Shown one piece after another: positions 1 through 64,000 of a DNA stretch of 64,000 bases. The stretch is from Pseudovirgaria hyperparasitica. Lineage: Eukaryota. How positions within the stretch are numbered: position 1 is the stretch's first letter; every line of letters begins with the position of its first letter. The translations under genes and the position numbers were made by a program. Location of the stretch: the NCBI GenBank assembly GCA_010093815.1, contig ML996575.1; one strand, written 5' to 3'. The notes below the pieces were generated by a model that saw only the letters and a list, made by a program, of their open reading frames with translations, ran no database searches and was not told the DNA's origin.

Positions 1-1306
1 CAATGGACCGAGATTGGCGCTTGCTATGGTCGGCGCCGGCCGTCTGCCATCCAGCGGCAGAGTCGGCGCCGCTGGTGGCGGGAGAGGGGTCTCGCTGAAC
101 TTGCGCTGCGGCCGGAGCGGATGGAGCAGAGGGTGGAGCTGTGTTGGCAGCGGGCTGTGGCGCCGAAGCCGCTGTAGATTTCGATGCGGCAGATGTGGAT
201 CCCGAGGCAGCTCCGGGCATCTGAGGCATGGCGACTCGGTTCGCAGCAGCAGCGAGACTGGCCCAGGACTTGGGAACAGCAGGCTTCGCAGGAGTAGGGG
301 CCGGGGCCGGGGTAGCCTTTGGTTGCACTGGAGTCGGCTCGGGATCTTTGGGCTTCTCGGGCTGCGTTACATCTTCTTCTTCCTCGACGGCGGCAGCGGC
401 AGCCTCTTCTGATGGCTTCTCTTCAGTAGAGGTGACAGCAGCAGCAACGGGGGCATCTTCAGCGACGTCGATCTCAGCGTTATCAGGAGCTGCAGTGCCG
501 TTGACAGCAGCTGGCGGAGCAGACACCTCAGGCTCAGCATTTGCGTCGGTCGCAGAAGCTTGCTCGTCATCCTCATCAAGCTTGTGTGCCGTCGCCTCAT
601 CGTTGTTACTCAATGATTCGGCCGGAGTATCGTTGGCGGTGGACACCGCTTCAGTGGTGCCTGCGGCTTCGGCGTGGGATGCATCTTCTGCCTCAACCTC
701 AGCATCCTCATCGGAGATGTAACGGAAGATGTCATTCAGGACAAAGTAACCATTCGTCTGCGCGGCAAGTACAAAGGTCTGAACGAACTTCTTGTGCGGT
801 TGTTGCTTGTTGGAGATTTCGCCGATGACTTGGATTACTATGTGTTGATCGGAGCCCTGAGAGTCGACATTGGTAATTCTGACCTTACAGTCTTGGAATT
901 CGAGCTCCTTGATGCGTTCGTTGATGGTCTGTCGAGGGTTGGGGTTAGACATGATCAAGCTAGAGAAGCAGAACCGATATACAATAGTACCTTTTGACCG
1001 ATGCAGACTGCAACCTTCTCCTCTTCAGTACCAGAGACGAATTGGGAGCGTTTGTTGTAGAAGAGCTGAAGACGGATTAGCAAGCTTTTGACATCATGAT
1101 CCATATTATCCGCTACTCACGAAAAGCTTCTCCGGGCTTCGGCTAAGGGTGGTGTAGTATTGCTCGACAAAGTACCAGCCGACCTCATCCTTGGGAATGT
1201 CGCTGCCACCCGATGAAGATTGAGAGGAGACGCCGTCTTTCTCTGTGCTTCCGTAGTTTTGCTGATGAGGTGCGAAGTTGCCGTTTGTAATCTGTTCGGT
1301 AGCCAT
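1..1306 (-). CDS. NTF2-domain RNA-binding protein (G3BP/Nxt3/Bre5-like), 3' end runs off the window
   Basis: Exons 1306-1121, 1065-991 and 928-<1 with GT-AG introns give ...EVGWYFVEQYYTTLSRSPEKLFLFYNKRSQFVSG...RITNVDSQGS...KFVQTFVLAAQTNGYFVLNDIFRY (NTF2 fold), followed by an acidic/Pro-Ala-rich region. Confidence 0.9.
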
Positions 1307-2392
1307 GATTCCGATGCGGTAAAGGTGATGTGGAGTCTTGAACGAAACAGCGATGTGGAAAGTGGGCAGGCAAGGAAGGGTGACGAAAGACTGTCTGAAT
1401 AGATGAGGGCGTCTAAATGAGACAGATGTCTAGTACGTACGCATGTCAGCTTTGTTTGAGGACCTCAAAGCTTACAACGACGTACTCGGAGATCGCGACT
1501 GGGAAGATTCAAAGGTCGAGGTCAAGCTGGGCAAGTAAAGTCGGGGGAGCTTTGCTTGGTAGAGAGGAAACGGAGTGTGCGTGGGCGGTATTATGGATGT
1601 GATGGAGAAGTGTATAGAAGAGACACGATAAGATCTAAGGTCAATTCGCGCGTAGAGAGATGGAGAGAGGAAGTCAGACGTGTCTTGATGCTGAGCAAAG
1701 GTTGTGGGGAGAACGACAATGAATCGAATTCTATCCTAGCCGGAAAAATGAGTGGCGACTAGGGAGCAGGCACCCTAGCTCCCGCAACTAATACCGCCGA
1801 CCGAGCATATAAGATATATCCACGAGCGACAATTGGGCATGCAACATGTATGTGTCGTGAATTTTACATCTGAGTACGAACTATCCACGCAACTATCGTC
1901 ATGACATGAGTCTGCTGTCCGGTCAATTTTTATACATCAAAGCTGGCATGAGCGCCTGCTCCTAATCACCAAATATTTTTCTGCCAAACTCGTGCCTCAG
2001 GCGCCAATTAGAGACCGGAATTGGCGGTAAACCTCACCATTCACAGCATCCGTCAACCAGCATTCCACTGTTTCAGGATCTACGCCATGAAAGCAAATCA
2101 CACACAACGTTAGGTACTGAGCTCATTTTTCCTTGTAACTGTTGGTGTTGTCACCGTTAACAACCGATGCGCCGCGCTTAATTCTCCTTCACAGGCAGTG
2201 GCGAGGAGAGCGTCTCCAAGTGTTCACGGTGCCAGTACAGTATATACAGCGTGCGGACATGTCTGCATGAGTTAATGTATAGAATATATATGACGATATC
2301 ATCTGCCAAGATAATGATGCTTTATACTCGTCAACGTGACTTCATCCCTTCCACCCTTGCAAACGTTCCAAGCATGGTATCTCCCCCCCTTT

Positions 2393-4245
2393 TCATTCGT
2401 CCCGCCCTTTAGCAAACCAGCCCCTGAGCCCAACTCCCACGGCACCCACGGCAAGAGCGGCATTGAAAACCGCCATCATCCAGAACGGCCCTCCCTTGGC
2501 GACATCGTCAAAGAGCCAGCCACCCAACTTCGTCAACAAAAGGATCGCAGCGCCGCCAAGTAAGCTGTATATGCCTGCTATACTGCCTTTGAGATGGGTG
2601 CGTGAGGTGGGCTCCGGATCATATGAGGGAGGATCGGTTGGTAGCAGGGGCGCAGCTTCAAAGTCTCTTGAGTTCCTGGCAGTAGTCAGTGAGGCGCCGT
2701 TGGGATTGGCACCTGAACTTGAAGGTCGGGTATGGGAGGCTGAGTTTGGGTATGAAGGGGCTTCGCGATATCCGTTGACATCGTTCGAACTGTTTGATCG
2801 TGCGCCACCTGCTTCTCCATGTATGCCTCTACCTAGCAATCCTAGACTACAGACTATCGCTCCAATCTGGCTGATACCCAAGAGTGCGGCAACGAAGTAG
2901 ATGCCGCCTGAGCCGTCTTCACTCTTGGGGTCGGGCGATTTGACAAGCGCAAATGAGACATAACCCGCAATGCCAGTCATTGAGGAGACCAGTAGTGGTA
3001 TATTGAACCGGTTCGAATACTTGGCCGAGAAGTAGCCAAAGATTGGTGCGCAGATAAGCGCAACCAGCTGGGACGAGCCAGTCAGAGTGGCAGCCAGGAT
3101 GTATGCTCGGCGACAGTTGTCCTTCAAGTCTGGCGGTAGGGCCTCGGGGGGTGTGTCTGATGGGGGACATTTCCCCGTCGAGATGAAGTATGCATTGCAA
3201 AACAGAGGTATGAATAATGAGATGGCGACAGACGAGGCGCGCGCAACAAACCCGCCAAGATAGCCTAGTCCAATGTTTCGATCTTGAAAGCCAAGTCGTA
3301 GGGCTGACAGGAGTTGTTGTGCGTACGACAACACGGGCGGCGCGCTGATGCTTGAGTGTGAGTATATATCGTCTTTGTGAGTCTTGTGTTGCCAGATCTT
3401 TCGCATTGATTTCGTGTCCTCACCCGGCAGGTGCCTCAAGCCAATAAAGCAACCAATCGCGACAGCGAAAGCCACCGCCCCGACTACGTAGAAGGAGTCC
3501 GCGACTGCTTCCGCTCTTGACTTGCCAGCCTCTTGAAATGTTGTAGGGAGTGGTAAAAACAGTAGCAATGCGATGAGGGCTCCACAGCCAGTGAACATGC
3601 CCACGAGTCCAGCCAGTCGCGAAGTCGATGCGCCGCTATCATTATCGGACTGACTCGGTGTTGAGGGGGACGTACTCCGCCATCTCGCTGGTGTTATCGT
3701 GAGTTCAGACGATATCGAGGGAGTAACGTTGTGACGCTGGGCGGGTGATCGCGAGTGCGAACGTGTGTCCGGCGTGGGCTGGACGATGTACGTCATGCTT
3801 GGAAGGATCGCAGTAACCATTGTAGCTCTGCGCATTATGATATGAGCATCACTCGACTGTACCAGAACTGCAGTACTTACGTTGCGGCACCTCCCAGGCT
3901 GAAGAATATCCTCGCAAGAAGCAATTGCGGGTAGACATTCTTCGCCTGCACGAGCACGTACAGACTGCATCCGACAATCGCATAGCCCATCACTGCGACC
4001 GCCCTCACGCCTATACGGTCGCTCAATACGCCCCATAGAGGACAAGCGACTAGTGCGACGAGCTCGTCGGCGAACCCAAGTGTGCCCACGGCATTGCCGA
4101 CTTTTTCGCGGTCCCCAATCCGCTCGGTGATGACGAAGCTGATGGATGCGTTGAGGAAGACGAGGAATGATATGCTGAATAGAGCGATACACAAAAGATA
4201 GGTAAGAACCTGTGTGCGGCTCGCGGTGAAGGATATTGCTAGCAT
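2393..4245 (-). CDS. Major facilitator superfamily transporter
   Basis: Exons 4245-3881 and 3827-2393; many hydrophobic helices; MFS motif-A-like WGVLSDRIGVR. Confidence 0.85.
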
Positions 4246-5116
4246 GGTGCTACCAATGAAGGGGGGGGGGGGGGTTTGCGGCTTAGCAGGTGGGTATTTG
4301 TGCGTTGCGGACGTAAAGGCAAGATGATGGAGGCCGTAGCATCTTCCAAGTGAGCATGCGACAAAACGATAGGATGTGGCCGAGTGTTGATGAAGAGTTG
4401 TCTGTTCCGACGAGCGGACGTTCCCACTTGCGCGCGAAGCCTTGCTTCAGGAACAATGGAAAGGTGACGTGACTCGTGCAGACCCAATTTTCAAGGAAGT
4501 GCCTGGGCGGAGCTTTGCTATGGATCAAGAGAGCTACGTACTGTCCTTTGCCTAATCCGTGCTTAGACTGCTTCTAAGATTAGCTTTGTTGACATTAATC
4601 ACTCTAGCGTAGTAGCGTCGAATCTAGAGAAATGCCGCTAGAATCTGTCTATGATTCAGGGAATGGTTGGTTGTAGCTGAAGGCACGAGGTTGACAAAGA
4701 TTATAAAGAGCTACAATACAATTACGATTATACTATGAACGCAGACACAAACGCGAAACAGCCGGGTAGAGTCGGCATACTGATGATATGTATGTACATT
4801 ATGTGCTGCTGTTCCAACCCTCCAAGCCGCCACGTGAATCTTGTTCTCATTTTCTCATTTTCACGTTTTTTCCCCCTCCTCATTTCTCATTTTCTCGTTT
4901 TTTTCACATCCTCGTTTTCTCGTTTTCCCATTTTTTCGTTTTCCCATTTTTGGTCAAGCCAACGCGATATAAAGACAAAAGAGGAGCTGCAGTCGAATTT
5001 ATATCTCCAAGGAGGTGTGTATGTTCAAAGCAGCTCATCGTCGAAAGTACTTTTTTTTTCTTTTTCGTTCCTTCTCAAAACAAGGTGTTGTTGTATGTGG
5101 CAAGGTGCTGTACAGA

Positions 5117-7649
5117 TTAATACTGCTCGTAGGCGGGCTCTTTTCCTTTCCTCTCTGAGGTGCCGCTGCTAATCATACGGCCAATCCTGCTCAGTGTGGA
5201 GCGGAGATGGGCTCTCCTCGAGTCTTCTGTACCAGGCCGCTGGATGGGACCATACGACCGGGCAGGAGACGTGAAAGGGTCGGTATTGGCAGGCGATGCA
5301 CGCGAGACAGTCTCGTCACCGTCCATTGGACTGACGCTCTGGTGGCGAGCATAGCCGGCGTTCCTGGATTGCTGCTGCTGTGACGTGGACGAGGACCATG
5401 GACTGGGTCGTGGTAGGGTCGCCTGAATTCGTTCAGCGGCCATGCTGAACGTAAATTCTGATGAAGGGGCTTGCAAGTGCCACGGGACAAGCGGCCGATC
5501 ATTGACTCCGCCAGGCCCGCCCGCAGAGATGAAAGTCTGCGCGCAAAAGTCCTGGCTGGTCGCGCGGACATGGCGACTTGGTCCGCTTTCGGAGCTTTGA
5601 GGCGATAACTGACTGCCCAAGGCTGGTTCCGTCTGCGAGCGGGGAAGAGGAGTGCCCGAGGACGGAATTGGAGGCAGGGGTTTTGTGTATTTGTGACCGA
5701 GACCTGGAATGACAGCGGTGAATGGCATAGGGCTGATGTCTCTGAAGGATGATGTTCCGTCTGGATACGTCTGGGTTGGGCCGTAATATCGGACTGCTGC
5801 TGGCTGGGGAGGATCGTGGCGTGGAGTGAAGAGGCCCGCTTCAGGGTTGAAAGTCTGGCTGGGAGGCGATACACTGTTCGAGGAGTTGTTGCATAGAGAC
5901 GTGGAATGCTGAGCGTGGCTACGTGGCTTGGTTGGAGTTACGGGCATAGACTGATGGGCATCGCTGCTGCCCCAGGGCCAGGGATTGGTGGCAGGTAGGC
6001 ATCCTGATGGCCTGGGGGGATAGGGCAGCCCAGGAGGGGGCTTCGGACAAGACTGTGCAATGGCTGTAGTTGGCGTGGCTGGCAGTCCAGGGCAAGACTG
6101 TGCAATGGCTGTAGTCGGCGTGGCTGGCAGTCCAGGGCAAGACTGTGCAATAGCTGCAGTCGGCGTGGCTGGCAGTCCAGGACAAGACTGTGCAATAGCT
6201 GCAGTCGGCGTGGCTGGCAGTCCCGGAGGCGGTTTGATTGAGTATACCTGGAGAGGCTCCGCATTCTGAACGCCCCTTTTGCCGTAGTCCGGATCGAGTT
6301 GACAGGGGCAGGGAAGACGACGAGACTCAAAGTCGCGATTGGTACAGCTCTTGAGACAGATGCATCTGCTGCGTGGATCTTTCCTGCATTGACATTTCAG
6401 GTCTTGGCTCGTCGATTTGGGAGCAGTCAAGCGGGATGGCGAAGTGCGGGACGGCGAAATGTGGGATGGCAAAGTGCGGGATGGCAAAGTGCGGGATGGC
6501 AAAGTGCGGGATGGCAAAGGGCGGGATGTGTCGGTGGTAGAGTCGGTCGAGTTTGTTGAACTGTGTGTGCTGCCGTCGTGCATCTTGTACACGGCCTTGG
6601 GGATGGTCTGACGACGAAGAAATTCACGTAGCTTATCAGCGACTTCCGCGTGCTGGGAGGAGGAATGTCCGGCATGTTGGATGCTTGTCTGGACATGTTC
6701 TCCGCCATCTGACTGCTGTCGGGCTTTTTCTCGCGTGATGTAGCGATTGATCTCGATGGCAATCATTGCTGGCGCCAGCTTGTTCATCTCAATCAGCCCA
6801 TCCTGCGAGAGCACATGGCGCAAAAGACGGACGGGACCGCGCAACGATTCGACGGCCCTTAGACTGTCGGTGAAAGTTTGAGAGTTTGAGGGATCCGTGG
6901 ATGGAGTGGCTTCTGAGAGCAGGCCGGTGAGGTACTGGTTGATCTTGACGTGCATTTGCAATGCGGCTATCAAGTCCTGTTTCATGAGAAGTAGCCAGAG
7001 ACCATGGAGTCGGGTGACGAGATCCTGAACGGTGCCAACGTCAGGCCAGATGCTAAGATTGGGCCAGGCGACCATTGTTTCGAGGGATATGAAGCCGCTC
7101 CTGAGTCGGAGATGCAGCTCGTCGTAGAGTTGACGTATGCTGGAGCAGGTTGCGTAGAACAGGTAGTCGAACTCGTGGAGAGGACGGCGTCGGTAGTTCT
7201 CCAGACCCAAGGCTGGCCTCTCAGACGTTGCTGGGACCAATGGGCTGAGGGGTCTATCGAGCGAACTGAGTATCCAAGAGAGCTGGGAATTGGTCGCCTG
7301 GACATGGCTACCGAAGAAAGGCTGTATGATGTGGTCAGCTTCAACTGTTTTCTCCCTTGATACTGCGAGATCCAGCTAGACTTACAGGCTGTCTCTCTAG
7401 TGACAGACACGAGACGCAGTCGTTGACGTGCTGAGCAGCGTGCCAGATGGATGCTTGCGCGTTCGATTCGCTCATCTGAGGACGTGTATAATCATGACAG
7501 AAGGGAACGATGCGCAGTGGTTCTAGATGCGTTGACAGGATTGGATTAGTGGCACCAGAGCCAGCAGTACCCGAGCCAGCAGTACCCGAGCCAGCAGGCG
7601 CATCGCCGTTTGGGAGGGTAGAGGTGGGGGGACGGTGCGAACCACTCAT
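5117..7649 (-). CDS. Hypothetical Ser/Pro-rich protein with internal tandem repeats and a short Cys cluster
   Basis: Exon 7649-7386 and intron 7385-7322 (GTAAGT...CAG) join in frame to the 707-aa ORF; no recognisable domain. Confidence 0.65.
6045..6225. repeat. 45-bp coding tandem repeat, about 4 copies (PGLPATPTAAIAQSC)
   Basis: Near-identical units gggcaagactgtgcaat(g/a)gctg(t/c)agt(t/c)ggcgtggctggcagtcca. Confidence 0.95.
6431..6528. repeat. 15-bp coding tandem repeat (SRTLP-like), about 6 copies
   Basis: Repeated gcgggatggcaaagt and variants. Confidence 0.9.
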
Positions 7650-8851
7650 GGTGATTGATGGAGAGCGGTTCGGGTAGGGTTGATTGGTAGGAGGATATAG
7701 TGTGTGTGGAAGATGTGAGGGCTGTTTTCAGGGATGAATGTGTGTGAAGGGAAAAGGGATGCGGAGACAGGAACAGGGAAAAATGAAAGAAGGAGAGCAA
7801 TGGGGAGACATTGTGTCCGCTCTTAAGTACACACAAGGCGGGCGGACAGGCCGGGCAGCGAATAAATTTTTTTCTATTGTTGTAGTGAATCCATGGTAGC
7901 ATGACGCGCTCTGAACGGAGACGCGCTCTGAAGGACCAAGCGCAGGTGAAGATGCTTCTACGCTCTGAACAGCGCCCCCCCAAACAGCTTCAGCAACTTC
8001 TGTCAGGGCGGGCTCGAGGGCGTCGCGCACCTCCTTTTCCGGAGGGGACGGATAGCTAGTCGTCTAGTTTACTGAAGTTTCCACGGATCTGTGTGTATGG
8101 AGGAGGGTCGAGGAGAAGAAAAGTTTGCAAGCAGTGGGTGTTCTGGAGTGGTAACTGGATTGGCAACACACGGGCATGTTCCTGCCATGTCTGCCCTGAT
8201 CATCCGGTTCGTCTGTAGATTGGGACATTTCAAGATTCCAGGCTGCAGCACATTGTTCGAGGGATGCAAAGGTTTGTTAGGTGACGTAGGCGAAGTGGTT
8301 CCCCATGGATGAAGGAAATGGATGGGGTTTAGGTAGCTTGGCATGAACTGGAATGGGACTAAAGGTCAGCCAAGCTAGGAAGGAGCAGAAATCAGAAATC
8401 AGAATTCAGCGCAACAGAAATTCCATTGATACGTGCATTCTCCCTCCTTACAGATTTCACTACGGCGCCCTTTAATGCGTGGTCTACTTGCTGCCAACGC
8501 TCAGGATTTGAACGTGATCCAAAGCTCTTTCAGCTCACAAAAAGGTAAACAGTGCCATGATATATCAGACGTATGCTGATTTTATAAAAAAAAACAAAAA
8601 CAAAGATAACAAAAAAAAAGATGGCATAACAGTAGAACAATCAAGGTCGTGGATATTGTGTAGAGGAGACTCGGAGCATGCCACAGCGGGCAGCTGGTCT
8701 AGCATGATAACGATGCGATATGCGGAATGATAATGATCGACGTGTATGATTGAGGTGGTGGTGGTGGTGGTGGTTGAATGGAGGAGCAAGTCTGTGTATG
8801 GATGGATGGATGGCTGGATGGATGGAAAGCGGTCGGTCATACACATATCGA

Positions 8852-9218
8852 TCAAGCCAAAATCTTCTTCTCGTCAAAAGTGCGGGACTTGAAGACGGCG
8901 TCCTGGCCACTGAGTCGTCGACCGAGGGCACGCTCGAGTTTGGCGCCGAGAGCAAGCTTGCTCATGTGGTCGGTCTGCTCGGGGGAGACGGTGTATCGCT
9001 GCTGGGACAGGCGCTTGTCCTCCAGACGGGCAAAGCCGGCATTCCAGCTCTTGATGTCCTGGGCACGTGGATCTTGGGAGTTGACGGAGTCACCGGACAG
9101 GTGGGAGGGAGCGATTGAAGGAGCCAGAGTGGCAGCGGAGTAGGTGCTGAAGCGGATGGAGGCGCGCTGGTTCTGCTGCTGCTTGGCGGGTCAGGATGAG
9201 GAGTGGTATGGAGGAGAG

Positions 9219-9256
<38 letters not shown>

Positions 9257-9308
9257 TGGTACGTACAGCAGTGAGCATCGGCCTCGACGACTCGACAGAA
9301 GAGCCCAT
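8852..9308 (-). CDS. Small (~120 aa) fungal hypothetical protein, missed by the ORF track
   Basis: Exon 9308-9267 (MGSSVESSRPMLTA), a GTACGT intron containing (CT)n, then exon ~9181-8852: QQQNQRASIRFSTYSAATLAPS...RLEDKRLSQQRY...MSKLALGAKLERALGRRLSGQDAVFKSRTFDEKKILA*. Strong C-ending codon bias. Confidence 0.8.
9222..9257. repeat. (AG)n microsatellite; further simple repeats at 8753-8825, 9343-9362 and 9575-9720
   Basis: Direct reading: (GA)n, (GGT)n, (GATG)n, (GGACA)n, (CTACC)n. Confidence 0.9.
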
Positions 9309-10898
9309 TGTGTAGAATGTGTGTGGTGTGGTGTGTGATGTTGGAGAGAGAGAGAGAGAGAGTGGGAGAAGGAGCAGGTCGGGATGGAAGGTCAGCCGGG
9401 CGTGGAGAAGCGAAGGTGTCGAGTGTTTGTGGGAGAGTGGCAAGTTGACGAGATGGAGAGTGGAGGAAGATGGTGATGATGATGAAGGAGGGTAGTAGGG
9501 TTGAGGCAAGTAAGTATAGATTTAGTGGTGGTGGTGGTGGTGGGTAAAGGGAATGAATGAATGGGAAGAAGCCAGGCAGACAGGACAGGACAGGACAGGG
9601 CAGGAAAAGGCAGGAAAAGGCAAGTCAGCCAAGAGGATGGGATGGGATGGAATGGCACTATGGCCGCTTGCAGGCCCCCAACCCGCTTCCTCGCTCGCTA
9701 CCCTACCCTACCCTACCCACTAAAACTACCCACTATTACCCAGCTCGGCATCACTTTACGCACTCCATACTCAGTAATACGCCGTCACCACTACTCGCTA
9801 CTCATGCTTGCTCGTGCGCGGCTGCCTGTCGCCCCGAGCAGTCGGGAGCTTCTTGGCTGTGTTTCACCACTGCTGTTGTCCCTTTATGCCCGTAGCCTGT
9901 CCTGTCATGCTAATCACTCTCTCTATGCATACACTGAGCACTCTCACCACACTCGACACACTCGACCCGCACGCCAGTAATAGCAGTAGTGGTGGTAGTA
10001 GCAGTAGCAGCAGCAGCACAAGCAGCACGACTCAGGGTCTGGGTCTGTGTACTGTGTGCATGTGCATCTCCACCTCACATGATCTTCACGTCGTGTGCCC
10101 ACCATCAGCCATGAAGGCGTCGAGGCACGTGTGCAGATGGCCAGACGGGCAGAGAGCGTCAACAGCATCAACTACCCATGTCCCTGTCGCTTCTTGCGAT
10201 ATTAGATATGATGAGGCGATGAGAGAGATTTATAGAGATGAAGATTCTGTCGTTTGATTATGCTTGCTTGCTTGCACCGTCTGGTGGGTCTGTCAAAACT
10301 CTATTCTATAAATGTCGCTCTCGACAAGCTTCCGGCCCGTTTTTGCTGCTATTAATTACAGTACTACAGTACTGTACGGTGCCATGTCGTGCTGCTCCAT
10401 CTTAATCATCTATTTCCATCCATCGCTTCATGCAATCAGCACAATCAGTGGCCTGATCTCGCACTTCCTCTCCATCCTGAAAAGGCTGAAGGCTGAAAGG
10501 GTCGTAGATGTGTTGATGCAAACATAATCATGCGCTGATCATCTTCTCTCCTCCACGTAAGCACATTGGTCGCCGCCGCAGACAAGGTCGCTCCCCCTTG
10601 TTGACTCAGCGCCCCGCCACTACTGCCACGTGTTTGCCACGCGGTCGCTGATGCACCTTTTTGCCTTGTCTTGCTGCATCTCCATTCATTGTCGTCCATC
10701 CAATCTGCTTGTTCTGCCTCTGCTTCACCACCGCCTTGATCGCTGCCCTAATAAAGGAAGGATTCATCATCAGCCAATCCATTCCACCAATCTACCTGTC
10801 CGGATGCCTTCCATGCCGCCCCCTTCCGACCTCGTCAGTCATTTCCAATTCTAGCTGATACCGTAATATTACCATCAGCATCGCAGGTGCCATGCCGC

Positions 10899-12080
10899 TC
10901 ATGCGTATACCTTGACGCTGTTGACCAGCCAATAGCTTTCCCGGAAGTTCTGTGGCTGCCGCGCAACATAGCTCGTGCAGCTCGTGTCCGAATTGTAGCA
11001 ACTCGTATACTGACTCCACACGTTGCCAGCCCAGTCTCCGCAGAACTATAATACCACTGTCAGCTTCATACTCCATTCTTCGACTTGTTCGACACACTGA
11101 CCGTAATGTCAAAGATGATCTGGAGGTTCTTGAAATACGAGTCGAAATTGCATCCACCGTAGAAATTCGCCTGCGGCTTCGGCCACGACGCTGGGTTCGG
11201 ATTACCGTTGCGCACATCAGACGGCACATCTCGCTGCGCCCAGTACCACACCTGGATCGCCGAGCTGGTCCAGAGTGTCGCGTACACACCGCCGCCGTTG
11301 GCATTAAAGGATGTGCCATATGTGTTGGCCTGCGTGCTCTTGACGCCGCACCCGTTGTAGCCACTGCCGGCACCACAGTCCGAGTTTGCAACCCGATAGC
11401 CGTTCTCGCCCGCCGGTCCAACGCCGGGCGAGCATCCAGGCGCAGAGTGCAGCGTCATCTGGTTGCTCGAGTCTGTATGGACGCCCTCGATGATATCAAT
11501 CTCGCCCGAGTTGGGCCAGTTTGGGCCCAGCATCCAGAATGCTGGCCACGACCCGCACTGCGATCCGGGGATGTGCGCAAAATCGCCAATGATGAGGCCG
11601 TGGTTGTACGACGGATTCGAGTGGATCCTCACACTGTTGCGGCCGGGTCCGCTCGTCGATATCACATTCGTGTTGTCCACGCCAATGTAGACCTGGTTGT
11701 TCTGCGTCTTGTACAGCCCCAGTCTCTGAGCGTCGGCTTGGTTGAGGTAGTTGACAAAGCCGTGAGCTACGTCGCGATCAGCCCGTCTCTCTTGAAAGTG
11801 TTGTTCCTCCAAGTGACCTACTCGGGTCTGCTATGTTCTCAACAGTAAACTTGCTAAACCAGTTGCTGGCATCGTACGTGTCGACAAGTCTGTACGATGC
11901 CGCCGAGTCTATGCGAGGATTGCTCCCGTTTCCTTGGAATGTCTGTGGATGCACCACCTGCACAGGCTCAGGCTGGGAGAGATAGAGACCGTCCCCTGGC
12001 GCACCCGCAGGGCTAGGAGCAGCTCTGGCAGAAGACGTTGCGCCAAGCACAAGCAGCGAAGCAAGACTCCGAAATGACAT
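10899..12080 (-). CDS. GH16 endo-1,3(4)-beta-glucanase, secreted
   Basis: Signal peptide MSFRSLASLLVLG; WPAFW and catalytic GEIDIIEG motifs; last exon FCGDWAG...YWLVNSVKVYA*; two introns. Confidence 0.93.
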
Positions 12081-13718
12081 GTCGATGCCCCGGAGAAAGA
12101 GAGAGAGATATATAGATATATACAACAACAAGCCCGGAAAAAGCCCAGAGAAAACAATATTCAAAGAACAACCTTTTCCTGGATAGCGTGCCGCAAAAGA
12201 GGATCATGGAGCAGACTTATACGCCCTCCTATAAATCTGCTGTTCCCCAGCCTTTTCTCTCCCATCGTGACAATGCCAGCCATGCGTCCTTCCCAAACGG
12301 ACATAACCTCCCACCACTAATTAATCCATAAGCCCTAATTACCCACCGTGTAAACCACACAAAGCACGCGCAGAAAACAACACAAGATGCGGAGATCACA
12401 CGCACCCAGCGTGTGCGCGCGCGCAACGTAATATATACTGCAATGGATGGATGAATGGATAGATCGCCCTGCATGCATGCATCTCGCATGACATTCCAGA
12501 CGTTCCACAGCCCCGGACTACAGATCTCATCCTCTCTCCTTCCCTCTATCGCTCTAGCCACAGTAAGGCATCTACCCGGTATCCGGTGCAACCCACCCTA
12601 ATTATTTCCCTACCATCTACTCGCACATCTGCCCTCTGCACCAGTCAAGTAACACAATACCCACGAATCAAACCTTTGCCTTTGTTCCTCCAATCTACCC
12701 TGCGCCGTTTTGTAGTGCAGTGCAGTGCAGTGCAGCGATGATGGCATGGCATGGCATGGTATAGAAAGCGAGAGTCATATGCACGCGCACGCGCGAATCA
12801 CAGTTTGCATCGCGGTGGCGCGTGCCCCTGCGTAGGGCTATGGATCCATCCATCCCGTAGTGCGTCGTTGCATTTGCTGCTGTGATGTGTGCTACGAGGT
12901 GGGTTTTTTTTGCTAGGCTAGTGCGCTGGAACGGGGACATTCATGGAACTTACTAATTACAGAAACCTCTGATCATAGCTAAAGGGGAAGATGGATAATA
13001 AGGGTGTAGCGAGGAGATAAAGGAACGGAAAAGGAAAAGAAAAGAAAAGAAAAGGCTAGAAAAGGCTAGGTGTGTAGAATAAAGAAAATACTGTTGTGTG
13101 CATGTCCAGCCAGGCACGCTGGTTGGTGCATCTAAGGATGATTAATTAGTAGGTTTGATGGAATGGTTCAGTCGATCTGACTAGCGTGGTCTGGGGTAGT
13201 TAATTACATCCATTCCTGATGATTATCTACCTGAAATTAATTAATTACAGGGGCGGTCGAGGGTTTGGATTGGGTGGATCTGGACGAGTGCCTGTGTGGT
13301 AGGTTGGAATGTCAAGGACTTTCCTCTTTCCTAGTTGGGGTTGGTCGTGTGTGCTTCTTTCGGCTTAGGGCTGGAGTGGATGAATGGAGTAGGGAGTGAG
13401 GAGTGGACATGCGGCGGGGACATGTGTATAACTGACCGATTAAAAAGGTAAATACCACGGGGAGGCCAGTCCGGTATCTAAAACATCCCCACTACGTCTG
13501 CGCCTCTGCACACGAGGCTTTCTCACACGTCCAGTGTACTTTAATGTTTCCAAACGCTCTAAACAAAGATTTACAGAGACAAACAAATGCCATCACAATC
13601 CACTAAACACACACACATCAAAAATAGCAAAAGCACCAAAGTCTCCCGCCCAGAACAGCAGGTACACGCGAACCTTTCGTCTCTCTCTGCACGTCTGTCT
13701 GCCTGTCCGTCTATCTAC

Positions 13719-14051
13719 TTAATTACCTAATCAGACGTCAAAGCCAGTTCCATCCAATCCATCCTGCTGTCCCAAAGAAGCCTAGCTCCCGCGCCCCCCT
13801 CCACATGTTCTGTCAACTAACTACTTACCCCGCCCCCGCATTTCTGCAAGAGGAAGACAAGACAAGAACCCCGCGCGCGCGGCTCGGGAAGCGTAGACGT
13901 GGTGAACGGCAGCTTGTGGCGGCAGTGGTGCAGGCGGGGACTGAATGGACAAGTCACTGCGGCTTTGCACGGTTGGCCTTGTTGGACTGGCTGGAGAGGG
14001 ATTTGTTTGGTCTGGGATCTGTTGACTGGATGGATGGTGGAGTGAGGGCAT
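13719..14051 (-). CDS. Possible small hypothetical protein (~76 aa)
   Basis: MPSLHHPSSQQ...AARAGFLSCLPLAEMRGRG, then a GTAAGT donor (13828), a TAG acceptor (13727) and a T-rich 3'UTR-like tract; no homology recognised. Confidence 0.3.
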
Positions 14052-14607
14052 AGATGGGTTGAGTGAGTTAAGGGGGTTTGCGCACGCGCTGAATGCAGGG
14101 TGACGAGGTGGGCGGGACGTGCAGGGTGATAAGGCGAGACGAGTGGCAGGCATAGATACAGAGGTACAGATTGAGAAGATGGACATGCAGACAAACAAAC
14201 AAACAGACGGACAAACACACAGATGATAACAACAGCGGCAACACTCGGCCAGAACGGCGCAGTAGTTCATTCACCAGCCCGACCACGATGCCGACGAATG
14301 ATCCATGCAGCCTGATCACCGCAAACAACATCTAGCTACTCGGTACATCTTCTCGGTCCCAGCGGATGCTGCCCCCCCCCTTTTGCCCGCACGCACGAAT
14401 GCCATCTCCACCTAGGGCAGTTATACCCCAGTGCCACTCCAGGCCTTAACTAGGCGTCTGGGCATCTGCGCAGAAGGAATAAGACCGGTGCATGTCCCTG
14501 CTCGGCTCTGTCGTCAGAAGTACCAATCCGGCCACAACGAGAGCACGACACTATCGTATAATACTCAATCCCCTCACATACCGGAAACACAGAGTCCAGG
14601 GCCAAAC

Positions 14608-15969
14608 ATGGCGACCAAGACAAAGGCAATCGTCTCCTACGACACCCACGCCAACGGCGGCTGGCGAATGGAAGATGTAACCGTCCGCGCACCCGGCGAG
14701 GGCGAGCTCCTGGTCGAGATGGTGGGGTCAGGCATCTGCCACACCGACGTGCTGGTCGGCGGTCTCCCGGGCGGCGCGGCGCCAATTGCGTTTTATCCGC
14801 GTGTTCTGGGGCATGAAGGTGTGTGTGTTTTTCTCATTTCACCGCGAACAGCACCCTATACGCCGCTTTCCGTCTTCATCATAATCATCAGAGACCCGTG
14901 CAACTGACAGAATTTGTTTGGATTTACAGGAGGCGGCTACGTCAAGAGCATCGGCCCGGGCGTCACAGTCGCCGAGCCGGGCGATCCGGTGCTGCTATCC
15001 TACGCCTTCTGCCAGAGCTGCGCAATCTGCACGGCCGGCCACCACTCGCACTGCCCGGAGTTTGCGGCGCTGAATTTCGCGGGCCCGTACGCCACGTTTA
15101 CGGACAAGGAGGGGGCGGATATCTCGGGGCATTTCTTCGGGCAGTCGAGCTTTGCACACTTGTCCGTTGTGAAGCAGTGTAGTGTTGTTAATGCCAAGGG
15201 CCTGGTGAGGGATAGGCGGGAGCTGCAGCTGTTTTCGCCGCTTGGGTATGTGATTTCTCTGTTTGATTCGATTATGGTTGAGTCGGTTCGATTCGATTCT
15301 CAGGGGGAAAGGGGAAAGGGGGTTACGACATGAAGCAGACTGACGCTCCGCAGATGCGGCATCCAGACCGGCGCCGGCACAATCATCAACGCCGCCAAGG
15401 CAACCCCCGACGACATCGTCGTCGTCATGGGCCTCGGCGGCGTCGGCCTCAGCGCCATCATGGCCGCCAAAATCCAGCGCTGCCGCATGATAATCGGCCT
15501 CGACCGCGTGCCCTCCCGCCTCGCCCTCGCCCACGACCTCGGCGCAACCCACACCATCAACGGCTCCACCCTCGACCCCTCCAAAACCCTCGTCGAAACC
15601 GTCAAAGCCCTCGCCGAAGGCCACGGCCCCACCGTCACAGTCGACACCACGGGCGTGCCCGCCCTGATCCGCGACGGCATCCAGTTCACGCGCAACTGCG
15701 GGCGCATCCTGCAGGTTGGCAGCGCGCCCTTTGACTTCAATCTCGAGCTCAACACGTTTGAGTTTATGATGAGCGGGAAGCAGTTTCTGGGCGCGATTGA
15801 GGGCCAGGCGTATCCGCCGGAGTTTGTGCCGAGGATGATTGGCTGGTATCGCGAGGGCAGGTTTCCGATTGAGCGGTTTATGAAGTTGATTCCGGCGGGG
15901 GAGTTTGAGCTGGGCTTGCGGGAGATGCATGATGGGACGACGATTAAGCCGATTTTGTGCTGGTCGTAG
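14608..15969 (+). CDS. Zinc-dependent (aryl-)alcohol dehydrogenase, MDR family
   Basis: GICHTD, GHEG, structural-Zn CQSCAICTAGHHSHC and GLGGVG motifs; two introns. Confidence 0.93.
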
Positions 15970-16362
15970 GGGTGCCGGGGGGGGGGGTTGTTGCGGTGAA
16001 ATGCTCTTCTTCTTTTTTCGATGCTAATTGATCATTTCAGAGATTTGAACCTGACGGTGTAGCCAATGTAGGCTTGCATTAATGTAGTAGTATCGCAGTA
16101 TGAGATACCGTGAAGCTATTCATAACATGTGCCATTCATGGTTATTCAAATTTTAGTTATTTTGGAATGAGTTGCTCTGTAGATGGCCGCACGTAGTTAA
16201 CTTTACCAGTGTCTACCTACATATAAAGTTCAGGCCTCCTTCGGGGAAAACGTAATCACGGAGACCCGGTCCGGAAGTGGGTACGTACCGACTAGCCGAT
16301 CCAGGCAGCCAACAAGTCCGGGAAACGTATCTTCAACATCTGCAAACGTCCCATGCCAAAGC

Positions 16363-17282
16363 ATGTCGTTCCCCCAAGCAGCGCCGCCCAAGAAGCCCCT
16401 CGACGAGTTCGTTCGTCTAGCGGATAATGTCTTGCTGTACGCGCCCTCCTCCTCCTCTGGTGCGGGCAACAACGTGTCCAATGACATGCTCATCGTGTCG
16501 TGCACGTGGATGGGCGCAGCATCGAAGCACATAGCAAAGTACACAGATGGATACAAGACGCTCTTCCCGTCCGCCGCAATCCTGCTAGTCCGCAATAACC
16601 TGTCAGACATGCTGTTCGCGTCCAGGGCCGACAAACGACTCGACCCCGCGCTGTCCGTCATCAGGAAATATGCGCAGACACGACATTCCAAAGCGCCGCC
16701 CATGATCCTCATCCACTCGTTCAGGTGAGAGCGGACCCGACAATAGCCCAATTCTCAACCCCAGACTAAGTTAACACCCCCAGCAACGGCGGCGCAAACC
16801 AACTCATCAGCCTCTCAACCCTCTTCCTCGCCGCCGAACACCGGCCCATCCCCGCCCGCGCCCTCATCCTCGACAGCAGCCCCGGCACCGCAACCTGGCA
16901 GCGCAGCCACGCGGCCATCACCCTCAGCCTCCCGCGCAACAACCCGCTCATCCGCATCCTCGGCGCCCTCCTCGTCCACGCCCTGCTCCTCGCCGTCGCA
17001 CTCTACCACATCCTCACCCGCTCCGAGCACCGCATCACTACTAACAACAGACTGCTGAATGACCCGGCGCTGGTGGATCGGCGGGCCAGGCGCGTGTATG
17101 CCTATTCGAGGGCGGATGTCATGGTTGGGTGGGAGGATGTGGAGAGGCATGCGGGGGTGGCGCGGGAGAAGGGGTGGGGGGTGGAGTTGGTGCGGTTTGA
17201 GGGGAGTGCGCATGCCGGGCATGTGTTGGAGGATAGGGCGAGGTATTGGGCGGCGGTTGAGCGGGCTTGGGGGGGTGCATGA
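16363..17282 (+). CDS. DUF829/TMEM53-family alpha/beta-hydrolase-like protein (PaxU-like)
   Basis: WMGA..KHIAKY, HSFSNGG (across the intron), ILDSSPG, YAYSRAD and FEGSAH motifs. Confidence 0.85.
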
Positions 17283-17778
17283 GGGGACGCTGTGTGTCTG
17301 TCTGCGTGAGAGGAGGCTGGTTGTGGGCGGAATGGGTTGGATTGGAGTGGGTGGGATAGTCAGAGTTTGGGATGATGTTGTTGATGTGTGCACTTTGGGA
17401 TGATATATGGGTTGATTTGAGGCTATTTGGGTTATTATAGGCGTTGGTAATTAGCTAATGGTGCTTGTATTTATGTAGGGTTTTTCATGCTGGTGTTCGT
17501 AGGTACTAATTAAGTTAGATCTTACCAGTAGTAGGTACCTTACTGGGATTCAAGGTTATGTAAGCCAGATGAGCACATGAATCCACTTCCTTGGCATGGA
17601 AGCCATCACATCTTCTCTTTGTCAACGACAACAACCATTTTCCCGCCTGTATCACCAAGACTTGTCTATATCCATCGTGATATTATCGTCCCCATCGCAG
17701 CCCAACATGTCCACGTCCGAGAGGTCCTGCCACTTACAGCTCTTCCCCCTTGAGACATCCATACCGCCACGTCCTCGG

Positions 17779-17815
17779 TTAGCCGAAGTCCAAGGTGCTG
17801 TGCTTTAAATTAGCC
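17779..17815 (-). promoter_or_regulatory. Two GGCTAA hexamers (XlnR/Xyr1-type consensus) upstream of the GH3 gene
   Basis: ttagcc at 17779 and 17810, about 270-300 bp before the ATG; the motif is short and may occur by chance. Confidence 0.3.
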
Positions 17816-18080
17816 AACTGGGGGCGATCCCATCTCTGTTTTGGCGTTACCCGATCTCGTTTACGCCGCGACTGAGGATGATCTGCATTCAGGCTTCGCC
17901 GGACCGGGTATGGTACAGGGGCGCTCTCTCTGGCTTTCCGACGTGTTAATGCACGCTGTTAATTATGTACGAGGTGGGTTCTTATATCAATCAAGATGGA
18001 TCTCACTTTTCGTGTCATGATGCGTGTGTGAGACTGCTCCGCCTTGATGTTTTTGAATCGTGATTGAAGTTGTTGCCATC

Positions 18081-20887
18081 ATGTTCTGTCAAGGTTTCCT
18101 TTGTTTATGGTTCTGTGTTCTGGTATCATGTATCGCCGGTGCGGTCGCGTCTACGCCCTCCGAGGGATCCACCCAAGCACTGTATGAACGCGCGCCTGTT
18201 CCAGATGGGTACTCCTCGCCCTCGTATTACCCTACCCCGAACGGCGGGTGGGCCACGGACTGGCAGGACGCGTACGAACGAGCCGCAGTCATCGTCCGCA
18301 ACATGACACTGGCCGAGAAAACGAACATCACGACCGGAACAGGATACTTCATGGGCCGGTGTGTTGGCAACACGGGCTCGGCGCCGGCGAAGAATATGCC
18401 CCAACTCTGTCTTCAGGATGGACCTCTGTAAGTTCCCCCGGTATTGTGTTGCAATAGGCCTTGTGTGTTGATGGCAGAATCCCCAAAGCGGCGTCCGGTC
18501 TACCGACAATGTGACTGCGTTCCCGGCTGGCATCACGGTCGGCGCAACGTGGGATAAGGACCTGCTGTATCGACGCGGTCTCGCGATCGGGGAGGAATTC
18601 CGCGGCAAGGGCGCCAACGTCCATCTCGGTCCCAGCGTCGGGCCTCTCGGCCGCAAGCCACGCGGCGGTCGAGGCTGGGAGGGCTTCGGATCAGACCCGG
18701 TGCTCCAGGCCGTCGGCGCGCGGGAGACGATCCGCGGCGTGCAGGAGCGTGGCGTGATAGCGACGATCAAGCACTTCATCGGCAACGAGCAGGAGCAGTA
18801 CCGGATGTACAATCTCGTGCAGCCGGGGTACAGCTCGAATATCGACGGCAGGACGCTGCACGAGCTGTACCTGTGGCCGTTCGCGGAGGGGGTCCGGGCA
18901 GGGGTTGGCGCGGTCATGGCTGCGTACAACGACGTGAATGGCTCTGCGACGTCGCAGAATGCGTATCTGCTTAACGGGGTACTGAAGGACGAGCTTGGGT
19001 TCCAGGGCTTCGTCATGACGGATTGGTTGTCGCAGATCTCGGGTGTTGCTGCTGCTCTGGCCGGGCTGGACATGAGTATGCCTGGAGACGGCGGGATCGT
19101 AGGGATCCCGCTGCTCGGAGGCGCATGGTTTGCAGATGAGCTCTCGGAGGCGGTGCTGAACGGCTCGGTCCCGGTCTCACGCGTCAACGACATGGCGACC
19201 AGAGTCGTTGCGACGTGGCTGAAGATGGGCCAGGACCAGGACTACCCTGCGCCAAACTACTCGTCTTTCACGGCGGACCGCGAGGGCCCGTTGTATGCTG
19301 GCGCTCCGCTGACATCGCCTAGGGGTGTGGTCAATGAGTATGTCAATGTGCAAGGGGATCATGCCGAGCTTGCCCGCGATATTGCTCAGGATGCGATAAC
19401 GCTGCTGAAGAATGAAGGGGGGATTCTGCCTCTTGAGACAAGCACGCCGTTGAAAGTCTTTGGTGACGATGCGCAGGCGAATCCGGACGGGATTAATTCG
19501 TGCTCGGATAGAGGCTGTAATAAGGGGACGCTGGGTATGGGATGGGGTTCGGGAACAGCGTGAGTAGTCCAGGCTTCTGTGTTGTTGAAGTGATCTGTAT
19601 CGTTCTCTTGGCTCATTTTGTTGCAGAAACTACCCTTATTTCGATTCCCCGATCGATGCAATACGAAGCCAAGCCAGCAATGTTACCTACTCGTCGAGCA
19701 ACACCTTTCCTTCGAACGTTGTAGCCTCCCCGGGAGACGTAGCGTTGGTATTCATCAACTCGGATTCGGGCGAGAACTACATCACTGTCGAGACCAATCC
19801 GGGAGATCGTACGACCGCAGGTCTGTACTCCTGGTACGGCGGTGATGATCTGGTCAAAGCAGCTGCGGCAAAGTACGAAAACGTGGTGGTCATCATCCAC
19901 ACAGTCGGACCCATAATCCTAGAGAACTGGCACTCCTTACCGAGCGTGAAGGGTATCATTATAGCCCACCTCCCTGGACAAGAAGCCGGACAATCACTGA
20001 CCAACGTCCTCTTTGGCCACGTATCTCCATCCGGACATCTTCCATACACCATCCCCGTCTCCGAAGACGACTACCCAGACAGCGTCAATCTCATCGGAGG
20101 CCTACAGCTCGGCCAAGTCCAAGACACATACACCGAAGGCCTCTACATCGACTACCGCCACTTCAACAAAGCCGGCATCAAGCCCCGCTACGCCTTCGGC
20201 CACGGCCTCTCCTACACCACATTCTCCTACTCCAACGCCACCCTCACCCTCTCCACCCCCCTCTCCGAAACCCCTCCCGCTCCTCCCACTAAACCCTCCA
20301 CCCCAACATACCCAAACACCCGCCCGGCCCCCTCGGAAGTCTACTTCCCCCCCAACTTCCCCCGCATCGACCGCTACATCTACTCCTACATGGACGCCGC
20401 CGCCGCCGACCTCGCCGCCGCCATCAACCCCTCCTCAACCCCCTACCCCTACCCACAAAACTACACAACCACCCAACCACCCACCCACCCCCCCGCCGGC
20501 GGCTCCCCAGGCGGCAACCCCGCGCTTTGGGACACAATCTACACGCTCGCCCTCACCATCACAAACACCGGCTCCCGGCCCGGCAGGGCCGTCGCACAGG
20601 CATACGTCCAATTCCCCGACGGGTTCCCCCACGACACCCCCGTCATCCAGCTGCGCGATTTCGCAAAGACGGCGGTGCTGGCGCCCGGCGAGGGTCAGAC
20701 TGTGCGGTTGCGCATCACGCGCAAGGATGTGAGTGTTTGGGATGTGCGGAGGCGGAATTGGGTTGCGGGTGGGGGTGAGGGTGGTGGGTATACGGTTTGG
20801 GTTGGCGGGAGTTCGGATCGGTTGGAGGTGAGGTGTGTGGGTGAGGGGAGTTGTGATGTTGGGGCGAGGGGGCCGGTGGATGGGTAG
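18081..20887 (+). CDS. GH3 beta-glucosidase, secreted
   Basis: Signal peptide; [34 protein letters not shown] (nucleophile Asp) and [11 protein letters not shown]-terminal FnIII-like region; two introns. Confidence 0.95.
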
Positions 20888-21096
20888 ATGGGGTGGGTGG
20901 GTAGATAGAGGGGAGTGGTAGTAGTAGATTTATGGAGATTGGGATACCGGATGTTGATTTATCATGTGAATGGGACGGATTCGTGCATCTCAGTGAGTAA
21001 GAGGTGTAGTACCGAGTGCACGGGCACACGACCTCGCTTTTACGTATACTTTTGAAAAGGATATGATTTTGGTCCTGGAAGAAGCCTGCATGAAAC

Positions 21097-21170
21097 GGTT
21101 TCGTGGTGTAGTTGGTTATCACGTCAGTCTAACACACTGAAGGTCCCCAGTTCGAGCCCGGGCGAAATCA
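21097..21170 (+). tRNA. tRNA-Val (anticodon AAC)
   Basis: Cloverleaf: GGTTTCG/CGAAATC acceptor stem, TCAGT-CTAACAC-ACTGA anticodon arm, GTTCGA T-loop; T-rich terminator downstream. Confidence 0.95.
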
Positions 21171-21638
21171 TTCATTTTGCTTTTCTACGGAGCAGCAACG
21201 CACTTGATCGATTTATCAAACCCAAGTCTTCGTGGGTGCTACATATAAATATATCTTTTGTGGGTTGCGCTAATTACTGTATGCGATTATGTGGGGATAT
21301 TGCGGGGACTGGGGCGCTAAGCGTGTCTAGCGCGGCCGAGGAATTTCGGAGTAGTCAGACGGAAGACGTCCAACAGCGGTGTATTATACTTCGCCTGTTC
21401 ATCTCGGATCTTTTGCATGGGACTCTCTATTGGGTTCGCGAACGCACTCAGACGCGTGAAAGTTTCCGTAAAGCTAACGTTAAATCGCAATCTTTCTCTG
21501 GGGCACGAGGGAAGGTGGATGATGGCTCTACAATGGCAACTAGAAGTGCATACGACTCATCATCCTTCCTCGATCGCTGAAACCTTGGACTTATTGCTAT
21601 TCCACCCCATCTAACGTACAAACGCCTTGAGAACAATG

Positions 21639-22666
21639 TCAGTCATCACTAGCAACACGCCCCTGACGCAACTCCTTCTCGTAGGGTCCCGGCTTCACTT
21701 TATATTGGCGCTTCTTCAACGCTCTTTGCCGCGACCACTGATCAATGACGTCCCATTTGACGCAAGTCCGTTCTCCAGGGGAGCGTATCTCTTTATTCGG
21801 CAGCGACTTCGAATCGGCAATCCATGTGCCAACATACAGTGACACGTCGGGGTTGCACATGACTGTCCGTCGGATCCATTCGATGCAGTGCGCTGTTGTG
21901 TTGTTAGCTGTCAAAAAGCTTAATTGCTTTTTTGAGACTCCACTGACTGAGATGCTCTTCCGAGGCCGCCTCCATTTCTGCGGTTATATTGGGGTAGTAG
22001 TGAGATCGGAGGACCATTCTACGCAGTGCATCCTATGATTGGGTAAGAAGATGTCGTTGTATCATGGCGAGATGACGTACCAGACAGTGCAGTTCGTGAA
22101 AGAATGAGAACACTCCAATATATCTGCCATCATCGAGCTCCACGGTATCTTCGTTGACTACGATGTCTACCCTCTTCAACTCTTCCTCCGTTTGATAGAT
22201 GTTCATGGCTAAATTCATCAGCTGCTCTGGATCCTTGCGTATGCAGCATTGCGATACATACGTTCTAATAGTCGTTCCCAATTCGGTTGCGTGTCATGGG
22301 GATCTCCTATGAATCCATCCTTCTTCACCTCGTCTGCCGTCGGGTACAGCGTCTGGCGCTCGTATGTCAAGAGACTTCGTAGGGGGGCTAGACTGCTATC
22401 AGCGATCTCATGCACAGTCGCCCGAGACTGGAAAATTAGAAATGCTCACAGTAGGACTGTGGTACGTAGCCGTGGTAGTACCAGGCTAATATGGCTATCG
22501 ACGCTGTGATGTATACCGTGGAAAGAATGTTGAAGAGTCGCTGAAAGGAGAAAAGCTTTCGTGTCCGTGGCGTTTCCGGTATGTCGAGACTAGCATTACG
22601 GTCAAGCAGAGGTTGGTTGGATTCAACATCCTCGGCGCCCATCAGTGGTAGCTTAGACTCTTCCAT
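21639..22666 (-). CDS. UstYa-like / DUF3328 oxidase
   Basis: Exons 22666-22450, 22387-22262, 22208-22081, 22032-21948 and 21892-21639. N-terminal TM helix, YSPL, and two HxxHC motifs (FHELHCL; EHLTHCIEWIRRTVMCNPD), then RTCVKWD. Confidence 0.93.
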
Positions 22667-23467
22667 TTCCTCCGTGATATATCTCAGCAGATTCCTCGAG
22701 TACGCTGATGGTGGAGCTCTGTCCTGGAGTAAGGTAACGGTAGAAGCATTTCAATCCAACAAAGAGTCGGTCAGTCCAGACTACTATCAACGCACGAGGA
22801 GCAGCTCACTTCGCAGGGTTGTCCTGTGAACTATGCAGCAATCTCTCGAATCGGAAACTTTGTCCGATGCGAAACGGCCCTATTTTGTGTCCGATATAGA
22901 TGAGAGCAGGGCTCGACTGGTGTGATGAGACCCGTGACTGCAGGCTTTTTTATTACAGCTGTTGGTTGTTCCAGCTACTTCCTATAGATGATTTGCTGGG
23001 TCTCGCGGCGTTTGCATAAACTTGACAAGTAATACCCCCATCAGGACAAAGGTGCGAATGCATGACGATGTGGGACGTTGTGGATCAGCAAAATCTGTGC
23101 CAATCGAAGGAAATGCCGGGTCGATGCGTGGGTGATAGTGACACCAACGTCGTGAGCCTTGCCTCATAGTCCCACTCTATTGGCCTCGTTCGTCTAAGAT
23201 CCAGACGTAAGGCCATACAGACAGCCTTGTATTTCAAGGCAGATAACTGTGCCGCATACCTACAGGCAGGCCGTTCTGGAGGCCTGTCTTCCCAGCCTAT
23301 GACGAGGCCGGTAAGAAGCTTGTACTGGCTCCGTGCAACCTCACGTCCTGTTGACCTAAACGACATATTATAAGTATACTCCTTGCCACGGATACTGGCA
23401 GCCTCTGTTACTCACAACCACTACACCGACTTCTGACCTCAACCGTGTCGAGATTAAACTAGCAACC

Positions 23468-23655
23468 ATGAAGATCATCATCTCTCTTCTGCTACTGGGC
23501 ATATTGGGCGCTACTGCGGCACCGACGAGTATGTTATCACAGCCACGCAAGCAATTCTCAAAGGCTAACAGCTTCAAGAGAACCTCCTACGCGAAGACAA
23601 TGAAGCTTTTGTTCCTATCGTTGCAGACGGAGGACTTGTAGAAGCGCGCGACTGA
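23468..23655 (+). CDS. 45-aa secreted peptide, candidate RiPP precursor (not in the ORF track)
   Basis: Exons 23468-23528 and 23579-23655 (intron GTATGT..GCTAAC..AAG) give MKIIISLLLLGILGATAAPTKNLLREDNEAFVPIVADGGLVEARD*. TATA at ~23368, ACCATG start context, second intron in the 3'UTR at 23659-23713. Confidence 0.75.
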
Positions 23656-24982
23656 ATGGTATGGACCCCTCCTTCTCTGTCCGTGACAGTGACAGTGCTA
23701 ACAACTATTGTAGGTCGGACCGTCAATGCTCAATGATCGACATCTGAGGCTGAAACGCCGGCTATGCTCTTACCGAGGTTACATTGGGGGTGTTGAGTAG
23801 CAAATATTTAGTATTCTTTCTCGCAATCTACACTTTGTTTCCACCAAATCTGAGTCATTCAACGACATGTCGAAGTATTCTCCATTAAGTGGTAGGAAAG
23901 TGTCATCAGTCAAGAGTTGTGGGTAGAAGGATTGATATGTATATCCACTCAGTCTAATGCAGCGGTTCCATGTTGGTTATGAATGCAAGGTAGGTAAGAG
24001 ACAGGGGCATCCAGTCTCGACTGTCATGACCTATGTTGACATTTCGACCAAATTTTCTTTTTCCACTTTTCAGGAATATGAGGCAACGAGACTATACCTT
24101 TTCACGTCCTAGTCGCCCTCTACCAACGACCTCAAATTCAATCTCACCCGCCCCATGTAGAGGGATAGGACCTGTCAAAGCCTCACACGAAGAGCGAGGA
24201 ATATCCCGTCCTCTATACGAGAGTCGGAGAACTGTCTCACGACCTGGTTGATTATCGGAAATTCTGATACTGAGGCTGGTAGTGGCAGAGTGGATACTGA
24301 AGCCGTGTGGGGTCGTGACGGGCCGGAGTTGTACACGGTAGTTATTCACGGAAAGATGAAGCTCCCGGTCTATCCACATATACGAAGATGGGGGTTCATC
24401 AACGATGCAGGGCCGTTGACGATGGCCAGACGGGCCTCCCGAGAGGGATTCCAGTTTCTGTGCTGGGACAGGGACATGGATCAGGGGTGAGTAGCAAGGG
24501 TGACCGTTATCGGCTCCACACGATGCCTGTGATGCGTAACATCTTCGCTTACACTGTACAGGCTTACCTAGCAGCACTCCCTGCAGTATGGCTCTAAAAC
24601 CTTGATCTCCTTCATCTCCCGTGCTGACGCCGTGTTCAGGCGCCTTCCCCATGCAAACAACATTGCGTTATGCTTACATCTCTAACCGGCCACGGTGTTG
24701 CACCGTCCCATGCCCTGTGCACACCGTTCTGGGATGACATCCTACGCCATGCTCTGTCCTCGTTTTCACTGTCTTGTCGCTACAGGGTCTTCTGTTCGCG
24801 GACGTGGCGTATTCTATCTCTTGTACAATCCTTTCGATCCCTTGAGCCTCTTAAATGGCTGGCCAGGTGCTTGAAGTTGACTAGCGCATCAACGTCTTCA
24901 TCTCTAAAGATCAAAGCTTGTGGCAGTAGTTGTTGCCTCACGGTATCTCACTTTAGTGCCTCAGCATCTCCCATATTTCGCT

Positions 24983-26210
24983 ATGGTGTACAACAACCCC
25001 GATGGCATCATTGCTGCCACTGTGATTGTGCAGTTTCTCGTCATTGGCATCGTATGTTTGCGGATCTTATCTCGACGCAAGCAAGAGAAAAAACGTCTCA
25101 TCTCGGATTGGTTGATTTTGGCGGCCACGCTGATGTCTATGGGACTCGCGATTGCACAGATCTATGGTAAGAGGGGGTATATCCTCGAGCCTTTCTGGCA
25201 TTAATTTGAGTGCACTCATACTGATTGGGATTTTTAATAGGAGCTGCGAATGGACCTTTGGGGTTACTGCTGGCTCCAAGGCTCAAAGCCGATCCGTCGC
25301 ACGCGGCCGACATGGTTCAACTTCTCCGAGAAGTAAGTTCAAATATGCTCCTCCGAGTGAGAATGCTGACTCTCCAAAGTATAACTTCTCCTTCATTGTG
25401 ATAGGCATAGCTGCAATCGGACTGATCAAGATATCTGTATCCCTGCTCTATTTACAGATATTCAGCACTCGTAACTTCCGACCGTATATTATAGGGTGGA
25501 CCGTAATCATGGTCATATGGACCATCGGATTCCTACTCACCTTTCTTTCGCTCTGTGGAAGCCATGGAACACTAGCATCCTACAAGTTCACGAATGCGAA
25601 GACCGTGGACAAGTTCTGTGGGACGGAACGAGTAAAGCAGATGGACTTTGCACTTGTTGTGTCTGGTTCTATCACTGATCTGATAACTGTCATGCTACCA
25701 ATACCCATGACATGGTCTCTTCAACTCTCCCTTCGACGGAAAATCTCGATCATTGGCATATTCTTGGTCGGTATGCTGTCTGTCGGAGCCAGTGTAGCCA
25801 GAACATACATCAGTCTGGACTCCAAATTCGGCAAAGGGACGCCCATGGACCAAGGCCTCGGAGTAACTGCGACCTGTCTGTGGACCCTGATAGAGATCCA
25901 ACTTGGAATCCTAGCTGCCTGCTCGTTGACAATTCGACCTATTCTTCACGAAATTGCAGCCCATGGGCCGATCCACAGTCTTCTGACTTCGACAAGAAGT
26001 CTCCTGAGCGGAAGAGGCTCACAAGCTGATACTGGCGCCAGCAGCTTCACCGAGCTTGCCGACGGGAACTCTTTCCGTCGTCGGAGTGAGAGCCGAAGCA
26101 GAAATGGCTCTGCGAAATCCGGCATTGATCGTTACAATGATCCACTGCCGAAGAAGAATGGAGTTATACACGTTTCAACCGACTTTAGAGTGGACACCAG
26201 AGATGCTTGA
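24983..26210 (+). CDS. PTH11-like (fungal rhodopsin-domain) integral membrane protein
   Basis: VCLRILSR, SDWLILAA, IKISVSLLYLQIF, TDLITVMLPIP..WSLQL..RKI and EIQLGILAAC motifs; two introns. Confidence 0.88.
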
Positions 26211-26724
26211 CTGTCCTTCTTGTGGTTAAGCGCCTAAATGTCTATCGCACGAAGTAGCCTGATCGATACATATATTTACCATCAGTGTTGGCTATATAAT
26301 GATCGCAAATGGAATTTAGGGCACTACGGTGAAAAGGCAGTAAGAAAGTGCCATATATTAGATCAGTCGCATCAATACCATATCATCGCAATGCTCAAAG
26401 TATACATAGAGATCTCCCAAGCAATCATTGCGCAATACGATGTAACATAAGGAATGGTCAGCAGTCGCATCCGGTCTTAGCTGCCCCGAGTGCGAAACCG
26501 AAAGGCCTGTAAAGTGCTGGGGCGGCGCCACGGGATGACGAAGCCAGGATCAAGGATATCACAGACCACAATCCCTCGTCATCCTAGGGGAACAAGTATG
26601 CATGAGTCTGGCAACAAGCTGTGCCACTCAAGCATCGTACAGTGGAGCACCGAGTATCTCTCCGGCTACGTAACACCGCATCTAGCATTTCAGATAAATT
26701 CTACCAAGTGTCTTCATCGCAATC

Positions 26725-27687
26725 ATGTCTATCAGCGTTGGCTCTCCGGAGTGGTACCGCCAGATGAAAGATGTGAAAAGTGATGTGGGCAGACTTACAA
26801 TCAATCATTACGGATTCAAGCAAGCAGCGAACGGCGAGCTGATATTCGCGCCGCTTGACTTTTCCTCGGCACCTCGCAAAGTGCTTGATGTCGCGACAGC
26901 TGACGGTACGGAACCAGGACTCTAGTTGAGTGATTGTCCCTGATAGATAGACCTAGGATTATGGATGCGAGATGTGCAGTCCTCAATACCAGCGCCTCCA
27001 CATGGCGAGCATGTCTTTGTCGGTACCGAAATCAACGAAGCATTCTTTCCCTCCTCTCATCCGGAGAACATCTCATTTGTCCTACAAGACATGAACAAAC
27101 CCGGCCCAGAATCATGGAGCCAGGCGTTTGATCTCGTACACATGCGACTAGCATTGCTGGCTGCCACTTCGCCGCAAGCCGTGATCGAAGAACATATGAA
27201 GTACCTAAAGCCCGGCGCGTGGCTTGTGATTGGCGACTGTGACAGGGTTTGTCCGACGAGCGAAGCTGAGAACCCATACTACCATATGTTCTTCAAGGTC
27301 ATGCGCGCAGTACTGACGAAGATGCGCGCGGATCCAGACGTGGCACTCAAGTCAAAGGCTTGGTTAGAAGAGGCCGGGTTCGAGGATGTACAAGAGCACA
27401 TGGTCATGCGGCAAGTTGGCAAGAGGAATCCGGATGAAACCATGGCTGAAAAAGCAGCTGAATCTGATCTGATCATCACGGCGGGTATGGCAAATAACGC
27501 GAAAGGTGAATCGTAGATGCACACTTTGGGATGTGTAGTCCTGCTAACTTTGACAGGATTGGACTCGTCATTGAAACCCTATACTGATGAGATCTTGGAT
27601 GATTTAGCAGCCAATTTGGGAAAGGAACTGAGAGATCAGGGAGCACTTTTTCCCATGCGGTTCATATGGGGTAGAAAGCCTCAATGA
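26725..27687 (+). CDS. SAM-dependent methyltransferase (LaeA-like/Methyltransf_23 type)
   Basis: VLDVATADG motif I, FDLVHMRL, LKPGAWL, WLEEAGFEDV and C-terminal WGRKP; two introns. Confidence 0.88.
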
Positions 27688-28540
27688 GCTTAGGCTTATG
27701 CTTGCTCAAGTACCTGTTCGTAACGGGTATATAGATTTATGATCTACGATGTCAAATGTGTTAACGGTATCCCAGCTGCATATCTGGCATTTCCAGGTCG
27801 TATGAATGCTTTGTCGAACATGGTGCGTCACTTAGTCGGCAACGCAGATTATCTCCGAAATCATATTTTGTTCTTGGAAGTGAGGATGAAGAACAGACAG
27901 TGTTGTTGATATGGTTGATTGTTGATCAACATTCACAACTGAATGAGTTTTTTCTGCGTGTAGAATTCCTGCCTGAGCAGAACCTACCAAGTTCGCATAA
28001 TGGCTGACGACCCACCAACCGCGTTACTTCTCAAGCCGTGCATCATGATGCAAGGATACAGTGTTAATGCTGTTCACGGGAACACGAAGATCCTGGCGTG
28101 CAGCTGTGACACGACCAAATGCAGGACGTCGGCAGCAGGGCATCTCCACCTAAGTCGTCCCATCGTATCGAGTGGAGTCCACGTGGAAACAAGAATGCGG
28201 AGTGCATGCTGGGTATACGATCATAGTAAGCAAATATTAGATTGCAGCGCTGTGGGCTGAACAGAGCTATTCAGCTACCTAACAGGGCTAACTATTACAC
28301 TCGATGGCGACTCGATGCTTACATTTAGCCTGGATATCATTTTCAGTGTATTGACGCCCGCACGACAGGAGAAATTTTCCGAGGCTGTAATCTAAGCATT
28401 TTTTCCAGTAACAGTACACAGCTCTATCAAGAACCATTCTTCCACGCTGTTTGTCCTTGGTCACGACGATCTTCCTGAATTGATCCTGCACACTGCTTCT
28501 TACTTTCGTTGTCATGAAATCGCGTCAACCAGCCACTGCC

Positions 28541-29442
28541 ATGAAGCTCAGCATTAACTCATTAGCAATCTTCATTGTCGCAACATTATATACTAATGTC
28601 GCGGAAGTGCTCGCAGCCGAAGATACGTTGACTTTGACTGGCAGATACTGGGACTGCTGCAAACCATCATGCGGCTGGGACAATAAAGCAGACTTCGGAA
28701 GTCCTGTGCAATCCTGTGATGCGAGAAACAAACCTCTCTCAGATTTCAATGCCGGAACAGGGTGCAACGGTGGGACTGCATACGCATGCTCGAATCAATC
28801 CCCTTGGGCAGTGAATGACACTTTTGCATACGGCTTCGCTGGAACCTACCTCAAAGGTGTGCTGGAGGACGCCTGGTGCTGCTCTTGCTATGAGCTCAAA
28901 TTCACGACTGGGAACTTGACCGGGAAAACTATGACTGTGCAGACGAGCAATACCGACTACGACGTTCTGAATGATAACATGTTTACCTTGGCGGCATGTA
29001 TATCATCGTAGAAAGCAATGAGCCTCTACTAATGCTACTAATAGATACCAGGAGGTAATAACAGTGACTATGGTGCTTGTGATGGACAGTACAATATCGA
29101 CAACAGCGTATTTGGGAGTAGCGGAACCGGAGTTAGCTCTGTCGAAGATTGCGATAACCTTCCAGATGCGCAGCAAGAAGGTTGCAGGTTTCGATTCACC
29201 TGGCTACAAGACATTGATAGACCACAGTAAGTATGAGTCCGAATAATTGAATGTTGTATACCAAAGACTCATCAGGTGACAGAGCGAACTTTCGACGAGT
29301 CCAATGTCCAGTGGAGTTGACAAACATTACGGGCTGCATACGCAACGACGATACAAACTTCGCTAACAGTGCTTCCCGACACGTATTTCCATCAACCTTG
29401 GTATCCAGTATTATATTCATGGGGCTCTTTCCTTTCATTTGA
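28541..29442 (+). CDS. GH45 endoglucanase-like protein with possible GPI-anchor tail
   Basis: Signal peptide; TGRYWDCCKPSC, WCCSCYEL, IPGG and VQCPVELTNITGC motifs; hydrophobic C-terminus; two introns, the first GC-AG. Confidence 0.9.
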
Positions 29443-32099
29443 GAAAAATATATACAAAAATAATGCTCTCTCTGGGGCTTGATTTGCTACTGATCATATC
29501 CATAACATTCATGACACAATACTTCATGAATCTTAGCTTTATCATAACGATCGGATCAAACCTTGTCTACCCTCAGATCCGGGACTTGTGCTATCTCGCT
29601 AAATTTGGTTCTTTGTAACGTAATAAGCAGTCAACATACGGTCACATCTCTGAGGGGCCCCTGAATCAGCCAATAGAATGATTCTGACCGCGTGGGGTTC
29701 AAGTGCAGCACTCATTACGATTATCTTGCCAACTACACGATCTATAAGCCCGAAAACATCGGTTAGAAGATCCGTGGCGTATACCGCATATGCCAATTGC
29801 GGGATTGCGCATCTTGTGTGAGACCCCTTGGAACTTTTACATCGTGCCCTCCAACCTGGCGTCCATATATATTATGTCACCTCATTGTGCCAGAATTATC
29901 TAGACTAGATACTCGATATAGGCTTATGTGAACAATTATCGCACATACAACTTCCTCTTCTCAGTCAAGCACATGCACAAGGTCTTGTTAGCGAGCTAAG
30001 ACGACCGGACGACGACGACGACGAAGGGGTCGAAACTCTGGAAGAAAAGCTCGGATTTGGCTCGATTAATCAAGGCCCGGAACTCAATATGCTGGTGTTG
30101 CAATTATCTTCGCGTGACCCATCTATTTCTACTAGTATTGCTACGTCCTTTAACAAGGCCAACTCAAACTTAGACCTAACAGTAACTGCTAAATCGAGCA
30201 TACACCTGACTATCATGTTGCTTTCTTCAGATTACGACCTTCAGACTAACGTCTCGAATTCCACGCAAGTCTCATGCCACTGTCGTCGAGCACAGTTGTG
30301 TCGAGGACTTTTCGTTGCTTTTGCGTTGGCTGTCACATATCATTGGAGGAATATTCTGTTTCGGCTACCAAATCCAACAGAAACCTTCGCTAAAAAGGAA
30401 TTCCATGCCTTCCACCCATCATTCACGATGGACCAACTGCTCACTGTTCCACATTGGTGGTAAAAGCAAAGCCTTGACTTTGATCACCGTGCATCCAAAA
30501 CAACTCGCTTACATTAAACAGATGGGGCAATTTATGTTCCGCCAGCCCGGCAGCCTTCTGATCTTCCACAGAATGCTAGATACCAATCGCTCATAGTACT
30601 TGCTTGCGCAAGAGCCGTGCCCCCCAAAGGCGTAGAGCCAGCTCCCAGTAACAGCTAGGAAAACAGAAGATTTACCCCAATAATGCGGGGTTGATATAAC
30701 CCAAAGTCATATTCAGAGCTTTCTAAGCTGCTGTGCGGAATCCACGCAAATAATGAGTGAGAAAGCAAGGATTCTCACTTTAGCCTAATCACAAGACATC
30801 GCACCTCAAGCTCCTTGAGCGAAGCAAACCGTACACGAGATGTCACAGAAGGCTGGCAAGTGGGCTCTAGTCTTACTCACAGCTGAAAAGACATCCCAGA
30901 AGAAAAAAATACCGCCCCGTAAGACGGACTTAAAGCGCTCCGTTTACTCCTTCTCTCACGGCACGGAACGTTCCATACTGGCGGCAAGTCCGCTCATGAC
31001 TCATATGTGGGCAAGAATCAAGCCAGCCTGGGATTATAGATCGTATACATGGATCTTCCACTCACTGTGACAGTGTCAAGCAAGCCACGTCACCCCATCC
31101 TCGTGCGATATAGGCAGGGACGTGATACACCTGACCTTAATCCTCGGGAGTGCATACATGGAACGTTTGAATGGTGGTTCAAGTGAACATTCTTTGCACA
31201 TGATAGACACTTGAATACATCGTTATTGTCTCGCTCGTAATTATACGGCGGCACTTCAACGTTGTCCCATGACCTATCTATCAAATGCACCCTCTTATCC
31301 TTTACTGGACACGTAATATAGCTCACAGAATGCGCTCATCCGTCTGCAATATTCAGCGAGATCTCCAATGTAAAGATATACACCGTGCTGATCTTACGTA
31401 TCGCCCCCCGACCCTCCTCCGTATCAAACATGATATGCAGCGCCTTCCATTACTCTTCCACATCCACGATCATAAACATCGCGTCGACGATTCGGCCTAG
31501 GATAATTGCTCTCCACAGAGCGCCATTCTAGATTTACTAAGGCTGTGATGTGAAACTGGCTGCAAGAACATGGTGACACATAGCCAGAGTCTACACTCGG
31601 CGGCTCGAAGAGTTCAAGAGTCGTCACAGTGGTATACACTCATATATACTCAGCATGCGCTTTATGATGAAGACCAATTACTCCACTATGCCTTTTACGT
31701 ATCTTGATTACTCCATGCTCCTGAATGTCTACCACTAGAACCATAGCCTCTGGCAAGTTTTTTTGTCAGACGCTCATCCATACAAATCGCCTTGTGCACC
31801 TTACATTTAAGCACCTTACGTACCGTACCGGCGGATATGTTATGTGCAAGACCAACCATTGGTACGGCACTGGCTATAGAACGGGAGCTTCGGATACCGA
31901 CACTGTGGAATATTAGATGAGGGCATGTAGCATAGTTACGTCGGAGAAGATGCAGCGTAATGTGATGCCGAGAGAAAGATGAAGACTGAATGTCAAGTTT
32001 ACGCAATGTTGGAAAGGAAACAGATCGTAGACAAAAAAACGACATAGATGTGATCAGAATTTTGGTTTCAGGACCTGGTATCTCAAACAACAATCAGAA

Positions 32100-33574
32100 T
32101 CATAAAATCCCACTCTTGACCGTAATGAATTCCATATCATCGACGCTTTTCACTCTTGGCATTGTCGCCTCTCCCTCCACTGAGGGTCTATGCGCAGTAT
32201 AGGTCTCTGTGCTGTTCATCCCCTGTTCACCATCACTGAAACTTTTCTCCCGCCCAAGAACGCCTAAACTGCTGAATGTCTCCACATGCGTAATGTCCAT
32301 CAGGCCAACCATCTTCTCCTTATCCAACGCCGTCTCACTAGCTGACGTCAAGCTCGCTGGCGACGTCTTGACCGTATACTGGAGCGGACGCATACCACCC
32401 AGTCTACTATCATTCCAGCTCTTACTGACTCTCGCATTTACCTTGGGCAAGATTGGAATCCAACGTGGACGATCGGACGTGGTATCAGACCTGTCGGAGA
32501 AGCTGAACGTGATGATATCGCGCGCTTGCGGAGACGTAGGCCAATTCCTGCGCATCCGGGCATCTTCTTCGTCCATGGGACGTGATATCCAGCGCATTAT
32601 GAGACCCCGCAGCGCAGGGATGCACGCGACGATGATCGCGACGTTGTTTTCGGCATGATTGATGCAAAATGTGATATTGTAGGTCCAGTCGTTTGCCTGG
32701 ATGTTGTAGAGACGGTCTTGGTATGTGAGGTGGATTTTTGCAGCGCCGATCGCGGTTACGCTGTTATGTGTTAATGAGGAAGTATTAGACATGGAGGTTG
32801 AGTATACCCTAGACTTGTCATGAAGAGAAATATAATTATGAAGCGGGTCCGGATGCTCGTTCGCTCCAATTTGCGCATCAAAAGGAATGGTATTGGAAGG
32901 ACGAGTAGGTCTGTTAGGAGGTTGGCGCTCGTCTGAAAGACTTGTACTTGCCCTATTCGTGGTCGATTCATGCAGTGTAGGTTGCCGAAGACGCGAGGCT
33001 TCCATGTGTTGCCTGTCTGTGGCGGACATTGGAAGATGAGTATTACGAACGGAATGATGCAAGCCAGTGCGTTGAAGGCGAATACCGCGTAGAGCGAGCG
33101 TCTGATGATTGGGAGGACAGATGAAACGCGCATGAGAAGGATGATGATGGAGGCTTTCACGAGAGGTAGGATCATAGTATTGAGCAGGTTGAACGAGAGC
33201 AAGATCTGGAATCTGTTAGTGTCCTCAGATACAATAGGCTCAAGAACACCCTACGATATGGAAGTCATCGTAGTTAGGTTCTATGCGTCGTTGATCAACG
33301 TGGTATATGTGAACTCCAAAGTGCCACATATGCACAAATCTGACGCTTGGATATATCAGTGCTATTGACAACACCTAGAAGAGTGTGAGTCATAGTTCGA
33401 GCTTCCTGCTTCAATCTCACTCACAGTTGCCAATATAATTGTATAATCGTCCCATCCTAAGTATGTCGCAAACTTTCTCCTTGAGAATATTCTGAGCGCG
33501 ACAAAACCAGCTGCCAACAAAGGCGTTCCTATGATAACGGCCAAACACACCTCTTGTAATGGATATGAGGGCAT
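32100..33574 (-). CDS. PTH11-like (fungal rhodopsin-domain) integral membrane protein
   Basis: VALRIFSR..LGWDDYTI, VKASIIILL, NLLTDLLVLPIP and ENNVAIIVACIPALR motifs; three introns. Confidence 0.88.
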
Positions 33575-35145
33575 TGTGACTTTCCTGAATCAGCCCTGGA
33601 GGACATGGAGACGATGACTGCAGGTGGGGCCTCTAAAGCTCTGATCAGGAAGGTGCCTCTACAGATTTAAGACTCGAAGAGCCAATTCCACAATGACAAG
33701 GCATGTAAGCTGGCGTGTTCCAGTGTGCAAGGGGTAGACTTTATCTTAAGAACAACTCGCATCTCGGTTTCACGAACAGGTCAGCTCCCGAGCTCCGCCA
33801 TTGGAACGTCAAGGCTATAGAAATGACTACGTGCAAGTTGAGGAGAATAAGTCGAACGGCCATGTATATTGCTGCATGACGTTAATCAGCGAGTCGCCTG
33901 ACTCTCTGTGATTTCAGGCGGGGACAGCATTCTGCCGTAAAGCATAGCATCGTCTAGAGTCGGATGCCTTCCCCTAAATCAAGGAGCGGGCCGGGTTAGC
34001 CCCAATCAAAGAACAGCCAACCTTGTCAGAAGAACAAGTAGGCGTTGGCTTGGCCTAGGGTCAATTTTTCGCCTGTAAGAAAATTGTATGCATGCTTTTG
34101 GGAGCGCGGACCGTAGTTCATTTGCGTGTTGGAGTTTCAAATGCTTGCCACAATGGAGCATACAGGGGTTTGCTCCAAGGAACATGCATCGTTCGTAATG
34201 ACGCTGTAAACGTATTCAAGACCTGTCAAGCTCCTTTCACCTAGAAGTTGTGTCCGGGAAAATTTCACATCGTACATCGGAGGACAAATACCCGAAACAT
34301 TCGAAGATTATCACTAGCGATGTTGATGGGTGGAAAATGGAGGGCTTTTTCAGAACAAGGATTAGACAGCCTCCCAGGCTTATATGCGACGCCACAGCAC
34401 GATTCGTCAAGGAGCTAGTAGGATAGACCCGCCGAGTAGTCAAACATGCCATTTGACCGAGTTCAGGCATGACGACTTGGAAGTGTGGGGAAGAATAATC
34501 CGGGGAAACGCTCTTGATATATTACCCGCGAACTTTAGTTGGACTCGTCAGGTCATATGGTCTCGGCTGGATCGAAAACATCCACAAGTCTACCGTATCT
34601 AATACATCGGGTCGAATGTTGTTTATACTACTTCGTCATTGTGATTATCCAAAGTGGCGAAAGGACGGCCATTTCTGGAAGTTGGAGTAGGCCTCGAGTT
34701 TGACCCGATAATGTTGATTCAAGATATCTATAAGATCATTAACATGGGCATCACATGGAAGCAGGGTATCACTGGCTAGAAACAGCTAATGCGTGCGACC
34801 TTATGCAGTATTGAATTACGTTTCATCATGCGCTGAGCCATAATTGCGTATTGTAGATTTTCAAGGCGACATAGTGGCGTCAACACAGAGTACGTTTTAC
34901 TATGTCGTTGCTGCCAGGAATTGCTCGATCGTAACCTTTTCAAGCGTTGAAAGCTGATGTATATTCTCAGCAGGCCATAACGTTGTCATCAATCAGCTTG
35001 GTGATAGCCCAGGGTCGATCTACAATATCTGCCGTGATCTGTAGCTCTCGCCCTACTTGGCCATGCCAATGAGCAGTCCCACTGGGTGCAATGCTCAACC
35101 ACGTGGAGCTCAGCAGGTATTGCTCGAGCTGAATAAGGTATAAGG

Positions 35146-36458
35146 TCACTCGCCAGATAATTCTTTGATAACACCCTGAAGGACGGGTCCCGCGCCTTCA
35201 TTGCATCTGACACCGTAGCGACCATCATTGTCGTCAGGCAAGTCGGCGAAAAAGTTTTCTTCGCCTCGAACACCGCCGATGTTGATGACGCCAATTGGCA
35301 TTCCACGCTCTTTCGCCCGTTTAACGAGTCGCCATGCGGAGTATGTCGCCAGACTGCTGCCAATGATGAGAATGCGACTAGCACCATCAATGGCCGCCTC
35401 AGCATCGATTTTCGTTGCGGCAGGTATGCTTTCGCCAAACATGATCACTGCAGGCTTTAACACACCACCAGTGCTACTGGTAGTCCAAGCGCCATCAGCA
35501 TCGACCGCGATCTTCGGTGGCGATATACCCGTGGGCGTCTGTCCACTCTCACACGTCGGGCATGGAGGATATCTAAATGTAGTATAAGGAGCATTAGGGA
35601 CATCGACATCGCCGTCTGGATTTGCCCTATAACCTCTTCTGCGCCGCTCAGTCGGATTCTCAGTGTCCAGTGCGCCAGTGGTAAGCATCTCCTCTAAGAA
35701 TGTGGCCCATGCGGGGTTAAGCGCTGTAAGCCGCTTCTGAAACGCATTACGAGGGTATTCAGTATGGCAGGTCAGACAAACGAGAGAGCGTAAGTAGCCG
35801 TGAAGCTCGACAGTAGAAAGGTTAGGATGGGCGTTGGGGTGAAAGGAGTCGACATCTACAAGAAAAGAGCCCAAGAGGGCAATCGTCAGCAAGTTTCATT
35901 GTTTCAAATATCGATAAACATATGTGTTTCACGCTCATGCGGCTGCTAGGGGGGTGCGTAACCGCTGAAAGGCGCACATGGAAGTCTGCGGGCCTGGGCT
36001 TGAGTGGAGGGGTCGAACAGGATCGTACTTTGTGTAATGACGCTGCGCAGAATGCCCATGTCTCCAAGCCTCTTGACAGCATGATGAGCCTCATTCGGTT
36101 TTGCTTTGGCTAAATTTGTCCACCCCAAAAAGCTACGCGCCCAGTATCTCTTTCGAGCTTCATGGTTCTCGCAGAACTCATTATAGTAAATGGGGCGATA
36201 TGTCTTGTTCAGGGTATAAGTGCCACTCGTTCCTCTATAGTCGGCTAGACCAGAGGCGACTGATATGCCAGCTCCAGTGAGCAACACAGTCTTATGTTTG
36301 CCCTCGGCTGAAGCTCCGATATTCGTCAAGCTCGGGGAAGGCGTTACGCAAAGGAATTCACGGAGAGCTGCTATTGCTCCGCTCGTACTGCTCGCGACCG
36401 CTGGAAAGATCTTTCCTGTGGGGAGCGGGTCGGTATAAGGGACACGAAGCAATGGCAT
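35146..36458 (-). CDS. NAD-dependent sirtuin, SIRT4-like (class II)
   Basis: LTGAGISVASGLADYRG, RYWARS, ITQNVD (spliced), ELHG, Zn Cys pairs and LKPAVIMFGE. Confidence 0.92.
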
Positions 36459-36980
36459 CGCTTTGGTGAAGGCATCGTGGTGTTGGTGTTTGAAGTTCGA
36501 CCAATCTCGAGTCCGTGGTTAGCGCGCTGGAGATGTCGTAATGGATATATTCATCCGTGATGACGCCGGGCCCGTGCCCCATTGGTAAAGTCGGCAGAAA
36601 AGATGTGACCAATCAGCACCCAGCAATAAAAACCATCCACGTTCACAGTACTGTTGACATGCCGACACATTGACAGAGAGATACACTATAATGATTTGAT
36701 ATTTTGTAATTGAAGGAAGTAATGGCAACGTCTGAATTGTAAGATAGTAGATCGATCATTAATCCATTAATGCTGTGGCTTCGCTCGCCATGCTCGGTGC
36801 GCTCTGGCAACAAGATATTCGACCCCTATCACTCTCTTGACATCCTCGACTAGTACAAACTTCTAAGATCGGTATGGTGCGCAACGAGAGTCGTAAGTTT
36901 CCAGTCAATAACTTCAAATATGCGCCGTAAACTCCAGTTGTGGGAATGAGGTAATGGAAACGCCGGGGAGGATGCCTTTG

Positions 36981-37618
36981 CTAAGCTTGAGGGCCGCGAG
37001 GAGATGGTGATAGCATGGTCTGAATGCTCATTCCACCGCGGCCATACAGATTTTGAACAAAGGGGGCCTGGTGAGCAGAGGACGGGCTATCATCTATGTC
37101 GTTCTCAGCGTCCAGGTCGATGCCGCTATCGTCTCCGTAAATACCTCGCTCCTTTCGCTGCGCGGACCGCTGCGCAGCCTGAAGGTTCTTGAAACCCTTT
37201 TCCATGCACTATATCGATTAGTCTTTATTTCTTCTTTTCGACTCAACATTCAACTAACTTTCTGCTCGACCAGGGTCCATTTCTCTCCTACTCGATTCGC
37301 GAGAATCTGCCACATCTCTCGCCTGCAGTTCATGTACTCTACAGCAAGTGTTTCCAGCTTGACGCCGTCCCACTCCTCCGCATTACGTCGTTCCATTAGG
37401 CGCTCGTGTCGCTTGCGGCAAGCATTTGCCGTCTTTGCAGGGAAATGTTTCGCCGAGATTGGTTGCCAGTTCATGCCGGCCGCTCGAGCACTCATGAGTA
37501 TCTCATCATCTGCGTTGGACCATGTACTGGCGGTGCGAGGCTCACTAGTGACTCCAACAGCTTGCATGGTTGTTTGTTGGCTGTGGGCTCGAGTGGACTG
37601 TCTGACCTCCTTTGGCAT
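36981..37618 (-). CDS. Myb/SANT-like DNA-binding protein
   Basis: WSNADDEILM..GMNWQPI..FPAKTANACRKRHERL; one intron before CMEKG. Confidence 0.85.
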
Positions 37619-39268
37619 AACTCTAGGAGAGGAGATACGAAAGGAAATGCGAAACAATGTCTTTCAGGTCTGAAGTCTGTGTCTCGCTGCTGAGTACAAT
37701 CTGAAATATGGGATGTGAAAGAAACGCGAAAGACAGGCCAGGTTACCAGTGAGTGACTTGTCGATGATATGCCAGAGATAAGATAGGGTGCGAATGGACG
37801 GCAACACAGCTGCCTTATGAAGCGAAGGTATGGAGGAAAGGAAATGTAAACAAAACGAAACAAATCCGCGTGCTATGAACTGTCTGATCTGATGTTTGGC
37901 AGTTTCATGTCTGGGCTACATGCGACTTTATAACCTAGAAATCGCCCAAACTCGGCAAGGTTAGACTGCTAGAGACGAAGAGACACAGATAGTCCATCTC
38001 GCGGAAGCTGAAACATGCTTAGTTTCTTTACTCGCCCAAGTATCTACACTTCCTAAACGGGGACACTGAAACGTTATGGGAGGAGGCGCAAACCACAAAG
38101 AGGTGGGCGGTTCGTCGAAAATGTCGAGTAGAACCACTTTGGTGGCCGTTGAATGGCCCACTGTTTGGCCAAGGCTGTTGAACCAAAGCTCTGGGATATG
38201 CGAAGCCTGGATGGGCTTTATTTGGGGCCTTTGGCGGCAGTTTGATGGGAGAGGTGTGCGGGCGGCTCCAGGACGTCGAGCTGGGCGGCTAACAGCAATC
38301 CTTTTTTTTAGTGGCCAGACAAGAAAAGGAGCCGCACTGAGTGGATATGCTAGACATAAACACACGAGGACGGGACGACCCTCCATGTAGCCGTGGTGTA
38401 ACCCTCCGTGGCCGCAGCCTTCTTCGAATGCGGCGCGGGTTTCAGAGTGTTAAGGACATAAAAGCACCGACTTTGGGTCCCTCAGCCATTGGCAGGGGAG
38501 ATGTAAGCGCGAGATGCGCACCTAAGACGCATGGGGGTAGATTTACTTGTTGTCAGGAGAAAACTTGCAGCGCTTGTCAGGAATAGAACTGATCGCATAA
38601 AGAGCATGGTGAAGATGAAGTTGTACCAGTGAAAGACTTGATAGTGTGGAAGAAGAAGGGTTTAGACTGGGCCGACGGTCCACCAATCAACGGCTCAATG
38701 TCAGCAATCTCTACATTTCAGCCAATCAGAACGACTAGTTTGAATATATATTGTTGTATGATTCCAGACACGCCCGCGGTTGCAAGACCATTTAGACAGT
38801 TCTTGTGATACCTCAGATGAATCTTCGAGCATAGAATTATCATTTATCTCTATAGTACTACTTGGAAACCATGGCGTGTACAGTCAGCGGCTCTCGACAA
38901 GCCGACACGTCTACGAGCGATGATCGGTGGAGAATCGCGTTGTACAAAAACAGGTTGGTCAGATGTCCCCTTTACTGTTTGAGGGACGCTGTTCTTCATC
39001 CGAAACAACTCATGGCTGAATTTGGCTTAAGTCAAGCTGATGGTTTGCCTGATCTTCATTTCATGCATTGAACATGCATATATCTGTTCAAACATGACTC
39101 TTCCACAGTGTGCTCGACGCGCATGAATCACGCGGTGTTCTCAAGTGAGCAAGGCCAAGCAAAGCCCATTGGTATCTATCGCATAGTCAAAAAGCTTGTA
39201 TCTATCCTATGCAGATTCGTGCGAAAGAAACCTTGTCTCTTCACTCGCGAACCTCTATATGTCCTAGT

Positions 39269-42065
39269 TCATGCATCGTCCTCGTCGTTGATGTACTTCA
39301 TTTCTGCTTGTTCTGCCCTTTCTCGCTCTGCGTCATCGACATCCCAGTTGGTAGTTTCCACGAACTCCCCCAGTACTGTCTCATCATCTCCTTCCGTTAA
39401 GTCAGTATCGTCGTATGTGTCCATATCCTCAGTATCTTCGCAAGACTGCGTTTCTGCTTCGTCTTTCTTCGACTTCGGTCGTGGCCCATTATCTGCGTCG
39501 CTTTCGGAATCATCTACAAATACACGCGTCTGTCGTTCCATTTCCCTAACCCAGCTGCCGCGCCTCTCACCTTGGGCTTCAGCCGCACGCTGATACAATT
39601 TCGTCATTTGTGGACTGCGGAGTTCAAACATCGAAAGAGGTCTGCCTTCTCCAGTAGGTGTTGTGGTGTATGGAGACGTTGGCTTGGACCGAGGCCCGTG
39701 TCGCGGATTGATGGACGACCACCAATTCGAGAGTCGTGATGAAAGAGCTGGAGATGGTGGTTCCTCAGCTGTGGTCTTCTCGTCCATGGGAGTGTGCGAC
39801 GGTTCATCCTTCCTAGTCTTGCTAATGGAGAGCTTTGGATGAGAACTTGATTTCAATGAGGTTTTCATCAAAGGAATTGACCGCTTCTTATATCGTGGCC
39901 CTTCGTCGTCGCTGTCGGTTTCCGCTCCGGACCATGGGTTTGATACTACACCATTGTTCTTACGTGCTTCCGTGAGCAACCCTTTCAAGTCATCTTCAGA
40001 CAATACTGTGTTCATGCCATCCTGGTCGCGGACCCTTGATGCTCGTCTTCCTTCCTCGATCGCGCGCTCTAACTTCGTACGATTACCAATAAACTTAAGC
40101 TTGGGGAACGCGGACTGTTGCCCAACATGGATCATTCGTGCAAGTCGAGCTGGTGTAGGGTCTGTAAGGATGTTGTAGAAGTCAGAGGGAATGGACTTCG
40201 GCCAGATGGTAATGGTCCCACTAAAGCGTTGGAGCCATATTTCACTCCAGTCCTGTCCTAAAGGCCGTGGGAGAAGCTCCAGATGCCGCAAAACCTTTAG
40301 CCACTTCGTAAGGTCAAGTTTGATGTATTGTTCCGTGGCACTGCCAAGAAAGCCGCCGCGCCATCCGCGACCTCTACGGTGAGTGACGGGTCGACCGACC
40401 GTTCCGCGGGATGAGAAAAAAAAGAGATTAATGTGTGGGTTTACCTGCGAGACAATACTGAACCGCACATTAAAATGCAGATTCAGTGACTTTAAGGGAA
40501 TGTCAGTACGGAGTGACCCGTCCTTCCACTTGTGTCCAAAAGAGTACGGCTCCAGTTTGCCGCTTTTGGTTTTTTTCATAAGGACGACCGGGTTCAGGAT
40601 CCCAGGGACAGCAGCAGAAGCCAGAACAGCGGACCAGACAACACAGTCAGGTGCAGTCATGTAATTTGCTAGGATTGCCGGCGAGTGAGGATCAGATGGA
40701 ACGCAGGAGACGTTGAGAATCCGCCCGGTGCGTTCGTATGCCTCGCGGAATGTCCTGAAAGTGCTAGTAAGTACCAGAGGAGAAGCGTATGGTCGATGTT
40801 ACTCACATTGAACCTCGACAGAACCATTGGCATCTTGCAGCCCAGTCAATGCTGTCGAAGCGCGCTCCTGTCTTCCACCAGCGTCTCATCCACGTCCACG
40901 TTGCGTCCTGACATGCTGTAATGCGATATGCTAGAGCTGGAACCAGTAGCTTCTTCAACTCCGTATCAGTTCGTGTAGTGAGGAGAGCTGCAACCAGAGC
41001 ACCGCCAGATGTTCCTGTAATGACCTCCGGTAGAAGCTCTGCGTCGAGGAGAGCTTTCGCAACCCCAAAGTGGTAGTATGCGAAGGTAGCTCCGCCAGAT
41101 AAGCAGAGCGCAGTCCGCCCAAAGTTGTGATGGATATGTTTGAACAGCGCGTGCTTACTTTCGGGGTCCAGCTGATTTGTCCTTTGCAGGAAATGTAGCG
41201 ACTGAGTCACCTCGTCAATGAAACGCTGAACAAGGTCTTTCGTGCCGTAGTAGCTTTCGCTATATAGTCGAGCGTTCTCGAACCCAACAAAATTGTGTTT
41301 GACTGATGCCTCTACCAAGCCTCGAAGCTCGTCTACAGCACGAACCTCCTTCATCTTGTCATCAGACAGACCTGTAAATCCTATCTCGTCCATTTCAGCC
41401 CGCTCCCGAAACTTGCTCATGTGGTTCACAACCCGACGAATAGTTTTACTGTCGTAGTATGCTGTAGGGTGTCAGTGGATACAATCTACACAACTGACCA
41501 GATAGTATATACCATAGTCGTCTGTTTTTTTCCACTCGTCGTTCCCAAGATGGGTGTCCAGCTCTTTTGCGGCCGCTACCCATTCCTCATATGCCTGCTT
41601 ACTTCTGAGGCTTCTTCGCAATATCTCTCTCTGGCCTCTCCAGGTGATCCAGTGCTCGTAGAGGAAAATGTAGACTCGAGTGAGGAGGTATGATACCCCC
41701 AAAAATCCGAGCCAGCCGAACACTGTGAGCAAAAGGGGCCACTTCAGAAGCGTATATACAAAGCCTTCTCTTGTCTCGTCTTTGCCACGCCGGGGAGCTT
41801 TCCTTTTTCGTTTTCGTACGCGTTGATGAATGGGTCTCCAGTCGTTCAAGGCCGTAATGAACCGAGGTCTGGATTTTGTAGACGCAATGGGGCTGGTGAG
41901 ATCATCGTGAGAGGGCGACTGTTCTGGAACAGCAAGAGCCCTCGCGAATTCGGTCAGCTCTTCTTCCACAACGAAGTCATTGTCGAAATCCGGGAGCTTC
42001 GTGAAGTCATACGCGTCTGTTGAGTACGGCGATAGGCCGTCGGTGTTGCTCTTGACGTTGGCCAT
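39269..42065 (-). CDS. Patatin-like phospholipase / TGL-type triacylglycerol lipase
   Basis: LSGGATFAYYHFG, GTSGG nucleophile, ASAAVPG and WKDGS motifs; multi-exon. Confidence 0.93.
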
Positions 42066-42344
42066 GAGACTATGGTGTCAAGCCATGGCATACAGAATTG
42101 ACGAATTTGGCAAGTAGTGGCTATTGGCCATATCTGTTCTCACGAGATATGGTGTGAAGCTCTTGGACTGTTGGTTGGGGCAGCACATGTCGCCCAGAGT
42201 CCGCACTGATCGACGTCACGGTGCCGAGCGCTGGGAGCAGACCAGCCACACAGACGTGGCGCCGCAGTCCTACAAGCCACTCTTTAGCGGGAGCCCCCTT
42301 TGTCAGCGGCCTGAAGTCATCATATTCTGTGTTTAATACATACA

Positions 42345-43866
42345 ATGTACACCCGTACCGCACCATGGAAATCACTACGCGGACTATTACTCACATCTCG
42401 ACATCCCTGCCCAAGACTCAACACTACCCTCCACACGCTCCGCAGTTCGTTGTGCACGCTCGCGATCGAAACTTCCTGCGATGATACTTCAGTCGCCGTA
42501 CTCGAATATAAGTCAGATCCCCGAGATCCTGTATTAAGACAAGGCTCCCAGGCGAAACTACGATACCACAAGACACTTACGTCTAGGAACAAACCATATG
42601 GAGGCATACACCCAGTCGTGGCGCTGGAGTCGCATCAAGAGAATCTAGCGATTCTAGTCCGTGAAGCCCTACGCTCATTGCCAGATGCTGCTCACGATGA
42701 GTCCACCAGCGTGAGATCAATATCGGTTAGGTGCGAATCTAGGGAGAACACGAACAAAGTGATACCGGACTTCATATCAGTCACGAGAGGACCAGGAATG
42801 CGCTCCAATTTGAATACAGGACTCGACCTTGCAAAAGGCCTCGCAGTCGCCTGGGATGTACCATTGATCGGTGTCCACCATATGCACGCACATGCCCTTA
42901 CACCGCGTTTCCTCTCTGCCTCGGACGTGCTAGGCTCAAGACAAGACGATACAGAGGTCTTGCCCGAAGTTGCTCCTGCGTTTCCATTCCTGTCGCTATT
43001 GGTCTCCGGCGGTCATACGCTTTTGATACAGACAAACTCGCTCACTGAGCATCGCGTACTTGCGACCACCATGGACATTGCCATCGGAGTTTGCCTCGAC
43101 AAGATTGCGCGAGCCGTACTTCCAGAGCAAGTACTGAACTCGTCACCGAATACCATGTATGGAGCTGTGCTAGAGAGATTCGCGTTTGCGAATGGGGCCG
43201 AAGATCACGCCTATGAACCCCCTGGGGGTCTCTATGGTCCGACAGTCCCTAAGCCATCGCAATACGGCTGGACTATTCCTGCGCCATTCAACAAGATAAA
43301 CGCACAGAGCATTGAACGTCACAAGGCGAACAATAATGAATTCGCATTCTCATTCACTGGGCTCACAACCTCGATTGAACGAATCGTTGATACTCTGAAA
43401 TTAAAATCGCCGTGCACATCGGAAGAGGACGAAGTGCAGGAGAGGCGAGCGCTGGCAAGAGAGGCCATGCAAGCCGTCTTCGAGCACGTAGGTCAACGCA
43501 TCGTGCTCGCGCTTCGGGACACGCAAAAGGAGAATCCAGAACTAGCTTCACGTCTGCAAACATTGGTAGTCAGTGGTGGTGTTGCAGCCAACAAATACCT
43601 TCGCTGCATGTGAGGCCCACCAATACCCGCACCACACACTCATTCTTCCTACTAACACCACCCTTAGACTATCACCATACCTCGCTGCTCGAGGCTACGC
43701 CGATATGTCCTTTGTGTACCCGCCGGTCGAGTACTGCACCGACAACGCCGCCATGATCGCGTGGGCGGGCATGGAAATGTTCACAGCCGGCCACACGACT
43801 TCCCTTGCAGCACGCAGCATTCGCAAATGGCCCATAGACGCCATTCTCGATCCGCCCTCGACTTAG
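42345..43866 (+). CDS. QRI7: Mitochondrial tRNA N6-threonylcarbamoyltransferase (Kae1/TsaD family)
   Basis: LAIETSCDDT, VTRGPG, HHMHAH, LLVSGGHT, SGGVAAN and CTDNAAMIAW; basic N-terminal presequence. Confidence 0.9.
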
Positions 43867-44374
43867 ACGGGTCTTCTGTATCGTATGCCCACCGCCCCCT
43901 AGGTTGGTCCGGATGTAATTGTATCATGTAAGATAGTTTGTATACATCTCCGTATACACCTCTGTGAAAGTTTCAAAGCTCATGTGAGTTGAGATGCACT
44001 ATGTCGAAGAGCTATATACTGTGTACGATGTAGGTAGATGAACGTGCGTGAGATGTTCCAATGTGCGTCTACGGTCGCGATCCAAGTGCTTAGCTGGACA
44101 AGACGCGGCACAAGGTTCGATGTTATGACTGGAGAATATGTACGACTATGTGGAAGCATCGAGATGGAACGTGGAGTTGTTTTGAAACATATATTTAAAA
44201 TATATGTCACTTGAGTGTCCTTGTAATCAAGGATAATTTTTGTGGTGCCTGATCGATTCCCCTCCATTTGATATTCTGAATGTGCTGCTCTCAATCCAAC
44301 AACGAACTTCGCCACATGCACTTTACTTATTCAATGAGTCCAGCGTTCATGTATCCAAAACACACGTCCTGTCT

Positions 44375-45454
44375 TCACGCCTCAACGTCAACTAAAGTCC
44401 CTACAGCGCCCACGCTACTTACGCTGCCAAAACTTTCCACTACATCCCCCTCTCCACCAGCCATATACGCCGGATCAACCTCAATAACATCCGAGTCCTC
44501 CTCACCCACACTCTTCGGCAGAACCACCTCCGCAATTCGCCACACTTTTGCCGCCGCCCTCTCCACACTCCCCGGCACCCGTTCATGCATCCCCAACAAC
44601 GCCAAATACCTCAACCCCCTCATCCCACCCACCGGCGTCAGCACCTTTTCATCAATCTCCCCACCACAACAATCCAGGCCCAGCACCTCCAGCCGCGGCA
44701 CGCTTGTTGCCAGCGCGCCAAACAGCGACCCCGCCGCATTCAGCTTATGACATCTGCGCACCCACAGCTCGCGGAGCTGTGGCGCCGCAGCCACCACGCC
44801 GACGAGCTGCCGCACGCTCAAGTCGCAGTTTTCGAGCTGTAGTGCCGTGAGCCGAGGCCAAGCGCCTGCGAGCTGTGTCCATGCGTTACGTTCGTCGGCG
44901 CGGGTGCTGCTGCGGCGTGGGCAGTGCAGGGTTGCAGTGTCGTCGATGCGGATGGTCAGGACGCGGATGTTTGTGAGGCGGCGGAGAGCTGGGGTGAGCG
45001 CGGCGGGGAGGGTCCAGAGGGAGAGGGAGAGGGTGCGGAGGGAGCTGCTGTAGCGGGTGAGGATGGAGGAATGCAGGACGAGGTGGAATTTGAGGAGGGT
45101 AGGGAGGCGGTGCAGGTGTGGGCGGGGGATGATCGTGGAGATGGCGTGAGGGTCGAGGGGCGATTCGGAGGGTTGATTGGCCTTCGTAGGGGATTTGTGT
45201 GTGCGGGAAAAGGCTGAGTGCGTTGATGTTATGGCGGGCAGGTCCCAGGCTGTGAGACGTGAGGTTGTGCTTGCGGCGCGGGAGGTGTGGATTGCGAAGG
45301 AGAGCGTGTGGAGGCTGGAAAGTGAGAGCGCATGGGATGATCGCGAAGCAAGTGAGAAGGAGAGCAGAGCGCGGACCGGGAGAGAGGCCAGGATCTGGAG
45401 GAGGAGTTCGGGCGGGAGGGACAGCAAGCAGGGTGGTGAGGGTGTTGCCGGCAT
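44375..45454 (-). CDS. F-box protein with LRR-like C-terminus
   Basis: LLSLPPELLLQILASLP F-box; LxxLxL repeats. Confidence 0.82.
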   Translation of the reverse strand: MPATPSPPCLLSLPPELLLQILASLPVRALLSFSLASRSSHALSLSSLHTLSFAIHTSRAASTTSRLTAWDLPAITSTHSAFSRTHKSPTKANQPSESPLDPHAISTIIPRPHLHRLPTLLKFHLVLHSSILTRYSSSLRTLSLSLWTLPAALTPALRRLTNIRVLTIRIDDTATLHCPRRSSTRADERNAWTQLAGAWPRLTALQLENCDLSVRQLVGVVAAAPQLRELWVRRCHKLNAAGSLFGALATSVPRLEVLGLDCCGGEIDEKVLTPVGGMRGLRYLALLGMHERVPGSVERAAAKVWRIAEVVLPKSVGEEDSDVIEVDPAYMAGGEGDVVESFGSVSSVGAVGTLVDVEA

Positions 45455-47853
45455 GATTGATTGGTGTTATAATGCGGCGTGTCGGATATGTATATATTCG
45501 AAGACTGCTGATATAGTCGACTATAATGTCGTGGACAGAAATGAAGGGGTTAGGAGGGCAATTTGGAGCAGCCAGACGTTGTGGTTCTTCGCGAGGGGTT
45601 GGTGGTGTTGAGTAGACGATATGGTGGCACAGTGATGGATGTAGTCACGTCCCGAAACGGTAACAGCGGCAGCCCAAAACAAAACCTGCAATTTCGTGGC
45701 TCTTTCTGTCGGGAGTGTAGACCCGTGGAGGTAATGATTTAACGCGTCTCGAAGACGATGTGACAGATACAATGATGGATCTGTTGTGATCTGTCGCAAA
45801 TAGCCAGAATGGCATATGACAACATATGACGCCTGAAATGGTCAGCCCTGTCGGTACTCTCCCAAGCGCAGACACTACCTAGAACTAATAAACCACCTGG
45901 ATGGTTGCACAGCTTGCTTCTAGCCCTGGCGACGATCAAGCCACACGCTAAGCGATGAAGGAGATAGAGCTGAGATTCGAGGTAAGGCGGCTTGTACGAT
46001 AACGACAAAATGCAAGTTATATGAACAAAGAAGTATGAGGACCAGAAGACTTACAATGCGGCGGGGGGTTTCAGAGCAGGCAACTAACTCAGCGGAGATG
46101 ATTTATACTCCAAGTCTCGCACTCACAAACTTTCTACTCCTCACTCACTCTCATCGGACATTATTTCCAACAGTGGGATTGCGGCACGGGGGCGGGAGGT
46201 TACCTCGATGGTGGTAGCCAGTCATCTCTCGGTATCACATATAGAGGTGGGAGTCTGCCAACATGCATCTTTCAGGCTGAGTCTGCCACGCCACTAGACT
46301 GGGGCAGAGAGGCCGGCATCGGTGAGACGATTGGATCCTGGCGAAGAAGCAAGCAGAGTACTTTATGCTGCTGGCGGTTTGCGGCCTGAAGAGGATGTTG
46401 GCAGCTCCAAAGGACGACTGTTATTGGTGTTTTGTCATTTGGCGATGCGGCGGGTGGTGAAGTGAGAAGACGCAGCCTCAGGTGTCCAGGAATAGGTGCA
46501 TGAATTTAATATCTGGTAGTACGCTAGTCTACTGATAGACTAGTGCTGCCCCGCTGGTCCCAGTGCCGCTCTGTCGGGTTTCTCGCTCGTGCTGACGGGT
46601 CACTGTTCACTGCTGATGTTGATGTTGTTGTTGTTTTTGTTGTCTAAAGCGGCTTATATGGATATCGTCTATCGTGTCTACCCTATATCCCTGTCCTTAC
46701 TTTCCACTCAGCCTTATCATATAGACTGCCATCTTGTATTGGCTCGTAGATGAGATGTGCAAGTCCTGAGACGGACCGCCCTCGTGGAGCCGCCAAGGTG
46801 GGTTGGGACGGGAAGCAAACACAGTAGACCTTTAGACCTTTAATACTGCCTATCTTTCCCCGGCACATCCAACTCTCTCTCTGCATCATCCTCTCGCCAA
46901 CCGCTGCCTATCACAATTGCCCAAGCATGCAGTCCCAGTCTCCGCTGGTCAATCCATCCAATCCTGCAGCCCTGCGGCGCAGCCGATGTGTCTCTATCTG
47001 TGTCGTTTCAACCATGCACAACAAGCGAATAGATCTCGAGCTTCATGCGCCCCTAATGCTCCCTGCGCGTCCATTCTACATATATAGTATCAATAAGCTG
47101 TCCATACCCTGTAGAATATGCACCCGCATCCCGCTCATTCGGCCGACTTTCTCGTGTCCGTGGTTGTCCATGCTGTATCCTCTTCCTGCATGGCTGAGCC
47201 ATGGGATGCATCTTGAAACTGTTCGATACTGTTATTGCATATCAAGTTTCCAGTGACTCTTGCTTGACTCTAAAACTGTGAGCGTGTTCTTCAATTTACA
47301 TTCGTATATGTCTTCATGTCTGTCCGTCCACGGAGTGCAGTCACTAGATGATGATAAGCTTCCGAGAGACGGTAATTTCCCGGTCTATAGGACGACGATC
47401 ATATGGCCGCTTCTTGACCTGCACCTTTGTTCAGATGCATCAATCTACCATTGTCAGAGCTGCTTGGCCGCAGTACAGCTTTGGCATCTCAAAAGGTGAT
47501 ATACCGTTCTTATGACTCCAGCTTTGTCCTCTTTCTGCCTCCCTAGTATCACTGTCTCGCAGAAAGGAAACGCCATCGCTACTCTGAGCATCTCGCACGC
47601 AGTATAATGCAGACTTGAGCCGATCGAGTCGTAGGAAAGCCAGCTGGCACAGATCACGACTTCGCAAAACACACAGAAACCAGGCTGTGCCGCTTCTGAC
47701 ACTGTGCTATCCGTAGCAAGTCATCAATGAATCTAGCGTGTCCTCATCATTGCATCTAGATCCCAGTGTGTACAAACACTTCCATCCAAGTTCGACATCT
47801 CAAATATACCCTGCCTACACTTCGCTGAAACCTATAGTCCCTTAGTCACACTC

Positions 47854-49035
47854 TCATTGATCTGCATAATTCCTCCCTCCGCATGCACCCATGTTCTCCC
47901 CCAGCTCTTTGAACTTCTTGCTGCACGTCTGCGCCGCAAACCGCCTGCTCGCCTGCGGCGGCACCATGCGTGCCGCGACGCGGCTCCAGCGCAGATTCGC
48001 CCCGTGCAGTGCGACTTCCTGGGCATGGGCAGCGAGCAGGAGAGAAATCTGTGGTTGTATTAGCTGTCCTTCGCACATTCACGTCAATTTGAAGACACCA
48101 TACAACCGACTGATCTCATACATTGAAGCAGGGGGACGGTAGAGATAAGCAAGGAGCGATAGACGTACATCACCTTTCATCCACCGCGGCTCCCTCACAC
48201 GCTCCTCCTTACACTTTGTCAGCGCACGATACCGCCCGCGCAACGTGCTTTCTGCGATGCCGAAGCCGCCGTGTGCTTGAATCTGGCGAAACGTCAGGCC
48301 CTGGGCGCGCAGAGAGAGGATGAGGGCGTCGGATGAAGAGCGCTGGGCTGTGGGTTGTAGCGTTTTGGCGGGGTTTGGGAGTGTCTGTGGGGTTTCTGGC
48401 TGGTTCAAGTCGCTCTTGGGAGTTGATAGAAAGGGGTTGTCGAAGATGATCCCGGTAGTAGGGAGGTATGGGTCGTGTGAGCATGGTGGCTCGAGCGGAT
48501 TCGTGGAGTCGTAGGTGGACTGGGGCGGAGCGGAGAGGTCTGTTGCGGTGACGGGGAGAGATTGAGGAAGGTATGACGGCCAGCGCATGGCGGAATGATG
48601 GGTAGTTGTCCTGTGCTGAGCAGATCTATTGTTTTGGGTTCTGTGTGTGGAGAATTGGCATAGTGCGGGCTCAGGCTGTGACGGCGTTGGCGGAGCGCTG
48701 TCGAGGATCCTGAGGTCGAAGTCGGTCCCTGCTGATGGTATGTACAATTGTCTTTGCGTGAATAGGTTATCTTGATCAGGGCAGAATTTATTGCGTGGAA
48801 GACTGCTGTGGTCGAAGGGCGTGTAACGGATTGTCTCTGAATAGTGAATGGTGTGACTCGGTTCATGGTGAATTTCCGCTGGGCTTTGTTCAAATTGTGA
48901 AATTGGATCATAGTCACTGTTGTTGTTTGTCAGACAATCTGTATATGGCTCTTGAGAGGGCCAGTGGAGCCCATCGTCCATCATGTCCACAGTCAGATCG
49001 TAGTCCCACGCTTTGCATGATTCTTGCAAGACCAT
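47854..49035 (-). CDS. Hypothetical protein with C-terminal Myb-like region; start codon uncertain
   Basis: GLTFRQI..AESTLRGRYRALTK..EERVREPRW, an intron, then LRWSRVA..FAAQTCSKKF. Confidence 0.65.
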
Positions 49036-49757
49036 TTTCTCTGTCCCAACTTCATCAATATTCCTCCTCCTTTGCTTGACTTTGTTCTGGCAGCCAAAGT
49101 GATGCACAGAGGAGAAACAAGCATCTTGGCCAGCTCCACTGTAGCCTGATATAAGAACACAGGCTGCCTCGAGAAACGCACGCCACGATACTAGACAGGC
49201 GCACGATGGCATTCAGGCACTATATCTGGTGAGCATGGAAAGACAGGCGCCACGATCGTGCGCATCATGTGTGTTCCTTCGGCATGGGACGATCAGTACT
49301 TCCAACAAGTACTTTCGATGTTCGCAAACGCGCTAAAGGAGAGAACACGGTCAGGTTGAAAACAAGGGCCACGCAATTAGCGTAATCGCAGCGAACCCTT
49401 ACCGATTTGACAAACTTTTTCTTCATGCAAAAAAATCGGACTGCAGGTTCAAGGCGAGAGGCGAGGCCGAGATAACAGTATAGACGGCGACTTGAGATTG
49501 GGTACTGGCATGAGCACAATTTCTGCCGAAACAGTGATACATCATCAATTTTTCTAATACTGAGTCCATTGTAGCAATGACTGTAGACTTGTGCCGCATT
49601 ATTTGCTATATCACTTGTCTATCATTGGTTAGAATGGACACCTCTTATGACAGACCAGACTGTTAGATGTTTCGACTAGCCTCTTGATGCCACTAAAGTG
49701 TGTACACACATAAGAAGCCGTATTAGGATGACTAGGTCTAGATGTCATATTCCTGAT

Positions 49758-50640
49758 TCAGAGGTGAGGTTTGTCTAACGGCGCTACTTGGTTTCGTGGA
49801 ATACTCAAAAAGTCCCACACATAATGAAACCTGTCATTGTTAGCTCGCTTAAGACAAACACGGCACAATGATTATACCTGTCACTTCCAAAGAAAGGTTC
49901 CTCCTTGCCGTCCTGGTTGCGTATCCACATGTATGGACAGCCAAACGCTCCACGCTCCAAGGCTGTCCTTGTGTTCTCATTGAGCTTTTCTTTGATCTCT
50001 GTCGTATCAGCAGCCTCTAGGATTTTAATGACGTCCTCTTGTTGGAAGTGTCTCGAGAATACTTCAGTCAAAGCGTCCACTTTACTGATGTCAATGCTCT
50101 GTTCCCACATGGCGACCCAAAGCTCATTGTACATCGCAACGACCTTGCTTTCTGGGTAATTATCCTTCACGAAGACCATAGCTCGTTGCGGCTGTACGTG
50201 TAAGTAAATTTCCGGTGTCGGGTCGCACGTACAGACTCACAAGAAGAGTTAGATTGGGGAAGAACGAAGGAGTAGTGAGTTGAGGTCTGCCGAAAGCAAT
50301 TTTCGCTCGTAAAAGGTCCCACTGCAAGTATGCCCCTCTGGCCGGTAAAGATCCTGGCGGTTTGTTTCCAGTCGCTCGATTGATACCTCCCAAGAAGACA
50401 GGGATCAAGCTGTGGTAGAAGAACAAAGGTTAGTGAATGTTGGGATTGAGCGGCGCAATTGTCGTAGACGCTGTCGTACTTGACCTCCACATCATGAGAC
50501 GTCAGGATCGCTCTATTCCTTATGAGATAGACGAAGCCAAAGTACGAGTATGGTGACACTGGGATTGTTGGTCAGCAGAGTCTCGTGCGGCGCATGATGG
50601 ACTTACCGCAGTCGAGATATGCATCGATCTGACCCTTCAT
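49758..50640 (-). CDS. Glutathione S-transferase kappa / HCCA-isomerase (DSBA-like)
   Basis: YLDCVSPYSY (spliced), PVFLGGI..GNKPP, GAFGCP and FFGSDRF motifs; four introns. Confidence 0.9.
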
Positions 50641-50984
50641 AATGGCATACTCATAGCTTTTGCATGAAACTGATAGCGCTACCTGTCAACGCCGATGTGA
50701 TTACATCGTGGTGTGTCGGTGCATCATCTTTATAGTCGTTGCCCCGCGCGAGGCTAGCTGACGACCGACTGCAGTGCATCCACGGACGGATTGATTAGAA
50801 TACTAATCATGAGTTCTCCCAGCACCGCCAAGCCCCATAGCACCGAGGCATTAACGATCCGCCCATCTGGATTCTCCGTCTTAATTATTGAGTTTTCAGT
50901 AATCACCTTTCGAAGTGCATCGAACATATAGATGTGATCTATGGCTACAGCAGCTGGTCGCCAGCTTCAAAGGATCGTACCATC

Positions 50985-52014
50985 ATGCCGAACAACGGGC
51001 AAGTCGCACTCGTAGTAGGAGCCTCCAGAGGCATAGGACGTCAGGTCGCTATAGACCTGGCGAAAAAAGGCTACAAGGGTATGCTTGGAACGAAAACCGG
51101 CATAGCTAAGAAACCCTTGCTGATATGAACCTAATAGTGGTTGTAGCCGCCAAAACAACCTCAAATGCCGCAGAACTCAAATCATTCCCTCCCGACCCAA
51201 ACTCATCACGATCCACGATAAGCACTGTAGCGCGCGAGATAAATGATGCCGGTGGAGAAGCCACAGCAGTGCCTGTAGATACGCGCGACTTTGCGAGTGT
51301 TCAACGAATGGTTGAGCAGGCAATCTGCGCGTATGGCGGGCTCGACGTTCTCGTATACAATTCTGGAGCGATATGGTGGGCCAGTGTGGAAGATACGCCC
51401 ATGAAGAGGTTCCAGTTAATGCAGCGAGTCAATGTGGAAGGCTTATATGGCACAGTCCAGGCTGTACTGCCCCATTTCGCCAATAATAGCTGGAAAGGCA
51501 GAATTATTGTCGTTAGCCCGCCGATCTACTCTAGGTTCTTCAGAGGCAAGACGGCTTATGCTATGGGCAAAGTCGGCATGTCTATTTTGACAAAGGGACT
51601 CGCCATGGACTGGATACGCCAAGGCAAAAATGACATGGCAATCACCAGTATCTGGCCTGCCGCTGCCATACAGTCTGCTGCGACGGCAGATCCAGCTATT
51701 CAGAAGGAGTTACGCAAAGCTGTACGGTCCGGAGGTGTCGTCATCCGTACCCGAGCTGACTTTTGCAGACAATATTTTCGGACGCGATCCTTGCTATGCT
51801 GGCAGCCCCAGCTGCCGAAGTGAACGGATGTCTTGAGCTTGACGAAGACTACCTTCGTAGCAAAGGCATCACTGACTTCAGCCAATATGCCCTCTTCCCA
51901 GGTGCATCTCCAAGACGCATCATGCCAGTCAAGCTCCCAGATCTTACAGTAGCCGAACAGGACGATGAAGGCCATAGAATAGACAGTGCCAGGTCTCGCG
52001 CGTCAAGATTGTAG
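50985..52014 (+). CDS. Short-chain dehydrogenase/reductase, HSDL2-like
   Basis: VALVVGASRGIG, LVYNSGA and YAMGK motifs; two introns. Confidence 0.9.
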
Positions 52015-52061
52015 ATTGGCAAGAAAGGGCACAGTGATCTCCAGCAAATGACATTCTTGGT

Positions 52062-52526
52062 CTAAACCGCCTTTACTTTGAAGTCATCCCACCAGCAGGA
52101 TTTGTTTATGAGATAGCCGTCTTTGTCAAACTTGACACCCTCTTTCTCGAGTAGTTCTAGCTTCATATCACAATTCATCCCGCTCGGAACGGTGCGCCAA
52201 TCGCCTTTGAAGCCACCGAGAAAACTAAGGTCGACATGTCAAGCACAGATCATTCGGAATTCAAGTACAGTCGTGTGCTTACCCTGTAGAGGCAATGCAT
52301 CGATGACACGGCACCTGCAAAGCCGTTATTGATATCTACTACTGTGAAGGGTATGCTGTGAATTTACCTCTGGTGCGAATGGATTATTCCTGCATGCCCC
52401 ACCAACCGCACGAGGCGATGAGTTCAGCGCTCGTGCAATTGCAGCATACGATGCAATTCTGCCTTCAGGGATTTGTTGAAGGCAGTCGTACACTCGTGTC
52501 TGAAACTCTGTGACTTTCTTGCTCAT
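52062..52526 (-). CDS. O6-methylguanine-DNA methyltransferase (MGMT/Ogt C-terminal domain)
   Basis: IPEGRIASY, PRAVGGA, NPFAPE-VPCHR active-site Cys and LLEKEG; two introns. Confidence 0.9.
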
Positions 52527-53002
52527 GTTTAGACTCTCGTGCGGAGATCTTGTACACACTGGCTTGATGAATGAAGACGGAAGGCCTCTTCTTCCACGCG
52601 CTGCTGAATATAACTATGAATTGAGCGCGTAAGCTTGGGTAGAAGATGAGTCAACGCGTTCGCGGCACGCTGTCACGAGACCGCTGGTTGTTGCACTTAA
52701 AGTGACCAATTGGGTCTGCCCAAGCTAAATCGACTTGCTTGTCGACAAATAAGATTTTCTGGCGTGCGCTGTCAACTTGTCAATCGTAATTTCACTGTTT
52801 GGCCGAAGCACCACAAACCTAGTCTGAAGCCTGCTGTTGCAGCCATTTCAGTTATTGCTTGGGATAACCCATTCCTACTTCTTGGCGTTGACATGCCTTA
52901 AGATCATGATTCCCATCAGCATTGTCACAAGCTTCATATACGGGAACACATTTGAAATAAACTTGCCAGAACGTTGTCGGCGTATACAGGACTCATTGCA
53001 CC

Positions 53003-53773
53003 ATGGACGGACAGGATCGCGTTGCAACTCCAGCTGAAGAAACAACACCACTACTCACAAACAACAACACCGATGTGGCACAGGCTCAAGACGCTGATAA
53101 CAATGACCCATCACAAGACGTTGAAGCCGGTATGCCAGCAGCGAATGGTCAACCAAGGACACCGCGAAGTATCATCGTCATGACAGCTCTGATCATGCCT
53201 TTGGCAGTCTTGGAGATCGCAACATACATTGCAGGGATCCCCCTCGGTCAGACTGTACCATGGTGGGCCACATACCAAGTACAACCTCTCATCACTCTTG
53301 TAAGCTCCGCCCAGATATTACATCCTCAATATTATTCGTTGCTGACCTAGTGTAGACTATCCTAGCCTCCGTTGCCGCGATAATTAATATCGTCCTGATC
53401 CGTCGCCGTGGGACTCCATTAGCATTTCCTCTCAATCTCATCATCGACATTGCTCTCGGACTTTCTATCTGGTCTTCTGTGGCGCCAGTGTTGGACCATA
53501 TATTGGGCAGATACCCTGAGACATCCGAGATATTGCTGATCTTGACATTTGTGTTCGGATTTATCATTGCGTAAGTCTAGTTGTGTCTTTACTCTGTACA
53601 TCGGCTTACGTCTCATCAGGTTATTGTTCTTCGCCCTCTTCATTGTGCGCTGCATCGCTTTCATCCGAGATCAGCGTCGACAGAGCACCTGGAGTGTTCC
53701 GACAGGAGGAGTGACATTTGAGTTTTCCATCAAGTTCTTCAGGCAGGAGAACACGGGGACGCCTGCGCCATGA
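53003..53773 (+). CDS. Hypothetical membrane protein (~4 TM)
   Basis: Three exons with hydrophobic segments; N-terminal ETTPLL dileucine-like motif. Confidence 0.6.
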
Positions 53774-54489
53774 ACGTAGACCCTAGGCCCGACTGCGATG
53801 ATCCACTCAGAATTGGTAGCCTGGGGCAGCAATAAATTGTCAGCGGGTAATATCAAATGACTTCTGACAGTATAACGCTGAGTAAATATCGGGCATGGAC
53901 TTAGCCGATCTGCAAACTAGCTACTGTCCAACTTAGAATATGGACATTGTTGACAAAGTTGGTAGATTCGAGAACTTTTTAATGGCAAGCACTAACCAAA
54001 AATCATCGATATGGTTACGTACGTTGTGTACATGTGTACAGTATTAAATGCGTGGACTCTTGTCCACTTTGTTGAAGATCATCACCGTGTCTAGTGGATC
54101 ATGCATTAACCTGGGCATTCTCAGAAAGCATAGAGTAACCAAGGGCACTAGATCTGCAATTCGGACGCACCATGACTTCAAGAGGCCTTTTGCGATGAAA
54201 ACCTCCGAATGCGCCTCGGTCCTCATGCCATCAGCGCTATCTGGGCTGCAAGGAGGGGCACTACTAAACAATCTGCCATAAACATAGGACTTTTTTGACC
54301 ATGCCCTAGCGAATCATACGCTGACCAGTACCACTGGCCTCGAGGGATCCGAGACGAACATCTACCTGGACCTACTGGAGACAGTTTGGACCTTTCGACA
54401 GGGAGGCCATAGCATCTCGTCTTGCTGGAGGACCCTATAGTTCAACGCTCCGATACTTGTATATTTGGTTCATCACACCAGCTTTCACT

Positions 54490-56624
54490 ATGACAGAAAT
54501 ATCAGGAATCGAGAGCCTATCAAGTGAAGAGGCACAAGCTCTTTTGTACGGCCGAATGCACCCATTACCACGCCTATCGAAGGCTCCAGAACAGAGTAAT
54601 GACATTTCTGAAGTTTTGGTCGTTGGAGTAAGTCCTCACGCATTTCTGTCGAATATATACTTACGAAAGCTACAGGCTGGCCCAGCGGGCCTGTTCATGA
54701 CTTTGAACCTCGCTCATTTGGGACTTACCGACACTTCTCTTCTATGTATCGATGCTAAATCTGGTCCGACACCCGCAGGCCATGCCGACGGCCTGAACGG
54801 ACGCACGCTGGAGATCTTTCGCACGGTCCAGATTGAAGGTGACATCCTCCGTGACGCCCCTAGTATATGCAGTTACGCATCCTGGTACCGGCCAAACGGT
54901 GACCCAGACAGCTTCCATAAGGGCTCCGAGCAGATCGCAAACACAGTAGCCCCAGCACGGTACGGTGATTATAAACTTATGCAACAAGGCCGTCTTGAGC
55001 GCGTCTTTTTGCGCGATCTCTTCGACTACTCGACGCGTGGTGTGCAGTATTCAACTCAGTTGGTTGACGTCAATCTTGACGAGACGGATCCGGAACGGCC
55101 AGTGACTGCAGTGGTAGAGACGGACGGACATCGAAGGACTCTACGGACGAAATATCTCATCGCTGCCGACGGTGCTCGGTCTGGCATCCGCCAGAAACTT
55201 AACATCGAGCAAGAAGGACAGAACTTACCTCGCGTATGGGGCGTCATCGACATTGTTGTCGACACCGACTTCCCGGACATACGCAAGTTTACTCAGCTGC
55301 CTGGGCACCTTGGTGAAGGGAGAGGGCACGCGTTCATCATCCCTCGCGAGAAGATGAGCAACGGCGAGCCGATGACACGGTTTTACGTCGACTTGACAGA
55401 CTATTCGGAGTCAACAGAGGGCATGTCGGACACGCGGGCATTCCGAGCGAGCATTACCGTCGACAAAATCATGAAGAAGGTGCGCGAGAAACTACACCCA
55501 TACCGCGTGGACATGAAGAAGGGCACACGACCGATCTGGTGGGCCGCGTACCCCATCGCTCAGAAAACGGCAAAGGAACAAATCGTGCGAGACTCCCAGA
55601 GCCACCCCCGAATCTTTCTCGCAGGCGACTGTACGTCACACCCTCCAAGTAAACCCCTTGCACCGCTAACTTGTCTTTCCCAGCAATGCACTCGCACTCA
55701 CCCTCTCAAGGCCTTGGCATGAACATGGGCATTCAAGACGCCTTTAACCTCTCCTGGAAACTTGCCTACGCTATACATGGCCTCACGGTCTCGCCAACCT
55801 CCCTGCTCGATACATACGAATCCGAGCGCCGCCCGGTCGCCCGCCGCCTCATCCACCTCGACCGCGTATGGAACTCGACCGGCAAGACAGAGCAGCCCAT
55901 CGAGGCGCGCCTGCACGACATGGCAGAGTACATGACCTGCTGCGGCATCGAGTACGGGCCCAGCATGCTCGTCTCGCAGCCCACCAGCGCCGCCGAGCAC
56001 GACTCCAATACCGCATCCCGTCCGCCCAATTCCGCGTCAACGGCGCATGGCCCTGTTTCCGGCACAGACTATCTTCACGGCGTCCTACGACCGGGCCGCC
56101 GTTTGCTCAATATCGCACTGCGACGGTTCGCCGATGGACATGGCTGGGACATACACGACGACTTGCGCGCCGACGGGCGGTACCGGGCTGTTGTGCTCGC
56201 CACAGTGAATTTTCCGCACGGGCTGCGAGATCGAAGCGCTGTGGCGCATGTGTGTGGTGCTACGGTACATGCGTTTGTGGCGGGAGGAGCTCCTATCGTC
56301 GAGGCGGTCATTGTGTATCCCGGTTCGGGGGAGTGTGGGTGGGGCTGGAGGGATGTACCGGAGGCTGTAAAGAAACATTGTGAAATGAGGGTTTACGGGG
56401 CGCAGAGGGAGGAGTATGAGAGGTATGGTGTGGATGTGGACAGAGGCGCTGTGGTTGTTGTGAGGCCGGATGGGGTTGTTGGGTGGGTGGGTGAGCTGGA
56501 TGATGTGCAAGTGATGGACGAGTTTCTTGGGCGGGTGCTGAGGAGAAAGAGTGTTGACGAGCTCGTGGACAGGAGCGAGGCGGTGGATTGTGATATTGGC
56601 AGTCGTGGAGTGCTGTGTGGGTGA
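54490..56624 (+). CDS. FAD-dependent phenol 2-monooxygenase-family aromatic hydroxylase
   Basis: VLVVGAGPAGL (spliced), ADGARS and LAGDSMHSHSP..GMNMGIQDAFNLSWKL motifs; C-terminal VVVRPDG thioredoxin-like domain. Confidence 0.9.
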
Positions 56625-56771
56625 GTTACCTAAGTACGTAGCAGTTGTTCCGAGGACAGCAGGGTCAAGAACGCATCCATTGCTCATCCTAGCATACAGC
56701 CAGCTACTCCATCTTCCGTCATACATTCATCGATCTATCTATACAATCGTCCATGCTTCATGATAACCCCC

Positions 56772-56894
56772 TCACATAACAACACACCAGCAACTCTCGT
56801 CACAGCCACAGCATTCACAAGACTCGCCACACGACGTCTTTGGCCCGGCGGGCTTGATGATGGATATGATGCTCGAAGCGGTGGATGGCGGCAT
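56772..56894 (-). CDS. 40-aa Cys-rich peptide with C-terminal CaaX box (not in the ORF track)
   Basis: MPPSTASSIISIIKPAGPKTSCGESCECCGCDESCWCVVM*. TATAAA at ~57121-57126, 5'UTR intron 57011-56947 (GTACGT..CTAAT..TAG), AAACATG start context. Confidence 0.75.
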   Translation of the reverse strand: MPPSTASSIISIIKPAGPKTSCGESCECCGCDESCWCVVM

Positions 56895-58481
56895 GTTTTC
56901 GAGCTTGACTTTGAAGATGTGGAAATGGAAGTGATTGGGACAGGTGCTATGTGAATGTTATTAGGAGGTGCCATGGGAATGTGTGTAATGAAGAGGGCAG
57001 ATAAGACGTACCGTGTGCGTTGTCTGTTTTGGGATGATATGTGTGTATGGCTGTGTATGTGTGTCTGTATGTCGAAGATGTAGTTATCTCACTCCACGAA
57101 CCACGAGCGCGCAGCCTGCCTTTATACACACTCGCTCATTCTTACATCCCACGTCCCAGCACAGCTCACGCCAGCACTTCCCATCAGGGAGGGACCCGCC
57201 AGACAGCCACAGCCACGCATGAAACGTGGTCTACGCAATTCGCTCGCCCATTTTCAGCTCGCCCATGCCCTGTGAATCCACTATCTGACCAATAACCCAC
57301 TCAACGTAGCTCGCCGCCGGTATACCGCATGCAGCAGCAGGTTTGTAGACTAGCGATTCATACCATACTATACCATACTATGCTGTATCACATCGCAAGG
57401 GCTGTCGTCAAAGCGCCATATCTTGACCGTATACATTTAGGTTCGTCGGGTTTGTCGGGCGGGGGCCTGTGAAGTTCACATTCCACTTTCGCGCCACTAT
57501 GGCCACGGCTTGCCTCTCTCTCATTAGAACGTATCCACGAAATGCCTCATGCTAGATAGAGTGGTGCGTTGGCATGCTGATACTGATGCCGATCTACTTC
57601 AATTTACCTACGCGTTCAGCAATCTGCCAGCAGTACTTAGTGAAAGGTCACGAGCTAAGCTTTCTGCCAAGACAGGGACTGAAGCTTGGTGAAGCTTACG
57701 CGTCGAGGGCCCCACTTGCTTGCTAAGGTTCTGCTGGGCACGCACAATGAGCTGCTGCTGCAGGGCAAGGGGGTGTTCTAGGTCTGGGTGATGCATGGGG
57801 TGTACGGGCTAGTGATTGGATGGCCTGGGTTGTGTATATATCCATGTGAGTTTGGCGGATACTGCGCTGCGGTACAGGCTTGGCATATCAGGAGGATGTT
57901 TATAGAGAGGCCTTGGAGAGGAGAGGATGTAGTCAAGGCATGCAACGCCTATGATGCTTTCTGTGGTAAATTTGGAAGAGCTGACTACAGAGAAGATGCA
58001 AGCTGCGGTCAAGTAATGGCGTTGTGAGTTGTGGGTGGATCCTGTGGCTGAAGGATGGACGGGAGACGCGTAGATGGGTGGATGCAGTACGGCTGAGCGG
58101 CATCGTGGTGTTTGTTTTGGCGTGTGCATGCCACACCTTTCCAGGGAGGCAGGAGGAGTGACATCTTCTCAGGTTGATGTAGTCGGATAGCTGGACATTG
58201 GGTGTGGATATGTTGCTAGTTATGGCTAGTGTAGCGCTGATTTATTGATAGCATGCATAAGGTGGACGCTCAGGACAAGTTTGGAGCATAGTACGACCTG
58301 TATCATGAAGATTGGGGGCTGATTAGAAATTTTGAATATGTGTGAGTCGACGCAAAACGCAGTCTACTTAGATGCTAATCTGACGCCCGAAAGATCTTGA
58401 ACACCATACCATGCAAGTCATCGTCCTATATACAAGGTATCTCCGATCGCTTACTTCTACCGTGCCAACCTGAACGCTTCC

Positions 58482-59514
58482 CTAGATCTTGTGTTTCGCA
58501 GGGTCGATCATGGGGTTGGAGCGCAGGAGTTTTGGTGCCAGCCTGATGTTGTACTCCATTGATAGCTCAGCGTGCTTGTCGCCCTGCAGAGGCACGAAGT
58601 CGACAACGAGGTCGTTCTTGACGGCAAAGACGGAGTCAATGCCAAGGTAGGGGTCGTTGCGTGGGTAGATCTGGTTGACGACGGTGCGGTAGTCCTCGTG
58701 GGTGATCATGAGATGAATATGGGCCGGTCGCCAGGGAGAGCGGTCCATGACATCGAGAAGAACACCAGCAGGGCCTAGGTGTGTGTGTTAGCTGAATGGT
58801 AGCATGGAAATTGCGGAAGCGTGCTTACCATCAGTAGGTAGTGAGTATGGAGTAGGCTTGAGACAGTAGAACCAGTACTCTCCATTCGCATCTGTCCTGA
58901 ACTTGCCCCTCAGATTGTTATCTGACTGGCCTTCAGGGTCTTGGAAGTCGTATTTGCCGTTGCTCGATGCCTGCCAGATGTCGACGACAGCATTCTTCAG
59001 CGGCTTCTGCGTAATCACATCAACGACACGACCGTGCATTTTTGTGACCTGGCCATTGTGAGGGTCTTGGATGATGCTGCCACCGATTTGGCGCCATGGT
59101 GCGTTTGGCGACCAGAAGGGGCCGAGAATTGTGGTTGATGTAGGGACTTCGCCGCTGTCAATGATGACCTTATTCGCGATCTCGTCGACGAGTCTGTAGG
59201 AAGACGAGAAGGGTGAGAACGTGTCGGCCAATCAGATAGGGGCTTGGCACTGCTTACGATTCTAGACCAATCACGTCACAGATGCGGTGGCCCTCATTCC
59301 TCTTGGGTGTGCTAATCTGTCCGATGGAGTTTAAGAATTGCACTCCCATCATCCATTCTTCAGTGGTCAGCTCGACTTCGCGCGCAAAGTCGTGGATATG
59401 CTTGATGAGGCTGCTGAGGACAACCTTTGCGCGTGGATTTGTCGCTGGACCAAAGGAGTCGAGGACTTGGGGAGTGAAGTCGGGGTCGAACTTGTTTGGG
59501 GCGGGAGCGGCCAT
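58482..59514 (-). CDS. Intradiol ring-cleavage dioxygenase, resembling fungal protocatechuate 3,4-dioxygenase (PrcA-like)
   Basis: [39 protein letters not shown] and WRPAHIH Fe ligands; two introns. Confidence 0.9.
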
Positions 59515-60219
59515 TGTGTGTGATTTGTGTGGTATGATAGATATCAGCTGGGGGAGCAGCGCAGTTGAACAGGAGAACCAGGCAGAGAGAACTGAGAAGG
59601 ACGAGAGAATTATCAATCTAGCACGACTCACGCGGCGCAGTTCACAGCTATATAAACAAAGGATGATTCCAGTGCAGCACCATGCCGTGCAGATAGGCCG
59701 GTCGGTTGTCACAGTCTGTACATCCAGTGCTTCACGGCAGATCTGTCGGCTAATAGTTCTTAGGGCTGCGGGTTGTCGGGGGCCCTGGACAACAAGCGAC
59801 AAGCAACGAGGAGAGAGTGGCATCATGCTCGCATAACAATAACGGTATCATGGCCGCATAATTGACGAAACACGGCGTAGGCTTTCATGGTCATCATCAC
59901 TCATCACTCATCACCATCACTTGCCGCTCCATTCGCCGAACACTCCTCAACTCAGGGAACCCCGCAGTCTGGTCTCATTAGCTGCTCCCCTGCCGTCAGC
60001 CCTCTATTACAACCCGCCTCTTAGCTCTCACTGCATGAACGAGTCACGACGTCGTCTTTTTCGGCTACTATTAATGGGATTTACGTCGCCGTGAATATCC
60101 GCCTTCAAATCATGAGGCGCCTAACTACTGGGTCTTCTCTTTGCTCAGCAACCTAGTTGCCTGTTGCTGTACAATATTTGGTGGAAGCGCAAGGCTCGAT
60201 TGATGCTTGTCGGCACAAC

Positions 60220-61411
60220 ATGCTGCATCATTTGATGGTTGGCACATGGACTCCTCCGGGCGCCATCTTCACATTCGAATTCGATGATGAGAAACTCACC
60301 TTGAAGCTTGTCAAGAAGACTGTCATACCGCATGATGAGCCTATATCATGGATGACCTTCAGTGTAAGCTTCCATCTCCACTTTCGACGGCACTGTGGCT
60401 TACAGAATGCAAAAGCATACCAAAAAGACCATATATGGCGCCGCCTTGAAGAAATGGTCAAGCTTCACCGTCAAGAGTCCGACAGAGATTGTACACAATG
60501 GGTCCTTTCCGATGGATCATGATCGTAGGTGTGCGTCTGAAACACCAGTCGCACTCGCTGACAAGTCCATCTAAGCTCGAGCATCCCAAGCAGACACCAG
60601 AACTCGTGCCATCTTTGTTCTTGCAGCAAAGAAGCCTCCATACAACGTCTACGGCAACCCATTCTACGAATATGCCGGACACGGGAACGTATTCTCAGTC
60701 ACCGATGAGGGAGCCTTAAAGGAGAATGTGCAGAATTACGAATACAATGAGCGTGCAGCCATCCACGGCATGGTCTTTGACTCACGCGAAGAGTACATGT
60801 ATTCCGCAGACATGTGGGACAACAAGATCTGGACGCATAAGAAGAACCCAGAGACCGGCCATTTGCACACGGTCGGCAGTGTCAATGCCCCTGCCTCAAA
60901 TGATCACCCCAGATGGGTTGCTCTTCATCCAAAAGACACGTATCTGTACGCCCTCATGGAATCTGGCAATCGTCTGGGCGTATATGTCATAGACGAACAG
61001 TCTCATCTGCCGATATTCACGTACATCACGTACCCCCTGCTACCACCTGGAATGGACAGGTCTTTCCCAAAGATGTATCGATCAGACGTCGTGTTCTTGT
61101 CACATAGTGCCAAGTATCTCTTTGCTACTGCACGATCCAATAGCGCCTCACTTACTGGGTATATCTCCGTGTTCGAGCTTGGTCCGTCCGGTAACATTGT
61201 GCGCCATATATGTATGAATCCTACACCAACTAGTGGAGGCCACTCCAATGCGATCAGTCCATGCGATTGGAGCGACGAATGGTATGCGCTTACCGATGAC
61301 GAAAAGGGTTTCATTGAGATATATCGCTGGAACGAAGGGTTTCTGGGAAGGGTCGCACATTGCGATGTTCCAGAGCCAGGCTTTGGGATGAATGCAATTT
61401 GGTATGATTAG
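60220..61411 (+). CDS. 3-carboxy-cis,cis-muconate cyclase (CMLE, beta-propeller)
   Basis: MLHHLMVGTWTPPGAIFTF.FDDE..EPISWMTF, IHGMVFD, HPRWV and GFGMNAIWYD match my recollection of Neurospora CMLE; two introns. Confidence 0.92.
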
Positions 61412-61890
61412 GCAAGAAAGCTGCATAGACGGAGATAGACGGCATGTATACGAAACAGAAAGATGTCATTATCCGAGTCGCGAGAACGTGCACATCTCAC
61501 CCAATGTGGCCGCCACCAACCAGCCGCCCTAAATGCCGAAGCCAGGGGCCGGGGTCTTCTCCGGACCTTAGCGTTAGCCTAGCGCAACTCCCCACATCTA
61601 GCCCAGCTTACCCTTACCCTCCTCTTCCCGTCCCCACCGTCAGGCCTCAGAGCTCTACCAAAGGCTGCACGTTGACGCAGATCGAGACCGCATACACTAA
61701 CCGGCAACCGGCTTCGGTCTGGTGGGCCTTCAGAGTGAAGATGAAAGATGGCGACCATCGATCATTCCAAAACAACAAACATCTCAAATCCAACCACTCG
61801 TCAAAACCTATGTGATTCAGATTCTCACCTTGCCGACCATACCTAGCGAATAAGCATTGCCACCGCACCAGATAAGTCCTTGACACGAAC

Positions 61891-63564
61891 ATGGCACCTC
61901 AAGCTGGCATTCTCTATGTAACGATGGCCCCCCAGGCATCACTGCCTGCAGCTCAATTCCACGATTGGTACGACAACGAACATGGTCCCCTTCGATTGCG
62001 CCTTCCCTACATCACGAATGGCTTCCGCTATCGTGCCAATGACATGGATGGGAAAGACCCGACAAAGGAGCCGGAATGGATGGCTGCATACGACGTGACA
62101 GACATGAATGAGATGACCAAGGAACAGTATACGAGGCTTCGCCGGGAACCAATACAGACACAACGAGAGCGGGATACAATGAAGCAGATCAAGGTGGACA
62201 GGAAATTTTACGATCTTGTACTTGTCCGTACATCATCAAATTTTGAAGATATAGAACAAATTGGTGCACAAACGAAGGACGTAGCGAGCGTGCTTGTTGC
62301 GCGTATATTCACCCTAAAAGAAGGAGCAAAGGACAAAGAAGAAGAGTTCCTGAAGTGGTACGACGAGGAGCATTTGCCCATGCTGGAGAAGGTTCCCGGT
62401 TGGCGTCGTGGACGTGTTTACAAGTCCAGCTCGATCGAGCCCGTCAATGAGGTGCAATATCTTGCTCTGCACAACTATCTACCGGAGAATGGCTTGGGAG
62501 GAGAGGAATTCCAAGCCGCCATATCAACACCATGGAAGAAAGACATCGTCGCGAATGTGATTGATGACAGGTCAAGGCGTACATTTGACTTGTACTACAC
62601 ATTCGGTCCAGCTCCACGAGATCTCGCAGCGCCAGCTTCCTTAGACGCGCTTGCGTCTTGGAACTACTCAGACGGCGTGACCAAAACATACAAGGAGAAA
62701 GAGCGTGCAATCGTGGAGTCGTATGTCACAACTGCTGATGGTGCGGTACTTCCCTATCGTCTTGAGGGCTCTACGAACCCAGAAGCTCCTCTGATCATTC
62801 TCTGCAACTCCGTGCTGGTGACATGGGGCATATGGGATGCATTCGTTGAACACTTCTTATCCGACCCCAAAAACCAACACTTCCGTATCCTGCGCTACAA
62901 CTCACGTGGCCGCACCGCAAACACCGGCTCCCAGAACATCACTCTCGATGTGCTCGCAGCCGACATAATCACCATTCTCGACGCTCTGCGCGTCCCGAAA
63001 GCCGCTAGTCTTTTCGGCGTTAGCCTCGGCGGCGCAACAGTTCTCAACGCCGCTCTCAAGTATCCGTCTCGCGTTGGCTCGTTCATCTCCTGCGATACTA
63101 ACTCCAAGTCGCCCGCAGGCAACAGCACAGCTTGGGCCGAACGCATCGATATCGCAGAGAAACAGGGCATCAAAGCGCAGTCTGGCGAGCCGTTGGTCGG
63201 CTCCGAGCTCGCCGAGAAGACGGTGCGTCGCTGGTTCGTCCCCGAGTCGTATGATGGCGGCGTTAGCGAGAAAGAGATCCAGCGCGTCAAGGACATGGTA
63301 GCAAGCAACAGCCTAGATGGCTTCAAGAAGGGCGTCAGAGCACTGTTCGACTACGACGTGGAAGGTCTCATGCGATCCTCCAAGGTAAAGGGTGCATTTG
63401 TCGTCGGCGCGGGAGATGGTGTGCTGCCGAAAACGATGGCGGAGATGGCGAAGAACTACGGAGACGGTGTTCATTTGGCGGTCATCGATGGTGCGGGACA
63501 TTTGCCTATGGTTGAGAAACCGAGGGAATTTGCAGACGTGGTGGAGAGATTTATGGCTGGCTAG
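61891..63564 (+). CDS. EthD-like x2 + alpha/beta-hydrolase fusion (3-carboxymuconolactone hydrolase/decarboxylase or enol-lactonase-like)
   Basis: Two WY..EH repeats (FHDWYDNEH, FLKWYDEEH); hydrolase GVSLGG and GAGHLP motifs; intronless 557-aa ORF. Confidence 0.85.
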   Translation: MAPQAGILYVTMAPQASLPAAQFHDWYDNEHGPLRLRLPYITNGFRYRANDMDGKDPTKEPEWMAAYDVTDMNEMTKEQYTRLRREPIQTQRERDTMKQIKVDRKFYDLVLVRTSSNFEDIEQIGAQTKDVASVLVARIFTLKEGAKDKEEEFLKWYDEEHLPMLEKVPGWRRGRVYKSSSIEPVNEVQYLALHNYLPENGLGGEEFQAAISTPWKKDIVANVIDDRSRRTFDLYYTFGPAPRDLAAPASLDALASWNYSDGVTKTYKEKERAIVESYVTTADGAVLPYRLEGSTNPEAPLIILCNSVLVTWGIWDAFVEHFLSDPKNQHFRILRYNSRGRTANTGSQNITLDVLAADIITILDALRVPKAASLFGVSLGGATVLNAALKYPSRVGSFISCDTNSKSPAGNSTAWAERIDIAEKQGIKAQSGEPLVGSELAEKTVRRWFVPESYDGGVSEKEIQRVKDMVASNSLDGFKKGVRALFDYDVEGLMRSSKVKGAFVVGAGDGVLPKTMAEMAKNYGDGVHLAVIDGAGHLPMVEKPREFADVVERFMAG

Positions 63565-64000
63565 GATGTGCGCAGGACTCGGAGTTAAAGCGAGCGCACA
63601 TGTGTATGTATGTACGCTATACGCAATACACTTCTATCACGTAATCACTGGGTGTTTGCATCATAATCAAACACTCCCAAAACGTCAGCAAAGCTTCCCT
63701 GAATGGTTCCATTAGCACTAGACTTCTTCCAGTCACTTGCACTGTCTCATAGACGCCGTTCTGACCTAGTTATATGTATCATGATACAGCAGTCACGCAG
63801 TGGAAGTATATAAAGATAGATACCAAGGACGCTTATCTGGTGTTGTTGTGGTGTACAAGCTCCATTTGCTGCTGCTTATCATCATTATTATTATTAGCAT
63901 CAGGCATCACAGGCACGTACGGCAGAACTGCATCTTCCCCCCCGCCCAACTAACAGCTCGTGATGATAGTGCGGCGCGTTCGTGCGATTATGGGAGATGG

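Follow-up and report, generated by a model that had tools for sequence, protein, structure and literature searches.

A divergent oxidase gene and micro-gene

The DNA analyzed, called the window below, is a 64,000-nucleotide stretch of Pseudovirgaria hyperparasitica contig ML996575.1. Within it, a UstYa/DUF3328 oxidase gene and a short spliced gene, here called the micro-gene, lie on opposite strands on either side of a divergent intergenic region (Table 1). The original prediction had described a five-exon DUF3328 gene with both HxxHC motifs, a divergent region of about 800 bp, and a micro-gene for a 45-residue peptide having a TATA box, a good start context, a coding intron and a 3'UTR intron. 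All of these features were found as described.

The UstYa coding sequence of 810 nt specifies a protein of 269 aa; the public protein P0001 (261 aa) starts at the second Met and is otherwise identical to this model. P0001 matches Pfam family PF11807 (UstYa) with 121.6 bits (E 5.6e-35; cut-off 25) over profile positions 17–220 of 220, and the last exon by itself gives E 1.1e-12. In the 269-aa model the HxxHC motifs are HELHC at 152 and HLTHC at 184, and both are invariant in the six UstYa orthologues compared, as are four Cys residues of P0001, the N-x-T sequon of which is retained in four of the six. Hydropathy predicts a transmembrane helix at about residues 44–62, a single hydrophobic 19-mer (Kyte-Doolittle mean 1.74) with R/K residues ahead of it. 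When the UstYa alignment was used as query, a PDB sequence search gave no relative (best E 0.37), and no match was obtained in prokaryote genome contigs or viral contigs.

The micro-gene product, 45 aa, begins at the ATG at 23468, which has A at -3. The 57-aa unspliced ORF, the first 20 residues of which are those of the true product, retrieved no candidate among proteins of 31–100 aa in a collection of 5.8 billion clusters, in keeping with an unannotated micro-gene. Neither peptide exon matched a family in a Pfam scan.

Table 1. Features of the oxidase/micro-gene pair, in window coordinates
Feature	Position	Strand	Remarks
UstYa/DUF3328 gene	21639..22666	-	five coding exons, all introns GT..AG
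UstYa exons 1-5	22666-22450, 22387-22262, 22208-22081, 22032-21948, 21892-21639	-	gene model
Divergent intergenic region	22667..23467	.	801 bp, start codon to start codon
Palindrome TCGGA-N7-TCCGA	22851-22867	.	inside divergent region
TATAA	23369-23373	.	99 bp upstream of micro-gene ATG
Micro-gene coding exon 1	23468..23528	+	61 nt; Met + signal-peptide-like stretch of 20 codons + 1 nt
Micro-gene coding intron	23529..23578	+	50 nt, phase 1, GTATGT...GCTAAC...AG
Micro-gene coding exon 2	23579..23655	+	acidic spacer + conserved C-terminal core (VPIVADGGL...); stop TGA 23653-23655
Micro-gene 3'UTR intron	23659..23713	+	55 nt, GT..AG
Remaining 3' part of micro-gene RNA contig	23714..24208	+	X3 contig 16 piece 23713-24208; contig end only

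Both genes are transcribed and spliced

The RNA-derived evidence consists of unstranded contigs from two runs, X3 and X4, of one sample in one study, the kind of run not being on record. Each run shows joints at all six predicted introns (four in UstYa and two in the micro-gene), and the DNA runs X1 and X2 show zero joints at the six. Confirmation of the two micro-gene introns by RNA had been suggested as a check, and both are exact in X3 and X4: the joint at the coding intron, 23528>23579, occurs in both X3 and X4 but in neither X1 nor X2, and that at the 3'UTR intron, 23657>23713 (cut +1), is likewise in X3 and X4. Both introns are spliced out of X3 contig 16, which is 690 nt in length and spans 23414–24208, and the first ATG in this contig is that of the micro-gene. 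The UstYa gene and the micro-gene are both real, transcribed and spliced. That both are spliced in the same RNA-derived assemblies speaks for presence, not for co-regulation. Since most or all of the divergent region is covered by RNA-derived contigs (X3 contig 15 to 23355; X4 contig 19 continuously over 22450–23528), the UstYa leader may be long; the end of a contig does not mark that of a transcript.

The transcript might be read as non-coding RNA or an extended leader, for instance of the downstream Fung_rhodopsin (PTH11-like) gene, with the 45-codon ORF a productless uORF. X4 contig 19 does extend from the micro-gene into further plus-strand introns (24486–24560 and 24586–24639) and past 24800, and there is an intron 3' of the stop codon, followed by about 0.5 kb of 3' sequence. 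On the other hand, X3 has the micro-gene in a separate contig, and the amino acid conservation described below, with only synonymous change in the core, occurs at loci where the downstream DNA is unrelated; we regard a productless ORF as very improbable.

Conservation of the pairing at other loci

The UstYa alignment found 15 metagenome loci, of which three are orthologous (L001, L012 and L002) and 12 paralogous. The three orthologous loci are unannotated metagenome contigs that provide sequence only, and L012 is a close relative of L001. UstYa identity to P0001 is 43% for L001 and 50% for L002, and these two are each 54–59% identical to P0002–P0005; both HxxHC motifs are present in them. The public proteins P0002, P0157, P0003, P0004, P0162, P0006 and P0007 are encoded in genomes of Stagonospora/Phaeosphaeriaceae sp. 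SRC1lsM3a, Phaeosphaeria sp. MPI-PUGE-AT-0046c, Karstenula rhodostoma, Paraphaeosphaeria sporulosa and P. minitans, Whalleya microplaca and Clonostachys spp. The orthologues at the foreign loci share the two motifs and the intron positions with the window gene.

The presence of a comparable peptide gene beside orthologous DUF3328 genes had been set beforehand as a test. An opposite-strand micro-gene was found upstream of UstYa at all three foreign orthologous loci, making four of four with the window; the four loci count as three lineages because L001 and L012 are close. The ATG-to-ATG distances are 522, 537 and 562 bp at the foreign loci versus 801 bp in the window. The four micro-genes are organized alike. 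A signal-peptide exon is followed by a phase-1 intron, after which come an acidic spacer that varies between loci and a conserved C-terminal core, P-[IV]-x-[AV]-D-G-G-[VL]. The signal-peptide exon is 61 nt in the window, L001 and L012, and 70 nt, with phase unchanged, in L002. At every locus the intron begins GTATG and is 47–53 nt long, TATAA lies 64–99 bp upstream, and A is at -3.

Profile searches recovered the same genes. With a profile built from the three foreign peptides only, window exon 2 ranked top among 3135 six-frame segments (E 0.017; next 0.94). In leave-one-out searches, which covered 189 kb in 9596 six-frame segments, the best match outside the training set was always a held-out exon, with E from 1e-4 to 7e-2, and the next match had E 0.69 or worse. 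Against the 12 paralogous UstYa loci the peptide profiles gave nothing better than E 0.8. At four paralogous loci (L003, L009, L011 and L013), a rough scan for signal peptides and introns revealed no similar micro-gene; its sensitivity is low, as it did not recover the true end of the window intron. The L002 and L012 flanks, about 0.8–1.25 kb, gave no tblastx match to the window at E <= 1e-2, and the ORFs in these flanks matched no Pfam family. As judged by these sequence comparisons, the pairing of oxidase gene and peptide gene is conserved.

The 3'UTR splice creates a 29-codon ORF directly after the stop codon; this ORF was rejected as a candidate, the matching region being unconserved as protein between L001 and L012 when compared by eye.

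Conserved and variable parts of the peptide

The 13 core codons differ between L001 and L012 by two synonymous and no non-synonymous changes, and all six non-synonymous changes fall in the signal or spacer part. The DGG codons differ among the four loci. From this pattern of substitution, selection is seen to act on the peptide at the protein level. The conservation that had been proposed for EDNEAFVPIVAD holds for the C-terminal part, ...VPIVADGGL..., and not for the whole stretch; the spacer differs greatly across the loci, both in length and in sequence. By eye, all four peptides show signal-peptide-like features, namely K/R at position 2, a hydrophobic run of 13–15 residues, and small residues at -3/-1.

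The idea of a non-repeat, single-core precursor independent of Kex2 agrees with the alignment, in which each of the four peptides has one core, no repeats and no KR. No Kex2 or other recognizable cleavage site that could release the core is present. Cleavage at the monobasic LLR and EAR sites, as first parsed, was rejected: these cleavages are not conserved, because K and R are entirely absent from the mature parts of L001 and L012. Victorin-like chemistry with Phe as the core aromatic was also dropped, since Phe is not conserved, the window's sole Phe aligning with Leu in the other three peptides. The reported lack of Tyr is true of the window peptide only; the other three have a Tyr, in a DYS end, within a tail that the window peptide is missing. 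With no aromatic residue conserved, Tyr-based dikaritin cyclization cannot be the common chemistry. Nor is any Cys, His or Met conserved among the mature peptides, and the mature part of the window peptide has none.

A candidate substrate and its oxidase

We propose that the pair is a two-gene unit in which a solo UstYa/DUF3328 enzyme would act on the product of an unannotated 45-codon substrate gene, a single-core, Kex2-independent, RiPP-like precursor; we give this proposal an even chance of being right. A substrate–enzyme relationship of the RiPP kind appears to be the best explanation of the conserved linkage, the predicted common secretory compartment and the precedents in the family. Long-ORF and repeat scans found no rival substrate gene in the window. 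DUF3328 gene numbers are described as peaking immediately beside precursor genes (PMC7329392).

We infer translation, secretion, the topology of the enzyme, its action on the peptide, the chemistry and the processing, and these would fit together as follows. The shared region of about 0.8 kb would drive the outward reading of both genes. The micro-protein would enter the ER by its N-terminal signal peptide, which would be cut near ...ATA/AP, and the oxidase would be a type II membrane protein with a cytosolic N-terminus and a lumenal copper domain carrying the two HxxHC motifs. The 28-residue propeptide would then encounter the oxidase in the secretory pathway, where the enzyme may attack C(sp3)-H bonds of the C-terminal core P-[IV]-x-[AV]-D-G-G-[VL]. 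Hydroxylation, desaturation or a cross-link would be the expected outcome, not a Tyr ether link as in ustiloxin. The acidic spacer would serve as a leader, to be trimmed by non-Kex2 proteases. A structure prediction that combined two copies of P0001 with the exon-2 peptide of L002 (32 aa), thus pairing proteins of different lineages, scored 0.00, which counts neither for nor against the proposal.

The micro-gene might instead encode an ordinary secreted signal, effector or antimicrobial peptide that UstYa leaves unmodified, the two genes being held together by a bidirectional promoter and co-regulation. A signal peptide plus a conserved C-terminal motif is what unmodified secreted peptides also have, and known UstYa chemistry is unmatched here, as a conserved aromatic and a processing site are both absent. 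Further, L001, L012 and L002 have a conserved palindrome in the region between the two genes, suggesting common regulation, and a bidirectional promoter alone could keep the genes adjacent. However, adjacency and orientation have been kept at four of four loci, down to 43% UstYa identity, where the sampled flanks are unshared; prediction places both the catalytic domain and the peptide in one lumen; and DUF3328 enzymes are known peptide modifiers with genes that cluster beside substrate genes. An unmodified peptide thus seems unlikely to us, though it is the alternative we take most seriously.

A part for the micro-protein as an accessory partner of the oxidase, such as a chaperone, a regulator, or an electron or copper donor, was also considered. 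Strict 1:1 pairing would suit a subunit, and the authors of the CctR study hypothesize an accessory protein that supplies electrons or Cu(I) (PMC12435403). Delivery of copper or electrons by the micro-protein is nonetheless unlikely because the mature peptides lack a conserved Cys, His or Met. The spacer is very variable in both length and sequence, and the paralogous UstYa loci sampled are without such a gene by the profile searches above (no match better than E 0.8). An accessory role is accordingly rated as quite improbable.

Comparison with known systems

Among the closest known systems, asperipin-2a is a minimal set, with a single DUF3328 cyclase, AprY, per precursor gene, AprA (PMC7329392). 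AprA carries a signal peptide, as is predicted for the window peptide, and AprY comes from the Pfam family of the window oxidase. The systems differ in that AprA is Kex2-processed, with repeated Tyr cores that acquire ether links, whereas the peptide here has one core, no dibasic site and no conserved Tyr. Dependence on copper and O2, and a homodimeric state, are described for AprY, CctR and ApnU (PMC12435403).

In the ustiloxin and phomopsin systems, UstYa-family oxidases with two HxxHC motifs act on secretory-pathway peptides (UstA with UstYa and UstYb; PhomA with five UstYa-family genes). The precursors carry many Kex2-flanked repeats, in contrast to the single core here. The phomopsin core YVIPID has the residue types V, I, P and D in common with the core described above. 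Phomopsin enzymes reportedly install dehydro-amino acids, going by the title of Sogahata et al. 2021. The ustiloxin and phomopsin clusters, as described in PMC12048977, include in addition a tyrosinase gene, a methyltransferase gene and several members of the DUF3328 family, while beside our pair there is only a methyltransferase-like ORF.

DUF3328 enzymes also modify non-ribosomal peptides, for example cyclochlorotine, and CctR is described as a membrane-anchored, O2-dependent binuclear copper homodimer with its C-terminal domain lumenal in Golgi, endosomes and vacuole (PMC12435403). The window enzyme is predicted to resemble it in having a disordered N-terminus, one transmembrane helix, a lumenal helical HxxHC(x)nHxxHC domain and conserved Cys residues, and CctR provides a precedent for C(sp3)-H hydroxylation that does not involve Tyr (PMC12435403). 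The CctR substrate, however, is a non-ribosomal cyclic peptide, and no NRPS was found among the scanned long ORFs of the window. Plant split BURP-domain cyclases, which make burpitides, are likewise described as copper-dependent enzymes that modify peptides oxidatively, the precursor being encoded by a gene of its own, but their fold and kingdom are unrelated and their cross-links use aromatic residues.

The lichen-fungal UstY clusters of clans R1 and R2 are similar in having DUF3328 signature genes and no repeat precursor; the authors of this 2025 study call the missing precursor a mystery and consider that a single core peptide might explain it (PMC12048977). The precursor gene is not identified in that study, in contrast to the conserved, RNA-supported candidate presented here.

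Of the features that define dikaritins, a DUF3328 gene beside the precursor is found here (adjacent and divergent, 522–801 bp, at four of four loci), and repeated Kex2 (KR) cores and a Tyr or other aromatic in the core are not. The combination that defines KEPs, a signal peptide with tandem repeats flanked by dibasic sites, is also not seen, and none of five core-motif strings was present in three supplementary files, possibly incomplete, of the KEP survey.

Implications for precursor searches

Fungal RiPP mining seeks annotated signal-peptide proteins with Kex2-flanked repeats near DUF3328 genes. Among the 9399 DUF3328 genes surveyed in PMC7329392, just 31.8% have a repeat precursor at a distance of 15 genes or fewer. 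Should hidden micro-genes prove common, they could account for some of the remaining two thirds or so (PMC7329392), and the absence of known precursors from the lichen UstY clusters (PMC12048977) could have the same explanation. The present candidate is supported by RNA, conserved across lineages and overlooked by gene callers. It may be the first recognizable example of a new DUF3328 precursor architecture, a spliced micro-gene for a signal peptide, a variable acidic leader and one conserved C-terminal core, free of repeats and Kex2 sites and paired 1:1 with a solo oxidase that would carry out Tyr-independent chemistry; we suggest this tentatively, leaning slightly against it. No description of such an oxidase/micro-gene pair was found in the searched literature, the coverage of which excludes many chemistry journals. 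As no aromatic is conserved in the core, a confirmed modification would be a sign that DUF3328 enzymes work on the aliphatic residues of a ribosomal peptide. The two-gene system is small enough for direct co-expression, and it supplies a search recipe: a spliced signal-peptide micro-ORF within about 1 kb of, and divergent from, an orphan UstYa gene.

Surroundings of the pair

No Kex2-repeat (KEP-like) ORF was found elsewhere in the window. A scan of 73 long ORFs, which covered unsplit frames of about 40 aa and more, found no NRPS or PKS domain and no tyrosinase. The flanks of L002 and L012, which extend only about 0.8–1.25 kb, give no visible sign that a transporter, a tyrosinase or any other tailoring gene has been kept alongside the pair. 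In the window, an MFS gene lies at 2.4–4.4 kb, and a Methyltransf_31-like ORF at 26947–27513 is 3.3 kb from the pair. The Fung_rhodopsin (PTH11-like) gene lies downstream of the micro-gene.

UstYa oxidase gene and spliced micro-gene

The window is fungal DNA (Pseudovirgaria hyperparasitica; Dothideomycetes, Acrospermales), and its oxidase gene has an 810-nt reading frame encoding 269 aa. The product on record, hypothetical protein EJ05DRAFT_501909 (P0001), begins at the second Met of this model and is otherwise identical. P0001 matched Pfam PF11807 (UstYa) with 121.6 bits (E 5.6e-35) and, judged from its sequence, is a member of that family. It carries HELHC and HLTHC, one hydrophobic helix at about residues 44-62 preceded by R/K residues and, from the sequence and an alignment of six orthologues, four invariant Cys; four of the six also have an N-x-T sequon. 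HELHC, HL|THC and the intron positions were all kept in the orthologues. The predicted layout of P0001 is the same as that described for DUF3328 enzymes.

The stretch is covered by four public sequencing runs: two of DNA-like character (X1 and X2) and two of unrecorded kind (X3 and X4), which share one sample and one study. X1 and X2 contigs had no joints. Missing from the X3 and X4 contigs were precisely the four introns of UstYa, which read CT..AC on the plus strand, and the two of the micro-gene (GT..AG); because exactly the six predicted introns are skipped, these contigs derive from spliced RNA. X3 contig 16 (690 nt) spans 23414-23528, exon 2 and 23713-24208, X3 contig 15 (1665 nt) runs from 21423 to 23355 and contains the UstYa gene in spliced form, and in X4 both genes are merged within one contig. 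The contigs, which are unstranded, report presence and splice sites only and are silent on ends, levels and co-regulation. The five-exon DUF3328 gene with both HxxHC motifs, as first proposed, is thus borne out by exons, RNA joints, motifs and Pfam match, and both proposed micro-gene introns are joined in the X3/X4 contigs.

Coordinates and structure of the UstYa gene, the micro-genes and the promoter element (window positions unless a metagenome contig is named)
Feature	Position	Strand	Remarks
UstYa gene	22666-22450, 22387-22262, 22208-22081, 22032-21948, 21892-21639	-	five exons; all introns GT..AG
Micro-gene exon 1	ATG 23468, end 23528	+	start codon 801 bp from UstYa start codon
Micro-gene coding intron	between 23528 and 23579	+	50 nt, phase 1; GTATGT...GCTAAC...AG
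Micro-gene exon 2	from 23579, stop 23653-23655	+	
Micro-gene second intron	23659-23713	+	3' of stop codon; GT..AG
L001 micro-gene			exon 1 61 nt; phase-1 GTATG intron 53 nt; 43 aa; ATG-ATG 522 bp
L012 micro-gene			exon 1 61 nt; phase-1 GTATG intron 53 nt; 43 aa; ATG-ATG 537 bp
L002 micro-gene			exon 1 70 nt; phase-1 GTATG intron 47 nt; 56 aa; ATG-ATG 562 bp
TCGGACTCCGATCTC element	L001 ~440-454; L012 ~1400-1414; L002 ~1655-1669 (approximate)	-	15 nt

The micro-gene product is the same 45-aa peptide as in the original prediction. The distance between start codons agreed with the divergent region of ~800 bp described there, and the TATA box and good start context were found as TATAA 99 bp upstream of the ATG and A at -3. 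A query that has the first 20 residues of the peptide in common gave zero candidates in a 5.8-billion-cluster protein collection that does hold the same genome's UstYa neighbour; the micro-gene is therefore hidden in public annotation, as had been claimed.

Several minor features of these transcripts were seen. X3 contig 15 omits 50 nt of UstYa leader (22760-22809, minus strand) with ends GT..TG rather than GT..AG, and X4 retains this stretch. The UstYa RNA contig extends ~690 nt upstream of the ATG, ending ~60 bp from the start of the micro-gene contig. Possible explanations of the extension and the skip are an unusual intron within a long leader, overlap of transcripts, or faulty assembly. 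Beyond the micro-gene reading frame (23656-23803, plus strand), an ATG directly abuts the TGA stop, and removal of the 3'UTR intron opens a 29-codon ORF; this ORF is probably not coding, because the matching stretch changes mostly non-synonymously, as read by eye, between the metagenome contigs L001 and L012. Both contigs have a GTAAG donor 57 nt 3' of the stop (L001 1-~30 and L012 ~960-1025, minus strand), with a CTGAC...TAG end ~60 nt beyond it in L012, and the post-stop intron may be a conserved feature of the micro-genes.

Conserved pairing in other loci

The window UstYa had few close relatives, namely five clusters sharing 43-50% identity with it (Phaeosphaeriaceae/Stagonospora sp., Karstenula, Paraphaeosphaeria, one Logan protein and Whalleya), within a wider family of 1574 representative clusters (E <= 0.001). 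Metagenome contigs were scanned with an alignment of P0001 and five relatives, giving 15 loci, three of which (L001, L002 and L012) hold orthologues. Identity of the L001 UstYa was 43% with P0001 and 52-57% with the Pleosporales proteins P0002-P0005; for the L002 UstYa the corresponding values, over the C-terminal part, were 50% and 57-59%. L012 is closely related to L001 (DNA identity 82-95% by segment). The remaining 12 loci were 27% paralogues from three distinct places.

In tblastn, the spliced window peptide matched upstream of UstYa on the opposite strand in L001 (E 0.04) and L012 (E 0.20). Micro-genes built like that of the window were present beside the orthologues in L001, L012 and L002, each with TATAA 64-71 bp upstream of the ATG and A at -3; the second exon ends ...VPIQADGGVDYS in L001 and L012 and ...SPVQVDGGVDYS in L002. 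In all four loci, only splicing brings the conserved C-terminal motif into frame with the start codon. A profile built from the three foreign peptides placed window exon 2 first among 3135 six-frame segments in 64 kb (E 0.017; next 0.94). Leave-one-out profiles run against 9596 segments (189 kb) always returned the held-out exon as the top non-training match (E 1e-4 to 7e-2), the next matches having E 0.69 or worse and nothing in any paralogue locus falling below E 0.8. The 13 core codons differ between L001 and L012 by two synonymous and no non-synonymous changes, and all six non-synonymous changes fall in the signal peptide or spacer; identity was higher in the exons (95% and 90%) than in the intron (85%) and after the stop (82.5%).

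Thus all four loci with sufficient upstream DNA, from three lineages, keep the divergent pair. Nothing in the short flanks of L002 and L012 was shared with the window. That the micro-gene might be a leader or non-coding transcript of a downstream gene is very improbable, since conservation is at the amino-acid level in loci whose downstream DNA is unrelated. The original observation is confirmed; the conserved pairing materially strengthens its interpretation, which is supported in part.

L001, L012 and L002 also share, 185-193 bp upstream of the micro-gene ATG, the element TCGGACTCCGATCTC with the palindrome TCGGA-C-TCCGA. In the window the sequence is instead TCGGA-N7-TCCGA at 22851-22867, 184 bp from the UstYa ATG. 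The palindrome looks like a putative CGG...CCG site at which a zinc-cluster protein might regulate the shared promoter.

The peptide as a candidate substrate

The peptide N-terminus is signal-like: K/R occupies position 2, a hydrophobic stretch follows, positions -3 and -1 hold small residues, and x-Pro comes next. Between it and the conserved core, P-[IV]-x-[AV]-D-G-G-[VL], lies an acidic spacer that varies and has ~10 to 23 residues; the peptide ends in a few further residues (VEARD in the window, DYS in the others). In L002 (~1300-1356, minus strand) the spacer includes a threefold 15-nt unit (AEDKS, AEDKS, AEDKP); small duplications therefore lengthen the leader, and the core remains constant. 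The proposal of a single core without Kex2 processing held, as the four peptides have no core repeats and no KR sites. The proposed cuts at monobasic LLR and EAR and the Phe parallel with the victorin core are unsupported, because neither the basic residues nor the Phe are conserved: the mature parts of the L001 and L012 peptides have zero basic residues, and the window Phe aligns with Leu of the others, whose Tyr is missing in the window. Kex2 release of the core is excluded for L001 and L012.

DUF3328 enzymes are described as membrane-anchored, O2-dependent binuclear copper homodimers with a cytosolic N-terminus and a helical HxxHC domain in the lumen of Golgi, endosomes and vacuole, which hydroxylate, halogenate, isomerise or cyclise at peptide C(sp3)-H bonds (PMC12435403). 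The number of DUF3328 genes peaks directly beside precursor genes (PMC7329392). A signal-peptide-bearing micro-protein would meet the HxxHC domain of the oxidase in the lumen. Because no aromatic residue is conserved, the expected chemistry would be oxidation of core residues that are aliphatic or acidic (Pro, Ile/Val, Asp) by hydroxylation, desaturation or cross-linking. Phomopsin UstYa enzymes reportedly install dehydro-amino acids, a loose precedent. Given the shared lumen, the conserved 1:1 divergent pairing and the clustering of DUF3328 genes beside precursor genes, the best reading, held with moderate confidence, is that the micro-protein is the substrate of the UstYa oxidase. It is possible, but rather doubtful, that the peptide is secreted unmodified and lies beside UstYa only through a shared promoter. 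An accessory role is unlikely: authors working on the cyclochlorotine hydroxylase CctR do suggest that electrons or copper come from an unknown donor (PMC12435403), but no Cys, His or Met is conserved among the mature peptides.

In a lichen study, what defines dikaritin clusters is a precursor of repeats with Kex2 sites, cross-links at Tyr, a tyrosinase and several DUF3328 genes (PMC12048977). The pair lacks the repeat, Kex2 and Tyr features and falls outside this definition; nevertheless, it may work like a dikaritin cluster. No Kex2-processed repeat protein (KEP)-like ORF, NRPS or PKS was found among the window ORFs scanned, and a methyltransferase-like ORF at 26947-27513 is the one candidate for a tailoring gene nearby. 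Full-text literature, in a collection without many chemistry journals, yielded no account of a single-core micro-gene paired with UstYa. [quoted passage not shown]

Other features of the window

The RNA contigs also lack two more introns on the plus strand (24486-24560 and 24586-24639, in window 24385-24800), which probably belong to the 5' part of a Fung_rhodopsin (PTH11-like) gene at 25134-26207. A tRNA-Val(AAC) at 21097-21170 (plus strand) sits between a GH3 gene and the UstYa gene, and is multi-copy, since DNA contigs break and depth doubles there. A 752-codon open frame at 5120-7375 (minus strand), with zero Pfam matches, contains 3.9 copies of a 45-bp unit (15-aa repeat PGLPATPTAAIAQSC) and 6.5 copies of a 15-bp unit (PSRTL); it was rejected as a KEP, having neither signal peptide nor KR sites. 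A phenol-hydroxylase-type FAD monooxygenase, catechol dioxygenase, lactonase-like propeller and alpha/beta hydrolase at 54325-63561 look like an aromatic-catabolism cluster. Holders of the UstYa clade and nearest relatives (P0004, P0162, P0007, P0170-P0173) include Paraphaeosphaeria minitans and Clonostachys spp., which, like Pseudovirgaria hyperparasitica, are mycoparasites or hyperparasites, an anecdotal pattern.

Follow-up and report, generated by a model that had tools for sequence, protein, structure and literature searches.

A minus-strand gene for a 40-aa, cysteine-rich peptide with a C-terminal CaaX box lies in the window, the 64,000-nt stretch of Pseudovirgaria hyperparasitica contig ML996575.1 analyzed here. 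This micro-gene is genuine, spliced, and TATA-driven, and it is under purifying selection and conserved across a fungal class. Judged from sequence, its product appears to be the Dothideomycete form of a published group of Ser/Thr-rich, Cys-rich CaaX peptides, which would extend that group to a fungal class new to it, with its Cys core rebuilt. The leading reading by analogy, held tentatively and at somewhat less than an even chance, is that the peptide acts as a Ste3-type ligand and the gene encodes an a-type pheromone precursor.

The gene model comprises five features.
56772..56894, minus strand: coding sequence, 40 aa, including the TGA stop at 56772-56774 (ATG-to-stop ORF, homologues).
56895..56946, minus strand: second 5′ UTR exon, 52 nt (contig joint 56946|57012).
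56947..57011, minus strand: 5′ UTR intron, 65 nt, GTACGT...CTAAT...ATAG (contigs skip exactly these bases).
57012..57095, minus strand: first 5′ UTR exon, with its upstream end assumed about 30 nt below the TATA box.
57126..57121, minus strand: TATAAA box, 232 nt upstream of the ATG (sequence).

The ORF translates as MPPSTASSIISIIKPAGPKTSCGESCECCGCDESCWCVVM followed by the stop, and its start codon stands in the context AAAACATGC, with an A at −3. Contigs from two public runs, both from one sample of one study whose library type is not on record, join 56946 to 57012, omit exactly 65 nt, and show 0 other differences from the window over 930 aligned bases. The skipped ends read CT..AC on the plus strand and hence GT..AG on the minus strand. 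Since contigs cannot show a transcription start, its position was inferred from the TATA location. Between TATA box and start codon a single ATG occurs, at 56974; it lies within the intron, and the spliced leader contains none. The ORF, TATAAA box, and 65-nt intron of the preliminary description therefore hold at their positions, and the contigs confirm the intron joint to the base.

All 7 Cys (residues 22, 26, 28, 29, 31, 35, and 37) fall within the last 19 residues and the peptide ends in CVVM, as had been claimed and as the translation bears out. Residues 1–15 form an N-module (MPxS..SS..I[IV]KP), residues 16–21 a variable spacer, residues 22–36 the Cys core (CGE.C.CCG..ESC.), and residues 37–40 the CaaX box (CVVM), with the TGA stop directly after it. 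The N-terminal half combines a Ser-rich run with an S-I-[VI]-K-[PG] module (STASSIISIIKP); the N-terminus is Ser-rich and non-hydrophobic, with no signal peptide. Cys makes up 17.5% of the peptide (7/40 overall; 7/19 in the core), several residues are acidic, and Trp36 is present in most members among 33 aligned variants. The gene had been described as unannotated, and this is supported: a neighboring 557-aa protein of the window is present in NCBI/UniRef, while the exact 40-aa peptide occurs in no entry of a 15-billion-protein collection. Named members elsewhere are annotated as “hypothetical” or are mis-fused (“gluconate 5-dehydrogenase”), so that in practice annotations miss or mis-fuse the gene.

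ORFs of 40 codons are common, and five other window ORFs of 15–110 aa terminate in a loose C-a-a-X by chance, so chance alone could produce a short ORF with a CaaX end; it is conservation that lifts the 40-aa ORF above it. A separate a-factor-like candidate, a 19-aa MP...CGVS ORF at 32597-32656, is enclosed by a 371-aa ORF in another reading frame and was rejected as chance. For the 40-aa peptide, an index-free scan of 1.84 billion proteins returned 15 protein-cluster representatives at E ≤ 1e-3, 13 of which terminate in C-a-a-M/Q. The ORF is also carried by 40 metagenome loci, among which motif conservation is partly by construction because the two search patterns that found them were derived from the core and the CaaX, with the CaaX itself in one of the two; the pattern-free scan that gave the 15 representatives yields the same picture. 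The frame is intact to a CaaX of the C-a-a-M/Q form and then the stop in 39/40 of these loci, and start and stop are both kept in 38/40, the exceptions being one locus with an in-frame stop (L026) and one cut by a contig end (L035). All named members are Dothideomycetes, from at least 10 named genera. Relatives measure 30–43 aa when trimmed to the conserved ATG, and members of Pleosporales, Botryosphaeriales, and Venturia type differ very little in their last 19 residues. Relatives that match in the core only occur in Diaporthales. Conservation of the ORF, Cys core, and CaaX in related genomes, which the preliminary description had left to comparison, was thus found among both the representatives and the metagenome loci.

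The surroundings of the ORF are conserved as well. A TATA[AT]A box stands at −202 to −252 in 17/25 representative loci, and a 48–66-nt intron ending 5–52 nt before the ATG was found with a strict pattern in 17/25, the remaining 8/25 having intron candidates under a relaxed pattern. Farther upstream, the window matches a block conserved in relatives at about −690 to −560.
57540..57700, minus strand: distal promoter module, matching the conserved block.
57697-57692, 57687-57682, and 57662-57657, minus strand: three AAGCTT hexamers in the distal module.
57660-57654, minus strand: GCTTAGC in the distal module.
57550-57540, minus strand: ATGAGGCATTT in the distal module.

A tRNA search of the conserved upstream block found none, and an Rfam search of it gave no meaningful match (one at E 0.85). 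Synteny revealed no fixed partner gene tied to the 40-aa gene across loci. An SDR gene lies 425–806 nt downstream in 14 loci and is absent from that place in the window.

Substitutions follow a coding pattern. Mean pS was 0.528 vs a mean pN of 0.166 (39 coding sequences, 27 distinct), and pN was below pS in 343/351 pairs of the 27 distinct sequences. By region, pN/pS was 0.46 in the N-module, 0.85 in the spacer, and 0.13 in the core; with synonymous sites almost saturated, the Cys core hardly varies. In 33/33 aligned variants, six Cys in a CxC/CC arrangement are invariant, and G23, E24, G30, E33, and S34 are also fixed, with K14 and P15 nearly invariant; both Cys codons are in use at 5/6 of the invariant Cys. 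A chance ORF in transcribed or untranscribed spacer, with no functional coding gene, could accommodate the in-frame stop in 1/40 loci, but it does not account for the spread over genera, the intact starts and stops, the coding-type substitutions, the conserved TATA box, intron, and promoter, or the exact removal of the intron in the contigs. Spliced contigs, homologues, intact frames, and substitution pattern together refute it in practice; we regard it as extremely improbable, and that the ORF is a real gene as virtually certain.

In order to place the peptide among known fungal peptides, it was compared with the “putative a-factor” of Leotiomycetes, whose function its authors regard as unclear and which is described as Botrytis cinerea BCIN_13g03330 and homologues in 111 species (Wilson, Coetzee, Wingfield & Wingfield 2023, PLoS One, PMC10569646). 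As set out in the text of that study, the family was reached by filtering all CaaX proteins annotated in seven genomes for a length of ≤100 aa. Members of both groups are short “hypothetical” or unannotated ORFs with no signal peptide, very highly conserved within their class and spanning 38–64 aa, with a Ser/Thr-rich run, S-I-[VI]-K-[PG], a brief spacer of variable sequence, 6–7 Cys, and a C[VTI]VM end; the shared order of parts was recognized by eye. SIVKP, IVKG, or SIIKP follows a Ser-rich run in 95/111 Leotiomycete sequences. The A. pellizariae member of that set combines an MPPS start, AASIISSIVKP, and CGE, for which the window counterpart is MPPSTASSIISIIKP...CGE. Unlike the window peptide, the Leotiomycete peptides are 44–64 aa long and most carry an extra N-terminal MCTS..LVNRNG before the shared module, and their core reads C.EC-DG[YFV].-CCC-IP(IP)-C, as opposed to the window-type CGE.C.CCG..ESC.C. 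CCCIP occurs in 110/111 Leotiomycete sequences vs 0/33 variants here, and CGE in 1/111. The Gly-Tyr motif, the authors’ a-factor mark, is absent here. No Leotiomycete member came up in word-indexed or phmmer searches; the kinship, judged by eye and without an alignment score, nevertheless makes it very probable that the window peptide belongs to the same family.

A published starting point for a pheromone role is the 2023 survey, which states that in filamentous ascomycetes no a-type lipopeptide pheromone was found outside Sordariomycetes, although its receptor, like the alpha-type pheromone, is more broadly conserved (PMC10569646). The accessible text of two reports dealing with pheromone precursors in Dothideomycetes (PMC4227064, PMC5554195) reports no a-type precursor. 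Works citing PMC10569646 include none on Dothideomycetes by title, and a literature text search with the family motif strings gave no match.

Several traits point to an a-type precursor. The peptide is a short precursor (within about 20–100 aa) that has no signal peptide and carries its CaaX box directly before the stop. The pheromone function of Sordariomycete a-factors is genetically proven. Those of Neurospora (mfa-1), Sordaria (ppg2), Podospora, and Gibberella likewise are short, lack a signal peptide, begin with MP-S-T plus Ser/Thr/Ala, and end in CVVM or CTVM (PMC10569646, S2 file); the CVVM end of Neurospora mfa-1, cited in the preliminary description, agrees with the sequence printed in that supplement. 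The residue before the CaaX Cys is aromatic in both groups, being Tyr in Sordariomycete a-factors and Trp or Tyr in most members here. The MP plus Ser/Thr starts and CVVM/CTVM ends shared with Sordariomycete a-factors, together with the origin of the Leotiomycete family in a CaaX filter, argue for the pheromone reading. The Sordariomycete a-factors differ in being 21–24 aa long with a single Cys, whereas the window peptide has 40 aa and members here span 38–41 aa and have 6–7 Cys; sequence searches gave no link between the two.

Upstream of the gene, the preliminary description had also noted one TGAAAC resembling a Ste12 pheromone-response element.
57204..57225, minus strand: GTTTCA (TGAAAC on the plus strand, 57220-57225), then GCGTGGCTGTGGCTG (comparison of loci).

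The GCGTGG part of this stretch aligns with a block common to other loci (GAGGCGGTGCGTGG). The hexamer is indeed present on the plus strand at 57220..57225, but its position is not conserved among loci, and the window contains 38 copies vs 33.0 ± 5.3 expected, a count at chance level that leaves a Ste12 argument from a single copy without weight. Across 21 promoters, the HMG core CTTTGW occurs in 14/21 vs 7.2 ± 2.2 in shuffles and TGAAAC in 9/21 vs 4.1 ± 1.9, both weak enrichments given the simple shuffles and the related loci. Cu, Zn, MRE, and STRE motifs, among them those of Mac1, Ace1, MRE, and ZafA type, were not enriched over shuffles in the same 21 promoters, and this difference may lean toward the pheromone reading.

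As a pheromone precursor, the peptide would be made in the cytosol without a signal peptide, and farnesyltransferase would farnesylate Cys37 of CVVM, in which X is Met as at the end of Neurospora mfa-1. Ste24/Rce1-type enzymes would remove the VVM tripeptide, Ste14-type enzymes would methylate the new C-terminus, and the N-terminal module would be trimmed. By analogy, a Ste6-type ABC transporter would export the lipopeptide and a Ste3/Pre1-type receptor would sense it, so that in Dothideomycetes it would serve as a-type pheromone or as a signal in the pheromone pathway. Disulfides or bound metal at the invariant Cys core would hold the mature lipopeptide in a fixed shape; in a bolder variant, the mature form would be a metal- or disulfide-locked farnesylated knot. 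CaaX processing itself is probable, given the sequence and the established biochemistry of farnesylation and processing at such boxes.

Against a classical pheromone stand the data that Wilson et al. themselves discuss for the Leotiomycete relatives, namely expression that is high, not dependent on mating type, and highest in Botrytis sclerotia, and a sequence almost identical across genera, from which those passages of the paper argue against such a role (PMC10569646). In addition, the C-terminal 19 residues here are more tightly conserved than the Sordariomycete a-factors of that paper’s supplement, single-copy Sordariomycete and yeast a-factors have one Cys, that of the CaaX (PMC10569646 supplement), and the peptide lacks the Gly-Tyr motif. 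The earlier proposal of an atypical a-type precursor thus survives at the family level, in the N-module, the architecture, the MP plus Ser/Thr starts, and the CVVM/CTVM ends, and is opposed by the evidence of Wilson et al. where a classical pheromone is meant.

The same data would suit a farnesyl-anchored metal-thiolate micropeptide, in which Cu(I) or Zn(II) is bound at the cytosolic membrane face by the six invariant Cys, either of one peptide or of a dimer, for metal buffering, delivery, or sensing, with no pheromone role. The fixed CxC/CC Cys with their fixed Gly, Glu, and Ser neighbors agree with it, as do the high, mating-type-independent expression and sclerotial peak reported for the Leotiomycete family in that part of the paper (PMC10569646), and a core pN/pS of 0.13 at saturated synonymous sites is more readily explained by a chemical constraint than by co-evolution with a receptor. 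AlphaFold2 with 33 sequences and no ligand gave no usable model (mean pLDDT 49.6, no secondary structure), as would be expected of an apo metal peptide. Small size, CxC and CC motifs, and the lack of a predicted fold without metal are shared with fungal copper metallothioneins. Unlike these, the window peptide has no Pfam match (E ≤ 10), and it carries acidic residues, a mostly conserved Trp, and a CaaX end. Trp and acidic residues are untypical for fungal metallothioneins, and we know of no metallothionein described with a CaaX end.

At E ≤ 10, a Pfam scan of 14 members matched no metallothionein family, the sole family match being D_CNTX, a spider toxin (2 members, E 0.022). A PDB profile search gave only one weak match, to a Cys-rich spider toxin (E 0.05), which we read as noise of Cys-rich composition, and the ESM Atlas gave sub-threshold leads only, the best (0.82) being a 56-aa Ascomycota cluster. 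Cys is only 17.5% of the whole peptide, a farnesyl group would block the CaaX Cys and leave 5–6 thiols, and the metal-responsive promoter motifs are unenriched. The Leotiomycete core sets out its Cys in another pattern, so the wider family keeps no one fixed metal site, and a literature search for a prenylated fungal metallothionein found, among the matches listed, no fungal report combining CaaX and metallothionein. The metallothionein-like core of the preliminary description accordingly finds no backing in family searches or promoter motifs. That the peptide is such a metal-thiolate anchor is unlikely, and so, to the same degree, is the broader proposal that the Leotiomycete-Dothideomycete family as a whole lacks a pheromone role and is instead a prenylated, membrane-tethered, farnesylated metallothionein-like micropeptide, which would be the first such.

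A third reading takes the core as an anchor only: Cys37 would be farnesylated, Cys35 and the CC pair S-palmitoylated, and the Ser-rich 15-residue N-module would work as a membrane regulator or phospho-site, the peptide being neither secreted nor metal-binding. Ras-type proteins carry palmitoyl-plus-farnesyl anchors, and the C-x-C-a-a-X end here resembles them. In MUB and Ras-type tails, too, the CaaX box is preceded by further Cys. The ubiquitin-fold protein P0038 (PF00240, E 5e-9) has a similar tail, GGCGES...CGESCGCTVL, with two CGES units and CTVL, although the family profile matches it without significance (E 4.2 in 5.8 billion sequences). MUB proteins, which have a ubiquitin fold, are, in the text of PMC4996978 on the subject, established proteins anchored at the plasma membrane by prenylation. 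They place a ubiquitin fold of about 120 aa before the CaaX tail, whereas the window peptide has 40 aa, no Pfam domain, and no predicted fold, and it offers only 15 conserved residues to anchor. The N-module is itself selected (pN/pS 0.46) and is common to the Leotiomycete family, whose core differs, but it has no known binder. A pure lipid anchor needs no invariant Gly, Glu, or Ser between its Cys, and the residues between the Cys here show far stronger conservation than anchoring would call for. A purely lipidated membrane micropeptide is therefore quite improbable.

The pheromone reading remains the leading one. Dothideomycetes include many major crop pathogens, and their sexual cycles drive epidemics and recombination. 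For this class, the gene provides a concrete, class-wide, single a-type candidate with defined, mutable parts. If its mature form were indeed a locked knot, it would represent a new structural class of fungal pheromone. If instead the family were metal-thiolate peptides, the published a-factor assignment would be mistaken and the true a-type pheromone of both classes would still be undiscovered. As the Leotiomycete family probably extends to a second class, where its Cys core is rebuilt, the question of whether such peptides are pheromones becomes sharper.

The micro-gene on the minus strand encodes the 40-aa peptide MPPSTASSIISIIKPAGPKTSCGESCECCGCDESCWCVVM, which carries seven Cys within its final 19 residues and terminates in CVVM, as the preliminary description had read it. 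The TATAAA and 65-nt 5′UTR intron proposed there were both located. From the TATA box down to the start codon there is a single ATG, inside the intron; the spliced leader contains no upstream ATG and places an A at −3 of the start.

Sequence features of the micro-gene
56772..56894, minus strand: ORF from ATG to TGA, read from sequence
57126..57121, minus strand: TATAAA, 232 nt upstream of the ATG
57011..56947, minus strand: 65-nt intron with the fungal signals GTACGT, CTAAT and ATAG, from sequence signals and a contig joint

A TGAAAC hexamer is indeed present at 57220..57225, but the Ste12-type weight given to it does not hold: the window contains 38 copies against 33.0 ± 5.3 expected, so a single copy is uninformative. 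Loose CaaX ends occur by chance in five further short ORFs in the window, and a superficially a-factor-like 19-aa ORF (MPKTTSRSSSRASLRCGVS, 32597-32656, minus strand) was rejected as a chance ORF, out of frame within a 371-aa ORF (32100-33215, minus strand). The micro-gene ORF and its CaaX box alone are therefore not significant.

Contigs from two public runs show no differences from the window and join 56946 to 57012, skipping exactly the 65 nt, whose ends are GT..AG on the minus strand. This exact skip is what is expected of a spliced transcript, and we infer that both runs, which derive from one sample in one study and have no library type on record, are RNA; DNA would instead imply a precise intron-less allele. 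Intron boundaries and strand are supported in either case. In a set of 25 representative loci, some of which are close relatives of one another, TATA[AT]A lies at −202 to −252 in 17. A strict-pattern intron of 48–66 nt, ending 5–52 nt ahead of the ATG, is likewise present in 17, the remaining eight having intron candidates under a relaxed pattern only.

An index-free phmmer search of 1.84 billion representatives returned 15 proteins at E<=1e-3, all with the same peptide at the C-terminus and 13 with a C-a-a-M/Q end. The other two (P0010 and P0012) are gene models running past, or broken within, the CaaX box, and the long members are ORF calls extended upward through the 5′UTR. A metagenome contig scan recovered 40 loci, 39 of them with a frame open to the CaaX box and then a stop; L035 is truncated by the end of its contig. 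The 40 loci were retrieved with two peptide patterns from the core and CaaX box, so their conservation there is partly by construction, and the pattern-free phmmer set has the same invariant columns. Conservation of the Cys spacing and CaaX box had been proposed as a check in the preliminary description; the Cys core recurs in the relatives, and the CaaX box is kept in 13 of the 15 phmmer proteins and 39/40 loci. The copy in L026:117-164 is intact apart from a TAA in frame behind IIKP, which reflects a nonsense variant or else a faulty assembly.

Across 33 aligned variants, C22, E24, C26, C28, C29, G30, E33, C35 and C37 are invariant, and M1, S7, K14, P15, G23, S34 and M40 nearly so; residue 31, a Cys in the window, is variable (C, A, I, L, V, M or F). 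Substitutions were compared in 39 CDS including the window and excluding L026 and L035 (27 distinct DNA sequences, 21 distinct proteins). Mean synonymous difference (pS) is 0.528 vs. 0.166 for nonsynonymous (pN), with pN<pS for 343 of 351 pairs. The pN/pS ratio falls to 0.13 in the core with its CaaX box, compared with 0.46 in the N-terminal module (residues 1-15) and 0.85 in the spacer (16-21). Among the six invariant Cys, five use both TGC and TGT, residue 28 being the exception. The 40-aa ORF is a real gene.

All named members are Dothideomycetes (Pyrenophora, with three species, Alternaria, Stemphylium, Plenodomus, Ascochyta, Venturia, Phyllosticta and Macrophomina), labeled hypothetical, uncharacterized, or named after or fused to the downstream dehydrogenase (“gluconate 5-dehydrogenase”, “NAD(P)-binding protein”). 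Faulty public models are common (P0004, P0010, P0021, P0012, P0027, P0020) and include a 39-aa peptide called “gluconate 5-dehydrogenase”, 149-aa fusions with the downstream short-chain dehydrogenase (SDR), and read-through past the CaaX stop. The exact window peptide is absent from the protein collection searched, and a protein neighboring it in the window is present in NCBI/UniRef; the micro-gene is therefore unannotated within an annotated genome, as had been claimed. Given the range of the family, the window itself is probably of Dothideomycete origin.

An SDR gene follows downstream at a distance of 425-806 nt, on the strand of the micro-gene, in 14 loci (L001-L004, L008, L010-L014, L018, L020, L026 and L037). 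The window lacks such a neighbor, and its nearest SDR (51110-51820, plus strand) is only about 30% identical. In the window, the micro-gene sits within an aromatic-catabolism neighborhood (54325-63561) that is not common to the relatives' loci compared.

Aromatic-catabolism neighborhood in the window
54325-56624, plus strand: phenol-hydroxylase-type FAD monooxygenase in two ORF pieces, convergent with the micro-gene
58791-59847, minus strand: intradiol dioxygenase
60575-61408, plus strand: lactonase
61891-63561, plus strand: alpha/beta hydrolase

Further upstream, roughly 690 to 560 nt before the ATG, L002, L012, L028, L036, L037 and other loci contain a promoter block (CATTCAC.GCCAAG ... AGCTTGGCAAAGCTTGTG ... 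GTGAGGCATTT ... CAAAGCTTGGT ... GCTTAGCCACGCAAT), followed by CCAAT boxes and GAGGCGGTGCGTGG; a scan found neither a tRNA nor an Rfam family in it. Pieces of the block occur in altered order at 57540-57700 of the window. Of the 21 promoters, 14 contain AAAGCTT. A weak signal, from related loci, comes from CTTTGW (14/21 promoters vs. 7.2 ± 2.2 in simple shuffles) and TGAAAC (9/21 vs. 4.1 ± 1.9).

Wilson et al. (2023, PMC10569646) arrived at a “putative a-factor” of 111 Leotiomycetes by narrowing down the annotated CaaX proteins that are <=100 aa long. The supplement to that work gives the layout ...PGSAASSTISSIVKP-spacer-C.ECDG..CCCIPIPC[TV]VM, with SIVKP, IVKG or SIIKP in 95 of 111 sequences; the A. 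pellizariae sequence has an MPPS start, AASIISSIVKP and CGE, resembling MPPSTASSIISIIKP...CGE in the window peptide. Judged by eye, the N-terminal module and architecture are probably homologous between the two; sequence searches of protein collections did not return the Leotiomycete proteins. The core, in contrast, has been rebuilt, as CCCIP occurs in 110 of the 111 Leotiomycete sequences and in none of the 33 variants aligned here. Sordariomycete a-factors in the same supplement have an MPST start, a CVVM or CTVM end and a Tyr before the Cys. According to its authors, no a-factor had previously been found outside Sordariomycetes, and the function of the Leotiomycete peptide is unclear; the word “metallothionein” is absent from the main text.

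A farnesyl-tethered metal-thiolate peptide would fit the invariance of the Cys and of the residues between them, the very low core pN/pS, and a model predicting no fold for the ligand-free peptide, but the peptide has no metallothionein family matches, metal motifs are not enriched in promoter counts relative to shuffles, and the sister class has another Cys layout; we regard this function as unlikely and place it second of three.

Other short proteins have only the Cys core in common with the peptide.

Possible core-only relatives
P0035, P0036, P0037, P0039, P0040: short proteins of Diaporthe and Discula
P0025: short, ends CGESCGCCGLGESCYCTIL
P0034: 32-aa form, ends CVVM

The Diaporthales (Sordariomycetes) proteins end ...LRGG-CGES.DCCG.TESCGCC and have neither N-terminal module nor CaaX box (E 0.16-5.9). 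With P0025 and P0034 they may belong to a broader family defined by Cys-rich tails of the CGES type, a kinship relevant to a pheromone function because canonical a-factors are known from Diaporthales. P0038, an 81-aa NCBI protein on a 380-nt contig, has a ubiquitin-family domain (PF00240, E 5e-9) and then GG, after which comes a tail rich in Cys that contains two CGES units and finishes in CTVL; it looks like a prenylated protein similar to membrane-anchored ubiquitin-fold proteins (MUB), with a tail akin to the peptide core. This similar CaaX tail and the MUB precedent described in PMC4996978 raise the possibility of a multiply lipidated membrane micropeptide with the N-terminal module as its working part, but the P0038 match is not significant (E 4.2), and we regard this as the least probable of the three functions considered.

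Peptides of this kind have already been published (PMC10569646), while the Dothideomycete form, distinguished by its own core, conserved 5′UTR intron and conserved promoter block, appears unreported in the literature searched. Based on the precursor architecture, the ends in common with proven a-factors, the 2023 elimination argument and the weak promoter signal, we rank first, at somewhat below even chance, that it would be an a-type lipopeptide pheromone precursor or a pheromone-pathway signal.
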